NCBI GenBank assembly: GCA_002841865.1
Contig: PHBD01000007.1
Span: 18,726 to 82,725 of the forward strand
Direction: 5' to 3'
Length of the DNA: 64,000 bases
Origin: Deltaproteobacteria bacterium HGW-Deltaproteobacteria-19
GTDB lineage: Bacteria; Desulfobacterota; Syntrophia; Syntrophales; PHBD01
Shown: positions 1-64,000 of the stretch, one piece after another
Layout: each line of letters opens with the position of its first letter
How positions within the stretch are numbered: the first letter of the stretch is position 1
The notes under the pieces: model-generated
Seen by the model: the letters and a program-made list of their open reading frames with translations, nothing else
Told to the model about the DNA's origin: nothing
Databases searched by the model: none
Translations under genes and position numbers: made by a program

Positions 1-1
1 T

Positions 2-79
2 ACAAATCATGAAGAATTTGTGAATGAATTGAAAAATGTAAAAGACAATATAAATAAGTATTTACCCCCAAATACATGA
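2..79 (+). CDS. 3' end of an unidentified ORF entering from the left window edge (partial)
   Basis: Frame 2 is open from the edge and reads TNHEEFVNELKNVKDNINKYLPPNT, then TGA at 77-79. It is AT-rich like its neighbours and too short to identify. Confidence 0.2.
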   Translation, partial: TNHEEFVNELKNVKDNINKYLPPNT

Positions 80-331
80 ATTAAGGGATGTGTCCCCATT
101 CTGTCCCCACTTTATTTTCTATCCGTAATTAACACGTAATATTAATAGGTTAAAAATCGCCTTATGCTTTCAATTCCCATGCACTTCCGCCATTTTATTC
201 ACAATATCCGCGAATTCGCGAAGGTTCAACTTTAACCGGTCTTTAACCTGATCTCTTTCCCACGATTGACGGTTTTCGTGCCCCATACCGGATTTGAATC
301 CCGGGTTTTGAAGAGGCGAGACACACATGCT

Positions 332-1093
332 TCAGAATTTGCCTTTGAATAACATGAACAATATCCAGATAATCAGGAGAGCACCAAGGCCCCAAATGAA
401 AAATCCTATTCCCCCCATCGGGTGTAAAATCATCGCTCGATAGTAATGTTTCTTGCACCAAGCACCCGTGAAGGGAACAGCCCCGGGAAAATGCAGTAAA
501 TGGCCGGGTTCTCCGCAAACATCGCATAAACCGCAGAATCCCCGCGGCACGCCTTGCTTTTCGAGAGTTACCGGACTTTTGTTCCACAGGTCACAATAGC
601 AGGGACCGTAAGGCCAGCCTTTCGCTTTGTACCGCACAATCAAGACTTGTCCATTAAAGAGATTTCGTCCGCACTCTTCCTCGATGATTCTCTGAACGTC
701 CTCTTCCGATCCCCCACCAGTGCCAGCACCAATCAGTGGCATTGCCAGAGATTGGAAGCCATGCTTCGTTGCCGCATCAAGGGCTGACGCGATAGACTTT
801 CGCACGGATGTTTCTGAGGAACACCAGCGGTGGTTAATTCCTGCAACGTGAATAATGGCCTTGTATGGAAGTTTGCCGGCAGAAGTAACCGCCGCTCCTC
901 CCAGAGGCAACACACCATAGCGGCGAAGCTCTCGAAAGGGTGCCAATCCGGCTTTACGCTTGATGGCTCCGGAAACGCCTTGTGGGAGAAGGAGCCACCA
1001 GGGGATGAGATTCCGGTTCCACGGATTGACGATGGCATCAACCTTCTGATCGAGTAAATCACCGTCAACGACCATTAGATTATCTTTATTCAT
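332..1093 (-). CDS. Macro-domain (ADP-ribose binding/hydrolase-like) protein fused to a Cys-rich segment and a C-terminal transmembrane helix
   Basis: 253-aa ORF. Macro motifs are AIVNPWNRNL...GVSGAIKRKAG and MPLIGAGTGGGS. The C-terminal part has CYC...CGLCDVC...WC cysteines followed by the hydrophobic GGIGFFIWGLGALLIIWILFMLF. The gene is AT-rich. Confidence 0.75.
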   Translation of the reverse strand: MNKDNLMVVDGDLLDQKVDAIVNPWNRNLIPWWLLLPQGVSGAIKRKAGLAPFRELRRYGVLPLGGAAVTSAGKLPYKAIIHVAGINHRWCSSETSVRKSIASALDAATKHGFQSLAMPLIGAGTGGGSEEDVQRIIEEECGRNLFNGQVLIVRYKAKGWPYGPCYCDLWNKSPVTLEKQGVPRGFCGLCDVCGEPGHLLHFPGAVPFTGAWCKKHYYRAMILHPMGGIGFFIWGLGALLIIWILFMLFKGKF

Positions 1094-1469
1094 AAGTGAT
1101 AACCTACCGTTAGCCTGACATGCTTCCTGGAAACAATTCAGTCTGGTGAGGGGAGGAAAAGTCGCTGATAAGACAAATAAATCCGGCAGATATTATGGGA
1201 AACCCTTCTATTGTCAATAGAAATACCCGGTTCGTCCTGGCGCAGTTGCCAAAGTGGTTTGAGGATTACGACGAGTGTCATCCCCACAAGGGCCCGGAGA
1301 TAACGTCTCCCGTGAATATCGGTGCCTTGCGGCTGAGTTGGGGGCATGTCCTGTAAATCAGGGGCAAATCCAGACATTGGCCGCGTTGACTTCAATAAAA
1401 CTGCCACAACCGAGAAAGACACATTGGAGGCAGATGTATTCGTGGCTGCAATTCTTCGATGTCACATCT

Positions 1470-1886
1470 CTATTTTTTTGGTTCTTTAACGATCATATTC
1501 AACAGTTTACAGGAGTCGAACACGAGTTCTCCAGCGGGCGCCAGTTGCAGGCGACCAATCTGCATTGCTTCTTGCTCTTGCCCCGCTTTGTAAGCAGCCA
1601 GACCGGATGCATGATCTTTAAAGTAAATTTTAATTGGATACTTTGCTTCCTTACTTTTAAACTCAAGAACTTTGTTTTTCTCGTCGTAATTATAGGTAAA
1701 TTTTTTCTTCTCAAGCGCTTTCATAACTTTATTCAAGGTAAGCCCTGTATCGTTGTATTGCTTGGAGTCCGGATCTCCAGAGCAGTACAATTTCGGTGAA
1801 GAATCAAAACAGCCCGTCAGCACGGCCAGAAAAAAAACAACACCTATTGTTGCCCAAACAAATCCTGATTTTCTACTCATTATCAT
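1470..1886 (-). CDS. Hypothetical lipoprotein
   Basis: The ORF-track ORF is 1470..1919. The start at 1886 (MIMSRKSG...) is preferred because GGAGGAA lies about 6 nt upstream. Signal peptide with lipobox AVLTGC. No recognisable family. Confidence 0.6.
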   Translation of the reverse strand: MIMSRKSGFVWATIGVVFFLAVLTGCFDSSPKLYCSGDPDSKQYNDTGLTLNKVMKALEKKKFTYNYDEKNKVLEFKSKEAKYPIKIYFKDHASGLAAYKAGQEQEAMQIGRLQLAPAGELVFDSCKLLNMIVKEPKK

Positions 1887-2144
1887 AAAAATTCCTCCAT
1901 TATGTTGACGATAAGGCATTACTTTTTAGAATTGGAAGTATATTAAGAAGGATTTTTTGTGTCAATTAAATTTCGGTCAAAATATTGGTTGCGATAGAAT
2001 AAAGGTGATCTTTACGAATTGAATTCTTGAAGATTTAGAGAAAGTCCGGCTTGTTTCTTTCAGGGAGAAGCTTTTTCTTTGACACGATCTATTACGTAAA
2101 GTGCCGTCTTGGGCAGAGGGTAAATACTCGACGGTAGTCAGGCG

Positions 2145-2603
2145 TTATTGCCAGCCGCCCTCGCAACTGCCGCACATCCTATCACAGATAGACTTCTTAT
2201 CCTGAAATGCGCTGTCCGGCACGATGATATTATTTCCGCAGCGCCAGTTATATCCCTTCACACCCGTCCAAGTGTACCCCGGAAGTGGCGAATATATGAT
2301 ATCGCAAGTGATTTCGAAGGGGGGAGTACCTCCCGCGGGACGGCATGAGATCGTACTCGGACCATCACTCGTGGAGTTATAGTCTACGGTGCAATCGGCT
2401 GTTTGATTGGGTATTGCTTCACATCGGTACGTTTCCGCATGAGAAAACAGCCATGATCCTGCGATGAAGCCGGTGATGAGAATTGAAATGAAGAGTTTCC
2501 GTGGCATCCCTAAGAGAGCCGGCAACTCGGCTTTGTCACTCTCTTTAACCGTTCCGCTCTGCTTCAGCCTCTCTTCAATCTTGTCAAGATGAGCTTGAAT
2601 CAT
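2145..2603 (-). CDS. Hypothetical membrane-anchored/exported cysteine-rich protein
   Basis: 152-aa ORF with AAGGTGGA upstream of the ATG at 2603. A hydrophobic stretch LFISILITGFIAGSWLF is followed by a ~95-aa region with about 10 Cys (CEA..DC..SC..TC..RC..IC..MCGSC). No family recognised. Confidence 0.55.
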   Translation of the reverse strand: MIQAHLDKIEERLKQSGTVKESDKAELPALLGMPRKLFISILITGFIAGSWLFSHAETYRCEAIPNQTADCTVDYNSTSDGPSTISCRPAGGTPPFEITCDIIYSPLPGYTWTGVKGYNWRCGNNIIVPDSAFQDKKSICDRMCGSCEGGWQ

Positions 2604-2956
2604 TTCTTTCCACCTTTATTCGCCTTCACTCCAAGTGTGCCCCGAAGCCCTCCGCCTCGGAGGTTCAAACATACGATGGGCATCCTTGTGTGTCAATGAG
2701 AAATCATTTATAAGTATATATCATTATAGGAGTTTGGGAACTTCGGTCTAACAAGGATAATCCTCTCCTCCTTCGCCGACCTACTGACCGGTTTGGGGGC
2801 AGATTTAAATCTTCCCCTTCTTATTTCGGGCGGTTTTAAACAGCCGGCCTTATTGATGTTTTGAGCATATCGCTGAAACAGCAATTGACAGGCGTTCATT
2901 TGTTTTACACAGTAAACTTGTAATGAAAGGCAAATCCACATGAGGGAGGGATAAAA

Positions 2957-3688
2957 ATGAAAAAGATCCTATGTGTTTTGGTCCTTTTCGGGGCAATAGG
3001 CTTTGCCTCCCCGGCCGAGGCCGGTATCCTTGACGATATCCTGAACAGGCTTCCCGAGGGGAAAAGCGGTGTATCTCAGACCGGTCCGGATCAGAAGACC
3101 ACCGTTTCCGGCTTGAAGGAGGCCCTTGCCATCGGCACGGAGAAGGCCGTGAAAGCCTTGTCCAAAAAGGACGGCTATTTCGGCGACGAAATGGTGAAGA
3201 TTCTTCTTCCCGAAAAGATCCGGAAGGCTGCCGATATGGTTGCCAAGCTCGGCTTTCAGAAACAGGTGGACCGTTTTACCCTCAGCATGAACCGTGCAGC
3301 CGAGGCGGCGGCGCCCAAGGCCACCGATCTTTTTGTGGACGCCATCAAGGCCATGTCGTTCGACGATGCCCGGAAGATTCTCCAGGGAGGCGACACGGCG
3401 GCAACGGACTTTTTCAAGGCCAAGACGTCGGACAAGCTCTACGGCGAGTTCAGGCCGGTGGTGGCCGCCAACATGAACAAAGTCGGAGTGACAAAGGCCT
3501 ACAAAGACATGATGGCTCCCTATGAAGCCCTCCCGCTTGTACCCAGGGAGTCGATCGATCTGGATCACTATGTGACCAACAAAGCCCTGGACGGCCTTTT
3601 TCTCATGATCGCGGGGGAAGAGAAGAAGATCCGGAACGATCCAGCCGCCCGGGTGACGGACATCCTGAAGACCGTCTTCGGGAAATAG
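2957..3688 (+). CDS. DUF4197-family exported protein
   Basis: GGGAGGG RBS and a signal peptide ending ASPAEA. Family-typical strings are [50 protein letters not shown] and [19 protein letters not shown]. Confidence 0.75.
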
Positions 3689-3777
3689 CAGCGTGCCCGA
3701 TGGAAGCTTCTCCATGTCCCTGAGGGCCGGCGCTTTTTGATAAAATTCCGGAGCAGAACATATTCACTGGAAGGCAC

Positions 3778-5385
3778 ATGATGAGAAAGGCGATCTTTGA
3801 GGTTGTCGGTCTGTATGTCCTGATTGCCGGGGCATGGGTCCTGCTTTCCGACCAGGCGCTGCTCTGGCTGGTGAAAGATCCCGATCTCTGCCTGTGGATG
3901 CAGACTTACAAGGGGTGGGGCTTCGTCCTTGTCACGGCCGTCCTTCTCTATCTGGTTTTGTTTGACCGCTTGAAGATGCTGGAACAGGCTCATGATGCCG
4001 GCAATCTAATCACGGAGCGCCTGCAGCACTATCTGTCCGCCAGTCCCGTCATCAGTTACGCCCTCCGAATCGAGAACAATCAGGCCTCGCCGATCTGGGT
4101 GAGTGAAAACATCACGGGGATACTGGGATATACCACGGAGGAGCTGCTGCAGCCGAGCTGGTGGGACGATCACCTCCATCCCGATGACCGGGAAGAGGCT
4201 CAGGCCAAGGTCTGGTCGTCATTCTTTGAAACGGGCACCCTGGATCACAAGTATCGCTTCCTCTGCAAGGATGGAACGGTGATCTGGATCCAGGATCAGA
4301 TCCGGCTTGTCCGCGATGAAGGCGGAACGCCCCGGGAAGCGATCGGGGTGTGGACAAACATCACCGAACTGAAGCAGACGGAAGAGAAGTTAAGGAAAAG
4401 GGAGAGTTTCATCCGGGCGGTCCTGGACAATCTTCCCATCGGCGTAGCCGTAAACTCCATCGATCCCCACGTCGTGTTCGGGTACATGAACGATCTCTTC
4501 CCCGAACTGTACCGGACGACCAAGGAGGCGCTCACAGATCCCGATGCATTCTGGAACGTCGTTTATGAAGATCCGGAGTTCAGGGAAAAGATGAAAAAGC
4601 AGGTCCTCGACGATTATGCCAGCGGAGATCCGGCACGGCTGTATTGGCCTGACGTCCCGATCACCCGCCGGGGGAGCGGGACCACCTACATCACCGCCAG
4701 GAACATCACCATACCCGGCGAAGGCCTGATGGTTTCAACGGTATGGGACGTCACCGAGCGCAAGCGGCTGGAACTGGAACGACAGGTCATCATCGATAAA
4801 CTGAGAAAGGGCCTGACAGCAACCGTGCAGGCCATTTCTGCCGTCGTCGAGGCAAAAGATCCCTACACGGCCGGTCACCAGCAGAGAGTCTCCGACCTGG
4901 CGCGGACCATCGCCTGTGAAATGGGGCTTCCGGGTGATCAAATCGAAGGAATTCGCGTGGCCGGCATTATCCATGACATCGGCAAGATCTCCGTTCCCTC
5001 GGAAATACTCAGCAAGCCATCGAAACTGTCTCTCGTTGAATTCAGGCTGATCCAGGTTCATCCCGAGGCCGGTTACGAAATTCTCAAGGACGTCGAGTTC
5101 CCCTGGCCCGTGGCCCGGGCCGTTCTCCAGCATCATGAACGGATGGACGGCTCCGGCTATCCGAGCGGATTAAAGGGCGGGGACATCCTCCTGGAGGCCC
5201 GGATCCTGGCCGTGGCGGACGTCGTGGAATCGATGGCCTCCCATCGGCCCTACCGCCCGACCCTGGGCATAGAGGCCGCATTGGAGGAGATCATGAAAAA
5301 CAAAGGAATCCTTTACGATCCTGATGTTGTGGATGCCTGCTTGAAGCTTTTTCGGGAGAAGGAATATCAGCTTCCTTCTGAATAA
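3778..5385 (+). CDS. Membrane-anchored PAS/PAS HD-GYP protein (probable c-di-GMP phosphodiesterase)
   Basis: Two N-terminal TM helices. Two PAS-PAC modules end at TNITELKQTEE and WDVTERKRLE. HD-GYP core: IIHDIGK ... HHERMDGSGYP. Confidence 0.85.
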   Translation: MMRKAIFEVVGLYVLIAGAWVLLSDQALLWLVKDPDLCLWMQTYKGWGFVLVTAVLLYLVLFDRLKMLEQAHDAGNLITERLQHYLSASPVISYALRIENNQASPIWVSENITGILGYTTEELLQPSWWDDHLHPDDREEAQAKVWSSFFETGTLDHKYRFLCKDGTVIWIQDQIRLVRDEGGTPREAIGVWTNITELKQTEEKLRKRESFIRAVLDNLPIGVAVNSIDPHVVFGYMNDLFPELYRTTKEALTDPDAFWNVVYEDPEFREKMKKQVLDDYASGDPARLYWPDVPITRRGSGTTYITARNITIPGEGLMVSTVWDVTERKRLELERQVIIDKLRKGLTATVQAISAVVEAKDPYTAGHQQRVSDLARTIACEMGLPGDQIEGIRVAGIIHDIGKISVPSEILSKPSKLSLVEFRLIQVHPEAGYEILKDVEFPWPVARAVLQHHERMDGSGYPSGLKGGDILLEARILAVADVVESMASHRPYRPTLGIEAALEEIMKNKGILYDPDVVDACLKLFREKEYQLPSE

Positions 5386-5479
5386 CCATCATAACCATGA
5401 TGTGATGGGAAACGTATTCGACCATAACAAAAGCTGGTCTCGCCGATCGTTTCAATAACAGATAACAAGGAGTCTTCAA

Positions 5480-5767
5480 ATGGCTGCATATGTCGTTGTC
5501 CAGGTGGAAGTGACGGATTGGGATAGATTCAGGGAATACTTGAAGGAAACTCCCATTGTGAGCGCCCGGTATGGCGGGAAATATATCGCTCGGGGCGGTG
5601 AATCCGTCGTGCTCGAGGGGGAGGAACCATTGAGAAGAGTGGTGATCATCGAGTTCCCTTCTCTGCAGAAAGCGAAGGAATGGTATCATTCTAAAGAATA
5701 TCAGCAGACAAAAAAGCTGCGTGAGGGCGCGGCAAAGGGCTTGCTGATCGCCATTGAGGGATGTTGA
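5480..5767 (+). CDS. DUF1330 domain protein
   Basis: 95 aa. AAYVVVQVEVTDWDRFREY...IIEFPSLQKAKEWYHSKEYQ is typical of DUF1330. AAGGAG RBS. Confidence 0.7.
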   Translation: MAAYVVVQVEVTDWDRFREYLKETPIVSARYGGKYIARGGESVVLEGEEPLRRVVIIEFPSLQKAKEWYHSKEYQQTKKLREGAAKGLLIAIEGC

Positions 5768-5801
5768 ATCAATCGATGAATACGAATCAGGTGACACAAA
5801 G

Positions 5802-6257
5802 ATGAGCACACGAAAAGAAATGGCCTCAACCAGACTCCAGAATACGTACAACTGTGCGCAGTCCGTACTCTCTTCCTTCCGGGACGAAACCGGCCTGGAC
5901 GACGACCTTGCACTGAAGATCGCCACCGGCCTCGGCGCGGGAATGGGAAGGACGGGGGAAGTGTGCGGCGCGGTGACCGGCGGCATCCTCGTCCTGGGTC
6001 TGCGCCATGGCCGTGGCACGACGGAGGGTCGCCCGTCGACGGAATACACCTATCTCAAGACCGTGGAACTGATGGACCGCTTCACGGCCCGTCATGGAAG
6101 CTGCCTCTGCCGCGACCTTCTCCGGGGCTACGATCTGAAAACCGAGGAAGGCTGTCAGCGCGCCAAGGCTGAAGACACCATGGGCAGGATCTGCAGGCCC
6201 TGCGTGCACAGCGTCATCGAGATCCTGGAAGAGATGAAATCGGCAGATCCCGCTTGA
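5802..6257 (+). CDS. C_GCAxxG_C_C family (putative redox-active) protein
   Basis: Internal ATG at 5802 of ORF 5754..6257. Motifs: YNCAQSVL, GEVCGAVTGG and SCLCRDL...CRPCV. Confidence 0.7.
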   Translation: MSTRKEMASTRLQNTYNCAQSVLSSFRDETGLDDDLALKIATGLGAGMGRTGEVCGAVTGGILVLGLRHGRGTTEGRPSTEYTYLKTVELMDRFTARHGSCLCRDLLRGYDLKTEEGCQRAKAEDTMGRICRPCVHSVIEILEEMKSADPA

Positions 6258-6303
6258 TCCGGCGGTGACGGCGAGAGAGATTGAAAGACGCTGTTTTCGC
6301 CCC

Positions 6304-7437
6304 TCACAGCCCCATCGCCTCCGCCACCTTGTCCCGGTGAAACGCTCCGTTCCCGAACATCACGTCTCCGCCCAGGGCGCGGCGGTGGTAGCGGTGCATC
6401 TCGTGCTCCATCGTGAAGCCGATGGCGCCGAAAATCTGGTGCCCCAGCAATGTTACGCGGCGATACGTCTCGCCCGTCCTTGCCTTGGCCATGGCAGTCT
6501 CCTGCACCGCCGGGGCGCCGCCGTCGATTTCCAGGGCGGCCTTGCGGTACAGGTAACGGGACCCGTGAATGTCCGTCCACATGTCGGCAAAATGGTGCTG
6601 CACCGCCTGGAAGCTGCCGATGGGGCGGCCGAACTGGACCCGCTCCTTTGCATAGGCCAGGGCCATGTTCAGGACGGCCCTCGCCCCGCCGATCATCTCG
6701 GCGCACTTCGCCACGGCCGCCTTCCGCAACACATCCTCGACCACGAAGGCGCCTTTGTTCAGGCCGCCGACGATCTGCTCGGATCGAACGGGCACCTGAT
6801 AGAATTTGACCTCATACTGCCGGTCGCCCGTTGCCGCCTTCATGTCCCTGGTCCGGAGGCCCCGCGTCCGGCCGTCGATCAGGTACACGGTGATCCCGTC
6901 CGCTTCCTTCGTTTCCTTCACCGTCCGCGCCGCACAGAGAAAGTGATCCGCGAGACGGGCATCCGTGACGAACCGCTTCGCCCCGTTGATCCGCCAGGCC
7001 TCGCCGAACGGAACGGCACGGACGCGGATGCCGCCGCCGTCCCGGCCGCCTTCATTTTCCGTCAGGGCGAAGGTCATGATCCGGTCTCCCGCCGCGATGG
7101 CGGGAAGGCACTGCCGCTTCTGCTCCTCCGTGCCGAAGGCCAGGACCGGCAGGCCGCCCAGGACGACGGTGGAAAAGTACGGACCCGGGCAGGCCCGGTA
7201 CCCCATCTCCTCCAGGAGGACCGTGAGGTCGGCAAAGCTGCCGCCGCTGCCGCCATACTCCTCGGGGAACGGCAGCCCGAGCCATCCGAGGGAGGCCATT
7301 TTTTGCCAGAGGTCAAGGTCATGCCCGGCCTCGCTCTCTTCCATCCGCTTCAGCACTTCCCGGGAAAGCGATTTCGCCAGAAAGTCGCAAGCCGTCTTCT
7401 GCAGAAGGGCCTGCTCCTCCGTCAGTGAAAAATCCAT
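6304..7437 (-). CDS. Acyl-CoA dehydrogenase family protein (possibly non-catalytic subunit)
   Basis: 377 aa with an ACAD fold throughout (MDFSLTEEQ..., GSFQAVQHHFADM). The C-terminus reads FGNGAFHRDKVAE. I could not place a catalytic Glu; see findings. Confidence 0.8.
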   Translation of the reverse strand: MDFSLTEEQALLQKTACDFLAKSLSREVLKRMEESEAGHDLDLWQKMASLGWLGLPFPEEYGGSGGSFADLTVLLEEMGYRACPGPYFSTVVLGGLPVLAFGTEEQKRQCLPAIAAGDRIMTFALTENEGGRDGGGIRVRAVPFGEAWRINGAKRFVTDARLADHFLCAARTVKETKEADGITVYLIDGRTRGLRTRDMKAATGDRQYEVKFYQVPVRSEQIVGGLNKGAFVVEDVLRKAAVAKCAEMIGGARAVLNMALAYAKERVQFGRPIGSFQAVQHHFADMWTDIHGSRYLYRKAALEIDGGAPAVQETAMAKARTGETYRRVTLLGHQIFGAIGFTMEHEMHRYHRRALGGDVMFGNGAFHRDKVAEAMGL

Positions 7438-7440
7438 GGA

Positions 7441-8214
7441 TCATCCTCCTTGTTCCGACGCCGTTTCCTTCTTCCGTTTCCGGGCCTTTTTCACGGCCAT
7501 TTCGATGAAAGCGTTGCTCATGGCGGCGAACTCCTCCATGCTGATGTCCACGAGCGGCCTGTCCAGAACGCTCTGCGTCGCCTCCGCAATGGAGCCGTCC
7601 CGGACAACCTCCCGCCCCGCCTGCCGGCAGGCGTCGAAGAACCACTGGTAATTCGGCAGCAGGGCGGGAACGGAGAACATCTCGCCCATCCCCTTGAGGA
7701 TCATCCCGCCGATGGTCACCTGCGTTCCCCCGCCGATCGCCCGGGCAAACCGCCGGAAGAGGTCTTCCAGGGGGGCGAAGTGCTCCCGCTCCGGGAAGCC
7801 GGCGTTGGAGATCACGACCCAGGTCCACTTTTTTTCCGGCCAGCGGGCGGGATGAACGACGACCCCGTCCTTCACCTCCAGGTCGAGGCTGCCGAAAACG
7901 ATCATCCGGTCCAGGAGCGCCTTGAGCAGGGCACTGACGGTGAAGACGTAAAGAGGGGAAGCAAAGACAAGGACCTCGGCTTCCAGCATCTTTTCCGTGA
8001 CCCGGGCCATGTCGTCCTTCAGGACGCACCGGCCGGGCGTGAGCATGTGGCAGGCGTAGCAGCCCTGGCATTCCTGGATCCGGAGTTCCTTCAGATAGAG
8101 AGTCTCCGTGGCGGCGCCCGCTTCGGCGGCGCCCTCCAGGAACGGCTGCAGGATCTTGTCGGTGTTTCCCCGCCTGGCCCGCGGGCTGCCGTTCATGGCC
8201 AGCACCTTCGTCAT
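7441..8214 (-). CDS. Iron-sulfur flavoprotein-like NADPH-dependent FMN reductase/flavodoxin-fold protein
   Basis: 257 aa. N-terminus KVLAMNGSPR..GNT is FMN-reductase-like. It carries a compact Cys motif C49-x2-C52-x2-C55-x7-C63 (ECQGCYACHMLTPGRC). Tightly packed between two ACAD genes. Confidence 0.7.
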   Translation of the reverse strand: MTKVLAMNGSPRARRGNTDKILQPFLEGAAEAGAATETLYLKELRIQECQGCYACHMLTPGRCVLKDDMARVTEKMLEAEVLVFASPLYVFTVSALLKALLDRMIVFGSLDLEVKDGVVVHPARWPEKKWTWVVISNAGFPEREHFAPLEDLFRRFARAIGGGTQVTIGGMILKGMGEMFSVPALLPNYQWFFDACRQAGREVVRDGSIAEATQSVLDRPLVDISMEEFAAMSNAFIEMAVKKARKRKKETASEQGG

Positions 8215-8218
8215 CGGT

Positions 8219-9355
8219 TCAGAATCCTTCCTGGCGGGCGATAATGTCTTTCATCACCTCGTCCGCCCCGCCGGCGATCGACATGACCCGGGTATCCCGG
8301 AAATGGCGCGAAATCAGCGTCTCGTTCATGAACCCCATCCCGCCGAACATCTGCAGGCAGCCGGATGATACCCTGTTCAGAAGCGGACCCGCCAGGAGTT
8401 TCCCCATGGAGATTTCCTTCGTGACGTCCCTCCCTGCCATTTTCATCCGGACGATGTGATAGGTCAGGTGGCGGAGGCTCTCGATCTCGGCCAGCCATTC
8501 CACCAATCGGTGGCGGAGCACCTGCTTCGTGATCAGGGGCTTCCCGAAAACGATCCGCTCCCGGATGTAGGCGACGGTCATGTCGATGATGTCCCGGCAT
8601 GCCGTGTACGTCATGGGAAGCACCGTGAAGCGCTCGTGCTGGAACTGCATCATCTGGTAGATGAAGCCCTCCCCCTCCTTCCCGATGAGATTCTGAACCG
8701 GGATCCGGAGGTTGTCGAAGAACAGCTCCGCCGTGTCGCTGCTCCGGAGCCCCACCTTGTCCAGGCGCTTGCTGACGCTGAAGCCGGGCAGGTCCGTGGG
8801 GACGACGAACAGGCCGTAGCAGTGATGCCCCGGCCCGTCGCCCGTGCGGGCGAGGAGGGTCAGGAAGTCGGCCTGGCAGCCGTTGGTGATGAACGTCTTG
8901 GAGCCGTTCAGGACGTAGGCGTCGCCGTCACGGACGGCCCGGGTCTTCAGGGCCGCCACGTCGGAGCCCGCGCCGGGTTCCGTGACGGCGATGGCCGCCA
9001 CGAGCTTCCCCGCGATCGCCGGGGCCAGGTACTGCTCTTTCAGGGATTCGGTCCCGAACATGTCGATGGCCGGCGTTGCCATGTTCGTCTGCACCATGAT
9101 CGCCGTCGGAACGCCCCATCCGTGAACGTGGCCGAGTTCCTCGATGAACACGGTCTCGTACCAGTAATCCAGGCCCTGCCCGCCGTAACGCGGGTCGTAG
9201 CGAATCCCCAGGAATCCCAGTTCCCCCATCTTCCCGAACAGGTCGTGGAGGGGCGCGCCCTCCTTTTCCCAGGCGTCCATGTGGGGGTTGATCTCCCGGT
9301 CCACGAATCTCCGGACGGACGCCCGGAACGCCTCATGGGTCTCGTCGAAATACAT
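8219..9355 (-). CDS. Acyl-CoA dehydrogenase
   Basis: 378 aa with GAGSDVAALKT, FQHERF and IAGGADEVMKDIIAR (IVD/LCAD-like arrangement). AAGGAGAGG RBS. Confidence 0.9.
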   Translation of the reverse strand: MYFDETHEAFRASVRRFVDREINPHMDAWEKEGAPLHDLFGKMGELGFLGIRYDPRYGGQGLDYWYETVFIEELGHVHGWGVPTAIMVQTNMATPAIDMFGTESLKEQYLAPAIAGKLVAAIAVTEPGAGSDVAALKTRAVRDGDAYVLNGSKTFITNGCQADFLTLLARTGDGPGHHCYGLFVVPTDLPGFSVSKRLDKVGLRSSDTAELFFDNLRIPVQNLIGKEGEGFIYQMMQFQHERFTVLPMTYTACRDIIDMTVAYIRERIVFGKPLITKQVLRHRLVEWLAEIESLRHLTYHIVRMKMAGRDVTKEISMGKLLAGPLLNRVSSGCLQMFGGMGFMNETLISRHFRDTRVMSIAGGADEVMKDIIARQEGF

Positions 9356-9423
9356 CGTTTCCTCTCCTTCATGTTTATGGATGGATCATGATTCTTCCGT
9401 CTTTGCGCCGGTCCGGCGATTCC

Positions 9424-10620
9424 TTAGGCTCTGGGCAGCCCCAGCCCCCGGGTGGCGATGATGCCGCGCTGGATCTCCGACGTCCCCGCGCCGATGGGTC
9501 CCGATACGGCGTCCAGGTAGCCCGCCATGACGCGGCCCTGCAGGGGGGCATACAGGGACCCCCTGTCCAGCTGCGCGGGAAGGCCCAGGACGTCCACGGC
9601 CACGCCGGCCAGCTTCCGGCTCAGTTCCGTGCTGAAGAGTTTCATGGCCGAGGCCTCCAGTTCCGGCACCCGTCCCTGCTCCATCATCCAGACGTTCTGC
9701 CAGTAGAGGCCGTAAAGGACCTCGATGTCGATCGCAATGGAGGCCAGGGCGTTCCGGGCCAGGGTGTTCTTCACCCGGTCTTTCTTCCGGCCGTACCGCT
9801 CCTTCACGTAACCGACCAGCTCGTCAAGGATGCGCCGGAAGGCGCCGATCCCCACGACAAGCCGTTCGAACTGGAGGGCCACCATGACGTTGTAGAATCC
9901 CTTGTTGAGTCCGCCGACCATGAACCGCTTCGGTACACGGACGTCGTCGAAAAAGACCTCATTGAAAGAATGAAACCCGACGATATTCTCGATGGGCCGG
10001 ATCGTGACGCCCGGCAGGTTGTTGTCCACGAGCAGGAGCGTCGCCCCCCGGTGCCCGCCCGCCGCGGGATCCGTTCGGGCCAGGAGCCATGCGTAGTCGG
10101 AGACGTGGGCGCCGCTGCTCCAGATCTTCTGGCCGTTGACGATGAAGTCGTCACCGTCGGAAACGGCGGTCGTCTTCAGGGAGGCCAGGTCCGAGCCCGC
10201 GTTGGGCTCGCTGTAGCCCAGCCAGAAATTGATCTCGCCCCGGGCGATGGGCGGCAGGAACTCCCGTTTCATCTCCTCCGAGCCGACGAAGATGATCGTG
10301 GGACCGCCGATCACGGTGGCGATGTTGCCGGAGGGCGCCCGGTAGTAGCTGATGACGTCGTCGGCGATGGCCTGCTTCATCATGGATCCCCCGCCGCCGC
10401 AGGCCTCCGGCCAGCCGAGGCTCAGCCACCCTCTCGCACCGAGTTGCCGCAGGAAGGCGCGGCAAAAGGCCTGGTGCTCCTCTTCGAACACAGCGATGGC
10501 TCCGTAGGCCGCCGGCCAGTAAAAAGAGCGCTCGTCCCAGTCCGGCGGAAGCTCCCGCCGGACAAAGGTGTCCACCTCGCTGCGAAACCGGATTTCCTCC
10601 TCGGAAAATGCAAAATTCAT
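9424..10620 (-). CDS. Acyl-CoA dehydrogenase
   Basis: 398 aa with NAGSDLASLKT, LQFERL and IGAGTSEIQRGIIA. Confidence 0.9.
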   Translation of the reverse strand: MNFAFSEEEIRFRSEVDTFVRRELPPDWDERSFYWPAAYGAIAVFEEEHQAFCRAFLRQLGARGWLSLGWPEACGGGGSMMKQAIADDVISYYRAPSGNIATVIGGPTIIFVGSEEMKREFLPPIARGEINFWLGYSEPNAGSDLASLKTTAVSDGDDFIVNGQKIWSSGAHVSDYAWLLARTDPAAGGHRGATLLLVDNNLPGVTIRPIENIVGFHSFNEVFFDDVRVPKRFMVGGLNKGFYNVMVALQFERLVVGIGAFRRILDELVGYVKERYGRKKDRVKNTLARNALASIAIDIEVLYGLYWQNVWMMEQGRVPELEASAMKLFSTELSRKLAGVAVDVLGLPAQLDRGSLYAPLQGRVMAGYLDAVSGPIGAGTSEIQRGIIATRGLGLPRA

Positions 10621-10623
10621 TCG

Positions 10624-11394
10624 TCATCCTTTCCCGCGGGACTGAAGAAACAGCCTCGCCGCCGCCTTCAGTGCCTCCGTCTGCGTCATGACCGCCTGGT
10701 GGGCCGCCTCCCACTCCAGGGTCGACGGCAGCGACATCTCGAAACTCGTGTCCAGGGCTTCCTTGATCAGAGCCATGGCCTCCAGGGATTTTCCCGCCAG
10801 CCGATCCGCAAGGGCGGCCACGGCCGCGTCGAGCTCCGCCTCGGGGACGGACTTGTAAATCAAGCCCATGGCGGCGGCTGTTTTCCCGTCGATGACATCC
10901 CCGAGCAGAGCCAGTTCCCGTGCCTTGACGAGCCCCACGAGGCGGGGGAGAAAGAAGTTTCCCCCCGCGTCGACGACGATACCGATGTTGGAGAAGTTCT
11001 CGCAGAATCGGGCCGTCTCGGCGGCGACAACAAAATCCGCCGCCAGGGCCAGGTTGATGCCGCCGCCGATGGCCACCCCCCGGACCTTGGCGATCACCGG
11101 CTGCGGGATCCGCCGCATGACCAGGATCAGATCCTTCAAATCCCTCATCCCGTCCAGCCAGACCGGGGCGGGGAATTCCGCCTTGAACAGGCCGATGTCC
11201 GCCCCGGAGGAAAAATCGCGTCCCGCTCCTTCCAGGACCACGACCCGGTTGCCAGCCTCTTTCCCCGCCATCCTGAAGGCCTCCGCCAGCTCCGACGCAA
11301 ATTCGCGGGTCCACGCGTTCTTTGCGGAGGGCCTGTTGATCGTGATGGTGCAGATTGCCTCCTGCCTGCTCATTAGAACCGTCTTCTCCGGCAT
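10624..11394 (-). CDS. Enoyl-CoA hydratase/isomerase (crotonase family)
   Basis: The ORF track starts at 11430 (TTG). ATG 11394 is preferred because of GGAGG upstream. Motifs: ITINRPSAKNA, VVLEGAGRDFSSGADI, GVAIGGG. Confidence 0.88.
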   Translation of the reverse strand: MPEKTVLMSRQEAICTITINRPSAKNAWTREFASELAEAFRMAGKEAGNRVVVLEGAGRDFSSGADIGLFKAEFPAPVWLDGMRDLKDLILVMRRIPQPVIAKVRGVAIGGGINLALAADFVVAAETARFCENFSNIGIVVDAGGNFFLPRLVGLVKARELALLGDVIDGKTAAAMGLIYKSVPEAELDAAVAALADRLAGKSLEAMALIKEALDTSFEMSLPSTLEWEAAHQAVMTQTEALKAAARLFLQSRGKG

Positions 11395-11512
11395 CACAGC
11401 CTCCTTTTCCGGTGCCTGATGTTGTGTCAACGGTGCAACCGGGCAACGCTTCCCATGATCCGCATCCCCTTCCGGATCCGGCAGCGAACGACGGAACGGA
11501 CAACCCCCCTTC

Positions 11513-13078
11513 CTATTTTTCTCCCTTGTAGAGGTCGAGGTACTGTTCCCGGATCTTGCGCTTCAGGGCCTTGCCGACGGCCGACCGCGGCAGGTCCGGC
11601 GTGAAAACGACGCGCTTGGGAACCTTGAACCCCACCATTTTCTCCTTGCACAAGGCGATGATTTCCTTTTCCTCCGCCATCTGTCCCGGTTTGAGGATGA
11701 CGAAGGCGGTGATCGCCTCCATCCAGCGATCGTGGGGGAGGCCGATCACGTGCACCTCCTGGACCCGCGGATCAAGGTAGATCGTCTTCTCCACCTCGAG
11801 GGAGGCCACGTTTTCCCCGCCCGTCTTGATCATGTCCTTCTTGCGGTCGAGAAAATACAGGTAGTTCTCCTCGTCGAGGCAGCCCATGTCGCCGCTGTGG
11901 AACCAGCCGTGGGCGAAGACGTTCCGGCTCTCGTCCTCCTGCTTGTAATACCCCTTCATGACCTGGGGGCTGCGGTAGACGATTTCCCCCGCCTCGCCTG
12001 TGGGCAGCAGGTTCCCGAACTCGTCCATGATGGCGATCTCGACGTTGACCGTCGAATTGCCCAGGGATTTCATCTTGCGAAGCTGGTCCTCGGGCTTGAA
12101 GCACGTGGTGGACGGGGACATCTCGGTCTGCCCGAAGCACAGGCAGAGATTGGGGCAGACTTTTTCCATCACCTGCATCAGGAGGTCTTCCGGCATCACC
12201 GCCGTGAAATAGACGCAGAGCCGAAGGGACGAGAGGTCGTGTTTCCCGAAATCGGGATGATCGATCAGCTGGCGCCACAGGGGTGAAATGAGCAGGGTGC
12301 AGGTGATTTTCTCCTTCTCGACGTTGACGAGAACCTGCTTCAGGTCGGGCAGCATGTAGACATGAACCGCCCCCCCGACGAAGTTGACGAGGCTTGTAAT
12401 GATGAACGCACCCACGTGGAACAGCGGCATGACCATGAACAGCTTGTCCTGGTGGGTGAAGGGGATGTCGATGAGGATTCCGTTCGTGCAGACGAACAGG
12501 TTGAGATGGGACAACACGGCCGCCTTGGGATAGCTGGTGGTCCCGCCTGTGAACAGGATCAGGAGGTCGTCGTCCGCCTCGATGAAGGTCTCCGGCTCCG
12601 TGTCCGGGCCCTCCTCCAGAAAGACGTCGAACGTGAGGAAGTCCCCCGGCGGAGGATTGAATGCAATGTACAGTTTGACCTTTTCCGCCTGGGCAAAGGC
12701 GTCTTTGAATCCGCCGTACAGCAGGCCGTTGAAAATCACGACCTCACAGTCCGCGTGGTTCAGGGCAAAGGCAAGCTCGTCTGTCTTGAAGAGGGGATTG
12801 ATGGGGACAAAGACCATGCCGGCTTTCGCCGTTCCGTAGAACGCGACAAAGTGTTCCAGGGCGTTGAGGGAGATAAAGGCTATTTTCGCACCCTTTTGGA
12901 AGCCTCTTCCCTTGAGGGCATTGGCAAACCGGTTGGCCATGCCGTTCAGTTCGGTGAACGATATCCTCCTGCCGCCGTCCACGATGGCTTCCCGTTTCGG
13001 ATACCGGAGCGTCGTCCGTCTCAGGCAGTCCCCGTAAGCCACACGCCGCATCATGTTCCGCGCAATCCGCTCGTCCAT
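11513..13078 (-). CDS. AMP-dependent acyl-CoA synthetase/ligase
   Basis: 521 aa with FTGGTTSYPKA (AMP-binding motif), GEIVYRSPQVMKGYY, GWFHSGDMG, RKKDMIKTGGENV and a C-terminal PRSAVGKALKR. Confidence 0.92.
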   Translation of the reverse strand: MDERIARNMMRRVAYGDCLRRTTLRYPKREAIVDGGRRISFTELNGMANRFANALKGRGFQKGAKIAFISLNALEHFVAFYGTAKAGMVFVPINPLFKTDELAFALNHADCEVVIFNGLLYGGFKDAFAQAEKVKLYIAFNPPPGDFLTFDVFLEEGPDTEPETFIEADDDLLILFTGGTTSYPKAAVLSHLNLFVCTNGILIDIPFTHQDKLFMVMPLFHVGAFIITSLVNFVGGAVHVYMLPDLKQVLVNVEKEKITCTLLISPLWRQLIDHPDFGKHDLSSLRLCVYFTAVMPEDLLMQVMEKVCPNLCLCFGQTEMSPSTTCFKPEDQLRKMKSLGNSTVNVEIAIMDEFGNLLPTGEAGEIVYRSPQVMKGYYKQEDESRNVFAHGWFHSGDMGCLDEENYLYFLDRKKDMIKTGGENVASLEVEKTIYLDPRVQEVHVIGLPHDRWMEAITAFVILKPGQMAEEKEIIALCKEKMVGFKVPKRVVFTPDLPRSAVGKALKRKIREQYLDLYKGEK

Positions 13079-13310
13079 TTGTCCCCTCCATTTTTCAGGT
13101 TGTGGTCAATGCTTCATTACCGGCCTCTCCTTGTTGTCATGGGATGTACCTGCCTCTGGACGATATTCCGAATGTTCGACAGAAACCCCTTCCCGCGGCG
13201 CGGCTTTTAAAAAACGGCCTGACCCGCGCAATCCCGTTACGCCTAAAACCGGCAGCCTGTTCGACGGCCATGGTCCCATGCACGGCGATACCACCGCATC
13301 GCAGGCCCCG

Positions 13311-13766
13311 CTATGCCTTCCTGCGGCCCACCAGGAATCCGGGATGAAAGACCAGGCACGTCTCGTCGCGCTGGTTCTTGATGCTCGCCTCGTACCGGAG
13401 GACTCCCGTCTTCTCGTCCTTTGCCTTGAGCTCCGTCACCACGGCCTCGCAGCGGATCGTATCGCCGATCTTGATCGGACCGGTGAAGCGGATCTTGTCC
13501 ATGCCGTAGAAAGCGATGAAGCTTTTGGGCAGGAGGACATTGGGGCCGAGGCGGAACATCAGCGCCGACCCGACGACGAGGCCCAGCATCCCGTGGGCGA
13601 TCCGCTCCCCGAAAAACGACTTCTTCGCATACTCCACGTCGGTGTGGAGAGGATGCCAGTCGCCGGTGAAGGCGGAGAAAAGGACGATGTCCGTCTCGGT
13701 GATCGTCCGGCCCGGACTGACCAGGCACTCTCCCAGCGTGTAATCCTCAAAACAGTCCTTGTTCAT
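13311..13766 (-). CDS. MaoC-like (R)-specific enoyl-CoA hydratase/dehydratase
   Basis: Internal ATG at 13766 with GGAGG upstream. Hot-dog fold strings FSAFTGDWHPLHTD and FGERIAHGML. The ORF-track extension to 14000 is G/P/R-rich and not protein-like. Confidence 0.85.
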   Translation of the reverse strand: MNKDCFEDYTLGECLVSPGRTITETDIVLFSAFTGDWHPLHTDVEYAKKSFFGERIAHGMLGLVVGSALMFRLGPNVLLPKSFIAFYGMDKIRFTGPIKIGDTIRCEAVVTELKAKDEKTGVLRYEASIKNQRDETCLVFHPGFLVGRRKA

Positions 13767-14216
13767 GCATCTGCCTCCCGTTTCCTGAATTGGTTTTCCT
13801 GCCTGCCCCTCGGTCTTCATCTCCCATCCCGACGCCTCCCGTTCCGGCCCCAGTGGAGGTTCCACAACCGGGAAAGGATCGTCGGGATCGTCCGGCGGGC
13901 GCACAGGGATTCTCCTGCGGATGGACCCCGGCCGCAAGCCGGCCGGGCCGGCACCGGCATCCCCGCACCCCGAAGCCCGGGATCCGGAATCGGCCGTCAT
14001 GAATGATATGAAGGAGACGCTGCCGCGTCGTTATGAGTGTAGGAGGCTATCCGTCCGTCCGGGACCGTGGGAATCGCCCCCGAAGTGATGCGGACATCAC
14101 GCACAGAAAGGAAATCATCCCCTCGGATCGATTCGAAACGTCCTTTTCCAGCCCCGTCGGCCGGCTGTTCGAATCGAATTCCCAGGGGATCGATCAAGGG
14201 AACTCGGGGAAAGAAC

Positions 14217-14232
14217 AGCCAGATTCGTGCCA
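14217..14232 (-). promoter_or_regulatory. Weak sigma54-like -24/-12 element facing the MaoC operon
   Basis: The minus strand reads TGGCACGAATCTGGCT, with correct GG-N10-GC spacing but TGGCT instead of TTGCW. It lies about 450 nt upstream of the 13766 start, so it is only tentative. Confidence 0.25.
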
Positions 14233-14527
14233 CCTTCGGGAGGGCAATGGCCTCCCCTTCCCTCGAGACATTAAATTGCTGCACCAATACGCATACATGA
14301 GAATTTCGGAGCGGGGAGTCCCCTCTTTCCGAACCGGGGTCCCGAAGCCGTCTGATGGATGATTTTCAATCACGGCCATGGCAACACCTATCCCAAACCG
14401 GTCAGCAAACACGTGGAACACGATAATATCACTAATTAATATTGGCTGGCTGAAACCGGACCACGGTTCGGATGAGAATCATCCTGTGGCAGACATCAGG
14501 ATAAATTCGTCATTGACAAAAATTATT

Positions 14528-14543
14528 TGGCATTCACATAGCA
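14528..14543 (+). promoter_or_regulatory. Sigma54-like -24/-12 element upstream of the ThiF-like gene
   Basis: The plus strand reads TGGCATTCACATAGCA (GG-N10-GC spacing, -12 is TAGCA), about 70 nt upstream of ATG 14613, inside an AT-rich intergenic patch. Confidence 0.3.
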
Positions 14544-14612
14544 TTGCAATTCTTGATCATCCATTGCCTGTGTGGCAGGATGCCCTGGCGGCGAACGAAA
14601 AGGAGAGGATTC

Positions 14613-15407
14613 ATGCAAAGTTTTCTTGATCGCACCCTTCCGATATTGGGGAAGGAAGGAATTGAAACGCTTTCCACCCCACGGATCGCCTTTGCGGGCC
14701 TCGGCGGAGTCGGCGGCGGCGCTTTTCTGAATCTCGTTCGCTGCGGGGTGAAACGTTTCCGGCTGGCTGAAAACGGCGTTTTCGATCCTCCCGATATGAA
14801 CCGCCAGGCAGCCGCATTCGCCTCGACCATGGGCAAAACCAAGATTGAAGTTTACGAACAGCTTGCCCGCGAGATCAACCCGGATGTCGAACTGGAGCTG
14901 TTTCCCGAGGGAATCCTGGCGGCCAATATCGAGCGGTTTCTCGACGGCAGCGATGTCTATGTGGGTGTGATCGATTTCGAAAAGGGAGCGGACGTCAAGG
15001 CCATGGCTCCGGAATTTCTCAAGCGGTTCAACATTCCGCTGTTTACCGCAGGTGCCTTTGGATTCGGCGCCCTGCTGGTCGCCCACCATCCCCGGGGAAT
15101 GATGCCTGATGAATTCTGGGGGCTTTTGATGAAAAAGTCCACCGGGAAAGGAATTTTTCCATCTTTCGTTTCCGACCGGTTCGAGCGCACCGCCATGGAA
15201 CGGATCGACCGTGCCGCCAAAACGGGCAAGCTCGCCACGACAAGCATCGGCGGCGCCCTGTCAGGGGCTCTGCTTGCATCGGAAGTGCTGGCCTATCTCC
15301 TTCGCAGGACCGGTCTTGTGAACCGCGATATTGTCTTCGCACCCAGGTTCGCTATGATCGATCTTTTCCGGGCGGCCATGGAAGTTGTGGATGTTACGGC
15401 GGATTGA
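14613..15407 (+). CDS. ThiF/E1-like adenylyltransferase family protein (no zinc or rhodanese modules)
   Basis: ATG 14613 is preceded by AAGGAGAGG. Rossmann loop IAFAGLGGVGGGAF and E1-type DPPDMNRQ are present. 264 aa, with no CxxC pairs. Confidence 0.75.
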   Translation: MQSFLDRTLPILGKEGIETLSTPRIAFAGLGGVGGGAFLNLVRCGVKRFRLAENGVFDPPDMNRQAAAFASTMGKTKIEVYEQLAREINPDVELELFPEGILAANIERFLDGSDVYVGVIDFEKGADVKAMAPEFLKRFNIPLFTAGAFGFGALLVAHHPRGMMPDEFWGLLMKKSTGKGIFPSFVSDRFERTAMERIDRAAKTGKLATTSIGGALSGALLASEVLAYLLRRTGLVNRDIVFAPRFAMIDLFRAAMEVVDVTAD

Positions 15408-15514
15408 AACGACAAACGGACTTGCGGACAATCGGACCGGATACGGATCGCCTGGCCGGATCGGAACCGGAACGACGGCCCGCTGAAAAAGGCAAATCGA
15501 TCAAGGAGAAGCAC

Positions 15515-16978
15515 ATGAGCGAACTGAAATACCCGGCCCTCCAATACCGCTGGCATCTCCGGGATACCGAAGACGGAGCGCGGCTGGTCTATTACGGCCT
15601 TCGTAACCCACCCAACCATACACGAAACATCATCCCCCTGCCGCGTGAACTGGCCGATCGTTTATCACTGCTGAACGGCAAAACCGCCGGCGCCGATTTG
15701 CCGTCCGACCTCAAGCGCCATGAAATCTACGCCCGGCTGGTTGCGGAAGGGATCATCGTGGAGGCGGCGACGGTCCGTCAACCTTCCACCAGAGACCGCC
15801 ATCGGCAGTGCGTGCGCTGCGTCAACAACGACTATCTCCTGCCCGGTCTGGAATTCGATGAAAACGGCCTGTGCGCCTTTTGCCAGTGCTACGAGCGGGC
15901 AAAAGAGTCCGGAGCGGATTCCCTGGCGCAGGAGGGCACAACGGACGAGGATCTCCTTCGGATTGCCTCTCAAAACACCGGCTCCCGCTTCGACGTCATG
16001 GTCTTGTATACCGGAGGAAAGGACTCTACGTTCCTGCTCTGGTATCTCGCCAAAAAACTCGGGCTCCGGGTGCTTGTCGCCTCATGGAACATGCCCTACA
16101 CCAATGAAACGTGCAGGGAGAACGCCCGCCGGGCCATGCGCCTGCTTCCGGACGTGGAATTCGTGGAGCGCACCCTGCCCTGGAACATGGTCCGCCAGGC
16201 CATGCGCAGCCAATTCGAGCATACCGGCCTCCCCTGCCTTTGCCCGATGGCGGCTCATGCGCTCTTTTATCCTCTTGCGACACAGGAAAACATTCCCCTG
16301 ATCATGCACGGGGTTGAAGAAGTGCAGCTGTCGGTCATGAACTATGTGATGAGCGAAATCAAGTCGGGGCAACCCCGGAAAGAACAAACCCCCGATCATC
16401 GTGCCAACACATTGAACTTTTTGCGGACGATCACGACAACCGCGGAGACCCTGCAGCCTTATTCCCTGAATGCCGAAATCCTGCGATTGATGGCTACCGT
16501 CAAAAAGCGCCTGTCCTCCGTTTTCGTTCCCCTGGAAGACATCCTGGCCCGGGCGGAGAACGATCCGGACATGCCCATTCCCACATTGCGCAGGCTGCAG
16601 ACCAACGTCACCTATGGCTCTTGGAGCGACGTTGTCGAGGTTATAAAGAGGGAAATGGACTGGCAGATGCCGCCGGGACAAAAGGGGCTTCTGCACACCA
16701 GTTGCCGGATTGAAAAGGTGAAGGACTACTGCCAGTTCAAACGCTTTCAGGCCGCACGAACCACCCTTTTCCCCCAGTCCGTGGTCGAAGTCAGTGCGGG
16801 CGTTTATTTCGGGCTTGTTTCCCGGGAGGAGGCACTGCAGGAGCTGCAGGAGTTGGGCTATTACCGGGAGCCCGATCCCCTGGCGCCGCTGCTGGACGAT
16901 CTGGGCATCGATCGGAACCGGACGCAGGAAATGGGTGAAATTCCCTGGGTCCTGGGCGAATGCGCCGAATGCCGATGA
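15515..16978 (+). CDS. Zinc-ribbon PP-loop ATP pyrophosphatase of the N-acetyl-sugar amidotransferase (WbuX/PseA-like) type with an extra ~95-aa N-terminal domain
   Basis: ATG 15515 follows AAGGAG. Zinc ribbon CVRC...PGLEFDENGLCAFC (aa 99-123). PP-loop FDVMVLYTGGKDST (aa 159-172). C-terminal HTSCRIEKVKDYCQFKRF...LVSREEAL is typical of this family. The N-terminal 95 aa are not part of the family core. Confidence 0.7.
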   Translation: MSELKYPALQYRWHLRDTEDGARLVYYGLRNPPNHTRNIIPLPRELADRLSLLNGKTAGADLPSDLKRHEIYARLVAEGIIVEAATVRQPSTRDRHRQCVRCVNNDYLLPGLEFDENGLCAFCQCYERAKESGADSLAQEGTTDEDLLRIASQNTGSRFDVMVLYTGGKDSTFLLWYLAKKLGLRVLVASWNMPYTNETCRENARRAMRLLPDVEFVERTLPWNMVRQAMRSQFEHTGLPCLCPMAAHALFYPLATQENIPLIMHGVEEVQLSVMNYVMSEIKSGQPRKEQTPDHRANTLNFLRTITTTAETLQPYSLNAEILRLMATVKKRLSSVFVPLEDILARAENDPDMPIPTLRRLQTNVTYGSWSDVVEVIKREMDWQMPPGQKGLLHTSCRIEKVKDYCQFKRFQAARTTLFPQSVVEVSAGVYFGLVSREEALQELQELGYYREPDPLAPLLDDLGIDRNRTQEMGEIPWVLGECAECR

Positions 16979-17034
16979 CAGTGTAAAATGAATAGCGGGA
17001 TTTCGGTAACCAACCATATGGGGTGTAAGGGACC

Positions 17035-18252
17035 ATGACGCAGGATCCCATCGACGCAACGTTCCAGAGGAAGCTCCGGCAGGAGATGAAGCAGTGGCAG
17101 GCCGACGGCCTGCTTTCGGAGGAGCAGCGGGAGCGGATCCTGGAGCGCTACCGGCACATCGACGAAATCGAGCGGAAAGCCGGTTCCGGCAGGATGATCC
17201 AGACAATTTCCATCCTCGGGTCCATCCTCGTGGGGGTGGGGGTGCTTCTCTTCATCGCCGCCAACTGGTCTGAGATCCCCCGCTTCGCCAAGCTCGGCAT
17301 CATCTTTGCCGCCCTCCTGGCCAGCCACGGCATCGGCTACTGGATGCGCTACGAGAAGAAAAACTATCCCCGGGTGGGGGCCTCGCTGATCCTGCTGGGG
17401 TCCATCCTCTACGGCGCGGGGATTTTCCTGATCGCCCAGATCTACAACATCACCGTTCATTATCCCAACGGACCGCTCCTGTGGGGCCTGGGGATCCTGC
17501 CCCTGGCATACCTGCTCCGCTTCCGAAGCGTCCTCCTGCTCTCCCTCCTGGCGCTCTCCCTTTGGCTGGGCATGGAGGCGAGCTTCCACGTATCGGATCT
17601 CTTCCAATACGTCCCGGTCATCGTCCTCTACTGGACGGCCGGCATGGCGGTCTGGGTCCTCGGCCTGGCGCACGAGGGGCCGGCCCCGTCCCGGGAACTC
17701 TCCGGACCGTATGTTCTGGTGGGACTCCTGATGACCTACGCAGCCGCGTTTCTTCTGACTTTCGACACCCGCCAGGAAAACCTGGGTACACCGGAGCTGA
17801 TGCCGTTTTACCTGGGGATCCTGGTCCTGCTCGCTGCGGCGGCTGCCGTTACCATCCTGAAGGGCAGCAGGGATGCCGGCTGGAGGGTTGAGCTGGCGGC
17901 GCTCTCCACCCTGACGGTCGGTCTCTGTTTCCTGGCGATGACGTCCCCGGGCGTGGCAACGGGACCGGGATTCCTGTCGCCGCGCCTGCTGTTCAACCTG
18001 CTCTTCGCTGCGGGCATTCTCGGCCTGATCTGTCTTGGCTACATTCGCCGCCGCCCCCTGTACATCAACATCGGCCTCGTGTTTTTCGTCCTGGACGTGG
18101 TGGCGCGATACGTGGATTTCTTCTGGAAGCTCCTGCCGAGGTCGCTCTTCTTTATTGCCGGCGGATGCATCCTGCTGGCCGGCGGCATATACCTGGAGCG
18201 GAAGCGCCGCGCCGTCCTCGAATCGTTCCAGGTCAGGGAGGACCTTCCGTGA
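17035..18252 (+). CDS. DUF2157-type polytopic membrane protein
   Basis: 405 aa. A soluble N-terminus LRQEMKQWQADGLLSEEQRERILERY is followed by about 10 hydrophobic helices. Confidence 0.65.
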   Translation: MTQDPIDATFQRKLRQEMKQWQADGLLSEEQRERILERYRHIDEIERKAGSGRMIQTISILGSILVGVGVLLFIAANWSEIPRFAKLGIIFAALLASHGIGYWMRYEKKNYPRVGASLILLGSILYGAGIFLIAQIYNITVHYPNGPLLWGLGILPLAYLLRFRSVLLLSLLALSLWLGMEASFHVSDLFQYVPVIVLYWTAGMAVWVLGLAHEGPAPSRELSGPYVLVGLLMTYAAAFLLTFDTRQENLGTPELMPFYLGILVLLAAAAAVTILKGSRDAGWRVELAALSTLTVGLCFLAMTSPGVATGPGFLSPRLLFNLLFAAGILGLICLGYIRRRPLYINIGLVFFVLDVVARYVDFFWKLLPRSLFFIAGGCILLAGGIYLERKRRAVLESFQVREDLP

Positions 18253-18977
18253 GACTGAAATTCGCCGTCGTGATCCTTCTGCAGATCCTGCTCCTGATCG
18301 GAATCATCGGCTACCGGGCATACTGGGTTGCGACCGGGGAGCATATCCTCCTGCAGTCGGCCCCCGTCGACCCGCGGGACCTTTTCCGCGGCGACTATGT
18401 GACGCTCGCCTATGACCTGTCGACCATCGACCTCGACCGGGCGGGGATCCGCGGGGACATCCGGCGCAATGACCGGATTTACACCGTTCTGCAAAAGGCG
18501 GGGGATGGAACGTACCGCATGGCGTCTGTCGGCAATACCGTCCCGGTGGGCGGGAAGTTCCTCCAGGGGCGCGTGACCCGCGTGAACGAAAGAGCCACCC
18601 GTTTTGAAGTCACGATCCGGGAGGACGGGGCCGGTGACCGCACCTTCGAGCCGCGCTGGTTTTCGTTCCATGAAGGGGAGCGTGTGATTCTGTGCCTGGA
18701 CCGCGGCGGCCGGGTGCAGGCGTCCCTCCGCGAAAAGGAGGACGCCCGGTGCCGCTCGGGGGAAGCCGTGGCCGGGACGGTGACGGCTGTGAAGAAAATC
18801 TCCTTCCGCCAGGCCGCCGTCGAATACGGCATCGAGCACTTCTTCCTGGAGGAGGGCAAGGGAAAGGCCATGGAAAGGGCCCGCAACGCCCGGGATCTTC
18901 GGGTGGAGGTGGCCCTCCGGGAAGACGGACGGGGACTGATCACGGGCCTGTTCCTCGACGGCCGGCGGATTCCCTAA
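18249..18977 (+). CDS. GDYXXLXY domain protein
   Basis: The GTG at 18249 overlaps the upstream stop (GTGA). An N-terminal TM helix is followed by the literal RGDYVTLAY motif. A second conserved part reads EYGIEHFFLEEGKG. Confidence 0.7.
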   Translation: MRLKFAVVILLQILLLIGIIGYRAYWVATGEHILLQSAPVDPRDLFRGDYVTLAYDLSTIDLDRAGIRGDIRRNDRIYTVLQKAGDGTYRMASVGNTVPVGGKFLQGRVTRVNERATRFEVTIREDGAGDRTFEPRWFSFHEGERVILCLDRGGRVQASLREKEDARCRSGEAVAGTVTAVKKISFRQAAVEYGIEHFFLEEGKGKAMERARNARDLRVEVALREDGRGLITGLFLDGRRIP

Positions 18978-21900
18978 ACCCGGGACGGAGGCCCCTGTTG
19001 CCGCCCGGCGAAGCCCTTGTCCGGTTCCAGCGCCGTCTGCACCGCCCGGGCAAGCGCCTGAAGCGATACGGGCTTCATCACAAAAACCCGGATCCCCAGT
19101 TTTTTCGATTCTTCCTCGGTGATCCTCTCGCTGAAACCGGTGGTCAGGATGATCGGGAGGTCTGGACGGATCTTCAGCATCTCCTGAGCCAGATGGTCGC
19201 CGGTCATGTTCGGCATCGTCATGTCCGTGATCACCAGATCGAAACGGGCCGGGTTCATGCGGAACGCCTCCAGGGCATCCCGGCTGCTCAGCCTTACCGA
19301 TACGTCATACCCGAGGGAGGAAAGCATCTCCTGCCCCAGGGCGGCAAGGGGCTCCTCGTCATCGACCAGGAGAATGCGTCCCTTCCCCTTGGGCGGCGGT
19401 TCGGCATCCCGTCCGGCGCCCGGCTCGTCGGCCTCGATGAGCGGCAGGGAGATCGTGAAGACGGACCCCTTCCCGGGCTCGCTCTCCACGGAGATGGATC
19501 CTCCGTGGTCCTTCACGATGCCGTACACCACGGACAGCCCGAGCCCCGTCCCCTCCCCGGGGACCTTGGTCGTGAAAAACGGATCGAAAATCCTGTTCCG
19601 GACGGAGGCGTCGATCCCCCGGCCCGTGTCGCTGACCGTCAGCATCACGTACGGCCCCTCCTTGAGTTCCGAGTCATAGAACGGATCGTAGACCGTAATC
19701 TCCTTCTGGCTGAGGTTCACCGTCAGAATCCCTTCGCCGTCCCTCATCGCATGGATCGCATTGGTGCAGAGGTTCATGACAACCTGATGAATCTGGGTGG
19801 GGTCCGCGAGAACGATGTCCCGATCGACATTGTAGGCCTGCCGGATCTCGACAGTGGAGGGGCAGGACGACCTCAGCAGCTTCATGGCCTCCTTCACGAT
19901 GGGCGTCACCGTGACGGGCTTTTTTTCCTGCTCCCGCTGGCGGCTGAAGGTGAGGATCTGATTGACCAGGTCCCGGGAGCGGTTGCAGGCCTTCAGGACC
20001 TGGTCCAGGTAGGAGTGGATCTGCGGATCGGCGGCCTTCAGCCGGGCCAGCTCCGTGTACCCCATCATGGCTCCGAGGATGTTGTTGAAATCGTGGGCGA
20101 TGCCGCCGGCTAGCGTACCGATGGCCTCCATTTTCTGGGCCTGGCGGAGCTTGGATTCCAGCTTGACCTCTTCGGTGATGTCCCGCTTCAGAGAGATGAA
20201 TCCGGTGATGCGCCCCGATGAGCTGACGATGGGGCTGATGGTCGCGTCTTCCTGGATGAGCATTCCCTTCTTGTGCCGGTTCGTGATCCGTCCCGTCCAG
20301 ATGCTTCCCCGTTTGATCGTGCCCCAGAGCCGCTCGTAAAAGGCCCTGTCGTGGACGCCGCTCTTGACAAGCCGCGGAGTCCGGCCGATCGCCTCCTGCC
20401 TCGAGTAACCGGTGATCTTCTCGAAGGCCGGGTTGACATACTCGATCACTCCCTCGGGATCCGTGATGATGATCTCCTCCGCGGCCTGCTCGAGGGCCAG
20501 GCTCAGCCGCTGCAGCACCTCCTCGTTGCGCTTGCGCTCCGTCACGTCGCGGATGATGGCCTGAACCAGCTTTTTGCCCTGGAGATCGACGGCATGCAGG
20601 TTGATCTCCGCTTCCAGAACGGAACCATCGCGGCGGACGTGCTGCCATTCATAGAACTGGGGGGTTCCCTCCTGTGCAGCCTTGATCCGTTCTCTCGCGA
20701 CCTCCTCGGACAGCCGGCCGTTCGGCTGGTATAAAGGGGACGCGATGGAGAACGGCTGTCCCATGACCCGCTCCTTCGACTCGATGCCGAACATCTCAAC
20801 GGCCTTCCGGTTACAGTCGATGAAATGCTCCTCGTCCCAGAGAACGATGGCGTCGTTGGCCGACTCGAACAGGACCCGGAACTTCTCCTCGCTGTCTTTC
20901 AGATTCTGCTCGGCGTTTTTCCGTTCCGTGATGTCCAGGAGTGTTCCGATGACGGCGGGCTTCCCCCGGTATGTCGTCCGGGAGCTGTACACCTCGGTGT
21001 GCCTCATTTCCCCGTTTTTTCTCACGACCCTGAAATCGTAGCGGAGGGATTTCAACTCCCCGGAGAGGCGTTTCTCGATCATGCCTTTCACCAAGGGCCG
21101 ATCCCCGGGATGAACGATATCTTCGAACCGCAGCCTGCCCGCGACCTCCCCGGCTTCGTATCCGAAGATGCGGGCGAATTCCGTGTTGGCGTACTGGAAC
21201 ACGTCGTCCTGGATGAGGTAGATGCCGACGATGGACTTCTCGGCAAGGTCCCGGAACTTGCTCTCCGACTCCTGCAGGGCCTCATCCATCCGCTTGCGGC
21301 CGTCGATGTCCGTGTGGGTTCCGATCGCCCGGAGCGGCCTGCCGTCGGGGTTCCGGGACATGACCCGGCCCCGGTCGAGGATCCACTTGTACGAGCCGTC
21401 CCGGCAGCGAAGGCGGTACTCGCAGGTGTAAACCGGTGTCTCGCCCCGGAAGTGCCGCTCCAGCTCCTCATGGGGCCGCGCCCGGTCGTCCGGGTGAAGC
21501 AGCGTTTCCCATTCGTCAAGCGAATCGCCGATCTCATCCTCTCCGAACCCCAGCATGGCCTTCCACTGCCTGGAGAAGAAGACTCGATTCGTCTCGATGT
21601 TCCAGTCCCAGAGGCCGTCGCCCGCCCCCTCGAGGGCGAACTGCCACCGCTCCTCGCTCTCCTGCAGCAGCCGCTGCGAGCGGCGGATCTCGCTGAAGTC
21701 AATGGCGACGCCCCGGATGCCCTGGATGATCCCGTCCTTTTGAATGAAGGATGATGAAACGAACAGGGGGAACTCCTCCCCGTTTTTCCGGACGGCCGTG
21801 TACTCCGACCGTGTCTGGTTCAGTTCGCCTTTCATCGCCCGGGTGACGTTTTCGGAGACCCGCGCGTGGTCCGCCGCTGAGATGATCTTCAGGAAATGGA

Positions 21901-22900
21901 TCCCCCCGGCGAAATCCTTTTCGGTGTAGCCGAACAGGGAGAACCCGAAGCGGTTCATGTAGGTGAAGATGCCCCGTTCGTTCATCTCGAAGATCACCTG
22001 GGGCAGCAGCTCCGCCAGGTCCCGGAATCGGGCCTCGCTCTGCCTCAGCTCGTCCTCCATGCGCCGCCTTTCCGTGACGTCCCGGGCCGTGATCACCATG
22101 CCCTGAATGCCCGGCGACTCGCTCATGTTGCTGCCGACGGCGGCCAGCCAGATCCAGGATCTGTCGGCCTTCCGGATCCGGAACTCCGTGGGAACACCCG
22201 TATTCTCCCTGCGGATCACCTCGGTAAACTCGTTGAAGACCGTCTCCAGGTCTTCCTCATGGATCAGCGGAAAGGGGCTGCCGCCGATGAAATGGCCGGG
22301 TGGATACCCGAGGATCCGGGCCGTCGAGGGCGATTCGAACAATACGTTTCCCCGGGCATCCAGGACGATGATGATGTCCGACACACTGTCCATCACCCTG
22401 TTGAACTGATCCCTGCTCTCGCGAAGGGCATTCTCGATCCGCTTCCGTTCCGTGATGTCCCGGATAAAGGCCAGGGAGGCGTTCTTTCCTTCAAACGTGA
22501 TGTCCATCGCGGACACTTCGCCGCACATCGCGGATCCGTCGGGCATGTTCAGGCGCACTTCATAGATGGAGGGAGCAGCCTTCCCTTCCTGCCGGAGACG
22601 ATGGTATTCCATCACCCGGGGTCGGTCCTCTTCATGGATGAAAGCGCCGAATGACATGTTCCGGAGTTCCTGCCGGTTTCCTCCAAAGAGCTCCAGGAAT
22701 CGGTCGTTGACGTAGGCATATTTCCCATCCTGGGCAATCAGCGTGATGTCATTCGCCTTATCGAGGGCCGTCCGATAAATGCATGAATGCTCCGCATGCG
22801 TTCCCGTTCCGGACAGTTTCTTTTCCAGCTCGGCGAGCCGGCTTTCCTTTTCCTCCAGTTCCCGGAGAAGCTGTTCCTTCGTTTTCTGCCTCGCATTCAT
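18974..22900 (-). CDS. Multi-PAS hybrid sensor histidine kinase with C-terminal receiver
   Basis: 1308 aa. Seven PAS-PAC ends can be counted (DITERKR, DVTERRR, DFSEIRR, TDIDGRKR, LDITERKN, RDVTERKR, RDITEEVK). H-box HDFNNILGAMMGY, HATPase G-boxes DTGRGI and GTGLGLS, and REC RILLVDDE...LVITDMTMP follow. Confidence 0.92.
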   Translation of the reverse strand: MNARQKTKEQLLRELEEKESRLAELEKKLSGTGTHAEHSCIYRTALDKANDITLIAQDGKYAYVNDRFLELFGGNRQELRNMSFGAFIHEEDRPRVMEYHRLRQEGKAAPSIYEVRLNMPDGSAMCGEVSAMDITFEGKNASLAFIRDITERKRIENALRESRDQFNRVMDSVSDIIIVLDARGNVLFESPSTARILGYPPGHFIGGSPFPLIHEEDLETVFNEFTEVIRRENTGVPTEFRIRKADRSWIWLAAVGSNMSESPGIQGMVITARDVTERRRMEDELRQSEARFRDLAELLPQVIFEMNERGIFTYMNRFGFSLFGYTEKDFAGGIHFLKIISAADHARVSENVTRAMKGELNQTRSEYTAVRKNGEEFPLFVSSSFIQKDGIIQGIRGVAIDFSEIRRSQRLLQESEERWQFALEGAGDGLWDWNIETNRVFFSRQWKAMLGFGEDEIGDSLDEWETLLHPDDRARPHEELERHFRGETPVYTCEYRLRCRDGSYKWILDRGRVMSRNPDGRPLRAIGTHTDIDGRKRMDEALQESESKFRDLAEKSIVGIYLIQDDVFQYANTEFARIFGYEAGEVAGRLRFEDIVHPGDRPLVKGMIEKRLSGELKSLRYDFRVVRKNGEMRHTEVYSSRTTYRGKPAVIGTLLDITERKNAEQNLKDSEEKFRVLFESANDAIVLWDEEHFIDCNRKAVEMFGIESKERVMGQPFSIASPLYQPNGRLSEEVARERIKAAQEGTPQFYEWQHVRRDGSVLEAEINLHAVDLQGKKLVQAIIRDVTERKRNEEVLQRLSLALEQAAEEIIITDPEGVIEYVNPAFEKITGYSRQEAIGRTPRLVKSGVHDRAFYERLWGTIKRGSIWTGRITNRHKKGMLIQEDATISPIVSSSGRITGFISLKRDITEEVKLESKLRQAQKMEAIGTLAGGIAHDFNNILGAMMGYTELARLKAADPQIHSYLDQVLKACNRSRDLVNQILTFSRQREQEKKPVTVTPIVKEAMKLLRSSCPSTVEIRQAYNVDRDIVLADPTQIHQVVMNLCTNAIHAMRDGEGILTVNLSQKEITVYDPFYDSELKEGPYVMLTVSDTGRGIDASVRNRIFDPFFTTKVPGEGTGLGLSVVYGIVKDHGGSISVESEPGKGSVFTISLPLIEADEPGAGRDAEPPPKGKGRILLVDDEEPLAALGQEMLSSLGYDVSVRLSSRDALEAFRMNPARFDLVITDMTMPNMTGDHLAQEMLKIRPDLPIILTTGFSERITEEESKKLGIRVFVMKPVSLQALARAVQTALEPDKGFAGRQQGPPSRV

Positions 22901-23228
22901 GGTTCATCTCCCGAAGGGATTGGTGCTGGCCTGCAAATGATAGAACGGGCCGTCCTGTCCGGCTTCCCATTCCCGGGACGGCCTTACATCACGATTCCCG
23001 GGTCGTGAAAACCACGGTCGGCCATTCTGCCAGCATAATAATATCGACACATTCCCTGCGAATCTTTAGGCTGCCCGTTCCGACCGGTCAACGGAAGCTC
23101 CGCTTGTGCAGCCGGCGGGGGATCCAGGCGCTACATAGCCTGGAGCGCGAGCATAATCAATTCGGGATTGTTATTCAAAGGTTGCATCGGTGCCGACGCT
23201 AAAACCGGCGGGGCAGAAGAAGGTTCTT

Positions 23229-23267
23229 CAAAGAAAAGAGGCCGCGCCCTCTGCTGGACACGGCCTC
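23229..23267 (-). terminator. Rho-independent terminator after the thiolase gene
   Basis: Inverted repeat GAGGCCG (23238-23244) / CGGCCTC (23261-23267). On the minus strand it is followed by TTTTCTT. It sits 30 nt downstream of the stop at 23298. Confidence 0.6.
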
Positions 23268-23297
23268 GTTCATCTCATCGGTTCTTCAATTTCCGTT

Positions 23298-24488
23298 TCA
23301 GAGCATCTCGAAGATGCCCGCGGCCCCCATGCCGCCGCCGATGCACATGGAGACGATTCCCCGCCTGGAGCCGCGGCGCTTCATCTCCGCCAGGAGCTGG
23401 GCCGTCAGCTTCGCTCCCGACGCCCCTAAGGGGTGCCCCAGGGCGATGGCGCCGCCATTGGGGTTGACGTCGCCCGCCTTCAACCGGTCCTCGATCCCGA
23501 TCACCCGGAGGCTGTAGATCGCCTGGGAAGCAAAGGCCTCGTTGATCTCGAAGACATCGATATCCTTTGTTTTCAGCCCCGCCTGTTTCAGGACCTTGGG
23601 AACGGCCACGGCCGGGCCGATTCCCATTTCTTCGGGCGGGCATCCCGCCACGGCGAAATTGGTAAGCTTTGCCAGCGGTTTCACGCCGATGGCCTTGGCC
23701 TTCTCCGCCGTCATGACCAGGGCAAAGGCGGCGCCGTCGGTCGTCTGGGACGAGTTGGCCGCTGTGACGGTCCCGCCGTTTTTGAACGGTGACTTCAGCT
23801 TGGCCATGTCGGCCAGGCTGACGGGCCACCGGACGCCGTCGTCGGTGTCGAAGACGAAGGTCTCACGGACCCGCTCCCCGTCTTTCGCGACCTTGTAGCG
23901 GTAGGCCTGGATCGGGATGATCTCGCCCTTGAATTTTCCGGCCTTGATGGCCTCGTAGGCCCGGCGGTTGCTCTCCATGCCGAAGGCGTCCATGTCTTCC
24001 CGGGACACCTTGTAGCGCTCGGCAACGTTTTCCGCCGTCAGGCCCATGGAGATGTAGACCCAGGGGAGATCGGCGGGCCAGTCGAAGTTGGGCCGGAGCA
24101 CGCCCCCGCCCATGGGGATGTGGGACATGGACTCGCAGCCCCCGGCAATGATGACCTCGGCCCATCCGTTGTTGATCCTCGATGTCGCGTCGGCGATGGA
24201 TTGAAGACCCGAGGAGCAGAAGCGGTTGATGGTCATGCCGCATACCGGCTCCGGAAGCCCGGCGCCGACGGCCAGGATTTTCCCCATCTGCATGCCCTGC
24301 TCCCCTTCGGGGAAGGCGCAGCCCACGATCAAGTCGTCCACGTCGGCCGGGTCCAGGGAAGGTACGCGGGCCATCAGGCCCTTGATGACCTGGATGCCGA
24401 ACTCGTCGGCCCTCGTCCCCGCAAGGCCTCCCCTTCTCGAACGCCCGCCGGCGCTCCGGACGGCTTCCACGATAACAGCTTCACCCAT
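23298..24488 (-). CDS. Acetyl-CoA C-acetyltransferase / 3-ketoacyl-CoA thiolase
   Basis: 396 aa with NRFCSSGLQSI (active-site Cys), NPNGGAIALGHPLGASG and CIGGGMG. Confidence 0.93.
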   Translation of the reverse strand: MGEAVIVEAVRSAGGRSRRGGLAGTRADEFGIQVIKGLMARVPSLDPADVDDLIVGCAFPEGEQGMQMGKILAVGAGLPEPVCGMTINRFCSSGLQSIADATSRINNGWAEVIIAGGCESMSHIPMGGGVLRPNFDWPADLPWVYISMGLTAENVAERYKVSREDMDAFGMESNRRAYEAIKAGKFKGEIIPIQAYRYKVAKDGERVRETFVFDTDDGVRWPVSLADMAKLKSPFKNGGTVTAANSSQTTDGAAFALVMTAEKAKAIGVKPLAKLTNFAVAGCPPEEMGIGPAVAVPKVLKQAGLKTKDIDVFEINEAFASQAIYSLRVIGIEDRLKAGDVNPNGGAIALGHPLGASGAKLTAQLLAEMKRRGSRRGIVSMCIGGGMGAAGIFEML

Positions 24489-24552
24489 GATATTCCTCCT
24501 TCATAAGCGGCGGGACGCGCTTCCCTCGAACCGCGCCCCGATCATTGTTGGT

Positions 24553-26973
24553 TTAGTTGCGCAGGGGCTTGCCCGTTGTCAGCATGTGCATGATCCGGTC
24601 CTGGGTCTTGGATTCGCCGCACAGGGAGAGGAACGCCTCCTTCTCCAGGTCCAGAATGTTCTGCTCCGTCACGAACGTCCCCTCGGCGCAGTCGCCGCCG
24701 GAGAGGATGTGGGCGACCTTCTTGGCCACGTGGACGTCGTAGTCGGAGACGTAGTTCCCGTGCCGCATGTTGTAGAGGGCTGCGTTGGCGATCCCGCGCA
24801 GGCTCTCCCCCATGACGGGGATCAGGGCCGGCCGGGGCGGCTTGTAGTACCGGGCCATCCCCAGGATGAGTTCCTTGGCGTCCCAGAGGTGCTGGTCGCG
24901 GTTCAGGCTGATGTTCTCCGTCCTGCGGATGTATCCCAGGTCCATCGCCTCGGCGGCGCTCGTGGAGACCTTCGCCGTGGCAATGTTTTCAAATGCCTTC
25001 GCAAAGAACTGCTGGAGGTTCAGGCCGCCCTCCACGGCGCCCGCGGGGATGCCCTCGGTGAGGCGCAGCGCCGTCTCCTTGCAGCCGCCGCCGGCGGGAA
25101 TGACGCCGACACCGACCTCCACCAGGCCCATGTAGGTCTCGCCGCAGGGCTGGCACCGGGCACCGTGCATCGCGATCTCACACCCGCCGCCCAGGGCCAG
25201 GCCCGCCGGGGCGGTGACCACGGGCTTCGAGAGATACTTCATGCGCATCAGGGCGCTCTGGATGCCCGTGATGGAGTCCTCCACGAAGTCCCAGGCGCCG
25301 CGCTGGATGGCGATCAGGACCTTGAAGACGTTGGCGCCGGCGGAGAAGGCCCGGGGATCGTGGTTGCCCACGACCATGCCGAGGAAGTCCTTCTCGACAA
25401 TGTCACAGCCATCGGTGAGCATGTGGATCATGAGGTCGTCGATGGCGTTCATCTTGCTGTGGAATTCGAGGCAGACGACGCCGTCGCTCATGTCGACGAG
25501 GCTTGCGCTGGCGTTCGAGCGGATGACTTTTTGCCGCTCTTTCAGGGAAGGCAGGAGGATGATCTTCGGGTTTTCCTCAAACTTCACATAGCCCTTCTTG
25601 CCGAAGTCGTAATAGTACAGGCCGTCCTCCTTCTTCAGGTAGAAGGACTCGCAGCCGGCCTTCAGCATCTCCTCGATTTTCTTCGGCACCTTTTTCTTCA
25701 GCTTCTTCATCACCTCGACGGAATCCCGCACGCCGACGGCGTCCCAGGACTCGAAGGGGCCGAGTTTCTGATTGTAGCCCCACTTCATGGCGTTGTCGAT
25801 TTCCAGGACCCGGTCCGCGATCTCGGGAATCCGGTTGGCCGCATAGATGAAGTTGTTGCAGAAGAACTCGCGGACGAATTCCGCCGCGGCGTCCTTGCCG
25901 TTGAAGAGGGCCTTCATCTTGTCGGCAGTGTCGCCCTCCGCCTTGTTGGCCGCGGAGACGGACGCGAAGGAGACCTTGGCGGGGGTGCCGTACTCCAGCG
26001 TCTTCCAGTCGATGACCAGCTTCTGCTTCTTGCCCCGCTCGTCCTTCGTCTTCTTGTACATGCCCTGCCTGGTCTTGTTGCCGAGCCACTTCTTCTCCAT
26101 CATGGCCGTCAGCCAGTCGGGGGGCAGGAACCAGTCCCGCATCTCGTCATCCGGAACGGCCTCGTAGAGGTTCTTCATGACGTGGTGGCCGGTGTCGAGG
26201 CCCACGAGATCCATGGTCCCGAAGATGGCCGTGCCGGGCCGGCCCATGGCCTTGCCGAAGATGGCGTCGATTTCCTCCACCTTCATCCCCTTCTCGATCA
26301 TGAGATGGATGATGTTGGAGATGTCGAACAGGCCGATGCGGTTCCCGATGAAGTTCGGCGTGTCCTTGCAGATGACCACGCCCTTCCCGAGGACGTCCTC
26401 GCAGAAGCGCGTCATGAAATCGACGACTTCCTTCTTCGTCTCCTTGCCGGGGATGATCTCCAGGAGCTTCATGTACCGGGGCGGGTTGAAGAAGTGGGTC
26501 CCCAGGAAGCGCTCCTTCATTTTGGGGCTGAACTTCGCCGTGATGTCCCGGATGGGAATCCCGGAGGTGTTCGTCGAGACGATGCAGTCCGGCTTCAGGT
26601 ATTTCTCGATTTTGGCAAAGAGCTCCTGCTTGATCTTCAGGTTCTCCACGACGACCTCGCAGACCCAGTCGACGTCGGCCAGGAGGCTCAGGTTGTCCTC
26701 CAGGTTTCCGATCCTGATCATGGAGGCATTTTTCTTCGCGAAGAAGGCCGCCGGCTTCGCCTTGGTGACGCCGGCCAGGCCGCCCGCGGCGAAGCGATTC
26801 CGCCAGGCGGGGCTCTTTTCCGTCAGGCCCTTCGCCTTGTCCGCGTCGGTCAGCTCGAAGGGAACGATGTCCAAAAGGACGCACTCGATCCCCGCATTGG
26901 TCAGGTGGGCCGCGATGGTGGCACCCATCACGCCGGCGCCGATAACGGCGGCTTTTTTGATCTGATAGGACAT
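24553..26973 (-). CDS. Bifunctional 3-hydroxyacyl-CoA dehydrogenase / enoyl-CoA hydratase (HAD domain N-terminal)
   Basis: 806 aa. N-terminal KKAAVIGAGVMGATIA NAD-binding and HAD region. The C-terminal part is crotonase-like (PVVTAPAGLALGGGCEIAM). Confidence 0.9.
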   Translation of the reverse strand: MSYQIKKAAVIGAGVMGATIAAHLTNAGIECVLLDIVPFELTDADKAKGLTEKSPAWRNRFAAGGLAGVTKAKPAAFFAKKNASMIRIGNLEDNLSLLADVDWVCEVVVENLKIKQELFAKIEKYLKPDCIVSTNTSGIPIRDITAKFSPKMKERFLGTHFFNPPRYMKLLEIIPGKETKKEVVDFMTRFCEDVLGKGVVICKDTPNFIGNRIGLFDISNIIHLMIEKGMKVEEIDAIFGKAMGRPGTAIFGTMDLVGLDTGHHVMKNLYEAVPDDEMRDWFLPPDWLTAMMEKKWLGNKTRQGMYKKTKDERGKKQKLVIDWKTLEYGTPAKVSFASVSAANKAEGDTADKMKALFNGKDAAAEFVREFFCNNFIYAANRIPEIADRVLEIDNAMKWGYNQKLGPFESWDAVGVRDSVEVMKKLKKKVPKKIEEMLKAGCESFYLKKEDGLYYYDFGKKGYVKFEENPKIILLPSLKERQKVIRSNASASLVDMSDGVVCLEFHSKMNAIDDLMIHMLTDGCDIVEKDFLGMVVGNHDPRAFSAGANVFKVLIAIQRGAWDFVEDSITGIQSALMRMKYLSKPVVTAPAGLALGGGCEIAMHGARCQPCGETYMGLVEVGVGVIPAGGGCKETALRLTEGIPAGAVEGGLNLQQFFAKAFENIATAKVSTSAAEAMDLGYIRRTENISLNRDQHLWDAKELILGMARYYKPPRPALIPVMGESLRGIANAALYNMRHGNYVSDYDVHVAKKVAHILSGGDCAEGTFVTEQNILDLEKEAFLSLCGESKTQDRIMHMLTTGKPLRN

Positions 26974-27061
26974 GTTTTCTCTCCTCTTCTGTTTATCCTC
27001 CGTGCGGCGTCGCCGTATGCCGTTTCAGGTCGCGGCGGCGTCCCGCCAGGGATTGATGTTT

Positions 27062-28927
27062 TCAGGCACTGAACGATTCGTCTGCGATTTCGAGGGCGAT
27101 CTTGTCACCGATCTTGATGGCCTCGCACCGTCCCTTGATGGTCGGCAGGATCTCCGAGGCGAAGAACTTCGCGCTGGCGATTTTCCCGGCGTAAAAGGCC
27201 ACGTCCCGGTTCTCGCGAACGAGGGCCCGCTGCCGACCCTTCGATTTCTCCGCTCCCGCTTCCGCATAGATGACCTTGAGTTTCTCCTCGGCGATGGAAG
27301 CGGCCTGCAGGAGGAAATGCCCCATCAGGACATCGCCCATGATGTCGAGGAACGGTGACGCATAGAGAATGGGGATCAGGAAGCTGCCGCTCTTGCCGAG
27401 GGAGGCGAAGGTCATGGTGAGGTCCATCAGGGCATTCATGGCCTCCTCCAGCCGGCCGGCGTAAGCCTTCAGGTCCTCACTGGCCTTCGCCTTGGCGACG
27501 GTGGCGCCCATCTCCCCCAGCATGTTCATCATGTTGGCGCCCTTGCGCATTCCCAGTTTCCGGCCCACCAGGTCCAGGGACTGGATCCCGTTGGTTCCCT
27601 CGTAGATGCTGGCGATCTTGCAGTCCCGCATGTACTGCTCGACCGGGTACTCCTGGCAGTAGCCGTAACCGCCGTACACGTCGATGGCTTTGCCGCAGAC
27701 CTCGAAGCCGCGGTCGGAGGAATAGGCCTTGCAGATCGGCGTCAGGATCTCCACGAAGCCCTGCCATCGATCCTTTTCCGCCTCCGTCTCGGCCACCTCC
27801 GCCCGGTCCATGCAGCAGGCGGTGAAGTAGTTCATCATCCGCAGCCCCTCCACGTAGGCCTTCATCCACAGGAGGTCGCGCCGGACGTCGGGGTGCTCGA
27901 TGATGGCGACGGCCTTGGCGTCGGGATTCTTCATCTCCCAGACGGGGGTGCTCTGGATCCGGTCCTTGGCGTACTGAACCGCGTGCTCCAGGGCGGCGGA
28001 GGCGTGGCCGAGGCCCTGCATGCCCACCTCGAGCCGCGCCTCATTCATCATGTGGAACATGACCCGCATGCCCTCCCGCTCCTTGCCGAGAAGCTCGCCG
28101 ATGCACGTTCCATCCTCGCCGAAGTTCAGGGTGCAGGTGGCGTTCCCCTTGAGGCCCATCTTGTGCTCGACGTTGCCCGTGTTGACGTCGTTGCGCTCGC
28201 CGAGGCTGCCGTCAGGGTTGACGCGGACTTTCGGCACAATGAAGATGGAGATTCCGCGCGTCCCCGCGGGATCCCCTTCGATCCGGGCCAGCACCGGATG
28301 CACGATGTTCGGGGCCAGGTCATGGTCCCCGGCGGAGATGAAGCACTTGGTCCCGGTGATGCTGAAGGTCCCGTCGGGATTCCGGCGGGCCGTCGTCTTG
28401 AGGGCGCCCACGTCGCTCCCGGCGCCCGGCTCGGTGAGGCACATGGTGCCGCACCACTCGCCGGCGAACATCTTGTACATGTACTTCTTCTTCTGTTCTT
28501 CCGTACCGAACCGCTCGATGAGTCCGGCCGCCCCGAAGGTCAGGCCGCTGTACATGAGGAACGCGATGTTGGCGGAGGCGAACAGTTCCGTCATGGCCGT
28601 AGTCACGGAGATCGGCAGACCCTGGCCTCCGACGTCCGGGGATTTCGTCGGGCAGAGCCAGCCGCCTTCCACGAATTTCTTGAAGGCGTCCTTGAAGGGC
28701 GCGGGCGTCGTCACCTTGCCGTCCTTCAGGTGGCAGCCCTGCTTGTCACCCTCCACATAGGTGGGAAGGATGTTGGTGACGGCCATTTTTTCAGCCTCGT
28801 TGAGCATCATGAGGATGTCGTCGCTGGAAAAATCCTTGAACTTCTCGCTTGCGAACAGCTTGTCGATGCCGAGCTGCTCGAAGAGAACGAACTGCTGATC
28901 CCGCATGTTCACCAGTGAATTGCCCAT
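27062..28927 (-). CDS. Long acyl-CoA dehydrogenase with C-terminal extension domain
   Basis: 621 aa with TEPGAGSDVGALKT and IASIYEGTNGIQ (MCAD-type catalytic Glu), plus a ~170-aa helical C-terminal domain. Confidence 0.9.
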   Translation of the reverse strand: MGNSLVNMRDQQFVLFEQLGIDKLFASEKFKDFSSDDILMMLNEAEKMAVTNILPTYVEGDKQGCHLKDGKVTTPAPFKDAFKKFVEGGWLCPTKSPDVGGQGLPISVTTAMTELFASANIAFLMYSGLTFGAAGLIERFGTEEQKKKYMYKMFAGEWCGTMCLTEPGAGSDVGALKTTARRNPDGTFSITGTKCFISAGDHDLAPNIVHPVLARIEGDPAGTRGISIFIVPKVRVNPDGSLGERNDVNTGNVEHKMGLKGNATCTLNFGEDGTCIGELLGKEREGMRVMFHMMNEARLEVGMQGLGHASAALEHAVQYAKDRIQSTPVWEMKNPDAKAVAIIEHPDVRRDLLWMKAYVEGLRMMNYFTACCMDRAEVAETEAEKDRWQGFVEILTPICKAYSSDRGFEVCGKAIDVYGGYGYCQEYPVEQYMRDCKIASIYEGTNGIQSLDLVGRKLGMRKGANMMNMLGEMGATVAKAKASEDLKAYAGRLEEAMNALMDLTMTFASLGKSGSFLIPILYASPFLDIMGDVLMGHFLLQAASIAEEKLKVIYAEAGAEKSKGRQRALVRENRDVAFYAGKIASAKFFASEILPTIKGRCEAIKIGDKIALEIADESFSA

Positions 28928-29060
28928 GATTCAGGAACCTCCTCTTTCGTAAAATGGTTTTCCAAGTCGTCTGTTCCGCGAGGCCGCCCGGACAACCCGC
29001 CTCAACGGAGCGCCCGCGGAACTTCTCTTCCCGTTGTGAAGAACTATGGCGTTTCCCTCT

Positions 29061-29225
29061 TCAATCCATCGATGAAAACATCCAGCATGGAGTGAATGCC
29101 GGACAGGATGCGCTCCCGCCTTCCGGACTCCGGAATCCCTTCTCCAGGAAGAGCTTCCGGGCCGCCTTGAGGATGGCGTTTCTGCGGCTGTCCTTGTCGC
29201 GTTGTCGTCGCTCTTCGAATACCAT
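29061..29225 (-). pseudogene. Probable TetR-family regulator remnant
   Basis: The minus-strand ATG at 29225 reads MVFEERRQRDKDSRRNAILKAARKLFLEKGF, a typical TetR N-terminus. It then diverges and stops after 54 codons. Another frame continues RERILSGIHSMLDVFIDGLKRE. No full-length TetR ORF is present. Confidence 0.35.
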
Positions 29226-29329
29226 GGCAGATCTTCTGAATGGGCGGTCTTGCCCGGGGCGATCAGTCTGCGTGCGGGCCCCGGGAAAAGAAAGCTGGCC
29301 GCGCGCCGCTCCTCAAACGAAAACATTTT

Positions 29330-29345
29330 TGCAAGACGGGTGCCA
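29330..29345 (-). promoter_or_regulatory. Near-consensus sigma54 (-24/-12) promoter
   Basis: The minus strand reads T-TGGCAC-CCGTC-TTGCA-A, an exact TGGCAC-N5-TTGCA. It lies upstream of the TetR remnant and the ACAD/HAD-ECH/thiolase operon. Confidence 0.6.
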
Positions 29346-29617
29346 AACGGCGGTCAGCTGCAATAACTCGGAATCACTGCTGAATTTTCGGCATCTCCCT
29401 CACGGAGGCCTGTGAATGCGCCATATATTGTGCACACCAACCCATATGTTGAATGTCGCGAGACAAGGCTGCACACCATGTTGTCGCTTAGGGAGGTCCC
29501 TGGAGGTTGCGTTGCCGCGTTCCTGCCTCAACAGGAAGAGGGGCGGGAATATTCTGAACAGGGCAGCCGGACGCCGGACCATCAGGGCGTTTCCGGTACA
29601 TCCGGCTGCCGGAGGGA

Positions 29618-30307
29618 TTATCTTGACAGGACGATGAGGGCGTCCACGACAATGGGGTCTTTCCCGGAGAGAATCACCGGGTTCAGGTCGATCTCCAGGA
29701 CGGAGGCGATGTCCATCCCGATTTGACCGAGGCTGATCAGCATATCGGCGAGCCGGTCCCGGTCCGCCGCCTCCATGCCCCGGACCGCGTCGAGAATCGC
29801 GTGGGCGCGGATCTCCCGCATCATCGCCATGGCGTCATCACCGGAGAGGGGGGCTCTCCGGAAGGCAATGTCCTTCAGGATCTCCGTGAAGATCCCGCCG
29901 AGGCCGAACATGACGCAGGGTCCGAACTGGCCGTCCCGTGTCAGTCCCATGACGAGTTCCCGGCGCCCCCTGACCATCTCCTGGATCAGGACGCCGCCCT
30001 TGTGGCCCGCCAGACCGTGCTTGATCTCCCGGAAGGCCGCCAGGGCCTCGGCGCTCGTCCGGACGTCCACGCGGATCAGTCCCTTTTCCGTCTTGTGGGC
30101 GATCTCGGCGGAGCAGCCCTTCATCACCAGCGGATATCCGATCTCCGCTGCCGCCCGGGGGACGTCCTTTTCCTCGCAGACAAGGACTTCCCGCGTCACG
30201 GGGATCCCGTAGGCCTCAAGGACCCGCTTCGACTCGTACTCCGACAGAACCTTGCGCCCTTCCCCGAGGGCACCCTCGATGATTTTTTCAGCCGATTCCC
30301 GGTTCAT
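29618..30307 (-). CDS. ADP-forming acetyl-CoA synthetase (acetate--CoA ligase), beta/ATP-grasp subunit
   Basis: The start at 30307 overlaps the upstream stop (ATGA). LSEYESKRVLEAYGIPV, YPLVMKG and VLIQEMV are ATP-grasp strings. Confidence 0.8.
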   Translation of the reverse strand: MNRESAEKIIEGALGEGRKVLSEYESKRVLEAYGIPVTREVLVCEEKDVPRAAAEIGYPLVMKGCSAEIAHKTEKGLIRVDVRTSAEALAAFREIKHGLAGHKGGVLIQEMVRGRRELVMGLTRDGQFGPCVMFGLGGIFTEILKDIAFRRAPLSGDDAMAMMREIRAHAILDAVRGMEAADRDRLADMLISLGQIGMDIASVLEIDLNPVILSGKDPIVVDALIVLSR

Positions 30308-31815
30308 GACGTTTCCCCCTTCCCGTAGCATCGGTTGACGTGCCCGATGGCCCGCATGGCATCCCCGATCTCGTCGAAAACGGGCAGTCCCCGTTCCAGG
30401 AAAGCCTCGCGAACCTTCGCATGAATCTCCACGACGTCCATGTCGGGGAATCCTCTCTTGGCGTTTGGAAGGACGAAGACGACGGGCTTGTCCGTTTCAA
30501 CGGCCACGGCCTTCATCCGGTCGGCCAGCTCCCGGTAGGGAAACACCTCCTCGATCGTCTTGCCCTGGTCCTGCGCCAGCCCCTTGAAATGGTGGGTGAG
30601 GACGATCAGGATCTGCAGATCGATCCGGCTGTCGCCGGCCACGGCGCGGAATATCTTCTCCAGGAGCGCGGGGGGCGCATAGGGATTCGCCACGTCGACA
30701 GGGTTCACGCCGCTCGCTCCCGACTTGGGCAGCAGGGCCTCGACCCGGCCCCTCGCATCCGTGCCCAGGGGCGGGACTTCGAGACCGAAGGTCTCCGCGG
30801 CGTCGCAGGCGGCGATGCCCAGGGCCCCTCCCCCGCCGGTAAAGGACAGGCCGCGGTACACTCGTTCGGGGAGCAGGGAAAAGGCCAGGCATGCCTGGGC
30901 CATCTCCTGCAGGTCCCGGACCTGGACCGCCCCGGCCTGACGAAGCACGGACTCCCAGATCACCCGGCTGCCGCCCAGGGACGCCGTGTGGCTCACGACG
31001 GCCCGGCCGCCGGCCGATGACAGGCCCCCCTTGAGGATCACGACGGGCTTCTTTGCCGCGGCGGCCTTCAGGGCGTCCAGAAATTCGCTTCCGTCGCGGA
31101 CCCCCTCCACATACATGGCGATGACCCCGGTCTCCGGATCGTCCGCCAGGTAGCGCAAGAGCTCCGCCTCCCGCAGGTCGGCCCCGTTCCCGAAGCTGAC
31201 GACCTTGCTGAAACGAAGCCCCATCCACATCCCCGTCATCATGAAGTCGCTGGCCAGGCCGCCGCTCTGCGACAGGAAGGCGACGGGGCCGCTCTCCCGC
31301 GAGAGATCGGGGTTCGGAAAGAACGTGAGGCCGCTCTTCGGGCAGTAGATGCCGAAGCAGTTGGGCCCGATCACCCGGATTCCCGACGCGGCGATCCGCC
31401 GGACCTCGTCTTCGCGGCCTATCCCCTCGGAGGTACCAAGTTCCCTGAACCCGGACGTGATGATGACGGCCCCGGCGGCGCCTTTTTTCCGGCCGGCCTC
31501 GAGGATCGGGAGGACTGCCTCCGCGGCCACGGCGATGACGATCAGGTCCAGTTCGCCCGGGATGTCCTCGACATTCTTAAAGATCGAGAGACCCGCGATC
31601 TCACCCCCCTTCGGATTCACCGGGAGGATCTCCCCCTCGAAGCCGATGGCCTGCAGCGACGTCAGGTAGCGCGTCCCGAAACCGACGCCGCCCCCCGGCG
31701 ATACCCCGGCCACGGCGACCCTGCGCGGATGGAAGATCCGCTCGTAGTCGGTCCCTGCGGCCCGGGCGGCATCCGGAGCTTTCACAGCGGACGAATCCTG
31801 GTTTCCCGTCTTCAT
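30304..31815 (-). CDS. ADP-forming acetyl-CoA synthetase, alpha subunit (CoA-binding and succinyl-CoA-ligase-like domains)
   Basis: 503 aa with IFHPRRVAVAGVSP, RVIGPNCFGIY, AFLSQSGGLA and VVSHTASLGG (phospho-His loop). Confidence 0.85.
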   Translation of the reverse strand: MKTGNQDSSAVKAPDAARAAGTDYERIFHPRRVAVAGVSPGGGVGFGTRYLTSLQAIGFEGEILPVNPKGGEIAGLSIFKNVEDIPGELDLIVIAVAAEAVLPILEAGRKKGAAGAVIITSGFRELGTSEGIGREDEVRRIAASGIRVIGPNCFGIYCPKSGLTFFPNPDLSRESGPVAFLSQSGGLASDFMMTGMWMGLRFSKVVSFGNGADLREAELLRYLADDPETGVIAMYVEGVRDGSEFLDALKAAAAKKPVVILKGGLSSAGGRAVVSHTASLGGSRVIWESVLRQAGAVQVRDLQEMAQACLAFSLLPERVYRGLSFTGGGGALGIAACDAAETFGLEVPPLGTDARGRVEALLPKSGASGVNPVDVANPYAPPALLEKIFRAVAGDSRIDLQILIVLTHHFKGLAQDQGKTIEEVFPYRELADRMKAVAVETDKPVVFVLPNAKRGFPDMDVVEIHAKVREAFLERGLPVFDEIGDAMRAIGHVNRCYGKGETS

Positions 31816-31857
31816 GTCGTCTCCTTTCTCCTCCCCGTTCTCCCGTTCGGGTTTATA

Positions 31858-31869
31858 TCTTGTATGCGA
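31858..31869 (-). promoter_or_regulatory. Copy 1 of a repeated 12-mer (candidate MarR operator) upstream of the acetyl-CoA synthetase operon
   Basis: The plus strand reads TCTTGTATGCGA, identical to 32320-32331. It lies 43-54 nt upstream of ATG 31815. Confidence 0.35.
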
Positions 31870-31888
31870 TCTTTCATGGCAAAATATT

Positions 31889-32299
31889 TCAGCGCCACAG
31901 GTCCTTCAGCATCCGTTCGAGAAGCAGCCTTTCCTCCGGCTTGAAAACGGACAGGACCTCCCTGTTCATGGCCTCGACATCGTTCAGCATCGCGTCCCGG
32001 ATGCCGAGAGCTTTCTCCGTCAGGTGGAGATTCGTGACCCGCCGATCCCCGTCGGGGGTGCTCCGGATAAGCCACCCGCCCTCCTCCATCCTGGCCAGGA
32101 CGCCCGAGAGGGTAGCACTGTCCAGGACGAGCCGCCGGCCGATTTCCCCCGCCGGGAGACCCTCGTCCTGGAAGAGAGCGGTAAGAACGAGGGACTGCAT
32201 GGGCGTCAGGCCGTAGCGCTGGAACATGGGCTTGAACCGGCCGTGGACCCGCTGGTTGGCTTTGGCCAGGACGAACAGGATAACGTCTTCGTAATGCAA
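31889..32299 (-). CDS. MarR-family transcriptional regulator
   Basis: A winged-helix core is present: LTPMQSLVLTALFQDEGLPAGEIGRRLVLDSATLSGVLARMEEGGWLIRSTPDGDRRV. The start is uncertain. I favour TTG at 32299 (GGGGCGGGAG upstream) over the ORF-track start at 32536. Confidence 0.75.
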   Translation of the reverse strand: MHYEDVILFVLAKANQRVHGRFKPMFQRYGLTPMQSLVLTALFQDEGLPAGEIGRRLVLDSATLSGVLARMEEGGWLIRSTPDGDRRVTNLHLTEKALGIRDAMLNDVEAMNREVLSVFKPEERLLLERMLKDLWR

Positions 32300-32319
32300 A
32301 ACTCCCGCCCCTTTCGATG

Positions 32320-32331
32320 TCTTGTATGCGA
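32320..32331 (-). promoter_or_regulatory. Copy 2 of the repeated 12-mer, upstream of marR
   Basis: TCTTGTATGCGA is embedded in the imperfect palindrome ATGTCT-TGTATGCG-AGATAT, 21-32 nt upstream of the proposed marR start. Confidence 0.35.
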
Positions 32332-32534
32332 GATATAAAAACCGTCCCTTCGTGTCAAGGGCAAATCGATCCCACTCCAAAATAGCCGCGAATTCTGCAG
32401 ATCCGCATATCCGGGCGATATCTTCGGGGCACGGATGTAAGGGAGAGTGATTTTCGAGTGCAAGGGCCGGATGGGGAAAACGCCGCAGGCGGCTTTTTTC
32501 AGCGGCCTGCCGGGATTGTGCGGGGCGCCTTCCC

Positions 32535-33044
32535 ATGATAAGGGTCGAAGAAATTTTTCAGGATGGAATCATGAACACGGAAAGCAAAATCGTCCCCGTC
32601 CTCCGGGAGGGGGTTCACATCGTCAAGATGGTGCTCTACCGGGTCGTCAAGGAAGGATTCACCGACAGGGATCCGCCCATGGAAGAGGACCGGGCGAGCA
32701 AACTGGCCGGGGCTGTCGTCAACGAACTCTTCGGGACACCGAACCGGGAGGAGCCGTTTCTCTCCTTCGCCCGGGACAACCGGTCGTCGATCCGGACGGA
32801 GATGGAACGTCTCGCCGCGGAATATCCGGAAATGAAAATCCCGCTCACGGACGCGCTCCGGATCCAGTTCCTCTGCGACAGCCGGGAAGGATTTGACGAC
32901 ACGCGGCTCCTCGTGCAGGCAAGGGACCTGGGCATCCTGATGCTCGAGCGTGACCTGCCGCTGCCGGACGCCTTCATGGCCCTGGCCCGCCGCCTCGGCG
33001 AGGAGCACAACCTGACCCGCCAGGTTCATATCCCTTCGGCCTGA
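32535..33044 (+). CDS. Hypothetical protein
   Basis: 169-aa ORF with protein-like composition and no recognisable motifs. An alternative start at 32571 (MNTESK) is possible. Confidence 0.45.
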   Translation: MIRVEEIFQDGIMNTESKIVPVLREGVHIVKMVLYRVVKEGFTDRDPPMEEDRASKLAGAVVNELFGTPNREEPFLSFARDNRSSIRTEMERLAAEYPEMKIPLTDALRIQFLCDSREGFDDTRLLVQARDLGILMLERDLPLPDAFMALARRLGEEHNLTRQVHIPSA

Positions 33045-33064
33045 AAAGGGGTCAGACCCCTTAT

Positions 33065-34498
33065 TTAACGGCCCCGTTTTGTCCGGAGGGTCACCAGGGA
33101 AGAGAGAAACGCCAGGGCGCACACCGCGGCGCCGGCCAGGAACGCGTTCCGGAAGGCTGAAAGGAGCGGGCCTGAGACAAGGATGGCCTGTTCCCGGCTC
33201 AAATGGCGGATGGAGACGCCCTCCGGCAGAGATCCGGAGAAGACCGTCTCGAAAAGGCAGATGCCCAGAAGCATGCCCACGTTCATGAGGGTAGTGTAGA
33301 GGCCTGAGGCGACGCCCTGGGAATCCCGCGGGGCGAGGCTCATGACGAGGTGGTTGTTCGAAGCGAAGAAGAGGCCGTAGGACACCGCCAGGAGCACCAG
33401 GAAAAGGACCGCCGGCAGCAGCCCGGGACGGGACAGGGTGAAGGCGAACACGAGGCAGGTCGCCAGGCAGAGGAACGTCGCAGCGACACAGATCCGGGCC
33501 GGATCGACACGGTCCGAGAGGCGTCCCGAGTAGGGCCCGATGGGCATGTACACAACCGAGTAGATCATGATGACGCCGCCGACCGCCGCCGGGGCCAGCC
33601 CCTTCGCCAGTTCCAGGTAGAACGGCATCAGGAAATTCCCCCCGGCCAGGAGCATCATCGCCAGAAAAGTGGTCACCACGGCAAAGCCGAAGTCCCGCCT
33701 GGCCAGCAGGCTGAAACGGAGGACGGGATCGGCGGCCCGCTTTTCCCGCACCCAGAAGGCCCCCAGGGACGCGATGGCGACCGCGAAGGAGCCGAGGATG
33801 AGCGGCGAGCCCCAGCCCTCTTCCTGTCCCATGCTGAATCCATAGACCAGCGTGGTGAAGAAGAGGAAGCTCAACACCGAGCCGGCAACGTCAAACGGGG
33901 CTTTCGCCCCGGCATGGCGGTCGGGCTCGATGGCCGGCAGGATTTTCCAGGACAGGAACAGGGCCAGGAGCCCGATGGGGACGTTGATGAGGAAGATCCA
34001 CTTCCAGGAGAAAAACCCCGTGATGAAGCCCCCCAGCGGGGAACCGACCATGATGCCCAGCGAGTTGGCGAATGAGCACACGCCGAAGGCCCAACCGGTG
34101 AGATGCTCCGGAAGCAGCCGGGAGACGATCGCGAAGGCGCTGACGATCATCATGGCGCCGCCGACCCCCTGGACGGCCCGGGCCAGGTCGAGGGTATGGA
34201 TCGTCGGGGCCAGGCCACAGAAGAGCGACGAGACGGAAAAGACGAGGTAGCCCATCAGAAAGATCCGCTTCAGGCCGAACCGGTCGCCGAGTTTCCCCAG
34301 GATCAGCATGCAGCCGGTCATGACCAGGAGGTAGATCAGGACGATCCACGACACTTCGCTGGTACCCACCTGGAAATACCGGGCGATGGTCGGCAGCGAG
34401 ATGTTGACGATGTAGCCGTCCAGGCGCACCATGAAGACGGCAAAGGCGATGCAGAGGATGACGGGATAGTACTTTCTTCTTTCCGCTTTTTCCGGCAC
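33065..34498 (-). CDS. MFS transporter, DHA2/EmrB-like (14-TMS type)
   Basis: 477 aa with a GTG start. GKLGDRFGLKR (MFS motif A) and about 14 hydrophobic segments. Confidence 0.85.
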   Translation of the reverse strand: MPEKAERRKYYPVILCIAFAVFMVRLDGYIVNISLPTIARYFQVGTSEVSWIVLIYLLVMTGCMLILGKLGDRFGLKRIFLMGYLVFSVSSLFCGLAPTIHTLDLARAVQGVGGAMMIVSAFAIVSRLLPEHLTGWAFGVCSFANSLGIMVGSPLGGFITGFFSWKWIFLINVPIGLLALFLSWKILPAIEPDRHAGAKAPFDVAGSVLSFLFFTTLVYGFSMGQEEGWGSPLILGSFAVAIASLGAFWVREKRAADPVLRFSLLARRDFGFAVVTTFLAMMLLAGGNFLMPFYLELAKGLAPAAVGGVIMIYSVVYMPIGPYSGRLSDRVDPARICVAATFLCLATCLVFAFTLSRPGLLPAVLFLVLLAVSYGLFFASNNHLVMSLAPRDSQGVASGLYTTLMNVGMLLGICLFETVFSGSLPEGVSIRHLSREQAILVSGPLLSAFRNAFLAGAAVCALAFLSSLVTLRTKRGR

Positions 34499-34573
34499 GC
34501 TTGTTCATCGCTTTCCCCGGCCGGATCCGGCCGGTTCGGCGCCCCGGCGGCACCTTTTATCCCGGAGGTTGTG

Positions 34574-34825
34574 ATGGCATCCATGATCGAGATCATTGGC
34601 AGGCGCGTCTCCTGCCGCTCCTACGACGGGCGGCCGCTCGATCCGGCGGACGCCGATGCGCTCAAACACGTTATGGCGGAGGGCTCCCGGACTGGAATAC
34701 ATCGTCACCTGGAAAGGAGCGCCCGCCGCCTGATCCGGACTGTGGAACCGGCAGCCGGACTCCGGTTCCCCCGGGCGTTTCCCGGAAGGGACTCCACATC
34801 CCGCGCCGCGCCGGGAGTCTACTAA
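34574..34825 (+). pseudogene. Possible truncated nitroreductase-family fragment
   Basis: MASMIEIIGRRVSCRSYDGRPLDPADADALKHVM resembles a nitroreductase N-terminus. The remainder is not protein-like and the ORF is only 84 codons. Confidence 0.2.
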
Positions 34826-35027
34826 ACTCAGCGCGTGCAGGCCAGTGTTTTCCGTGCTGCCGGCAGATCGTTCACCCGGCGGCCCGAACGATCCGGGAAC
34901 GGCGGGCAGAACGCGACATGGAGATCGACCGGCGTTCGCCGTTCGATGCACGGAAGAGGAAGGAATACGCACCATTCTCTCTGCTGACGGCAGGAACGGA
35001 GCAGCAGGCCGACAACGCGAGGCAGCC

Positions 35028-35894
35028 ATGATGGATCCACTGGATATGCGCACGCTGATCTTCGTCTCGGGGTTCACGTCCCTGGTCCTGTTCTTCTGCA
35101 TGCTATACATCTGGGAACACCAGCAGACCTACCCCGGTTTTCTGCGCTGGACCTTTGCGTCCCTCCTCAATGCCGCAGGCATGATCCTGATCAGCCAGCG
35201 GAATTTCATCACGGACTTTTTGAGCATTGTGGTTGCCGATGTCCTGCTGCTCGCCGCCATGATGCTGATCACCAGCGGACTCAGCCTCTTTACGATGCGG
35301 AATCCGCGGAACGGGCCCTATACCGCAACGATGGTCCTTTTTCTTGCCTTCATCCTCTGCTTCACCTATTGGTGGCCCAGCTATCCTCTCCGCGTGATTG
35401 TCTATTCGCTGATCCAGGCGTCCCTCTGCCTGGTGGCCGCATATATCATTTTCCGGCATCTCCCCGCTGTCGTACCGGGAAGGAACATGACGTACTTCTG
35501 GTTCTTCATTCTATGCTCCGTTTTCCCGATCCTGCGGGCCGCCTCCACCTTCACGGGTCCGCAGGAACCCGCCGAGGTCCTGTCCGTCAGTTTTCTGAAC
35601 CAGGTGGTGATTTTAGTCGGACTCGAGGTGTACGTGATTGTGGACATCGGGCTCATCATTCTCAACGCCCAGAGGATCAATCACGAACTGAAGACGGCCA
35701 GGGATGAGATCAAGACGCTCACCGGCTTTATTCCGATCTGTGCCAGCTGCAAAAAAATCCGCGACGACGAGGGCAGCTGGAACCAACTGGAGGCCTACCT
35801 GTCCCAGCACACCGACGTGTCGTTCAGCCACAGCCTGTGCCCGGATTGCGCGCAGAAGCTGTACCCGGAATTCTACAAGAAGGCGGAGGGCTGA
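35028..35894 (+). CDS. Polytopic membrane protein with a C-terminal Cys4 (CxxC...CxxC) module of unknown function
   Basis: Internal ATG at 35028. About 6-7 TM helices and a coiled linker are followed by GFIPICASCKKIRDDEGSWNQLEAYLSQHTDVSFSHSLCPDCAQKLYPEF. Confidence 0.7.
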   Translation: MMDPLDMRTLIFVSGFTSLVLFFCMLYIWEHQQTYPGFLRWTFASLLNAAGMILISQRNFITDFLSIVVADVLLLAAMMLITSGLSLFTMRNPRNGPYTATMVLFLAFILCFTYWWPSYPLRVIVYSLIQASLCLVAAYIIFRHLPAVVPGRNMTYFWFFILCSVFPILRAASTFTGPQEPAEVLSVSFLNQVVILVGLEVYVIVDIGLIILNAQRINHELKTARDEIKTLTGFIPICASCKKIRDDEGSWNQLEAYLSQHTDVSFSHSLCPDCAQKLYPEFYKKAEG

Positions 35895-35917
35895 AACATG
35901 CCGGCGGCGGATACGTT

Positions 35918-36886
35918 TCAGGAAACATGCACCGTCAGGAGCAGATCGCCGCGCTCGCCCGCTTCCACCTGCGTCCCCCCTCCCCGCAGGCGCAGGACCG
36001 CCCCGTCCCGCACACCCGGCGGCACGGCCACCCGGATCAGCCGGTCCCGGAGGCCGCTCCGGACCGTCACGACCTTTTTCGCCCCCTCCCGGGCCTCCCG
36101 GGACGTGATCTCCAGGATTCCCAGGAGATCCCCCTCCCCTTCTCCCTCCAGGGCGCCGGTTTTCTGCAGGCGCGGGCTGCGCTCCCGGACGGTGGCCTCG
36201 CCCAGCTTCCGGGACACCCCCGTCTCGGGGAACAGGAGCAGCATCTTCAGGAAAACGATGCCCACGACGAATCCGCCCACATGGGCCCACCACGCCACGC
36301 CGGAAACCTGGCCGGCGGTCAGGGCGGCGCTCAGGAACTGGATGAGGATCCAGATCCCCAGGAAGACAAAGGCGGGAATCTCGACAAACCAGGGAAAGAT
36401 GATGATCGGGATCAGCGTCAGGACCCGCGCCCGGGGATAGAGGATGAGGTAGGCCCCCATGACGCCGGCGATGGCCCCGCTGGCGCCCACTGTGGGCATG
36501 GGCGATCCCGGTGCCGACAGGAAATGGATCACCCCCGAGGCGACCCCGCAGAGTAGGTAGAACAGCAGGTACCGGGGATGGCCCAGCCGGTCCTCCACGT
36601 TGTCGCCGAAGATATAAAGGAACCACATGTTGCCCAGCAGGTGCCAGAAGCCGCCATGGAGAAACATGTAGGTGACGAAGGTTGCAGCCTGGTGGAACCA
36701 GGAAAAGTAGGCCGACAGGGAGGGATCGGTGAGCCGGGCCGGCACCAGGCTCCAGGTCAGGAGGAAAGCCTCCAGGCCCTCTCCACGGGCGACCTCCGCC
36801 AGGAAGGCGGCCACGTTGAGAACGATCAGGGCCGTGTTGACGGCCGGGAAGCGGTGGGAACGCACGGAATCGCGGATGGGAATCAT
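35918..36886 (-). CDS. Rhomboid-family intramembrane serine protease with C-terminal DnaJ_C-like domain
   Basis: FLHGGFWHLLGNMWFLYIFG and GASGAIAGVMGAY (catalytic Ser) plus WAHVGGF (His). The C-terminal 70 aa read IRVAVPPGVRDGAVLRLRGGG...GERGDLLLTVHV. Confidence 0.85.
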   Translation of the reverse strand: MIPIRDSVRSHRFPAVNTALIVLNVAAFLAEVARGEGLEAFLLTWSLVPARLTDPSLSAYFSWFHQAATFVTYMFLHGGFWHLLGNMWFLYIFGDNVEDRLGHPRYLLFYLLCGVASGVIHFLSAPGSPMPTVGASGAIAGVMGAYLILYPRARVLTLIPIIIFPWFVEIPAFVFLGIWILIQFLSAALTAGQVSGVAWWAHVGGFVVGIVFLKMLLLFPETGVSRKLGEATVRERSPRLQKTGALEGEGEGDLLGILEITSREAREGAKKVVTVRSGLRDRLIRVAVPPGVRDGAVLRLRGGGTQVEAGERGDLLLTVHVS

Positions 36887-36989
36887 GGAATCGGCCTGGT
36901 TTCTTCCTGAACGGTCGGACTTCGCAGTTTACACCGCAGGCAAAATAGATTAGAGTGCCCAAAATTGCAACGGAAATCGAGACTTCCCC

Positions 36990-37811
36990 TTGGATCCCCA
37001 GGCCCTGAAAGAGATCATCGTCCGGTTTGTCCGGGAGGCCGGTGCCGACATGGTCGGAATCGCCCCGGCGGAACGCTGGGATGAAGACGGGCGCGTCCCG
37101 CCGGACTTCCGCCCGGCCGCCCTTTGGGCGCCCGCCCGGAGCGTCATCGTTCTGGGCCTCGGGATGCCCCTCCCCATGGTGGAGACGACGCCCTCCATCG
37201 TCCACATGGAACTGTACCGCACGGTCAACCGGAAGCTGGACCTCCTGGCCTACGATCTCACCATGCTGCTGAACCGCCGGGGGGCGGCCTCCTTCTTCTT
37301 CCCCCGGGACGGATTCAGCAGCCTGAAGCCGTTCCATGAGCGGCCCGTGGCGGCCTTCAGCCACGTCATGGCCGCGTACTACGCCGGGCTGGGAACCATC
37401 GGGGCAAGCCATTGCCTCCTGACCCCGGCCTTCGGTCCCCGGGTCCGTTTCGTCTCGATCTTCACAGCGGCCGACCTGCCCGCTGACACCCCCCTGGAAA
37501 AGGATCTATGCATCCGCTGCGGCGCCTGCGCCGACTGCTGCCCCAAGAAGGCCATAACCCTCCGGAAGGACCGGGTCGTCGGCGACTACGACATGCCGGC
37601 CTGCCTGGAAATGGCCGAGGAACTGACCCGACGACGCTGCTACCCCTGCGGGATCTGCACGAAGGTGTGCCCCATCGGGGAAGACCGCAGACTCTACCGG
37701 GAGAAAGGGATCCTGAAAAAATACCGGAAGGAGGCCGAGGCGCTGGCGGCAGATCCGAACGATCCGCAATACCGCTCCTGGACCCACCTCCGCCGGTACG
37801 GGACCCCGTGA
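36990..37811 (+). CDS. 4Fe-4S dicluster protein (epoxyqueuosine-reductase/reductive-dehalogenase-related fold)
   Basis: TTG start. CIRCGACADCCP and CYPCGICTKVCP ferredoxin motifs follow a ~170-aa N-terminal domain. Confidence 0.6.
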   Translation: MDPQALKEIIVRFVREAGADMVGIAPAERWDEDGRVPPDFRPAALWAPARSVIVLGLGMPLPMVETTPSIVHMELYRTVNRKLDLLAYDLTMLLNRRGAASFFFPRDGFSSLKPFHERPVAAFSHVMAAYYAGLGTIGASHCLLTPAFGPRVRFVSIFTAADLPADTPLEKDLCIRCGACADCCPKKAITLRKDRVVGDYDMPACLEMAEELTRRRCYPCGICTKVCPIGEDRRLYREKGILKKYRKEAEALAADPNDPQYRSWTHLRRYGTP

Positions 37812-37893
37812 GGAGAAGCGCCGGGACCGGACGGCCCGGCCCGCCCCGGTGCGGACCGCCGGGAACCCGACAACGACAGAGGTTTCGCCGATC

Positions 37894-38655
37894 ATGAATC
37901 TGACCGAGTTCAACTCCCTCTTTCACAGCCTCCTGGAGGCGGAGCACGACACACCAACGATTCTTCGCGAAGGGAGACTGCTGCTGACGGAACTCCTGGG
38001 ACGCCGGGAATGGTTCGCCGAGCACATCAACAGGCTCCTGACGGACCGGGCGCTTCTCGCCGAGCAGAAGCCCTCCCTCTGGCCCAACGAAATCACCCTC
38101 CACCGCCATCCCGACGGCTCGTTCCAGATGCTGGCCTACATCTGGGAACCCGGGTCCATGGACACGATCCACGACCACGGCGCCTGGGGAATCATCGGGG
38201 CCTACCTCAACAAGATCCGGGAGCGGAAATACCGCCGCCTCGACGACGGGACCGTCGAGGGATACGCCGAGCTGGAGGAGTCGGCGGACCGCATTCTGAT
38301 GCCCCGGGAGATCAGCGTGGTGCGCCCCCTGGACGACGGCATCCATCAGATGGAAAACATCACCGACACCGTGGCCGTCACCATCAACGTCTACGGGAGA
38401 ACCGTCCGCAAGGGGTACAGCCAGTATTTCTACCCGGAGAAGAAGGCCGTGCAGCGGGTCTATCCCCCGCGGACCTACAAGGAAGTCCTCCTGCTCCGCT
38501 CCCTCGGGACGATCCGGGAGCCCTGGGCGGAGGAGATCCTGGCCAACGCCTCCCGGAACTCCATGCCGGACTACATCCGCCGGGAATGCGATCTCGCCCT
38601 GTCCGCCGTGAACAACGGCCGGGAAGCTCCGATCCGGCAGGAACCGCCTCTCTGA
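37894..38655 (+). CDS. Cupin, cysteine-dioxygenase type I-like protein
   Basis: Internal ATG at 37894. Metal-site-like strings MDTIHDHGAWG and IHQMEN. 253 aa. Confidence 0.55.
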   Translation: MNLTEFNSLFHSLLEAEHDTPTILREGRLLLTELLGRREWFAEHINRLLTDRALLAEQKPSLWPNEITLHRHPDGSFQMLAYIWEPGSMDTIHDHGAWGIIGAYLNKIRERKYRRLDDGTVEGYAELEESADRILMPREISVVRPLDDGIHQMENITDTVAVTINVYGRTVRKGYSQYFYPEKKAVQRVYPPRTYKEVLLLRSLGTIREPWAEEILANASRNSMPDYIRRECDLALSAVNNGREAPIRQEPPL

Positions 38656-38659
38656 CCGT

Positions 38660-39586
38660 GTGCGGATGAGACGGAAAGCGACCTCCCCGCAACACCGCGT
38701 GTTCGGCCTCGGGCAGTGCTCCCTGGATGCCTTGGGGACGATCGCAGCCTACCCGCCGCCGGATGTGAAATGCGAATTCACCGGGCTGACCGTCCAGGGG
38801 GGCGGACCCGTCGCCACGGCCCTGGCAGCCCTGTCCCGCTGGGGAATCGCCTGCGCCTTCGCGGGGGTTGTCGGCGACGACCCAGCCGGCGACGCCATCC
38901 GCGCGTCCCTCCTTGCCGAGGGCATCGACACGGCCGGCCTCGTCATGCGCCCGGGCGCCCTCTCCCAGCAGGCCTTCATCTTCGCCGAACCGGCCCGGAA
39001 AGGACGCCGCACCATCTTCTGGCAGCGGCCCACCGGCGATCCCCTCCTCCCCGGCGAGGTGGATCTGGAGAAGCTCCGCCGGGCCCACGCCTTCCACACC
39101 GACGGCCTGTTCATCGAGGCCGCCCTTTTCGCCGCTGACGAGGCCCGGAAGGCAGGCATCCCTGTCGTGGTCGACGCGGGAACCCTCCGGGATGGAATGC
39201 TGGACCTGGCGAGACGGAGCGACTGCTTCATCGCTTCGGAGACCTTCGGCCGCGCCCTGGCGGGGGACGACTTCCCCGGGGAGGCCCTGAAGCGGATGGC
39301 GGCCCTGGGGCCGGGTCTCGTCGCTGTCACCCTGGGCGCAGAGGGATACGCCGCCCTCCTCGACGGCCGGATCGTCCGGAAACCCGCCTGGCCGGCCAGG
39401 GCGGTGGACACCACGGGCTGCGGCGACGTCTTCCACGCCGGATTCGTCTACGGTCTATTGAACGGCTGGGAGCACGGACGTTCGCTCGATTTCGGCGCCT
39501 GGGCCGCCGCCCGGGTGAGCCGCCGTCTCGGCGGCCGGGCGGGAATCCCTACGCTCCGGCAGGTCCGGGCGGCGGGATACCGGTGA
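38660..39586 (+). CDS. PfkB-family carbohydrate/nucleoside kinase
   Basis: GGGPVATALAAL, a di-Gly region and a C-terminal DTTGCGDVFHAGFVYG (PfkB signature 2). The start is GTG 38660 or ATG 38666. Confidence 0.85.
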   Translation: MRMRRKATSPQHRVFGLGQCSLDALGTIAAYPPPDVKCEFTGLTVQGGGPVATALAALSRWGIACAFAGVVGDDPAGDAIRASLLAEGIDTAGLVMRPGALSQQAFIFAEPARKGRRTIFWQRPTGDPLLPGEVDLEKLRRAHAFHTDGLFIEAALFAADEARKAGIPVVVDAGTLRDGMLDLARRSDCFIASETFGRALAGDDFPGEALKRMAALGPGLVAVTLGAEGYAALLDGRIVRKPAWPARAVDTTGCGDVFHAGFVYGLLNGWEHGRSLDFGAWAAARVSRRLGGRAGIPTLRQVRAAGYR

Positions 39587-39731
39587 CGCTGCAGCCGATT
39601 GAACCGGACCGCGTGGTGAAAACCAACTAGGGGAAAACCCATATTTAGTCCGAGAAAATACCTGTCAATTAAGCGGCCAATGGCTTCTCCACAACAATAA
39701 ATGGAGATCTTCCCTTGATTGGAGCAATAAA

Positions 39732-42700
39732 ATGAGATTCGTGTCTGATGGACCATCAATCCCCGACGATCTTCTTGTTGCACGAGATGAAGGTCAAGTT
39801 GTCTTTATTTGTGGGGCCGGAGTATCTCAAGCACGCGCCAATCTACCCAATTTTTCTCAATTGACGCGGCATGTTATTGAAAGACTTGGAGCTACGTCTG
39901 AAGATCCGGCACGAAGACTTCTTGAAGAAGCAGAGAGACTGGATAAGATCGCGGGAGTCACTGGCGTTATTCCATACGACAGAATATTTGGACTTCTGGA
40001 AAGAGACTTTTCCATACAAGAGATTGAACAAGAAGCTGCTAAGGCTCTTAAGCCAGCTGAGAATCCCGATCTTTCCGCCCACCGGATCATACTGGATTTG
40101 GCAAAGATGCCAGATGGACGAGTCAGAATTGTTACGACAAACTTTGATCTTCTTTTCGAAGCCTGTGATTCTACATTACCGTGTTGCCGTCCCCCTCGCT
40201 TACCGGACCCCATGCGTGATGATGAATTTGAAGGAATCATTCATCTGCATGGCCGTGTAGACAGTAAATATCAAAATGCTGATGGTGACGGTTTTGTTCT
40301 CTCCAGTGCAGGTTTTGGACGTGCTTATCTCGCTGAAGGATGGGCAACTTCTTTTATCCGACCTATCATAGATCAATATATTGTCGTCTTTGTAGGATAC
40401 GCGGCGGATGATCCTCCTGTTTATTACCTACTGGAGGCACTGAACAGCTATAAAAAATCTTTGGCAGGTGTATATGCCTTTCAGGCCGGCAATGCGGGAG
40501 ATGCAGAAGCCAAGTGGAGGCATAAAGGTGTATGTCCCATCGCATATGATGAAGCGGACAACCATAAGGCCCTTTGGGATACGTTCGCAGGATGGGCAGA
40601 AAGGGCAAAAGACCCGAATGCCTGGCTCGAGAAAATCATTACCCTGTCGCAGGAAGGTCCTGAAGCACTGACACCGCATGAAAGAGGTCAGGTCGCGCAT
40701 ATTGTTTCCACACATGAAGGTGCCAGAAGGTTCGCCAACGCAGATGTTCCCCCTCCTGCCGAATGGCTATGCGTTTTTGATCCGGTCATCCGTTATATGA
40801 CTCCAGTCAATATCAATATTTATTCCGAGGATAAGCATCCATTTGATCCATTTTATGATGCATATGGGTTGGACAACGATACACCGCCACCGAGAGTTGA
40901 TCCGAGGGACTACTTTGCCAAAAGGGACTTACCCTTCGGTGAATGGGATGCCTTTTCACTCAACAAGTCAGATATCAAGAACCTTCAGGATGATCGCTAT
41001 GCAGCACTGCGGGGACACTGGGCAATCAATGTACCCCGATTATCATCGCGTTTGGAGCATTTGTGTGTATGGATCAGTAAAGTATGTCATCAACCGGCTG
41101 CCGCATGGTGGGCTGCCGGGCAAAAGGGCGTACATCATTCTCTTAAACATCTAATCCATTCTCAACTAGTGGACTCAAATGTAAACTCGTTCCCTTCAGA
41201 GGTTTATAAAGCCTGGAGGTTGATCCTTGAGGTATGGAGGAATCGAGAAAGGGATGCCGATTTGGATTGGCATGATTTGAAAAAGTCTATCAATCGTGAT
41301 GGCTGGAAAAATGAAACGATCAAAGAGTTTGCTTCTATCAGGAGGCCTTATCTCTCATTTGGTAACATGCCTCGGAAGAGCGGAAGCAAACCACCCTCAA
41401 TGAGAGAGGAGATTCAGTATAGAGAGTTGGTCAGTGTGGAAGTAAAATATCCTACGCCTTATCGTGATGCAGATATTCCTGATGACTTTCTCTTGTCCGT
41501 TGTCCAAGAGTTCCGAAAAAATTTAGAGCACGCAATCTATCTTGAACAGGACAGAGGTGGATATGGGTTACATCACCTTTCACCGATTGAACCGGATAAA
41601 AGTGTCAATGGCGATTCATATGAAAGAACACACGGTATATCAAGCATTCTGCTCTATTACGTCAAACTTTTCAAAAGACTCGTTGAAAGTGACCCACAAG
41701 TTGCCAAACAGGAATGTTTGGCATGGCGGCAGGATGAAGAAACGGTTTTTGATCTTTTGAGGATCTGGATCGCCGGTGACCCGCGTATATTCAGCGGAAA
41801 GGATGCGGGCGAATTGCTCATGCGGCTGAGTATGCAGTCGTTTTGGGAGCGCCGTCATCAGCGGGATTTGCTACTCGTGTTGGAAAAACGATGGAACGAT
41901 TTTCCAAAGGCAACGAGAATGCGCCTCGAACGTCGGATTTTGCAGGGGCCACCACCTTGTGAATTGGAAGAAAGGAAACGGTATGTCGATAGACGGGCAT
42001 GGACAATATTAAATCTGATTCATTGGTTGGCAGAACATGGATTACAATTCAGTTTTGATCTACGAAAGAAAAGCGAAAAACTGCGCAAGCAAGCACCCGA
42101 GTGGCAGCCTGAATATGCTGCAAAGGCAGCCAACTCCCTGGAAGGACGAGGCGGATTTATTAAGAGGAAAACAGAACATTCTTCACTTCTTGCCGAGCCT
42201 CCGGAATTGATTCTTCAAAAGGCGAAAGAACTCAGTGGCAGTGATTACGAAAGATTAACGGAGAATGATCCCTTCGCGGGTCTGTCGGCCGAAAGGGCGG
42301 ACCTCGCCCTTGCCGCGCTTGCTAGTAACGCGGATCGCAATGATTATCCGGAATGGGCATGGCGAACGTTCCTTTACGCAGATGCACGCAAGAATGATTC
42401 TGCAGATTTTTCGGCGCAGATAGGAAACCATATATTAGAAATGTCGGATGATGTCGTTTGTGGCATCATTTCACCTGTTTCTGATTGGTTTTTAAATGCC
42501 AGCAAGGGTCTTTTAGCTGCGCTGCAGGAGCGATTCTGGCAGATATGGGAACGGTTAATTGCAATCTTGAAATCTAAACCACAAAGTGCACCCTCAAACA
42601 TCTTAAGGCAGAAAGATGAACCTGATTTTGCCATGGAGGGTCTGAATGCGCCTGTTGGTAAGCTTGCACAAGCCTTGATGAATGATCCGGCAATAGCTAA

Positions 42701-43553
42701 TTTTGGTAAGAAGAGATGCCTGCCTTTGTTTTGGAGGAAACGCGTTGAAGAATTGCTCCATTTGGAAGGGAACCTGCGCCAACATGCTCTAGTAATGTTT
42801 ACTTACCATCTTGAATGGTTCTATGTAAGGGATTCTCGCTGGACACTAGAAAATTTGATTCCCTTACTAGATGCCGATGACGATGATCAAAAGGCCTTCT
42901 GGTCCGGTTTCTTCTGGAATCCACAATTGCATACTAAACTATTTGAAGTTCTGAAACCTTATTTGGTTCGTCTTGTCTACGACAAAACGGTTGAGAAACA
43001 GGGCCACCTAAACACCCTGTCGGCTATTCTCCTAGCCTATTGGTGGAATGTACTTCCCAAAACAGGTGAGCGACTTGTCAGTAGTACAGAGATGAGAGAG
43101 ATTCTTCTCCGGGCTGACGAAAATTTTCGGGTTAATACTCTATGGGAAGCTAAAAGCTTTCTTACAAGGAAGAAAGCGGACAGAAGAAGCTTATCAACAT
43201 TCATGACAGATGTATGGCCGAAGCATAAAAAGGCAAAAAGTCCTAGAATATCCGCTGCCCTTTGTGAATTGGTATTTACGGATGCCGAAGCTTTCGGAAG
43301 CCTTATCGATCTCATTCTGCCTCTGGTATCTAAATGTGATAAGCATGGATTATTTATCTACAAGCTAGATGATTCCAAAATTATTGATTTATTCCCTGAA
43401 AAAGTACTTGCGCTGGTGTATGTAGTTCTGCCTGATAACGCGTCTGAATGGCCTTATGGGATAGGGAATGTTCTTAAACGAATTGGTGAAGTAAAGCCGA
43501 CTCTTCTGAAAGATAAAAAGTTGCTTGAATTAAAGAAACGATTGGGTGGCTGA
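39732..43553 (+). CDS. SIR2-like (SIR2_2-type) domain protein with ~1000-aa unassigned helical C-terminal region; candidate defence-associated sirtuin (DSR-like NADase)
   Basis: 1273-aa ORF with GGAG 8 nt upstream. SIR2_2 motifs: VVFICGAGVS (aa 23-32), RIVTTNFDLLFE (N137), IIHLHGR (H171/H173) and VVFVGYAADDPPV. The gene is markedly AT-richer than both flanks. Confidence 0.8.
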   Translation: MRFVSDGPSIPDDLLVARDEGQVVFICGAGVSQARANLPNFSQLTRHVIERLGATSEDPARRLLEEAERLDKIAGVTGVIPYDRIFGLLERDFSIQEIEQEAAKALKPAENPDLSAHRIILDLAKMPDGRVRIVTTNFDLLFEACDSTLPCCRPPRLPDPMRDDEFEGIIHLHGRVDSKYQNADGDGFVLSSAGFGRAYLAEGWATSFIRPIIDQYIVVFVGYAADDPPVYYLLEALNSYKKSLAGVYAFQAGNAGDAEAKWRHKGVCPIAYDEADNHKALWDTFAGWAERAKDPNAWLEKIITLSQEGPEALTPHERGQVAHIVSTHEGARRFANADVPPPAEWLCVFDPVIRYMTPVNINIYSEDKHPFDPFYDAYGLDNDTPPPRVDPRDYFAKRDLPFGEWDAFSLNKSDIKNLQDDRYAALRGHWAINVPRLSSRLEHLCVWISKVCHQPAAAWWAAGQKGVHHSLKHLIHSQLVDSNVNSFPSEVYKAWRLILEVWRNRERDADLDWHDLKKSINRDGWKNETIKEFASIRRPYLSFGNMPRKSGSKPPSMREEIQYRELVSVEVKYPTPYRDADIPDDFLLSVVQEFRKNLEHAIYLEQDRGGYGLHHLSPIEPDKSVNGDSYERTHGISSILLYYVKLFKRLVESDPQVAKQECLAWRQDEETVFDLLRIWIAGDPRIFSGKDAGELLMRLSMQSFWERRHQRDLLLVLEKRWNDFPKATRMRLERRILQGPPPCELEERKRYVDRRAWTILNLIHWLAEHGLQFSFDLRKKSEKLRKQAPEWQPEYAAKAANSLEGRGGFIKRKTEHSSLLAEPPELILQKAKELSGSDYERLTENDPFAGLSAERADLALAALASNADRNDYPEWAWRTFLYADARKNDSADFSAQIGNHILEMSDDVVCGIISPVSDWFLNASKGLLAALQERFWQIWERLIAILKSKPQSAPSNILRQKDEPDFAMEGLNAPVGKLAQALMNDPAIANFGKKRCLPLFWRKRVEELLHLEGNLRQHALVMFTYHLEWFYVRDSRWTLENLIPLLDADDDDQKAFWSGFFWNPQLHTKLFEVLKPYLVRLVYDKTVEKQGHLNTLSAILLAYWWNVLPKTGERLVSSTEMREILLRADENFRVNTLWEAKSFLTRKKADRRSLSTFMTDVWPKHKKAKSPRISAALCELVFTDAEAFGSLIDLILPLVSKCDKHGLFIYKLDDSKIIDLFPEKVLALVYVVLPDNASEWPYGIGNVLKRIGEVKPTLLKDKKLLELKKRLGG

Positions 43554-43704
43554 CGCTTTCAGGAAGGAGTCTTGAGGGCCTGTTCAATGTCCCCGCCTGC
43601 AACTTCAAGTACCAGTCTTCAAAGATCTGTTCCAATTTTCTGAGGGCCGTTCCTGTCTACGGGATGGCGCAATACGGAATCGACGTGACCGGCAAACACC
43701 TCCA

Positions 43705-44589
43705 TCAGGGATCATCGCCCGCTGTTCCATCAAAACGAAACTCCTCGAAACGGCCGTTCTCCAGGTCGATGTGCGCCATGACATGCCGGAATATCCTCCC
43801 GCGGCGCAGGAGGATTTTGAGCACCTCCATGGCCTGGAGGGTGCCGACGGCGGCGGCGGTCACCGCCGGAACGCCCAGAAGGTCCTCCGGCCGCTCCGCG
43901 TCGGCTTCCGTCGCCGTCGGTGAATCATAAAGCCGCTCCAGGCCGGGATCTCCCGGATAAACCGTCATGACCCGGCCCTCAAAACCCGCCAGCGCGCCGT
44001 GCACCAGGGGAACCCCCAGCCGTCGGGCCGCCTCCTGCAGAACCAGCCGGTCCGGAGCATTGTCCAGAGCATCAACGATAACATCGGCACCGGCCAGCAG
44101 CGAATCCGCGTTTGAGGCGATGATTCTCGACTGGTGCGGGACGACCCGGACCCCGGGATTGACAGAGGCCACGGTCTCCGCGGCGGCCACCGCCTTCGAT
44201 TTCTGCAGTGTCTCCCGGCTGCACAGGGCCTGACGGTTCAGGTTCGTCTCGTCGAACCGGTCGCAATCGACGACCACCAGCCGGCCGACGCCGATCCGCG
44301 CCAGGAGCAGGATCACCTGCCCGCCCAGCCCGCCCGCTCCGGCGACGGCAACCTGCGACTCGGCAATCTTCAATTGCTCCGCCGGAGTGATGATGTCCAG
44401 GTTGCGGATATAGCGGTTGGGATAAACGCCGATCCCCAGCGCCTCCCTGTATATCTCGTGCAGGTCCGTGCCGCACAGGCCGGCGATCTCCAGGGCGGCC
44501 CTGTCTTCCAGGATGGAAATTTCTCGCCCCGCCGGGTCGGTGATTCGTGCAGCCTTTTCCCGTAGCTGCCGATGGATGTCCGACGTCAT
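43705..44589 (-). CDS. HesA/MoeB/ThiF-family E1-like adenylyltransferase with ~90-aa N-terminal extension
   Basis: ATG 44589 lies 8 nt after AGGAG. VAVAGAGGLGGQV and DCDRFDETNLNRQ are present. There are no CxxC zinc pairs. Confidence 0.8.
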   Translation of the reverse strand: MTSDIHRQLREKAARITDPAGREISILEDRAALEIAGLCGTDLHEIYREALGIGVYPNRYIRNLDIITPAEQLKIAESQVAVAGAGGLGGQVILLLARIGVGRLVVVDCDRFDETNLNRQALCSRETLQKSKAVAAAETVASVNPGVRVVPHQSRIIASNADSLLAGADVIVDALDNAPDRLVLQEAARRLGVPLVHGALAGFEGRVMTVYPGDPGLERLYDSPTATEADAERPEDLLGVPAVTAAAVGTLQAMEVLKILLRRGRIFRHVMAHIDLENGRFEEFRFDGTAGDDP

Positions 44590-44721
44590 CGGAAGCACTC
44601 CTGTTCCATTTCACAGTCCCTCGTCACCCGCCACCCCGGGGGGAAAACCTGCTGGGAGAAAAACGACAAAAGGGTGTATAAAACAAGGGTGGATTTCGCA
44701 GGGAGGGAGGGATATCCGGAC

Positions 44722-44964
44722 ATGAAAATCGAGCTGAACCTGTACGCATCCCTGGCCCGCTACCTCCCCCGGGATGCAGGAGCGCCCGGCAACAGAATCC
44801 GGGAGGTGAGTGAGGGAACCACCATCCTCGAACTCCTCCATGATCTCCAGGTCCCCATGGACAAAGTCAAGCTCATCTTTGTGAACGGGCTTCACGCCCG
44901 CAGCGATGAAATCCTGCGTGAGGGCGACAGGGTGGGCGTTTTCCCGCCGGTGGCGGGAGGGTGA
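44722..44964 (+). CDS. MoaD/ThiS-family ubiquitin-like (beta-grasp) sulfur-carrier protein
   Basis: 80 aa with GGGAGGGAGGG upstream. It ends ...LREGDRVGVFPPVAGG, a C-terminal Gly-Gly. Confidence 0.8.
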   Translation: MKIELNLYASLARYLPRDAGAPGNRIREVSEGTTILELLHDLQVPMDKVKLIFVNGLHARSDEILREGDRVGVFPPVAGG

Positions 44965-44965
44965 T

Positions 44966-45592
44966 TCAAACCGTCCGGATCTCGAGATAAACCTGCAGGG
45001 CTGTAAAATCCCAGGACGGGAGCATCGCCGGATCGACCTGTCTGCCGTCCACCGCGGCTTCCACGCACCCCTCCTCCAGATCATGCGGACGGCTCCTGAA
45101 GAGATCTCGCAAATCCTCCGCGTCGACCCGGATTCCCCGTTCGAGAAACAGGGGCCCCAGCTCCGGGCTGGTCAGGTTGAAGAGCTTCACGACGACCTGT
45201 CCGTCCGTCTGCCGCGGCGCATCCCCATTTTCCAGATGGCTGACGGGACTGCGCAACCGGGAATAGTACCCCCCTTTTCTCATGATCGCACCCAGCAGGC
45301 CGGGCATGGCGGAAGAGAGCGCAAGGACCGCCCCGTCCCGGACCGCGGCGGCGTCCATGTCGTCCACGGGTTTGCCGTCCAGAAAGACCGTCTGGATCCT
45401 GTTTTCGATGTATTCCATGGAGATGCCGAACCGTTCGGCCAGGAGCTCCCGGAGGCTGCAGCCGACCTCCGTCTTCAACACGAAGCCCTTCTGCAGAAGC
45501 GGAAAGAAGAACGGAACGAACCCCGGCTTCACGGTCATGTGGAGGCGGTTCGATCCGTTCGCAGGGATTTGACGCGACGACTCATGGCTCAT
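44966..45592 (-). CDS. Hypothetical protein co-oriented downstream of AOR
   Basis: 208-aa ORF with protein-like composition and no motif recognised. The start is uncertain (45592 or 45538). Confidence 0.5.
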   Translation of the reverse strand: MSHESSRQIPANGSNRLHMTVKPGFVPFFFPLLQKGFVLKTEVGCSLRELLAERFGISMEYIENRIQTVFLDGKPVDDMDAAAVRDGAVLALSSAMPGLLGAIMRKGGYYSRLRSPVSHLENGDAPRQTDGQVVVKLFNLTSPELGPLFLERGIRVDAEDLRDLFRSRPHDLEEGCVEAAVDGRQVDPAMLPSWDFTALQVYLEIRTV

Positions 45593-45667
45593 GCCGGCAC
45601 CCGAAACGGAACATGAGAACGGGGAGACTACACACGGCCCTCCCCGTTCCCGGAAGAAAGATGTTCG

Positions 45668-47404
45668 CTACCAGTTAAAAACCCTGTCCAGATCTTCATC
45701 GGAGACCTGAAAAACCGAATTGTGAGGCGGGAGAAGCTCTTTCCTGAAGAATTCAGGCAAACGGTCCTGCTGTCTGGTAAATCCGGCCCGTTTGTTGAAG
45801 TCCCGCTCCATGGTCAGAATCTTCTTTCCCAGCGCGGTCACGTCGTCGCCGGTCAGCTCCAGCCCGTAAAACGAATTGAGCAGATCCAGCAGGGCCTGGA
45901 AGGTCTGCGGCTGATCCAGGACCGCAAAGGCGATGAAGAGGCACATCCCCGTCGCGTCGATGGCTGCCGTTGCAATCTGGAGGTTTCGTGACAGCTCGAT
46001 CTGTCCTTCCGCCTTCAGGGGATCGACATATCCCCCCACCTTGAGGACGTTTGCGGTGACCGCATAACCCGCCGTGTGGTCGGCCCCCATGGTCGATGTG
46101 GCGTAGGTGACTCCCATGCCCTGGATGGCCCGGGGATCGTAGGCCGGCAGGGCCTGGCCCTTGACGACGGGAACCCTCTCCACGCCGAACACTTTGCCCG
46201 TCACGGCGGCCCCGTTCCCCAGGATGCGCCCCAGGGGGGTCCCTTTGCCGACTTCCCGGATGAGGCGAATGGCCGCCTCCGCGTCGCCGAACCTTGCCAG
46301 GCCCGCCTCCATGGCCACCCCGATGGTCGCGCCCATCTCGATCGTATCCAGGCCGAAATCGTCATCCAGGCGGTCCAGCATGGCAATCGCATCCAGGTCA
46401 TCGATCCCGCAGTTCGCCCCGTGAGCCCAGACCGTCTCATATTCCGGCTGCTTCGACAAGTAGTGGCCGTCCTTGTCCATGTAAATACCCGAGCACTGGA
46501 TCGTGCAGCCCCGATGGCAGCCATGGGTTGCAACACCGCCGCGGGCAACCTCTGTCTCGGCTTCCGTTTCCCCGCTTATTTTTGACACCCCCAAAAATCG
46601 GCCCCACATGAAATTGTGGGTGGGATATCCGCCCGCCTCGTTGATGACATTCGCGAGCACATTGGTCCCGAAAGCGGGAAGGCCTTCACCGGTGACCGGG
46701 TGTCTTCTGAGACCCTCGACAAAGGCCCTGTTGGCGGCTTTGAACTTTTCGGGATCTTTCGGGGCACGGGCCGTCATCCCGGTATCGTCGAGGACGATGA
46801 CCTTCACCCCCTTAGCGCCCATGACCGCACCGACCCCTCCGCGCCCAGCATGACGGGTGGGCCGCAATTCCATGTCCGTAAAGGCCACGGACGCGGCGGA
46901 CATTTTCATCTCTCCTGCCTGGCCGATGGAAATGCAGGCGATTTTGTCCCCGTATTCCCTTTTCATCTTTTCGACCAGGTCATAGTTGCCGAGCCCTTTC
47001 AGGCTGTTGTCCGGGATGATGTTCACACCGTCCTTGTTGATGAATATCCTGTAGAGATCGCTGTCCCGGGGCTTTCCCTCCAGGATGATCGCGGCATAGC
47101 CGAGCCGGGCCAGGACCTGGGAGGCCTGGCCGCCCGAGTTGGCCTCCTTGATCCCCCCGGTGAGAGGGCTCTTGCAGCCCACGGACATGCGCCCGGACAT
47201 GGCCGCAAGGGAACCGCTCAACATCCCCGGGGCGATGACCAGTTTGTTGTCCTCACTCAAGGGGTGGGCCAGGGGTGGCACTTCCCTGGCAACGACGGCG
47301 GACGTCAACGCCCTGCCCGCGAGCCCCGCGTATTCCCCCATCTGATCCACGCTTGCGTTGGGACCTCCTTCGACACTCATATTGATCCGGAGCAGTTTAT
47401 CCAT
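45668..47404 (-). CDS. aor: Aldehyde:ferredoxin oxidoreductase (tungsten/molybdopterin AOR family)
   Basis: ATG 47404 follows AAAGGGGGG. LRINMS...G, CKSPLTGG, ATHGCHRGCTIQC (Fe-S Cys cluster) and GADHTAGY match the AOR N- and C-terminal domains. Confidence 0.9.
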   Translation of the reverse strand: MDKLLRINMSVEGGPNASVDQMGEYAGLAGRALTSAVVAREVPPLAHPLSEDNKLVIAPGMLSGSLAAMSGRMSVGCKSPLTGGIKEANSGGQASQVLARLGYAAIILEGKPRDSDLYRIFINKDGVNIIPDNSLKGLGNYDLVEKMKREYGDKIACISIGQAGEMKMSAASVAFTDMELRPTRHAGRGGVGAVMGAKGVKVIVLDDTGMTARAPKDPEKFKAANRAFVEGLRRHPVTGEGLPAFGTNVLANVINEAGGYPTHNFMWGRFLGVSKISGETEAETEVARGGVATHGCHRGCTIQCSGIYMDKDGHYLSKQPEYETVWAHGANCGIDDLDAIAMLDRLDDDFGLDTIEMGATIGVAMEAGLARFGDAEAAIRLIREVGKGTPLGRILGNGAAVTGKVFGVERVPVVKGQALPAYDPRAIQGMGVTYATSTMGADHTAGYAVTANVLKVGGYVDPLKAEGQIELSRNLQIATAAIDATGMCLFIAFAVLDQPQTFQALLDLLNSFYGLELTGDDVTALGKKILTMERDFNKRAGFTRQQDRLPEFFRKELLPPHNSVFQVSDEDLDRVFNW

Positions 47405-47874
47405 ATACAGCCCCCCTTTCTGAATGGGTTTTGCTCCTGAAAACATGGGTTGCCGACGTTCCGGTTATCTGGACGGCTCTTACAACGAACTCAGACTGCG
47501 AGCAGGTCAACGGCGATTTTCATCTATTTCGCCAACCGGGAGATAACCCCTCTTTCTCCGGACGGAATGAATCCTATCCTGTTTCAACATCCGTCCACTT
47601 TTGAATATCCAGCCTCCTTTCTTATGACTTGCCGCGGGGTCTGTCTGACCGGCCCTTCCCATCCGAACGGCGGAAGCACGCCCTCACATCGCCGGGTTTC
47701 ATGGGCCCTCAGGCGGAAACAGGAGTTTCCCCACAAGAAATCAGGTTGACGAATCCTTTGCTTACAGAGGAGAATAGCCGTCGTGTTTCTTTTAACATAC
47801 ACGGATCATTTGAAGTTTCAATGTGTCACTTCTGATACAATGCCTTTGACAACCAATTCGGGAGGAGGTCTGCC

Positions 47875-48825
47875 ATGATCCGGACGCGCATCACGGAACT
47901 TTTCGGCATCGAGTTTCCCATCATCCAGGCGGGCATGATCTGGGTCAGCGGCTGGCGGCTGGCGGCGGCCTCCGCCGAAGCGGGCGCCATGGGCCTCATC
48001 GGCGCCGGCTCCATGACCCCGGACCTGCTCCGGGAGCACCTCCGCAAAATGCGCAAGGCCTGTCCGGACAAACCCTGGGGCGTGAACCTGCCTCTCTTCT
48101 TCCAGTACGCCGAGGAGATGGCCCGGATCCTCATCGAGGAGAAGGTCCGGATCGTCTTCACCTCCGGCGGCAGCCCGAAGAAATTCACGCCCCGCTTCAA
48201 GGACGCCGGGATGAAAGTCGTCCATGTCACCGCCACGCCGGAGCTGGCGGTCAAGTGCGAGGAGGCGGGGGTCGACGCGGTGGTGGTGGAGGGGTTCGAG
48301 GCGGGGGGCCACAACGGCCGGGACGAGCTGACCACGATGGTCCTGGTTCCGCAGGCCGCAGTGGCCGTCCGGATTCCCGTGATCGCCGCCGGGGGCATCT
48401 ATGACGGCCGGGGCATGGCGGCGGCGCTGGCCCTGGGGGCCGAGGGCGTGCAGGTCGGGACCCGCCTGGCCGCCACGGTCGAGTCGAGCGCCCACGAAAA
48501 CTTCAAACGGGCCATGGTGGAGGCCTCCCCCACGGGCACCTTCCTCGTCCTCAAGAAACTCGTCCCCGCCCGGGTCATCGTGAACGAGTGGACCCGCCGG
48601 GTCCTCGACGCGGAGGCGCGGGGCGCAGCCGAGCAGGAGCTGCTCGAACTCATCGGTGAGAAACGGACGAAGCTGGGGATGTTCGACGGGGATCTATCCG
48701 AGGGAGAACTGCAGATCGGCCAGGCCGTCGGCGCCGTCCGGGAGATCCTCCCCGCCGGGGACGTCATCCGCTGGATCGCCCGCGGCTGCGAGGAGACCCT
48801 CGCACGCCTTTCAACCCTGACCTGA
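47875..48825 (+). CDS. NAD(P)H-dependent flavin oxidoreductase (nitronate monooxygenase / FabK-like)
   Basis: 316 aa with FGIEFPIIQAGM, VEGFEAGGHNG, PVIAAGGIYDGRG and GAEGVQVGT. GGAGGAGG RBS. Confidence 0.85.
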   Translation: MIRTRITELFGIEFPIIQAGMIWVSGWRLAAASAEAGAMGLIGAGSMTPDLLREHLRKMRKACPDKPWGVNLPLFFQYAEEMARILIEEKVRIVFTSGGSPKKFTPRFKDAGMKVVHVTATPELAVKCEEAGVDAVVVEGFEAGGHNGRDELTTMVLVPQAAVAVRIPVIAAGGIYDGRGMAAALALGAEGVQVGTRLAATVESSAHENFKRAMVEASPTGTFLVLKKLVPARVIVNEWTRRVLDAEARGAAEQELLELIGEKRTKLGMFDGDLSEGELQIGQAVGAVREILPAGDVIRWIARGCEETLARLSTLT

Positions 48826-48875
48826 AAAATTGGGGATGGGAAATAGATCTGAATCTGTCCCAAAACAACAAAAAA

Positions 48876-48907
48876 GTCGCAAAGATAATCTTTTCGACTT
48901 TTTTTTT
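48876..48907. terminator. Bidirectional rho-independent terminator between convergent genes
   Basis: Stem GTCGCAAAG / CTTTTCGAC (one mismatch), loop ATAAT, then T9. An A-run lies on the other side. Confidence 0.65.
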
Positions 48908-48934
48908 AGTGCAGAAATATCTGACCTTTTTTTC

Positions 48935-49741
48935 TCAGCGGGCGGGCGCCGCCTCGTTTGCCAGCCATTCTACTGCATCGAGGTATCGGTTCATACCCTG
49001 ATAGAAGATGTCGTTGTGGTTTGCCCCCTCGATGGTCAGCATGCGCTTGACCGCCGACGGGGAGGCGTCGTAGAGCGCCTTGCCCTCGGCGTAGGGGATG
49101 ATGTGGTCGAATTCGGCGTGAATCACCAGGGTCGGCTTTTCGAACATTCCGATCTTCTTAAGATTTTCCGGACCGTCTTCCTCCGAGAGCCCGAAGAATT
49201 CCAGGCGGAATCCCATGAGGGCCAGGAGTGGTCCGATCCAGGCAAATCCGCTTTCGATGATCAGGCCGTCGATCTCTGTCGAGTTGCTGGACGCCAGCTC
49301 CAGGGCCGAGGCACTGCCGAGGGAGCGGCCCATGACGAGGAGAGGCCCCGTGTGGCCGTTCTTCTCCAGCCATTCACGGGCAAACGCCAGGACCGTGTGG
49401 CTGTCCGCCATCATCGACGCCAACGTCGGGGTTCCCGTGGAGCGGCCATACCCCCGGTAGTCCACGGCGAGCAGATTCATGCCCCTCCGGGTGAACAGGG
49501 GGGCCATATCGTCATAGTCCGCCACGATCTCGCCGTTTCCGTGGAAGAAAAGGAGATTCGGCCCCTCTTTCCGGCTCGGATGAAACCTGCCTCCCACAAC
49601 GATATCCCCGTCCACGGGGATGAGAACGGGCTCGAAGGCACCCCGGGCGGGATAGCCCCACTCGGGGCGCGGATAGAACAGGACTCTCAGGATTTCCGAA
49701 CGGTCCAGGGCCTCGTATGATTTTCCGGCGGGTGGCTTCAT
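48935..49741 (-). CDS. Alpha/beta-fold hydrolase
   Basis: 268 aa with FFHGNGE, VDYRGYGRSTG and nucleophile elbow GRSLGS. Its start overlaps the pgsA stop. Confidence 0.8.
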   Translation of the reverse strand: MKPPAGKSYEALDRSEILRVLFYPRPEWGYPARGAFEPVLIPVDGDIVVGGRFHPSRKEGPNLLFFHGNGEIVADYDDMAPLFTRRGMNLLAVDYRGYGRSTGTPTLASMMADSHTVLAFAREWLEKNGHTGPLLVMGRSLGSASALELASSNSTEIDGLIIESGFAWIGPLLALMGFRLEFFGLSEEDGPENLKKIGMFEKPTLVIHAEFDHIIPYAEGKALYDASPSAVKRMLTIEGANHNDIFYQGMNRYLDAVEWLANEAAPAR

Positions 49742-50358
49742 TCGGCACCTTCTTCTTTCCTGATTGCAAAACGATAGAATCTCAAAAGGTAATCCAGGCC
49801 GGACCAGACGGTCAGGATCAGGGCCAGGTAGACCAGGACCGTCCCGACCAGATGTGCGTCCGCCCCGAAAAACGGATAGTGAATGATGAGCGCCGTCACG
49901 GCGAAGGCCTGGCAGACGGTCTTCTGCTTGCCCAGGGGGCTTGCGGAGATGACGATTCCGTCGGCTGACGAAATGGAGCGGATCCCGTCGACGACGAAGT
50001 CCCGGATCACGATGATCGCCGCTACCCAGGCGGGAATGCGCCCGATGGGGATCATCAGGATCATGGCCGTGTTCACCACCAGTTTGTCGGCGATGGGGTC
50101 CAGGAACTTCCCCATGGTGGTGACGATCCCGTACCGGCGGGCGACCCAGCCGTCGAGGATGTCCGTGAAGGAGGCCAGGACGAAGAGTCCGGCAATGACG
50201 AGGCTCCAGGTCTCGTCAGGCGACAGGAGGAGGAAAAAGAGGACCGGAACCACGGCGATGCGGAGCATCGTCAGTGCGTTCGGAAGATTGAAGATCTTCC
50301 GCTCCCCCGGGGAGAGGGGCAGTCGGTCGAACCACTGCTTGAAGACGTCGATCAGCAT
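49738..50358 (-). CDS. pgsA: CDP-diacylglycerol--glycerol-3-phosphate 3-phosphatidyltransferase
   Basis: Internal ATG at 50358. NLPNALTMLRI and DILDGWVARRYG...G.FLDPIADK form the CDP-alcohol phosphatidyltransferase motif. Confidence 0.85.
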   Translation of the reverse strand: MLIDVFKQWFDRLPLSPGERKIFNLPNALTMLRIAVVPVLFFLLLSPDETWSLVIAGLFVLASFTDILDGWVARRYGIVTTMGKFLDPIADKLVVNTAMILMIPIGRIPAWVAAIIVIRDFVVDGIRSISSADGIVISASPLGKQKTVCQAFAVTALIIHYPFFGADAHLVGTVLVYLALILTVWSGLDYLLRFYRFAIRKEEGAE

Positions 50359-50632
50359 GAGCAGTATGGACGCATCGGCGCCTCGGTCTGGCAGGCAGTT
50401 GAAGCTGCGTTTCCTGATCCCTCTTCCCGCCACGCGGGCAGGAACGGCAAAGGGCTCAGGATTTCAGGAACACCGCGGCGGGCCGTTCCTGGATGTCCCG
50501 GGAGAAAGACCATTCCGGCATACGGCGGCAACGGATCCCACCGGCAGCCCTCGACGGAACGGAAGCGGTCGCGGGTCGTCCTCGCGCCGGCCGGGGAAGA
50601 GCCTTCTTCACCCCCGGACGCCTCCGGAGCCG

Positions 50633-51280
50633 TCACTTTTTGGGAACCTTCTTCCAGTCCTCCAGGAAGGCCTCGATCCCGCGGTCCGTCAGGGGATGGC
50701 GGGCCAGCTGGGCAATAACCTTGAAGGGGATCGTCGCGATGTCCGCCCCCATAAGGGCCGCCTCCAGGACGTGGAGGGGGTGCCGGACGCTGGCCACGAT
50801 GACCTCCGTATCGAACCCGTAATTGTTGTAAATTGTCAGGATCTGCTCCACCAGTTCCATGCCCCTGGCGGAGACGTCGTCCAGCCGGCCCACGAATGGG
50901 CTCACGTACGCTGCACCGGCCTTGGCCGCCATCAGGGCCTGAAGGGGAGAGAAAATCAGTGTCTGGTTGATGGCAATTCCCTCGCCGGCGAAGATCTTCG
51001 TCGCCTTCAGGCCCTCCGTCGTCATCGGCACCTTGACCACGACGTTCTTTCCCAGCTTGGCCAGTTTCCGGCCTTCCTTGACCATGCCAGGCGCGTCCAG
51101 GCTGACGACCTCGAGGCTGACGGGCCCGTCGACGATCTCCAGGATCTCCTTGACCACCTCCTGAAATCCGCGCTTCTCCTTCGCCACCAGGCTCGGATTC
51201 GTGGTGACCCCATCCACCATCCCGAGGCTGAGCCCTTCCCTGATCTCCTGAATGTTCGCCGTGTCGATGAAAAATTTCAT
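50633..51280 (-). CDS. tal: Transaldolase (type 3B) / fructose-6-phosphate aldolase
   Basis: [27 protein letters not shown] and [10 protein letters not shown]-like [11 protein letters not shown]. 215 aa. Confidence 0.9.
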
Positions 51281-51558
51281 TCCTTTTCCTCTCCTCCGAT
51301 TTCCTTTCGGTACTTTTCGAGACAATCCTCGCTGCAGAAATACAGGTCCTTGTCGCCGAACCGGGCCTTACGCGCCTCGCTCGCAGGCAGATAGGTGTGG
51401 CAGACGGGATCCTCCACCAGATCCTCCCGGGTCGATCCGTTGTTTTCCCGGGGCAGGGGCTTTACGACCTTCCCGGGTGGCAGGAAAATCCAGCGGAACA
51501 ACCGGTAGAGAAGATACAGGATCAGAAGAATGATCGCCAGCCGTATCAGTCCGAACAT
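51277..51558 (-). CDS. Small membrane protein with YHS/TRASH-like metal-binding domain
   Basis: An N-terminal TM helix is followed by DPVCHTYLP...[12 protein letters not shown]. Confidence 0.6.
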
Positions 51559-51563
51559 GCCCT

Positions 51564-52079
51564 TTAATCCTCCAATGGAAGGACCCTGAGCGGATCTTCC
51601 AGTCTTGCCAAAAGCCCCGCCATGGAGACGCCGAAGGCGGGATGGATTGCCCAGGGGGCGATCTCATGGAGCGGGACAAGGACAAATCGCCGCCGATGCA
51701 TTTCCGGGTGGGGAATGACGAGGTCCTCCTCGTCGACCACGTCCTGGCCGTAGAGGAGAATATCCAGGTCGATCCTCCGGGGCCCCCATCGGGGACCGGG
51801 CGTCCGTCCCATGGCCGCCTCGATCTCCTGCAACCTTCCCAGCAGCTCCCGCGGGCTCAGGGAACAGCGGATTTCCGCCACGGTGTTTACAAACCAGGGC
51901 TGATCCGACAGGCCCGCCGGCTCCGATTTGTAATAAGACGCCCGGCGCAGAAACCCGATTCCGTCCATGTCCGTGAGCCATTGGACGGCATCCCGGCAGC
52001 GCTCCAGGGGCCGGTCCAGGTTGGATCCGATCCCGATGAAGCAGAGGACGCCGGAAACGGCGGCTTCGTCCCCCCGCAT
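51564..52079 (-). CDS. folK: 2-amino-4-hydroxy-6-hydroxymethyldihydropteridine diphosphokinase
   Basis: Internal ATG at 52079. Motifs: IGIGSNL, RWGPRRIDLDILLY, IPHPEMHRRRFVLVPL. Confidence 0.88.
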   Translation of the reverse strand: MRGDEAAVSGVLCFIGIGSNLDRPLERCRDAVQWLTDMDGIGFLRRASYYKSEPAGLSDQPWFVNTVAEIRCSLSPRELLGRLQEIEAAMGRTPGPRWGPRRIDLDILLYGQDVVDEEDLVIPHPEMHRRRFVLVPLHEIAPWAIHPAFGVSMAGLLARLEDPLRVLPLED

Positions 52080-52102
52080 CGGATGCCCTCCGGTCGTCTC
52101 CC

Positions 52103-52909
52103 TCAGGAGCGCAGCCCCAGGACGTCCTGCATGTCGTAGAAGCCCTTGGGCTGGGCGACGATCCATTTGGCCGCCCGGACGGCTCCCCGGGCGAAGTTGT
52201 CCCGGCTGTGGGCACGGTGGATCAGCTCCAGCCGCTCGCCGCCGGTTACGAACATCACCGTATGCTCCCCGACGATGTCTCCGCCCCGCAGGGTCTGGAT
52301 GCCGATCTCCTTTTTCGTCCGCTCGCCGATCATTCCCTTCCGCTCATAGACGCCCACCTGATCCAGGTCGCGGCCCAGCCGGGCGGCGATGATCTGGGCC
52401 ATCTTCATGGCAGTCCCGCTGGGGGCGTCCTTCTTCAGGTTGTGGTGGGACTCGACGATCTCCACGTCGTAGTCGTCCCCCAGGATCCCCGCCACCAGAT
52501 CCAGGACCTTGAAGAGGACGTTCACGCCGACGCTCATGTTCGGTGCCAGGACACACCGGGCGTCCTTGGCGATCTCCCGGGCCTTCTCCATCCCTGCGGC
52601 GGGAAATCCCGTCGTTCCGATCACGATGGCCTTCCCCAGGTCCCGGGCGGTCTCCAGGTGCCGGAGCGACGCCTCGTGGTGGGTGAAGTCGATGACCACG
52701 TCCGCGCCGGCCAGGGCGGCGGCCAGGTCGTCTCCGATCCGGACGCCCCGGATGGCCAGGCCCAGGCATTCGCCGATGTCCCGGCCCTGCCAGGGGTGGT
52801 CCTTCCGCTCCACGGCACCGGCCAGTTCGATCCCTTCCACGGCCTGGATCATGTTGATGATCCGACCGCCCATCTTTCCGCCCGCACCGGTGACAACGGC
52901 CTTCACCAT
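52103..52909 (-). CDS. dapB: 4-hydroxy-tetrahydrodipicolinate reductase
   Basis: ATG 52909 follows AGGAGGA. Motifs: VTGAGGKMG, DFTHH, ESHHNLKKDAPSGTA. Confidence 0.92.
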   Translation of the reverse strand: MVKAVVTGAGGKMGGRIINMIQAVEGIELAGAVERKDHPWQGRDIGECLGLAIRGVRIGDDLAAALAGADVVIDFTHHEASLRHLETARDLGKAIVIGTTGFPAAGMEKAREIAKDARCVLAPNMSVGVNVLFKVLDLVAGILGDDYDVEIVESHHNLKKDAPSGTAMKMAQIIAARLGRDLDQVGVYERKGMIGERTKKEIGIQTLRGGDIVGEHTVMFVTGGERLELIHRAHSRDNFARGAVRAAKWIVAQPKGFYDMQDVLGLRS

Positions 52910-52919
52910 GGCATCCTCC

Positions 52920-53795
52920 TTACTTGATGAGCCCGTAGTTCTGCATGACCTTCCGGAGCTTTTCGTGGTTTGCATCGGACAGCTTCCAGAGGGGCAGCCG
53001 GACCTCGTAGGCGATCTTGCCCATCATGGCGAGGGCCGCCTTGGCGGGCGTCGGATTTGTCTCGATGAACATGGCGTCGATGAGGGGCGACATCTTGTGG
53101 TGCAGCTCCTGCGCCTTCTTGAGGTCGCCCGCAAAGAAAGCGTCCACCATGCCCGCCATGTCCGCCGGGGCGACATTGGAGATGACCGAGATGATCCCGT
53201 GTCCGCCCACGGCCATGAGCGGCAGGGTGAATCCGTCGTCCCCGGAGAGGACGGTGAAATCCTTCCCGCAGAGGCCGATGATATCGCTCATCTGCTTGAT
53301 CAGACCCGAGGCCTCCTTGACACCCACGATGTTGGGGATCTTCGCCAGGCGGGCCAGTGTGTCCGGCAACAGGTTGACGCCGGTGCGGCTGGGGATGTTG
53401 TAGACGATGATGGGGATCGGAACGGCCTCCGCCACTGCCTTGTAGTGCTGGTACAGGCCTTCCTGGGTGGGCCGGTTGTAGTAGGGGCAGACCATCAGGG
53501 CCCCGTCGGCGCCCACTTCGTAGGCGTGGCGCGTCATCCGGATGGCCTCCTCGGTACTGTTGGACCCCGTGCCGGCGATGACGGGAACCCGCTTCTTTAC
53601 CGCGTCCACACAGATGTCGATGACCCGGTCGTGCTCCTCATGGGACAGGGTGGACGACTCTCCCGTGGTCCCGCAGGGCACGATGCCATCCGTGCCGTTG
53701 GCGATCTGGAACTCGATCAGGTTCCGATACGCCTCCTCATCCACCTTCCCGTTCCGGAAGGGGGTCACAATGGCGACGATTGCTCCCTTGAACAT
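52920..53795 (-). CDS. dapA: 4-hydroxy-tetrahydrodipicolinate synthase
   Basis: ATG 53795 follows GGAGGAGGA. Motifs: AIVTPF, GTTGESSTLS, YNRP, GVKEASG. Confidence 0.93.
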   Translation of the reverse strand: MFKGAIVAIVTPFRNGKVDEEAYRNLIEFQIANGTDGIVPCGTTGESSTLSHEEHDRVIDICVDAVKKRVPVIAGTGSNSTEEAIRMTRHAYEVGADGALMVCPYYNRPTQEGLYQHYKAVAEAVPIPIIVYNIPSRTGVNLLPDTLARLAKIPNIVGVKEASGLIKQMSDIIGLCGKDFTVLSGDDGFTLPLMAVGGHGIISVISNVAPADMAGMVDAFFAGDLKKAQELHHKMSPLIDAMFIETNPTPAKAALAMMGKIAYEVRLPLWKLSDANHEKLRKVMQNYGLIK

Positions 53796-53837
53796 AGATT
53801 CCTCCTCCATCATTCTTGATGTGTTCTGTATTCTTCC

Positions 53838-55097
53838 CTATTCCGAAAGGAACTCCGGTATCCGCTCTCCCCGCACGAGGTCTCGGTACGTCTCCCGTTT
53901 TCTGATCACGGAGATCCGGTTCCCGTCAACGAGAACCTCCGCCGCCCGGGGCCGCGAGTTGTAGTTCGACGACATGGTGAATCCATAGGCCCCGGCGCTC
54001 ATGACGGCCATCAGCTCGTTCCGTTCGAACAGCGGCAGGTCCCGCCCCTTCGCCAGGTAATCCCCCGACTCGCAGATGGGCCCCACCACGTCCGCCGTCG
54101 CGGTCTCGCGCCGGCTTTTCAGCACCGGCTGGATCCCGTGGTACGACGAATACAGGCTGGGGCGGATCAGGTCGTTCATCCCCGCGTCCACCACGATGAA
54201 CCGCTTGTCGTCGTTCGTCTTCGTGTACAGAACCTTCGTGAGGAGAATCCCCGCGTTCCCCACGATGACGCGGCCCGGCTCGAAGATGAACGTGACGTCC
54301 AGGTCCTTCGCAGTCTTGATGATGGCCCGGGCGTAGTCCGACGGGTGGGGCGGCTCCTCCTCCCGGTAGGTGATTCCCAGGCCCCCGCCCAGGTCCAGGT
54401 AACGAATGCGGATCCCCTCCTTGCGCAGGAGGCTCACCAGACGCTTCAGGCGCTTCAGGGCGTCCACGAAGGGCGAGATTTTCGTCAGTTGGGACCCGAT
54501 GTGGCAGCTGACCCCCTTGATCTCCACGTTGGGCAGGTTCCTGGCCTGCCGGTACGCTTCCAGTGACTTCTTCACGTTGATGCCGAACTTGTTCTCCTTG
54601 AGACCCGTGGAGATGTACGGATGGGTCTGGGGGTCCACGTCGGGATTCACCCGGAGGGCGATGGGCGCCTTCTTTCCGAGGCGACCGGCGCAGGCATCGA
54701 TGACCTCGAGTTCCTGGAGGGACTCGACGTTGAACAGGAGGATGCCTGCCTCCAGGGCGAATTCGATCTCATCGACCCGCTTTCCCACTCCGGAGTAGAC
54801 CACCTTGCCCGGATCCACGCCGGCCTGGAGGGCCCGATACAGCTCCCCGCCGGAGACGATGTCCACACCGCCGCCTTCCCGGGCGAAGATCCGGAGGATC
54901 GCCACGTTGGAGTTCGACTTCACGGCGAAGCAGACCAGGTGGTCGATCTTCTCGAACGCCTCGTCGAAAACGGAAAAGTGCCGCTCCAGGGTATGACGGC
55001 TGTAGACGTATGTCGGTGTCCCCACTTTGCGCGCAATGGCCTTCAGGGGGACCTCTTCGCACCACAACTCGTTGTTCCGGTAGTGAAAGTCGTTCAT
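53838..55097 (-). CDS. lysA: Diaminopimelate decarboxylase
   Basis: 419 aa with FAVKSNSN (PLP Lys), LDLGGGLG and CESGD. Confidence 0.93.
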   Translation of the reverse strand: MNDFHYRNNELWCEEVPLKAIARKVGTPTYVYSRHTLERHFSVFDEAFEKIDHLVCFAVKSNSNVAILRIFAREGGGVDIVSGGELYRALQAGVDPGKVVYSGVGKRVDEIEFALEAGILLFNVESLQELEVIDACAGRLGKKAPIALRVNPDVDPQTHPYISTGLKENKFGINVKKSLEAYRQARNLPNVEIKGVSCHIGSQLTKISPFVDALKRLKRLVSLLRKEGIRIRYLDLGGGLGITYREEEPPHPSDYARAIIKTAKDLDVTFIFEPGRVIVGNAGILLTKVLYTKTNDDKRFIVVDAGMNDLIRPSLYSSYHGIQPVLKSRRETATADVVGPICESGDYLAKGRDLPLFERNELMAVMSAGAYGFTMSSNYNSRPRAAEVLVDGNRISVIRKRETYRDLVRGERIPEFLSE

Positions 55098-55269
55098 TGC
55101 TCCCGTTTGTCGGCGGCGATCCCGCCCGGCCCCGCAGGCCTTCAGGGCTGGTCAAAAAAGGCTGGATGCAAGGCGCCCGAAATCCCGAGCCGCGAGGCGT
55201 ACTTTGTTCGTACGTCGAGTGGCTCGGGGTGAGGGCAACGCAGCAGACCGCCCTTTTTAAACAGCCTTT

Positions 55270-55722
55270 CTAGAATTTTATCTCTGCCGGCAGCGATGCA
55301 TCACTGCAAGCGCCTCCGCTGTTGCAGACAAGAATCCGATACATGTACAGCCGCCCGCTCCGGACATCCATGTCCATGTAAGCCATTTCGCGTCCTCCCG
55401 TCCTGTCGAGCCGAGGATCTCCCAGTTGGAGATCTGCCAGGATCCGGTATTCCTGGGGACACTCAGGGCATCGGTCCAGCATCGTCTCGAATTCACTCCG
55501 CTGGATGACGACCCGGTGAAGGTTCCGCTCCTTCTCCGGCAGTACCCAGGAAATGCGAACGCCCTCTGCCTGCCTCAAAACGCGAAGATCGTGGGCCGCC
55601 ACAGGCAGCACCATATCCGGAGGAAGGGGGTCGCCCTTCTTGCCGCACCCTGTCCAGGCCGCTGCGAACAGCAACACCAGGACCAGGATGATCGCCAGCC
55701 TGTCAACGCTTCGTCCGCCCAT
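55270..55722 (-). CDS. Hypothetical lipoprotein
   Basis: Signal peptide with lipobox AWTGC. 150 aa. It overlaps the argH stop by 20 nt, so the start is slightly uncertain. Confidence 0.6.
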   Translation of the reverse strand: MGGRSVDRLAIILVLVLLFAAAWTGCGKKGDPLPPDMVLPVAAHDLRVLRQAEGVRISWVLPEKERNLHRVVIQRSEFETMLDRCPECPQEYRILADLQLGDPRLDRTGGREMAYMDMDVRSGRLYMYRILVCNSGGACSDASLPAEIKF

Positions 55723-57097
55723 GCCGCCTCCCGATCTCCCGAAGCCTCTTCCGGACCGCCTTTCCGGAGGTTCCGCCGGGAATGTCCCGGACGCCGACGG
55801 AGCGGCGGACTGTCACCGCTTCGTGAACATCCTCCCGGAAGGCCTCGTGAAAGGCCCGGTATTCCTCAAGCGTCAGCGCCTCCAGGGTCTTTCCCCTCTC
55901 CAGGCAGAAGGCGACGATCCGGCCCGCAATACCGTGGGCATCCCGGAAGGGAACGCCCGCCTTCACGAGGTATTCCGCCACGTCCGTTGCCGTGGAAAAA
56001 CCACCCGCGGCGGCCTTCTCCATCCTGTCCCGAAGGAAGGTGATCTGCCCCAGCATCCGGGTAAACACCGACAGGCTCGCCCGAACGGTGTCCACCGCAT
56101 CGAAGACCGGTTCCTTGTCTTCCTGAAGGTCCCGGTTGTAGGTCATCGGCAGTCCCTTGAGGATCGTGAGCATTGCCACCAGGTGGCCGTAAATCCGCCC
56201 CGTCTTTCCCCGGACAAGTTCCGCCACGTCGGGGTTCTTCTTCTGGGGCATCAGGCTGCTGCCGGTGGTGAAGCCGTCGGAGATCTCGATGAAGCGGAAC
56301 TCCTCTGTGGACCACAGGATCAGGTCTTCGCAGAAGCGGCTCAGGTGCATCATGAGGAGGGCACAGTCAAAGAGGAATTCCGCCGCGAAATCCCGGTCCG
56401 AGACGGCGTCCAGGCTGTTCCGGGTCATCTCCGGAAAGTCCAGGATCTCCGCCGTGCACCGCCGGTCGATGGGAATCCCCGTCCCGGCGAGGGCACCCGC
56501 CCCGAGAGGCATCACGTTGACCCGGACCCGGCACTCCCTGAAGCGGCTCTCGTCCCGGTCCAGCATCTCCCGGTAGGCCAGGAGGTAATGGGCCAGAAGG
56601 ATCGGCTGGGCGCGCTGGAGGTGGGTGTACCCGGGCAGGACCGTGTCGATCTCCTTCCCGGCCAGATTCTCCAGGGCGTCCTTGAGCCCTTCGATCGCCT
56701 CCAGGATATGCCCGATCTCCTCCCTCAGGTAGAGCCGGAGGTCCAGGGCCACCTGGTCGTTGCGGCTCCGCCCGGTGTGGAGCTTCGCCCCGGCCTCCCC
56801 GATGCGCCGGATGAGCTCCTTCTCCACCGCCATGTGGACGTCTTCATCGGCGTCGGCAAAGACCAGGGCTCCCCGTTCGAAGTCCTTCCGGATGCCCCTG
56901 AGGCCTGCAACAATGGCCTTTTCCTCCGCCGCGGTCAGGATGCCCTGCCGTGCCAGCATTCGGGCATGGGCAATGCTGCCCTCGATGTCATGGCGGCAGA
57001 GACGGCGATCGAAGGCAATGGACGCCGTAAACGCCTCCACTTCCCGGTCCGTCCCTCCCTTGAAACGCCCTCCCCAGGGCTTCTCCTTGCGCGCCAT
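55703..57097 (-). CDS. argH: Argininosuccinate lyase
   Basis: 464 aa with [14 protein letters not shown] and [12 protein letters not shown]. Confidence 0.95.
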
Positions 57098-57108
57098 CGC
57101 TCTCCGTC

Positions 57109-58476
57109 CTATTTCTGCCGGCGTGCCTTCGCGCGGCGAAGCCCACGGCGGCGTTCCGAATCCCGCTTATCCGCATTGATCGGCACTTTTGCGCCCCGTC
57201 GGTCGCCGTTCCGGCGCTCGCTGATCCGGCGTTCGACGCCGCGCCGCTCTCCATCCTGCCGGAGCTTCTCCTGTTCGACCATGGCCTTGATGCGTAACCG
57301 CAGGGCATTGAGCCGGATGAACCCCGTGGCGTCCATCTGGTTGTATACCTGGTCCTTTTCGAACGTGGCAAAGTCCTCGCGGTAGAGCGACAGGGGCGAT
57401 TTCCGTCCCACGACGATGCAGTTCCCCTTATAGAGTTTGATTCGAGCGGTGCCGGTAACGTTCTCCTGGGTCTCGTCGATGAATCGCTGCAGCACCTTCA
57501 TCTCCGGGGCGTACCAGAAGCCGTTGTAAACGAGCTGGGAGTACTTTGGAATCAGCGAATCCCGCATGAACATGACCTCCCGGTCCATGGTGATGGACTC
57601 GAGGGCCCGGTGGGCCGCCCACAGGACGGTCCCGCCTGGGGTTTCGTACACGCCCCGGGACTTCATGCCCACGAACCGGTTCTCCACCATGTCCACCCGG
57701 CCGACGCCGTTGGCCCCGGCAATCTCATTCAGGTGTTCCATCAGCTCCGCCGGGAACATGCGGACTCCGTCGACCGCCACGGGAACTCCCTTGACGAAGT
57801 CGATCTCCACGTAGGTGGGCTTGTCCGGCGCCGCCTCGGGTGAAACGGTGAGGATGAAGATGTCCTCCGGCGGCTCCGCCCAGGGATCCTCCAGGATCGC
57901 CCCCTCATGGGAGATGTGGAGGGAGTTCCGGTCGCTCGAATAGGGCTTGTCCTTCGTGAGCGGCAGCGGGATTCCGTGCTTCTCGGCATAATCGAACATC
58001 GAGTCCCGGGAATCGAAGATCCAGTTCGGATCCTTCCAGGCGGAAATGATCCGGATGTTCGGATTGAGGGCCATGTATGTCAGCTCGAAACGGACCTGGT
58101 CGTTTCCCTTGCCTGTGGCGCCGTGGCAGACAGCGTCGGCCCCTTCGAGGAGGGCGATCTCGAGCTGCCGCTTCGCGATCAGCGGCCTCGCCAGGGAAGT
58201 ACCCAGGAGGTACACCCCCTCGTAGATAGCGTTGGCCTTCAGCGCCGGAAAGATGAAGTCCCGGGCGAACTCGTCCCGGAGATCGTCGATGTAGCACCTG
58301 CTGGCCCCCGTGCTGATTGCCTTCTCGTGCAGCCCATCCAGTTCCTCCTTCTGGCCCACATCGGCGGCGAAGGCGATGACCTCGCAGCCATACGTCTCGA
58401 TGAGCCATTGGACGATCACGGATGTGTCGAGCCCGCCCGAGTAGGCGAGAACCACTTTTTTAAACGATTGCGTCAT
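57109..58476 (-). CDS. argG: Argininosuccinate synthase with ~50-aa Arg-rich C-terminal tail
   Basis: [22 protein letters not shown] and a full ArgG core to ...[13 protein letters not shown]. An extra tail [24 protein letters not shown]...RRAKARRQK follows. Confidence 0.93.
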
Positions 58477-58530
58477 GACTGGATCCTCCTGTGTTCTTTC
58501 CCCTCCCGGAGCCTGAAAGAGCGTTCTGTC

Positions 58531-59460
58531 TCATTCGGGCCGCCTCTGGCGGCCCATGAGCATCTCCAGGATGGCTTTCTGTACGTGCAGGCGGTTCTCC
58601 GCCTGGTCGAAAACAATGGAACGCGGTCCGTCCATCACCCCGGCGGAGATTTCCTCCCCGCGATGGGCCGGCAGGCAATGCATGACGAGGGCCTCCGGCT
58701 TCGCCAGCCTGAGGAGCGCCTCGTCGACGCAGTAGCCCTGGAACGCCTTTTCCCGGACGTCCTTCTCGCTCTCCTGTCCCATGCTGGCCCAGACATCCGT
58801 GTAGACGATGTCCGCATCCCTGACGGCCTCCCGGGGATCCCGGTAAAGGGCCACCGAACGGGGGGCCTCCCGGACGGCCCGATCCAGGATCGTCCGGTCC
58901 GGCTCGTACCTCTCCGGGCAGGCCAGGGACAGGTGAAACGGGAGGCGGGCAGCGGCATTCAGCCAGGAATTGGCGATGTTGTTCCCGTCCCCCACATAGG
59001 CGATTTTCAGGTCCTCGTAACGGCCCCTCTTCTCGATGATGGTAAAGAGGTCGCTCAGGATCTGGCAGGGATGGAGAAGATCCGTCAGGCCGTTGACGAC
59101 CGGAATCGTGGCGTACCGGGCAAATTCCTCCACCATCTCCTGGCCGAAGGTCCGGATCATGACGCCGTCAATGTAACGGGAGAGGATCCGGGCCGTGTCG
59201 GCCACCGTCTCCCCCCGGCCGATCTGGATGTCGCGGCTGGAGAGGAAGATGGCTTTCCCGCCGAGCTGGATCATGGCGACCTCGAAGGAGAGCCTTGTCC
59301 GGGTCGAAGACTTCTCGAAGATCATTCCCAGCACTTTTCCGGCCAGGGAAGGGTGGGGCCGGCCCTGCCGAAGCTCCGCCTTCATCTCGCCGCTCCGGGC
59401 GAACAGCCGGTCGAACTCCTCGATGGTCAGATCATATTCCGTCAACAGGTCTTTCTTCAT
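58531..59460 (-). CDS. argF: Ornithine carbamoyltransferase
   Basis: ATG 59460 overlaps the argD stop. Motifs: STRTRLSFE, HPCQ, DVWASMG, HCLPAHRGEE. Confidence 0.93.
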   Translation of the reverse strand: MKKDLLTEYDLTIEEFDRLFARSGEMKAELRQGRPHPSLAGKVLGMIFEKSSTRTRLSFEVAMIQLGGKAIFLSSRDIQIGRGETVADTARILSRYIDGVMIRTFGQEMVEEFARYATIPVVNGLTDLLHPCQILSDLFTIIEKRGRYEDLKIAYVGDGNNIANSWLNAAARLPFHLSLACPERYEPDRTILDRAVREAPRSVALYRDPREAVRDADIVYTDVWASMGQESEKDVREKAFQGYCVDEALLRLAKPEALVMHCLPAHRGEEISAGVMDGPRSIVFDQAENRLHVQKAILEMLMGRQRRPE

Positions 59461-60644
59461 CGCTCCTCCAGAACACCGTCCAGGATCGCCACCGCCCGGT
59501 CGATTTCCGCATCGGTGATGACGAGGGGCGGAACGAACCGCACGACGTGGGTCCCCGCGGTGGCCACGAGGAGGCCCTTCTCCGTACACCGGGTCAGGAT
59601 CCCGGCGACTTCCCGATCCATCTCCACTCCCAGGAGGAGGCCCCTGCCCCGGACGTCCAGGATCGAGCCATGCTTCGCCTTGAGCGCCTGCAGCTTCTCG
59701 AGGAAATACCTTCCCGCCTTTGCGCCCCGTGCGAGGAGCCCCTCGTCCAGGAGGACCTCCAGGACCGCCAGTCCCGCCGCCATGGCCAGCAGGTTGCCTC
59801 CGAAGGTGGAGGCGTGGTTTCCCGGCACGAAGGCCGCCGCGGCCTTGTCCGTCGCCAGCATCGCCCCGATGGGAAAGCCGTTCCCCAGCGCCTTCGCCAT
59901 GGTCACGATGTCCGGCGCGATTCCCTCCGCTTCATGGGCGAGAAACACTCCCGTCCGGCCCATACCCGTCTGGACCTCGTCGATGATCAGCAGAATTCCC
60001 TTCCGGTCGCAGATCTCCCGTACGCCCTTGAGATAGCCCGCATCGGGGACCCGGACGCCCCCCTCGGCCTGGACGGGCTCAACGAGAACCGCGCAGGTCT
60101 TCTCGTCGACGGCCGCTTCCAGGGCGGCCAGATCGTTGAACGGCACGTAGCGGAAGCCCGCCGGAAGGGGCTCGAAGCCCGCCTGGAACTTCGCCTGGCC
60201 CGTCGCCGTGATCGTGGCCAGCGTCCGGCCGTGGAAGGAGCCCTCCATCGTGATAATCTCGTTCTTCCCGCCGAGGGTCTCGTTGCCGTACTTCCGGGCC
60301 AGCTTGATGGCCGCCTCGTTGGCCTCGGCGCCGCTGTTGCAGAAGAAGACCTTGTCGGCGAAGGACGCGCTGACGAGGCGCTCCGCCAGCAGGCACTGGG
60401 CCTGGGTATAGTAGAGGTTCGACACGTGCGTCAGCGTTCCCGCCTGCTTCCGGATGGCCTCGACCACCTTCGGGTGGCTGTGGCCAAGGCTGCAGACGGC
60501 AATCCCGGCGACGCAGTCCAGGTATTCCTTCCCTTCCAGGTCCCAGACCCGGCATCCTTCACCCCGGCTCAGGACCAGGGGATACCGCTTGTAGGTCCCC
60601 ATGACGGACCGATCGAACCGTTGCATCCATTCCTGGGAGTTCAT
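59457..60644 (-). CDS. argD: Acetylornithine aminotransferase
   Basis: 395 aa with SGAEANEAAIKLAR, DEVQTGMGRTG and TMAKALGNG (PLP Lys). Confidence 0.93.
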   Translation of the reverse strand: MNSQEWMQRFDRSVMGTYKRYPLVLSRGEGCRVWDLEGKEYLDCVAGIAVCSLGHSHPKVVEAIRKQAGTLTHVSNLYYTQAQCLLAERLVSASFADKVFFCNSGAEANEAAIKLARKYGNETLGGKNEIITMEGSFHGRTLATITATGQAKFQAGFEPLPAGFRYVPFNDLAALEAAVDEKTCAVLVEPVQAEGGVRVPDAGYLKGVREICDRKGILLIIDEVQTGMGRTGVFLAHEAEGIAPDIVTMAKALGNGFPIGAMLATDKAAAAFVPGNHASTFGGNLLAMAAGLAVLEVLLDEGLLARGAKAGRYFLEKLQALKAKHGSILDVRGRGLLLGVEMDREVAGILTRCTEKGLLVATAGTHVVRFVPPLVITDAEIDRAVAILDGVLEER

Positions 60645-60663
60645 GTTCTCTTGTTTTCCTTTC

Positions 60664-61554
60664 CTACTGGACGATTTCCGTGCCGATCCCGGAGTCCGTG
60701 AACATCTCCAGAAGGATGGCGTGCTTCAGCCGCCCGTCGATGATGTGCGCCTTCCCGGCGCCGCCCTTGAGGGCCTTCAGGCAGCACTTGACCTTGGGGA
60801 ACATGCCCCCTTCCACGATACCCGCTTCGATCATGTCCAGAGCCTGGTGGTTCGTCATCGTGTTGATCAACTCCTTCCGGGCGTCCAGCACCCCGGACAC
60901 GTCGGTCAGGAGGACCAGTTTCTCCGCCTTCAGGGCCGCCGCCACCTCGCCCGCCACGATGTCGGCGTTGATGTTGTATGTCTCCCCCGCGTCTCCCGCC
61001 CCGGTGGGGGCGATGACCGGGATGAACCCGTCCCGGGTCAGGGACAGGATCAGCTCCGCGTTGATCGATTTGACCTTTCCCACGAGGCCCAGGTCGATGA
61101 TCTCCGAAGGGGTGTCCTTGGACTTCTCCTCACTGAGGATGTATTTCTCGGCATGGATGAGGTTGCCGTCCTTGCCGCTCAGGCCCACCGCCTTGCCGCC
61201 GTGGCGGTTGATCAAGCCCACGATCTCCTTGTTCACGTTCCCCACCAGGACCATCTCGACGATGCTCATCGTCTCGGCGTCGGTGACGCGGTGGCCCCGG
61301 ACGAACTTCGAGTCCTTTCCGAGCTTCTTCAGAAGCGTCCCGATCTGGGGGCCTCCGCCGTGGACCACGACGGGGTTGATGCCGATGTATTTCATCAGGA
61401 GGACGTCCCTGGCGAAGCCGTCCTTGAGTTCCTCGTCCAGCATGGCATGACCGCCGTACTTGATGACAACGGTCTTGTTGAAGAACCTCCGGATGTAAGG
61501 CAGGGCCTCCATGAGGATTTCCGCCCGCTCCATCGACTTTTCCAGCATGTTCAT
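60664..61554 (-). CDS. argB: Acetylglutamate kinase
   Basis: 296 aa with [19 protein letters not shown] and NINADIVAG. Confidence 0.93.
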
Positions 61555-61655
61555 TGCTCTCGTCTCCTGCTTGTACAGATCAGGAGGACGGTTTCATTTC
61601 CGTCCCCTCACCGTCTTTTGCCCTGATCGGCCCGAGTTCGCGGGGGCGCGACCCC

Positions 61656-63035
61656 TTAGAGAATATACCGGCTCAGGTCCTCGTCCTCGACGATGTCTTC
61701 CAGCTTTTCCCGCACATATTCGGCGGTGATGTCCACCGATTTCTCTTCCATCTCCGGCGCATCGAAGGAGACCTCGTCCAGGAGGGTCTCCATGATCGTG
61801 TACAGGCGCCGGGCGCCGATGTTTTCGGTCCGCTCGTTCACCAGGGCCGCCGTCTCGGCGATCTCCGCGATGGCATCCTCGCTGAACCGGAGGGCCACCC
61901 CTTCCGTGGCGATCATCTCCACGTACTGCTTGATCAGGGCATTGTGCGGCTCCGTCAGGATCCGGATGAACTCCTCCCTGCCCAGTGAATCCAGCTCAAC
62001 CCGGATGGGAAACCGCCCCTGCATCTCCGGGATCAGGTCCGACGGCTTGACGACGCTGAAGGCACCCGCGGCGATGAACAGGATGTGGTCCGTCCGGATC
62101 ATGCCGTAGCGGGTGTTTACGTTGGACCCCTCCACAATGGGCAGGAGGTCCCGCTGGACCCCTTCCCGGGAGACATCGGGTCCGTGGGGGGCGTCGCTTC
62201 CGACGATCTTGTCGATCTCGTCAAGAAACACGATGCCCGACTGCTCCACCCGCTCCATGGCCGTCCGGGTGACCTTGTCCATGTCGACCAGCCTGGCCGC
62301 CTCTTCCTGGGAGAGGATTTCGAGGGCCTCCGGAACGGTCACCTTCTTCGTCGTCTTTTTCTGGGGAAAGATGCTCCCGAACGCGTCCTTCAGGTTCATC
62401 CCCACGTCTTCCATGCCGGCGCTGGAAAAGATCTCGACCATCGGAGCGGCCCGGGTCTCCTGAATCTCGACCTCCACGAGCCGGTCGTCCAGACGCCCCT
62501 CCCGCAGGAAGCGCCGGAATCGCTCCCGGGTTGCGCCGCTTCTCTGCGGAACCTCCGTGTCCTCATCGTCGTGATGGTCCGCCAGGATCTCCTCGGGCCG
62601 CTTTTCCACCGGCCGGAGCGGCAGGAGAATGTCCAGAAGGCGCTCTTCCGCAAGCTCGGCGGCCTTCGTCTGGACCTTATCCTGCTCTTCGGTCCGTACC
62701 ATGTTCACCGCCAGCTCCACCAGGTCGCGGATCATGGACTCCACATCCCGCCCCACGTAGCCCACCTCGGTGAACTTGGAGGCCTCCACCTTCAGGAACG
62801 GCGCGTTGTCGATCTTGGCAAGGCGACGGGCGATCTCCGTCTTTCCGACCCCGGTGGGACCGATCATGATGATGTTTTTCGGGGAGATCTCGTCCCTGAG
62901 CTCTCCCGGTACGTTCTGGCGACGCCACCGGTTCCGGAGGGCGATGGCCACGGCTCGCTTGGCGTCCTTCTGCCCGATGATGTAGCGATCCAGCTTCTCC
63001 ACGATCATCCGGGGTGTCAATGGTTTGTCCGACAT
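61656..63035 (-). CDS. hslU: ATP-dependent protease ATPase subunit HslU
   Basis: 459 aa with [15 protein letters not shown] (Walker A), [10 protein letters not shown] and the I-domain insertion. Confidence 0.95.
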
Positions 63036-63045
63036 TTGGTGATGG

Positions 63046-63636
63046 TTACTCCTTCCTGCGGTCCCGGGGAGTGCGGTTTCCCTCGCCGGGCTCTTCCGTC
63101 ATGTCCAGTTCTTCCACGATGACCCGGTCATTTGTGTAGATACAGATCTCCGAGGCGATGCGGACCGCCTCCCGGGCGATCTCGGCGGCCTCCAGACCGG
63201 GGGCGTGGCGGACCATCGCCCGGGCGGCCGCCAGGGCATAGGGCCCTCCGGAGCCGATGGACATCACCTCGTCATCCGACTCGATGACGTCTCCGCTTCC
63301 CGAGATCATCAGGAACGCATCGCGGCTCACGGCGATCATCAGGGCCTCCAGGTGCCGGAGCACCCGGTCGGTCCGCCAGTCCTTGGTCAGTTCCACCGCG
63401 GCCCGGAGGAGGTTGCCGTTGAACTGTTCGAGCTTCTGATCGAAGCGCTCGAAGAGGGTGAAAGCATCCGCCGTGGCCCCGGCGAAGCCGACCACGACCT
63501 CGTCGTGATAGAGCCGCCGGACCTTCCGGGCTCCGTGTTTCATGACGGTCATGTCCACGGTCACCTGGCCGTCTCCGGCCACGACGACTTTTCCCCTGTG
63601 CCGGACGGCCACGATGGTGGTCCCGCGAATCTTCAT
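63046..63636 (-). CDS. hslV: ATP-dependent protease subunit HslV
   Basis: It starts [11 protein letters not shown] (N-terminal Thr after processing), with GDGQVT and GSGG. A short charged C-terminal tail is present. Confidence 0.93.
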
Positions 63637-64000
63637 GGTTTCTCCTTTTCTTCCCGGGCCTTCGGATGAGCCCGGTCGTATACGTCCATGAGCCGGCCGA
63701 TGCTGACGGCGGTGTATTTCTGCGTCGTCGACAGGCTCTTGTGTCCCAGCATTTCCTGGATGGACCGGAGATCCGCCCCGGAATCCAGCAGGTGCGTCGC
63801 AAAACTGTGCCGCAGGGCATGGGGACTGATCTTCCGCCCGATCCCGCTCTTCCGCACATAGCCGTCCAGGAGGCGGGCTACGGACCGCCCCGACAGCCGT
63901 TCACCCGAGCGGTTGAGAAACAGGGGGTTCTCGGCTCCCGTCCGCCCTTCCCGGATAAGAGCGGGCCGCTCCTCGATCCAGTGCACCAGAGCCTCCCGGC
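63633..64000 (-). CDS. xerC: Tyrosine recombinase XerC/XerD family, C-terminal part (partial, continues past the right edge)
   Basis: [25 protein letters not shown] and TQKYT (catalytic Tyr). xerC-hslV-hslU synteny. The stop overlaps the hslV start. Confidence 0.85.

Follow-up and report, generated by a model that had tools for sequence, protein, structure and literature searches.

The two genes at positions 14613 to 16978 of the window, by which we mean the whole 64,000-nucleotide stretch of DNA analysed here, form a new variant that combines known enzyme kinds: a ThiF-family adenylyltransferase and a PP-loop ATP pyrophosphatase of the N-acetyl sugar amidotransferase (NASAT) lineage that bears an RRE-like N-terminal domain. 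Our preferred reading, which we hold with somewhat less than even confidence, is that the pair forms a conserved core for the ATP-dependent tailoring of a peptide-like or N-acyl-amino-acid metabolite, or of a peptide encoded elsewhere, and that a nucleotide sugar is not its substrate.

The locus and its ThiF-family protein

The ThiF-family gene (14613..15407, forward strand) starts with an ATG at 14613 that is preceded by the ribosome-binding site AAAGGAGAGG, and its stop lies at 15407. The PP-loop gene (15515..16978, forward strand) starts with an ATG at 15515 preceded by AAGGAGA and stops at 16978. The pair has a non-coding leader of 612 bp (14001..14612, GC 0.52) that holds no convincing ORF and contains a sigma-70-like promoter match at 14533-14560. 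Rfam returned no relevant riboswitch or leader RNA at the gathering threshold in the window and seven related loci, nor anything relevant at E ≤ 5 on 13900-15600. On the 5′ side are genes for a MaoC dehydratase, an acyl-CoA ligase, an enoyl-CoA hydratase, and acyl-CoA dehydrogenases, and on the 3′ side are the DUF2157 and GDYXXLXY genes, so the original prediction had placed the pair correctly between beta-oxidation-type genes and DUF2157/GDYXXLXY. Its statement that the 64 kb contain no sugar genes holds for hisH, hisF, and cytidylyltransferase, none of which has a homologue in the window by tblastn; for other sugar genes it reaches as far as the ORF annotation, which covered part of the window. 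The GNAT, aminotransferase, and carboxyltransferase partner genes of related loci are also absent from the window, which contains the two-gene core alone, without the partners that recur in related genomes. About 27 kb from the pair, a second E1 of the ThiF type (43705-44598) lies beside a protein of the ThiS family whose last residues are GG (44722-44964) and which an AOR-like gene also adjoins.

The first gene product (264 aa; Pfam ThiF, 4.7e-24) contains the GLGGVGGG and DMNRQ motifs and no zinc CxxC pair, as had been described. It has one Cys in total, which is not conserved, and the invariant positions of the alignment (G29-G35, D58, D61, N63, R64, Q65, K77, and D121) include no Cys. The Rossmann GxGxxG, the Arg/Asn/Gln ATP motif, and the catalytic Asp of E1 enzymes are all in place, while the features of sulfur-carrier E1s (two CxxC zinc pairs and/or a catalytic Cys, and an equivalog score) are missing. 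The best NCBIfam model is PRK08223 at 152 bits (cutoff 266), and the protein falls far under every cutoff of the curated ThiF, MoeB, and UbaA models. Its sequence is that of a competent adenylyltransferase that dispenses with both zinc and a catalytic Cys. The closest solved structure is TcdA (CsdL, the tRNA t6A dehydratase; E = 6.6e-10, residues 8-150). Like TcdA and other Cys-less ThiFs such as HcgE, whose targets are non-protein carboxylates, the protein is about 265 aa long and lacks both zinc CxxC and catalytic Cys. The similarity to TcdA is weak, however, and the protein scores far higher with PRK08223, an uncharacterised family; moreover, its genomic context is metabolic and not tRNA-related. 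We also considered a defence system and rejected it, as PADLOC gave generic E1-domain matches for the ThiF and none for the PP-loop, GNAT, and c12 proteins.

Domains and putative metal sites of the PP-loop protein

The second gene product (487 aa) contains a Cys4 zinc ribbon, CVRC-x17-CAFC (C99, C102, C120, and C123; 15809..15883, forward strand), and a PP-loop, YTGGKDS (16007..16027, forward strand), exactly where the original prediction had put them. The PP-loop is predicted to convert ATP to AMP and PPi. The four ribbon Cys residues and T166, G167, G168, K169, and D170 of the PP-loop are invariant in 81/81 sequences. The equivalent tetracysteine of LpNASAT binds Zn (PMC10607449). No Pfam family is matched; the sole family match is TIGR03573/WbuX, which aligns with residues 98-449 (E = 2.5e-30), but at 106.1 bits the protein misses the curated cutoff of 203.2. 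When an AlphaFold2 model (pLDDT 89.9, pTM 0.89) was searched with Foldseek, the best match was the NASAT 8wex (E = 6.5e-11, TM 0.55), followed by TtuA, YcfA, NcsA, and LarE. Both sequence and model thus suggest that the catalytic part is nearest to the NASATs (WbuX, WbpG, PseA), yet outside their curated limit. The Cys4 ribbon followed by a PP-loop Rossmann domain of the SGGKDS type, the homology across residues 98-449, and a chemistry that presumably uses ATP to activate an amide carbonyl are shared with NASATs. Identity to 8WEX is only ∼15%, however, and the protein adds the N-terminal domain and a helical insertion; its partners are ThiF and GNAT proteins or a flavodoxin-ferredoxin protein, whereas the hisH/hisF ammonia suppliers and sugar-nucleotide genes typical of NASATs are missing.

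The ∼95 extra N-terminal residues reported earlier are real and number about 96 (aa 1-96; 15515..15802, forward strand); canonical NASATs and 81 NASAT-like representatives start at the ribbon. Modelled alone (pLDDT 83.4), this domain has strands at 13-18, 21-26, and 39-42 and helices at 44-50, 64-68, and 70-77, which is the three-stranded sheet and three-helix winged-helix topology of RREs. The best Foldseek match is the PbtF RRE (8t19; E = 0.012, probability 0.98, TM ∼0.5), and further top matches include SuiB, ThcOx, TbiB1, the lasso B1 protein 6jx3, and the MccB clamp. The PqqD/RRE-like fold that had been proposed is therefore borne out, albeit weakly, and winged-helix domains of NO66-type oxygenases score similarly to the RREs. 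The domain has no RRE/PqqD HMM match in Pfam or NCBIfam and no sequence match in the PDB; Pfam PaaA-like_N gives a weak match (E = 0.07) in 3/30 family members. It is present in every family member, including Firmicutes homologues down to 30% identity, with Q10, R12, W13, Y26, and G28 invariant and R30 conserved in 77/81 sequences. In the model, Q10, R12, W13, Y26, R30, and N31 map to the first strands, outside the canonical β3/α3 peptide groove, and for this reason the invariant residues may constitute a structural or active-site element.

A putative second metal site is made up of C241-x-C243 (16235..16243, forward strand; C241 in 81/81 and C243 in 80/81 sequences) and H394-T-S-C397 (16694..16705, forward strand; C397 in 81/81 and H394 in 80/81). 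The spacing of the three Cys residues from the PP-loop resembles that of the [4Fe-4S] Cys of TtuA and CtaC, with H394 nearby and a CxC motif. By analogy, and because the invariant Cys triad is accompanied by a ferredoxin-type partner in Firmicutes and by presumed anaerobic hosts, the site is probably an oxygen-sensitive Fe-S cluster; the three Cys and H394 could instead form a Cys3His zinc site. The C241-x-C243 position is CxxC or CxC in 77/81 NASAT-like representatives, so their second site may likewise be an Fe-S cluster, one that is absent from the single, aerobic crystal structure report for that family. Since the triad is this widespread, and is found in a representative flanked by hisH and hisF, it cannot separate nitrogen from sulfur chemistry.

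The same Cys residues bear on an unlikely alternative, a sulfur relay like TtuC/TtuB/TtuA, in which the ThiF would activate a distant ThiS/MoaD carrier and an Fe-S PP-loop enzyme would thiolate its substrate via the thiocarboxylate. The Fe-S AANH sulfur-insertases (TtuA, TtcA, NcsA, and CtaC) also combine a Zn site, a PP-loop, and three Cys residues at similar spacing; TtuA, NcsA, and other sulfurtransferases are the next folds after NASAT; the family occurs in presumed anaerobic groups; and a GG protein of the ThiS family is indeed encoded in the window. That protein adjoins its own E1 and the AOR-like gene, however, 27 kb off. The sulfur-insertases also differ in having CxxC where the PP-loop protein has CxC, in the Pfam ATP_bind_3 match that the latter lacks, and in working with a carrier; we found neither a sulfur carrier nor a peptidyl carrier protein for the PP-loop protein. 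No GG-ending or ThiS-like ORF lies near any of 84 loci, and when the ORFs of all loci were searched by phmmer with the ThiS of the window as query, nothing turned up near a PP-loop gene. A search of the larger operons for carrier proteins or other small partners returned shadow ORFs only. A NASAT with the ammonia-supplying hisH/hisF on its flanks shares the Cys triad, and the Firmicutes-type homologues have no E1 at all. That the ThiF of the pair has neither the zinc site nor the Cys of sulfur-carrier E1s tells against the parallel with TtuC/TtuA drawn originally.

Distribution and conserved neighbours

The family bearing the N-domain is compact, with 36 representatives (50% identity clusters) at E ≤ 1e-30. 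Besides Desulfobacterota, its members come from further bacterial phyla and from a single methanogen MAG; the groups represented, presumed to be anaerobes, include Desulfobacterota, Methanospirillum, Christensenellales, Oscillospiraceae, and others like them. None of the 120 database clusters listed has a functional name, and we found no literature on an RRE-bearing PP-loop family, including under TIGR03573, the EFR1 ferrodoxin, and interrupted adenylation domains with AANH. Among the 28 well-flanked Desulfobacterota-type loci, the clade of the window, a ThiF gene lies within 3 kb of the PP-loop gene in 23 (82%), with either gene first and with ThiF proteins of two subtypes, so the two genes are co-conserved. 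A GNAT-like acyltransferase is found within 3 kb in 17/28, a HisC-like aminotransferase in 8/28, a carboxyltransferase in 6/28, and an AMP-ligase in 5/28; MFS transporters recur as well. One locus (L042) is a one-strand operon in the order MFS, AMP-ligase, GNAT, ThiF, carboxyltransferase, PP-loop, and in Desulfovibrionaceae the order c12, HisC, PP-loop, ThiF, GNAT is recurrent. For the GNAT-like partners, the only PDB match is an RsbW-like N-terminal part, and the PDB search gave the 327-aa and 435-aa partners no assignment. The E1 plus PP-loop pairing of the original prediction does not hold throughout the family: in 20/20 loci of the Firmicutes type, the homologue has a flavodoxin-ferredoxin protein as its partner instead. 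There is no ThiF within 10 kb in any Firmicutes-type locus, in four well-flanked Syntrophorhabdus-like loci, or in one Methanospirillum locus, and ThiF orthologues also occur without the PP-loop gene.

Could the PP-loop gene be a displaced ordinary N-acetyl sugar amidotransferase with a fortuitous ThiF neighbour? Although TIGR03573 is its one family match and a NASAT its top structural match, the score of about half the curated cutoff, the additional conserved N-domain, and the frequency and variety of the ThiF adjacency argue against this, and we regard it as very improbable. Context decided the rejection: canonical NASATs on plasmids are flanked by hisH, hisF, and sugar genes, and no hisH, hisF, cytidylyltransferase, or other sugar gene was found in any of the 84 related loci. 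The N-domain is RRE-like, the two genes are co-conserved, and the orthologues in these loci stand outside polysaccharide clusters, so that none of the three findings that would have refuted the earlier reading was made.

Modification of a tRNA base, by a ThiF akin to TcdA and a PP-loop enzyme akin to TilS whose winged helix would bind RNA, also seems improbable to us. TilS is a PP-loop enzyme that turns a carbonyl into an amidine on tRNA, so such chemistry is known, and TcdA is the closest solved relative of the ThiF. The PP-loop gene is highly conserved and often stands singly among unrelated neighbours, and in five related Oscillospiraceae loci it is preceded, at a distance of 70-230 bp, by a tRNA(CAT) gene. 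That adjacency is a single lineage event, however; the recurring neighbours (GNAT, aminotransferase, CoA ligases, carboxyltransferase, and MFS) are metabolic and not translation-related, the ThiF is far closer to PRK08223 than to TcdA, and the family is narrow.

Precursor searches and the proposed role

A cognate precursor gene in the cluster is a hallmark of RRE systems. No convincing precursor ORF had been seen near the pair, and all-versus-all clustering of ORFs of 12-75 aa and of at least 40 aa likewise found none across 81-84 loci; the clusters consisted of shadow ORFs, tRNA-derived pseudo-ORFs, and lineage-local genes. Manual inspection of the upstream gaps in Firmicutes, many of which span just 2-90 bp, gave no candidate either. 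In a true RiPP pathway the N-domain would bind the leader of a very short, very divergent, or distant precursor, and the PP-loop and ThiF enzymes would modify its backbone and C-terminus in the manner of MccB or of a lasso cyclase with its RRE. The domain's fold, its weak PaaA-like_N match, and the MFS exporters in several related clusters are consistent with this, and ThiF enzymes and RREs are recurrent in RiPP pathways (reviews PMC12596934 and PMC12250964). The RRE-dependent enzymes that use adenylation (MccB, PaaA, Ocin-ThiF-like/PbtF, and lasso cyclase with B1) similarly join an RRE-like winged helix to ATP-dependent carboxyl or carbonyl activation and a ThiF-family partner, and the MFS and GNAT genes of some clusters recall mccC and mccE. 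In the pair, however, it is the PP-loop enzyme and not the ThiF that carries the RRE-like domain, the PP-loop domain belongs to the NASAT and not the AsnB type, and the N-domain motifs are invariant across phyla, whereas RREs co-vary with leader peptides. With no precursor at 84 loci and a PP-loop gene that is often single, we think a RiPP pathway doubtful. Recurrence of the GNAT, CoA-ligase, carboxyltransferase, and MFS neighbours instead favours a small-molecule or peptide-like metabolite over a classical RiPP, which tells against the RiPP idea of the original prediction.

In our preferred reading, the PP-loop enzyme would O-adenylate an amide or acyl carbonyl and replace its oxygen, either with N to give an amidine, as in NASAT, or with S to give a thioamide, as in CtaC/TtuA. 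The RRE-like domain would serve for docking, either of a partner protein or of that portion of the substrate that is extended and peptide-like. The ThiF may adenylate a carboxylate on the same substrate, and capture of this adenylate by an intramolecular nucleophile would lead either to amidation or to a cyclisation like that of TcdA, PaaA, or MccB. In related genomes, the context suggests that GNAT-type acyltransferases, the HisC-like aminotransferase, acyl-CoA ligases, the carboxyltransferase, and MFS proteins would supply and move the substrate. Its identity could bring to light a new protein modification or a new metabolite containing an amidine or thioamide, with sulfate reducers, syntrophs, methanogens, and gut Firmicutes as the hosts. 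There is also a slim chance that the N-domain recognises a conserved peptide or protein tail encoded elsewhere, on which an Fe-S PP-loop enzyme installs a backbone thioamide or amidine together with ThiF (Desulfobacterota) or the flavodoxin-ferredoxin protein (Firmicutes); if true, these organisms would possess a new type of post-translational machinery for modifying backbones, with no relation to YcaO/TfuA.

The tailoring of a peptide-like substrate is supported by relatives that lack the N-domain: they lie beside NRPS/PKS genes or inside NRPS adenylation domains, and, judged from this context, the closest of them are tailoring enzymes of peptide assembly. The present family, in which an RRE-like docking domain meets a NASAT-type amide-activating PP-loop domain, adds a third NASAT context; taken with NASAT-like domains beside NRPS/PKS genes and inside NRPS adenylation domains, it suggests that the NASAT lineage is a general amide-tailoring toolkit for sugars, thiotemplated peptides, and RRE-guided substrates. 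The closthioamide thioamide synthetase CtaC, compared here by description and not by sequence, acts on a peptide-like, carrier-tethered amide. Homologues of CtaC, reported mainly in anaerobes (PMC6772006), adjoin NRPS genes, as do the relatives without the N-domain. One of these (P0288) comes after a PKS-NRPS line, in others the domain is inserted within NRPS adenylation domains, and in Streptomyces it is fused to a condensation-domain protein.

The ThiF/PP-loop gene pair and its products

Gene 1 encodes a 264-aa ThiF-family protein (14613-15407, + strand; Pfam ThiF, E = 4.7e-24), and gene 2 encodes a 487-aa PP-loop protein (15515-16978, same strand). Their ATG codons are preceded by AAAGGAGAGG and AAGGAGA, respectively, and the 107 bp between the genes gave no terminator-like site. 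The neighbours named in the original prediction were borne out, with beta-oxidation genes upstream and DUF2157 and GDYXXLXY genes downstream. An Rfam search of the 612-bp leader ahead of the pair gave no match, and neither a riboswitch (at the pair or related loci) nor a defence-system signature for the pair was found.

The best curated model for gene 1 is the uncharacterised PRK08223 (152 bits vs a cutoff of 266), and its scores against the ThiF, MoeB, UbaA, and TcdA models fall far below every cutoff; TcdA is the closest solved structure by sequence (E = 6.6e-10). An alignment of 69 orthologues, in which the adenylation residues G29-G35, D58, D61, N63, R64, Q65, K77, and D121 are invariant and no conserved Cys or CxxC pair is present, shows gene 1 to encode a predicted competent, Cys-less ThiF adenylyltransferase.

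In gene 2, the ribbon (C99-x2-C102-x17-C120-x2-C123) and the PP-loop (YTGGKDS) lie exactly where they had been placed. The protein has no Pfam match, while TIGR03573 (WbuX), the N-acetyl sugar amidotransferase (NASAT) model, covers residues 98-449 (E = 2.5e-30, 106 bits vs a cutoff of 203). A database search returned 629 relatives, and all of the 120 listed are either nameless or called "hypothetical protein". The top relatives are full-length and 45-95% identical, from Syntrophales, Syntrophorhabdaceae, Desulfovibrionales, and Desulfobulbales; the orthologue in Pseudodesulfovibrio mercurii is DND132_3131. A scan of a single genome from each species extended the list to Phycisphaerae, Verrucomicrobiota, Lentisphaerae, Elusimicrobia, and Methanospirillum, as well as ∼30% identical homologues in Christensenellales, Oscillospiraceae, Acholeplasmataceae, and Bacilli; we take all of these added groups to be anaerobes. 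When 1.84 billion representatives were searched exhaustively with HMMER, 36 matched at E 1e-30, 238 at 1e-10, and 1760 at 1e-3; the next tier consists of proteins of 330-440 aa that begin at the zinc ribbon. Proteins bearing the N-terminal domain (N-domain) thus form a compact clade. The PP-loop protein represents a family of its own, and we found no literature on its architecture of an RRE-like (RiPP recognition element) domain joined to a NASAT-type PP-loop domain. Across 81 sequences, Q10, W13, and G28 of the N-domain, the four ribbon Cys, T166-D170 of the PP-loop, and C241 and C397 of a second Cys site are invariant; R12, S171, C243, and H394 are each found in 80, Y26 in 79, and R30 in 77. 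The last ∼20 residues (GEIPWVLGECAECR; 16916-16978) are modelled with low confidence; this tail is Cys-rich in many members of the window's own (Desulfobacterota-type) clade and missing from the ∼30% identical Firmicutes-type members. Possibly it serves as a flexible Cys arm, carrying a persulfide, for instance, or binding a metal.

The full-length PP-loop protein gave a confident AlphaFold2 model (pLDDT 89.9, pTM 0.89), which is matched best in the PDB by the Legionella NASAT 8WEX (Foldseek E = 6.5e-11, TM 0.55, 15% identity), followed by the Fe-S sulfurtransferases TtuA and NcsA, and then by the thioamide-forming YcfA, LarE, and asparagine and NAD synthetases. When residues 1-96 were modelled separately (pLDDT 83), the leading Foldseek matches were nearly all RREs, namely PbtF (8T19; E = 0.012, probability 0.98), SuiB, ThcOx, TbiB1, a lasso B1 protein, and the MccB clamp, with NO66-type oxygenase winged-helix domains interspersed; no match reaches E ≤ 1e-3 and TM values are ∼0.5. 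The model and this list therefore support the RRE-like fold that had been proposed for the N-terminal extension. Sequence profiles did not recognize an RRE in the N-domain, save that 3 of 30 members matched PaaA-like_N weakly. Such a domain would be at home in a genuine RiPP pathway whose precursor is hidden; no conserved small ORF, of either 12-75 aa or at least 40 aa, was found around the related loci, and we consider this explanation unlikely.

Gene neighbourhoods of the related loci

We clustered ORFs from 81 loci and counted neighbours within 3 kb at those with at least 3 kb on either side of the PP-loop gene, which left 28 Desulfobacterota-type and 20 Firmicutes-type loci. ThiF is present at 23 of the 28, so that the predicted co-conservation of the two genes holds within one clade. 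The same loci carry a GNAT-like acyltransferase (17/28; often as a fusion with an RsbW-like HATPase_c_2 domain), a related 435-aa protein, c12 (9/28), a HisC-like aminotransferase (8/28), a carboxyltransferase (6/28), and a FadD-like CoA ligase (5/28). None of these six, ThiF included, occurs at any of the 20 Firmicutes-type loci, all of which instead have a flavodoxin-like/2x[4Fe-4S] protein that is found at 0 of the 28. This Firmicutes-type partner (L056-L084) is ∼237 aa long and EFR1-ferrodoxin-like but under the family cutoff, and its gene is at times convergent with the PP-loop gene.

A recurrent operon order is c12/HisC/PP-loop/ThiF/GNAT in Desulfovibrionaceae; Desulfobulbales add an MFS transporter and a xanthine-dehydrogenase-type Mo enzyme to this set. 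Phycisphaerae, Verrucomicrobiota, Desulfofustis, and others have PaaK-like ligase/MFS/ThiF/PP-loop/HATPase-GNAT/carboxyltransferase, in some cases with a further CoA ligase and MFS gene. Some clusters hold 5-6 genes, as at L001 (5417-11454) and in the L042 operon. The window and its closest relatives have the ThiF/PP-loop core only, and none of the other partners is encoded in the 64 kb. No ThiF gene lies within 3 or 10 kb at 5 of the 28 loci, which belong to Syntrophorhabdus or close relatives (L007, L028, L029), Methanospirillum (L036), and Bacillota (L050), nor within 10 kb upstream at a further Syntrophorhabdus locus (L009), where the contig stops right after the PP-loop gene. Conversely, a Methanoregula ThiF orthologue sits beside c12-like, aminotransferase, and GNAT genes with the PP-loop gene missing, and some ThiF orthologues are solitary. 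No carrier protein was found in the related clusters.

Near four clusters (L020, L032, L034, L045) lie genes for STAS anti-anti-sigma proteins, SpoIIE/PP2C phosphatases with dCache/HAMP domains, and small HATPase_c_2 kinases, which hints that a partner-switching module regulates the RsbW-domain acyltransferase.

In five related Oscillospiraceae loci, the PP-loop gene is preceded on its strand by a tRNA gene with anticodon CAT (L065, 7891-7967; L067, 9237-9313; L078, 9625-9701; L079, 9780-9856; L080, 9793-9869), near it in four and ∼2 kb away in L065. Since tRNA(CAU) is the substrate of a PP-loop enzyme, lysidine synthase, the adjacency is noteworthy; it is probably a single lineage event, and RNA modification by the pair seems to us very improbable.

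Relatives without the N-domain and the second Cys site

Plasmid-borne genes annotated as NASAT lack the N-domain and are flanked by hisH, hisF, and an acylneuraminate cytidylyltransferase gene, whereas the PP-loop family has the N-domain and no such neighbours: homologues of the three flanking genes were found neither in the window nor in 84 related loci. To that extent the claim that the pair lies outside a sugar context stands, and we give almost no credence to a displaced sugar enzyme, the kinship to WbuX and 8WEX notwithstanding.

Within the NASAT lineage, a subclade without the N-domain has the TGGKDS, CxC, and HTSC motifs in common with the PP-loop family. One member (P0288) stands alone directly downstream of a PKS-NRPS assembly line, and another (P0296) lies within a small-molecule cluster. 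In five proteins (P0352, P0329, P0367, P0371, P0357), a NASAT-like domain is inserted in an NRPS adenylation domain between AMP-binding and AMP-binding_C, a classic place for in-cis tailoring domains, and on a Streptomyces plasmid it is fused to a condensation-domain protein; L093 7001-8122 and L091 5938-8118 belong to these NRPS-linked cases. Enzymes of the NASAT lineage have thus been enlisted repeatedly for the modification of peptide-like substrates bound to carriers. The insertions suggest a so far unrecognised in-cis amide-tailoring domain of NRPSs, and we found no literature on interrupted adenylation domains with AANH. CtaC offers a parallel, as its homologues, mostly from anaerobic bacteria, also adjoin NRPS genes (PMC6772006).

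The second Cys site (16235-16243 and 16694-16705 in the window) is common to NASAT-like proteins, with CxxC/CxC and (H/R)-x-x-C at the same positions in 77 of 81 representatives, and one NASAT flanked by hisH/hisF also keeps it. The spacing of this triad from the PP-loop resembles that of the [4Fe-4S] ligands of TtuA and CtaC; in CtaC (Ccel_3258), the PP-loop residues D77 and S78 are followed by C154, C157, and C284. For NASATs, the single structure paper, on LpNASAT, gives a Cys4 zinc site alone (PMC10607449). Taken together, these points suggest that the second site could be an Fe-S cluster or a Cys3His zinc site, and the NASAT-like family may carry a metal site that has been overlooked. By itself, the site does not discriminate nitrogen from sulfur chemistry. 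A TtuA-like sulfur relay would fit the triad; no ThiS-like or GG-terminal protein was found near any PP-loop locus, and we judge a relay decidedly unlikely.

Possible function of the pair and other features of the window

The PP-loop protein is a NASAT-lineage enzyme with an extra RRE-like domain and a putative second metal site, and the pair is a variant of known enzyme kinds that is itself new. The original observation of the pair is thus confirmed, and its interpretation as a carboxylate-activation, amidation, or thiolation system is supported in part. Our tentative preference, ranked above the RiPP, sulfur-relay, RNA, and sugar alternatives, is that the pair may be part of a general ATP-dependent tailoring system for a peptide-like or N-acyl metabolite. 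The PP-loop enzyme would adenylate an amide or acyl carbonyl and swap O for N or S. On the same molecule, ThiF would adenylate a carboxylate, which would then be captured by an internal nucleophile or amidated, and the N-domain would serve as the docking site for an extended, peptide-like part or for a partner. The substrate would, in related genomes, be built by the GNAT, aminotransferase, CoA-ligase, and carboxyltransferase and moved by MFS proteins. A speculative but chemically coherent scheme has an N-acyl amino acid made by the GNAT, its amide converted to an amidine or thioamide by the PP-loop enzyme, and a five-membered heterocycle formed by ThiF-driven ring closure. Experimental follow-up of the pair is worthwhile.

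Elsewhere, the window encodes a ubiquitin-like sulfur carrier, since an 80-aa ThiS-family protein ending in VAGG (44722-44964, +) is present. It lies 27 kb from the ThiF/PP-loop pair and has its own E1, a divergently oriented 297-aa ThiF-family protein (43705-44598, -; Pfam E = 1.9e-53); an aldehyde:ferredoxin-oxidoreductase-like gene (45668-47446) adjoins. A 1273-aa SIR2-domain protein (39732-43553, +) matches the PADLOC Dsr1 defence model (E = 2.9e-99) and lies in a low-GC island (0.47 vs ∼0.62 around), probably acquired horizontally. Another low-GC stretch (1-4000, GC 0.45-0.52) holds a 253-aa ORF (332-1093, -) with a weak DarG-like PADLOC match (E = 1.3e-5). Just 3' of the DUF2157/GDYXXLXY genes, a 1308-aa ORF (18974-22900, -) resembles, by eye, a hybrid histidine kinase that is rich in PAS domains and has a receiver domain.

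Follow-up and report, generated by a model that had tools for sequence, protein, structure and literature searches.

The window, the whole stretch of 64,000 nucleotides analysed here, contains a low-GC gene that encodes a 1273-residue protein with an N-terminal SIR2 domain. The preliminary description left its C-terminal region of about 1000 residues unassigned, as a possibly new architecture, and ranked the gene as the strongest candidate in the window for a poorly described system. The locus raises the question of whether this protein represents a new kind of system or belongs to a known family of anti-phage effectors. Sequence comparison places it in the Dsr1 family as a divergent member, within a large lineage that is sister to canonical Dsr1.

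Locus, composition and mobility

The open reading frame and its motifs (GAGVS at residues 28–32, TTN with N137, HLHG at 171–174 and VFVGYAADDP at 219–228) lie where the preliminary description had placed them. The start codon is preceded by a putative ribosome-binding site, GGAG, at a distance of 8–11 nt. Pfam confirmed the flanking genes as pfkB and thiF (Table 1), and the PfkB protein shares 92–93% identity with PfkB of two Syntrophaceae metagenome-assembled genomes (MAGs).

Table 1. Features of the Dsr1-like gene and its surroundings, in window coordinates.
Feature	Position	Strand	Basis
pfkB-family sugar kinase gene; host, left flank, native composition	38660–39586	+	Pfam PfkB, E = 1.2e-33
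AT-rich leader; start of foreign DNA, putative ribosome-binding site	39614–39731	+	closest-relative synteny stops at 39612/39613
Dsr1-like gene; SIR2 NADase and alpha-solenoid sensor, predicted single-gene defence system	39732–43553	+	ORF from ATG, 1273 aa
Predicted SIR2 (SIR2_2) NADase domain, N-terminal, ~aa 1–300	39732–40631	+	Pfam SIR2_2; AF2 model
N137 codon, TTN motif; predicted catalytic Asn	40140–40142	+	invariant in 70 sequences, both clades
H173 codon, LHG motif; predicted catalytic His	40248–40250	+	H173 and G174 invariant in 70 sequences
Clade-specific linker, ~aa 350–450, with 32-aa insertion at aa 409–440	40779–41081	+	block identities
Predicted all-alpha solenoid sensor, ~aa 450–1273	41082–43550	+	AF2 model and Dsr1 homology
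Spacer between the convergent Dsr1-like gene and thiF; right edge of low-GC tract	43554–43704	.	G+C 0.53
ThiF/E1-like gene; host, right flank, native composition	43705–44598	-	Pfam ThiF, E = 1.9e-53

The composition of the gene is foreign to its surroundings. Its G+C content is 0.455, in agreement with an earlier hand count of roughly 40–50%, and its GC3 is 0.403; the corresponding values for its neighbours are 0.717 and 0.858 (PfkB), 0.653 and 0.779 (ThiF), 0.608 and 0.764 (AFOR), and 0.688 and 0.905 (NMO), and the remainder of the window has a G+C content of 0.614. The earlier estimate of about 70% or more for the flanks holds for pfkB, but thiF is slightly lower. On the left, positions 39,587–39,731 have a G+C content of 0.462, and on the right the composition profile climbs to at least 0.6 past position ~43,600. 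We found no consensus sigma-70 promoter in the AT-rich leader and no convincing terminator in the spacer.

The preliminary description had proposed examining the pfkB to thiF junction in related genomes; in the closest host relatives, pfkB is not followed by this gene. In blastn alignments, positions 1–1128 of one relative (L008) and 1–2653 of another (L009) correspond to window positions 38,486–39,613 and 36,995–39,612, respectively. The gene was acquired horizontally by a Syntrophaceae-like host, just 3' of pfkB and at a point prone to rearrangement. In agreement with the preliminary description, the whole window contains no tRNA gene, no integrase adjoins the gene, and flanking direct or inverted repeats do not exceed short chance-level matches. 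Since the neighbours are metabolic genes, the locus provides no defence-island support.

Close alleles (77–81% amino acid identity) in other Syntrophaceae MAGs occur in three unrelated contexts, namely beside SbcCD, a MNT/HEPN pair, and Fic/HTH genes, and DNA similarity between the alleles is confined to the reading frame. In two of the allele-bearing MAGs, pfkB and the Dsr1-like gene lie on separate contigs. These differing neighbourhoods uphold the view that the gene stands alone, with no partner. The ThiF/E1-like gene is likewise not its partner, because no ThiF adjoins any close homologue. Further homologues were found in 67 plasmid records and 29 prophage-like viral contigs; together with the varied allele contexts, this distribution indicates that the gene is mobile. 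The absence downstream of pfkB in the closest relatives, the varied allele contexts, the GC3 contrast and the PADLOC Dsr1 matches described below bear out the initial reading of a horizontally acquired, stand-alone, DSR-like SIR2 gene. The gene also has a mosaic structure, in which two allelic lineages meet close to the boundary between SIR2 and sensor, and it is under purifying selection, with dN/dS values of 0.14–0.19 against three alleles and of 0.10–0.20 in all individual segments.

The SIR2 domain and its predicted catalytic pair

The expected SIR2_2 domain was recovered with Pfam at residues 132–270 (E = 4.3e-11, 43.5 bits against a cut-off of 24.5 bits). No other Pfam domain matched the 1273-residue protein at E ≤ 1; this includes DUF4020, whose suggested co-occurrence with SIR2_2 does not apply here. 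The AF2 model of residues 1–420 (pLDDT 86.4, pTM 0.84) adopts a SIR2 fold, for which Foldseek returned the SIR2 domains of DSR2, ThsA, KomC and Avs5 as top matches (E ~1e-9, TM ≤ 0.72 of target).

According to both sequence and model, the domain combines a G-x-G-x-S NAD-binding loop with a predicted catalytic Asn/His pair. Across 70 sequences from both clades, G28, G30, S32, N137 and H173 are invariant. In KomC and SIR2-HerA, the counterpart of N137 (within TTNFD at residues 135–139) lies in the motif TTN(Y/F)D, and H173 aligns with H146 of KomC. The preliminary description had named the same asparagine, but the histidine had been placed at H171 (codon 40,242–40,244), a position occupied by Tyr in canonical Dsr1. 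From the alignment, the invariant, predicted catalytic pair is N137/H173, and the appropriate target for mutagenesis becomes H173 instead of H171.

Family membership and the sensor region

Dsr1, or defense-associated sirtuin 1, reportedly goes back to Gao et al. in 2020. It is represented by EcDsr1 (WP_029488749.1), the NCBIfam family NF041818 and the PADLOC models PDLC02183 and PDLC04167. The PADLOC search agreed in part with the proposed DSR-like identity: Dsr1 models matched the protein at E = 2.9e-99 and 3e-89, but the match is split into two stretches (best, 1–350) and reaches only ~300 bits, compared with 640–1700 bits for canonical members. Dsr1 was also the sole NCBIfam match (E = 3e-120), at 402.9 bits against the whole-protein equivalog cut-off of 1400 bits for NF041818.

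Direct alignments extend this relationship over the full protein. BLASTP against a Pantoea protein named Dsr1 by PGAP yielded two collinear segments, residues 1–366 (E = 1e-46) and residues 658–1271 against 663–1274 (E = 4e-28). With hhalign, the window clade and canonical, PGAP-named Dsr1 aligned end to end over 1186 columns (12–1284 and 1–1269; probability 100%, E = 6.5e-85). Relative to canonical Dsr1, the protein shows only six indels, of 4–32 residues. The sensor alone (residues 321–1273) matched two PADLOC Dsr1 models at E ~1e-34 to 1e-36; in PDLC02183, sensor residues 168–948 correspond to model positions 481–1267 (E = 3.2e-36). On these alignments, a region of ~900 residues is homologous to the Dsr1 sensor along its length, in a protein whose total size falls within the ~1250–1280 residues of the family. 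The C-terminal region is therefore neither unassigned nor a new architecture.

A structural resemblance of this region to DSR proteins had also been considered. The AF2 model (pLDDT 87.7) consists of helical repeats that form an all-alpha solenoid, but no DSR2 chain is among the 50 Foldseek matches listed for the sensor. Against the PDB structures searched, which included no solved Dsr1 or Avs7 protein, Foldseek returned only generic HEAT/ARM solenoids (TM ~0.2), and the C-terminal region had no PDB sequence match.

The relationship is nevertheless distant. The protein is ~24% identical to canonical Dsr1 overall and ~20% identical in the sensor, where identity ranges from ~10 to 25% per block and indels are clade-specific. 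The linker at residues 350–450 is conserved within its own clade (block identities of 0.47–0.51) but can hardly be aligned with canonical Dsr1 (0.10–0.11); in the AF2 model it is mostly non-helical, with block pLDDT values of 66–91. The window clade is internally diverse, with no fewer than 563 clusters when grouped at 50% identity (E ≤ 1e-30), and PGAP names its members only "SIR2 family protein". Given this naming and the score below 1400 bits, we classify the protein as part of a divergent sister lineage and not as an equivalog. The low NCBIfam score, the limited identity and the PGAP naming also mean that functional equivalence to Dsr1 is not guaranteed. The literature searched contained no tested member of the window clade.

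As a distant but full-length relative, the protein adds a new member to a known family, and its sensor is not of a new kind; ranking the gene first among candidates for a poorly described system was an overstatement. Its significance lies elsewhere. An apparently orphan sensor is reclassified as Dsr1-type, and both the Dsr1 equivalog of NCBIfam and the names given by PGAP are found to miss a large Dsr1 sister lineage that is widespread in anaerobic Thermodesulfobacteriota, on alphaproteobacterial and betaproteobacterial plasmids and on prophage-like contigs. Dsr1 is called poorly characterised even in recent papers, so a divergent clade of the same architecture offers useful comparative material on the sensor surfaces that set trigger specificity.

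Proposed mechanism, alternatives and related systems

Given these properties, we consider it probable that the gene encodes a stand-alone anti-phage protein of the Dsr1 family, which couples a SIR2 NAD+ hydrolase to a Dsr1-type solenoid sensor. By analogy with published family members, which guide our view of its NADase activity, anti-phage phenotype, trigger and mode of activation, the sensor and linker would hold the SIR2 domain inactive in the uninfected cell. Upon infection, the solenoid would bind a phage-made protein; judging from E. coli Dsr1 and Avs7, this would most likely be a structural protein, for example the major capsid protein. Trigger binding would then release or assemble the SIR2 domains, which would split NAD+ into ADP-ribose and nicotinamide. 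Phage replication would halt as NAD+ is lost.

Given the ~20% identity of the sensor, the trigger may well be something other than the major capsid protein. It is possible, though distinctly less likely than the scheme above, that the window clade is a DSR lineage with the same effector but a distinct function, in which the solenoid senses a different structural protein of the phage, a phage replication protein or a host factor that infection disturbs, and residues 350–450 are regulatory. The low block identities, the clade-specific indels and the size and diversity of the clade are consistent with this idea, as is the related SIR2 effector DSR2, whose trigger is reported to be the tail tube protein. 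Set against it are the collinear homology with the Dsr1 sensor over its full length and the finding that the Avs7/Dsr1 superfamily retains the major capsid protein trigger across very different effectors (PMC12803255). More tentatively still, such a large lineage with a non-capsid trigger might use residues 350–450 and the 32-residue insertion as an autoinhibitory element that is absent from canonical Dsr1, and recombination at the SIR2/sensor junction might generate new effector–sensor pairings.

The remaining explanations appear far less plausible. We regard it as very improbable that the protein is a host housekeeping or regulatory sirtuin-like enzyme, a protein deacylase or ADP-ribosyltransferase with no role in phage defence: the metabolic neighbours and missing defence island would fit, but the foreign composition, the absence of the gene at this locus in the closest relatives, the variable context with plasmid and prophage-like carriage, and a SIR2_2/Dsr1-type domain structurally nearest to defence NADases all speak against it. 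No more credible is the idea that the transferred gene is decaying or survives only as an inactive relic; its flanks carry no recognizable promoter or terminator consensus, but the 1273-codon frame is intact, the catalytic and structural invariants are all present and the dN/dS values are low. A SIR2 effector fused to an undescribed sensor, and hence a new system, could be suspected because Pfam recognizes SIR2_2 alone and PDB searches of the C-terminal region yielded no sequence match and only generic solenoids; this reading is refuted by the BLASTP, hhalign and sensor-only PADLOC matches to Dsr1, to which the canonical length adds, and retains almost no probability. No new kind of system is revealed by the Dsr1-like gene.

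Several known systems resemble the protein. Like Dsr1, it is encoded by a single gene, has a nearly identical length (1273 versus 1263–1279 residues), places SIR2_2 before a long alpha-solenoid, retains the G-A-G-x-S, TTN and LHG motifs and is collinear from end to end; both lineages are carried on plasmids and prophages. The two differ in sequence identity and in PADLOC and NCBIfam scores, as detailed above, and in the clade-specific residues 350–450 with their insertion, while the window protein lacks the canonical 19-residue insertion after residue 482. DSR1 depletes NAD+ and blocks phi29 (bioRxiv 10.1101/2021.12.14.472415), and EcDsr1 is counteracted by NARP3 through NAD+ restoration (PMC13464706).

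DSR2 from Bacillus subtilis (PDB: 8wy8, 8k98 and others) is also encoded by a single gene and shares the N-terminal SIR2 NADase fold and a large helical sensor for a phage structural protein, which for the window protein is assumed by analogy. However, it comprises only ~1000 residues, differs in its tail tube trigger and resembles the window protein in sequence only within SIR2. PADLOC returned no Dsr2 match for the window protein, and the match to PDB DSR2 chains, at E ~1, did not extend past the first ~30 residues; we therefore rejected an identity with DSR2. ThsA, SIR2-HerA, KomC and Avs5 share the SIR2 NADase fold and the catalytic Asn/His but work with partner proteins or signals (SLOG/gcADPR, HerA, KomB and STAND, respectively), whereas the window protein has no partner gene and its sensor is fused to its effector. 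An identity with Thoeris ThsA was rejected, as the protein has no ThsA model match, no SLOG domain and no ThsB-type partner gene.

Avs7, a STAND NTPase with a Dsr1-type TPR sensor, carries a sensor homologous to that of Dsr1 that binds the major capsid protein, and EcDsr1 is triggered by the same protein through the sensor common to both (preprint, PMC12803255). In contrast to Avs7, the window protein lacks the STAND NTPase domain and uses SIR2 as its effector. A bilobed, TPR-like sensor for the major capsid protein characterizes the Avs7/Dsr1 superfamily, to which the window sensor should belong by transitivity through Dsr1.

The Dsr1-like protein: homology, fold and catalytic residues

The protein encoded in the low-GC island belongs to the Dsr1 family in the broad sense, by its architecture, its full-length homology and its stand-alone status. 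Two Dsr1 HMMs of PADLOC matched it with E=2.9e-99 and 3e-89, and its sole NCBIfam match was the Dsr1 equivalog NF041818 (E=3e-120). At 402.9 bits, the match to this model falls short of the curated cut-off of 1400, and we therefore place the protein in a divergent lineage that is sister to canonical Dsr1. BLASTP against Pantoea Dsr1 gave two collinear alignments, covering aa 1–366 (32% identity, E=1e-46) and aa 658–1271 against 663–1274 (22% identity, E=4e-28). A profile of 28 window-clade members (A1) was also compared with one of 20 canonical Dsr1 proteins (A2), many of which carry the Dsr1 name from NCBI or UniRef; the two aligned over 1186 columns (12–1284 against 1–1269) with a probability of 100% and E=6.5e-85.

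The N-terminal motifs lie where the preliminary description had placed them (GAGVS, aa 28–32; TTNFD, 135–139; HLHG, 171–174; VFVGYAADDP, 219–228), and Pfam locates SIR2_2 at aa 132–270 (E=4.3e-11). No further Pfam domain matched the protein at E<=1, and this includes DUF4020, whose association with SIR2_2 had been suggested. The remaining ~1000 residues had been regarded as an unassigned and potentially new sensor. Searched alone (aa 321–1273), this region matched the PADLOC Dsr1 models PDLC02183 (E=3.2e-36, sensor residues 168–948 on model positions 481–1267) and PDLC04167 (E=5e-34), and only six indels, of 4–32 aa, separate the window clade from canonical Dsr1. Because of the profile–profile alignment, these sensor-only matches and the small number of indels, we identify the region as a divergent Dsr1 sensor. 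The high interest first attached to the gene presumed a new sensor and thus loses its premise.

The protein was modeled with AF2 in two pieces. The model of aa 1–420 (pLDDT 86.4, pTM 0.84) found its best PDB matches in the SIR2 NADase domains of DSR2, EcThsA, KomC and Avs5, at E values near 1e-9 and with a TM of at most 0.72 of the target. The model of aa 321–1273 (pLDDT 87.7) consists of helical repeats almost throughout. Its Foldseek matches, in a PDB copy that contains neither a Dsr1 nor an Avs7 structure, were generic HEAT/ARM alpha-solenoids only (condensin CAP-G, importin-beta, CAND1, PP2A-A; TM about 0.2), and DSR2 was not among the 50 matches listed. When PDB sequences were searched with the single sequence and with profiles, nothing matched the sensor, and SIR2 gave only weak matches.

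The stretch least similar to canonical Dsr1 is aa 350–450, with 10–11% identity and a 32-aa insertion at aa 409–440. It is conserved within the window clade, where D372, P373, F374, D383, P386, R398, D414, R440 and W447 are invariant, and is predicted with fair confidence to be largely non-helical (AF2).

Across 70 sequences from both clades, G28, G30, S32, T136, N137, H173 and G174 are invariant. The preliminary description had named H171 as catalytic. Position 171 is variable in this set and is a tyrosine in canonical Dsr1 (consensus GLVYLHG); in the profile-to-PDB alignment, H146 of KomC, the residue mutated in entry 9xvc, falls on the histidine of L-H-G, which is H173. Since H173 is invariant, position 171 is not and KomC H146 aligns with H173, H171 is the wrong histidine. 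Its number coincides with that of the catalytic histidine of DSR2, which is also numbered H171 (H171A in 8wyb).

Composition of the island and the pfkB junction

The island was confirmed as a sharp compositional anomaly between high-GC genes, which are indeed those of a PfkB and a ThiF protein (see table). The whole window contains no tRNA, and no meaningful repeat flanks the island, in line with the first reading; a promoter and terminator scan gave background level only. An exact 14-nt direct repeat, CCGATTGAACCGGA, has one copy in the host-conserved 3' flank of pfkB and the other within the gene. We judged it probably a coincidence: its second copy codes for the conserved PIEPD motif, and an island boundary coincides with neither copy.

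Features of the window, with composition and position
Feature	Position (nt)	Strand	G+C	GC3	Remark
Low-GC tract	1–3000		0.42–0.47		window start
Macro-domain protein gene	332–1093	-		0.52	253 aa; Pfam Macro E=4.1e-22
pfkB			0.717	0.858	
CCGATTGAACCGGA, first copy	39595–39608				pfkB 3' flank
Junction	39612/39613				27 nt past pfkB stop codon
Dsr1-like gene	39732–43553	+	0.455	0.403	ATG start, 1273 codons
H173 codon	40248–40250				
Putative recombination breakpoint	about 40570–40630				near codons 280–300
Segment aa 350–450	40779–41081				
CCGATTGAACCGGA, second copy	41583–41596				within gene
thiF-like and AFOR genes	43705–47446	-			~1 kb apart
thiF			0.653	0.779	
thiF 3' end matched in L008	43718–43791				L008 7085–7158
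AFOR			0.608	0.764	AFOR_N plus AFOR_C, E=1.6e-81
NMO			0.688	0.905	

The PfkB protein is 93% and 92% identical to those of the two closest relatives, the Syntrophaceae MAG contigs L008 and L009, and places the host in the Syntrophaceae (Syntrophales). DNA identity to the window is 90–92% up to 39613 in L008 and 39612 in L009, with complete divergence beyond. The two contigs also diverge from each other at this point: L008 continues into a P-type ATPase, and L009 into an apparent KatG catalase-peroxidase, judged by the C-terminal sequence. In 68 pfkB loci, neither ThiF nor the SIR2 gene was found within 9 kb. Because similarity is lost there, the contigs continue differently and 0/68 loci have either gene, the junction marks a site of recurrent rearrangement or insertion. 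The horizontal acquisition proposed earlier is supported: the gene is absent beside pfkB in relatives, and a clean empty site was not found among these loci, so that insertion is supported by absence together with composition. L008 also contains a 74-nt stretch that shares 78% identity with the thiF 3' end; as its context is otherwise unrelated and without a ThiF ORF, it may be a thiF remnant.

ThiF was considered as an E1-type partner of the SIR2 gene and rejected, having native composition, convergent orientation and no counterpart beside the homologues. The thiF-like gene lies close to that of a tungsten-type aldehyde:ferredoxin oxidoreductase (AFOR), and this proximity suggests a role in a cofactor (MoaD/MoeB-type) module of the AFOR operon rather than in defence.

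A second low-GC tract lies at the window start. Besides the gene of a Macro-domain protein it contains several small ORFs that match nothing in Pfam, and it may likewise have been acquired, with a function related to ADP-ribose.

Mobility, mosaicism and distribution of the clade

The closest alleles occupy three unrelated neighbourhoods: the protein with 81% amino acid identity (P0001) adjoins SbcCD, that with 80% (P0002) an MNT/HEPN pair, and that with 77% (P0006) Fic/HTH genes. In two of the three allele MAGs (JAHDKI and CAZIQY assemblies), pfkB lies on another contig than the gene. The gene has a G+C of 46.7–46.8% in all three loci, against 53–54% in the flanks, and DNA similarity to the window (79–83%) spans 39728–43547, the ORF alone. 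With dN/dS of 0.14–0.19 overall and 0.10–0.20 per segment, the gene is under purifying selection.

Over the first ~280 codons, nucleotide identity is 87–95% to the L005 allele (MAG LM1-B42D) and only 69–84% to that in L002; beyond codon ~300 the order is reversed, with 82–88% to L002 and 72–85% to L005. Synonymous divergence follows the same pattern: dS to L005 is 0.31 in the SIR2 part and 0.75 in the sensor, and dS to L002 is 1.28 and 0.50, respectively. The gene is thus a mosaic, and this reversal of identities and dS indicates recombination near the effector/sensor junction.

The clade is large. A word-indexed search gave >2000 matches to the window protein, the best 120 of which measure 918–1289 aa (all but four 1254–1289 aa) at 45–81% identity; the exact protein is absent from the searched collection, the closest match being 81% identical. 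An exhaustive sensor-only phmmer search against 1.84 billion representatives, clustered at 50% identity, returned 563 clusters at E<=1e-30, 1080 at 1e-10 and 1767 at 1e-3. In the best 150 of these matches the sensor begins near residue 320 or the gene call is truncated. Among eight short or unusual proteins in this set, six carry SIR2_2 or its C-terminal piece and two have no Pfam match. None of the best 150 joins the sensor to an alternative effector; all combine it with SIR2 or are gene calls truncated at the N-terminus.

Family members occur on plasmids and on 29 prophage-like viral contigs. By tblastn, 67 plasmid records matched, 28 of them full-length; most are named 'SIR2 family protein', and one more distant match, from Pantoea sp. 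S18, is named Dsr1. PGAP likewise names canonical members 'dsr1' and window-type members, which include WP_151154524.1 and WP_136525497.1, 'SIR2 family protein'. On PDLC02183, canonical Dsr1 from Pantoea and from E. coli plasmid pMTY18781-2 reaches 1600–1700 bits, and on PDLC04167 about 640 bits; with either model, the score of the window protein and its relatives is near 300 bits. The E. coli plasmid Dsr1 found here is WP_053264524.1, and EcDsr1 is WP_029488749.1.

A non-SIR2 sensor match on an Enterobacter hormaechei plasmid (NZ_CP056156.1; locus L077, 4806–6626) was set aside as uninformative. It is a 606-aa 'hypothetical protein' with IS3 transposases on either side. Its resemblance to the Dsr1 sensor is confined to the C-terminal half, and it is apparently what remains of a Dsr1/Avs7-type sensor protein after truncation by IS elements.

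Proposed mechanism and relation to known systems

The analyses above show the protein's homology, fold, catalytic residues, selection and mobility; beyond these, we infer that the window protein works like Dsr1. Its activity, trigger and mode of activation would then be as follows: the solenoid would bind a phage structural protein, most likely a capsid protein, this binding would activate the SIR2 domain, and the domain would hydrolyse NAD+ and so halt phage replication. A trigger different from that of Dsr1 is a possibility, and the remaining interest of the gene lies there, in the clade-specific segment aa 350–450 and in the size of an under-annotated clade.

When expressed in B. subtilis, DSR1 confers protection from phi29, during which NAD+ is transiently depleted and the culture does not collapse (10.1101/2021.12.14.472415). 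The phage NARP3 system restores NAD+ and so counters EcDsr1; in the same 2026 publication, DSR1 is still described as 'poorly characterized' (PMC13464706). The window protein is neither a DSR2 nor a ThsA. Its link to Avs7 comes from the literature, in which a January 2026 preprint reports homology between the Dsr1 sensor and the Avs7 TPR sensor (PMC12803255).
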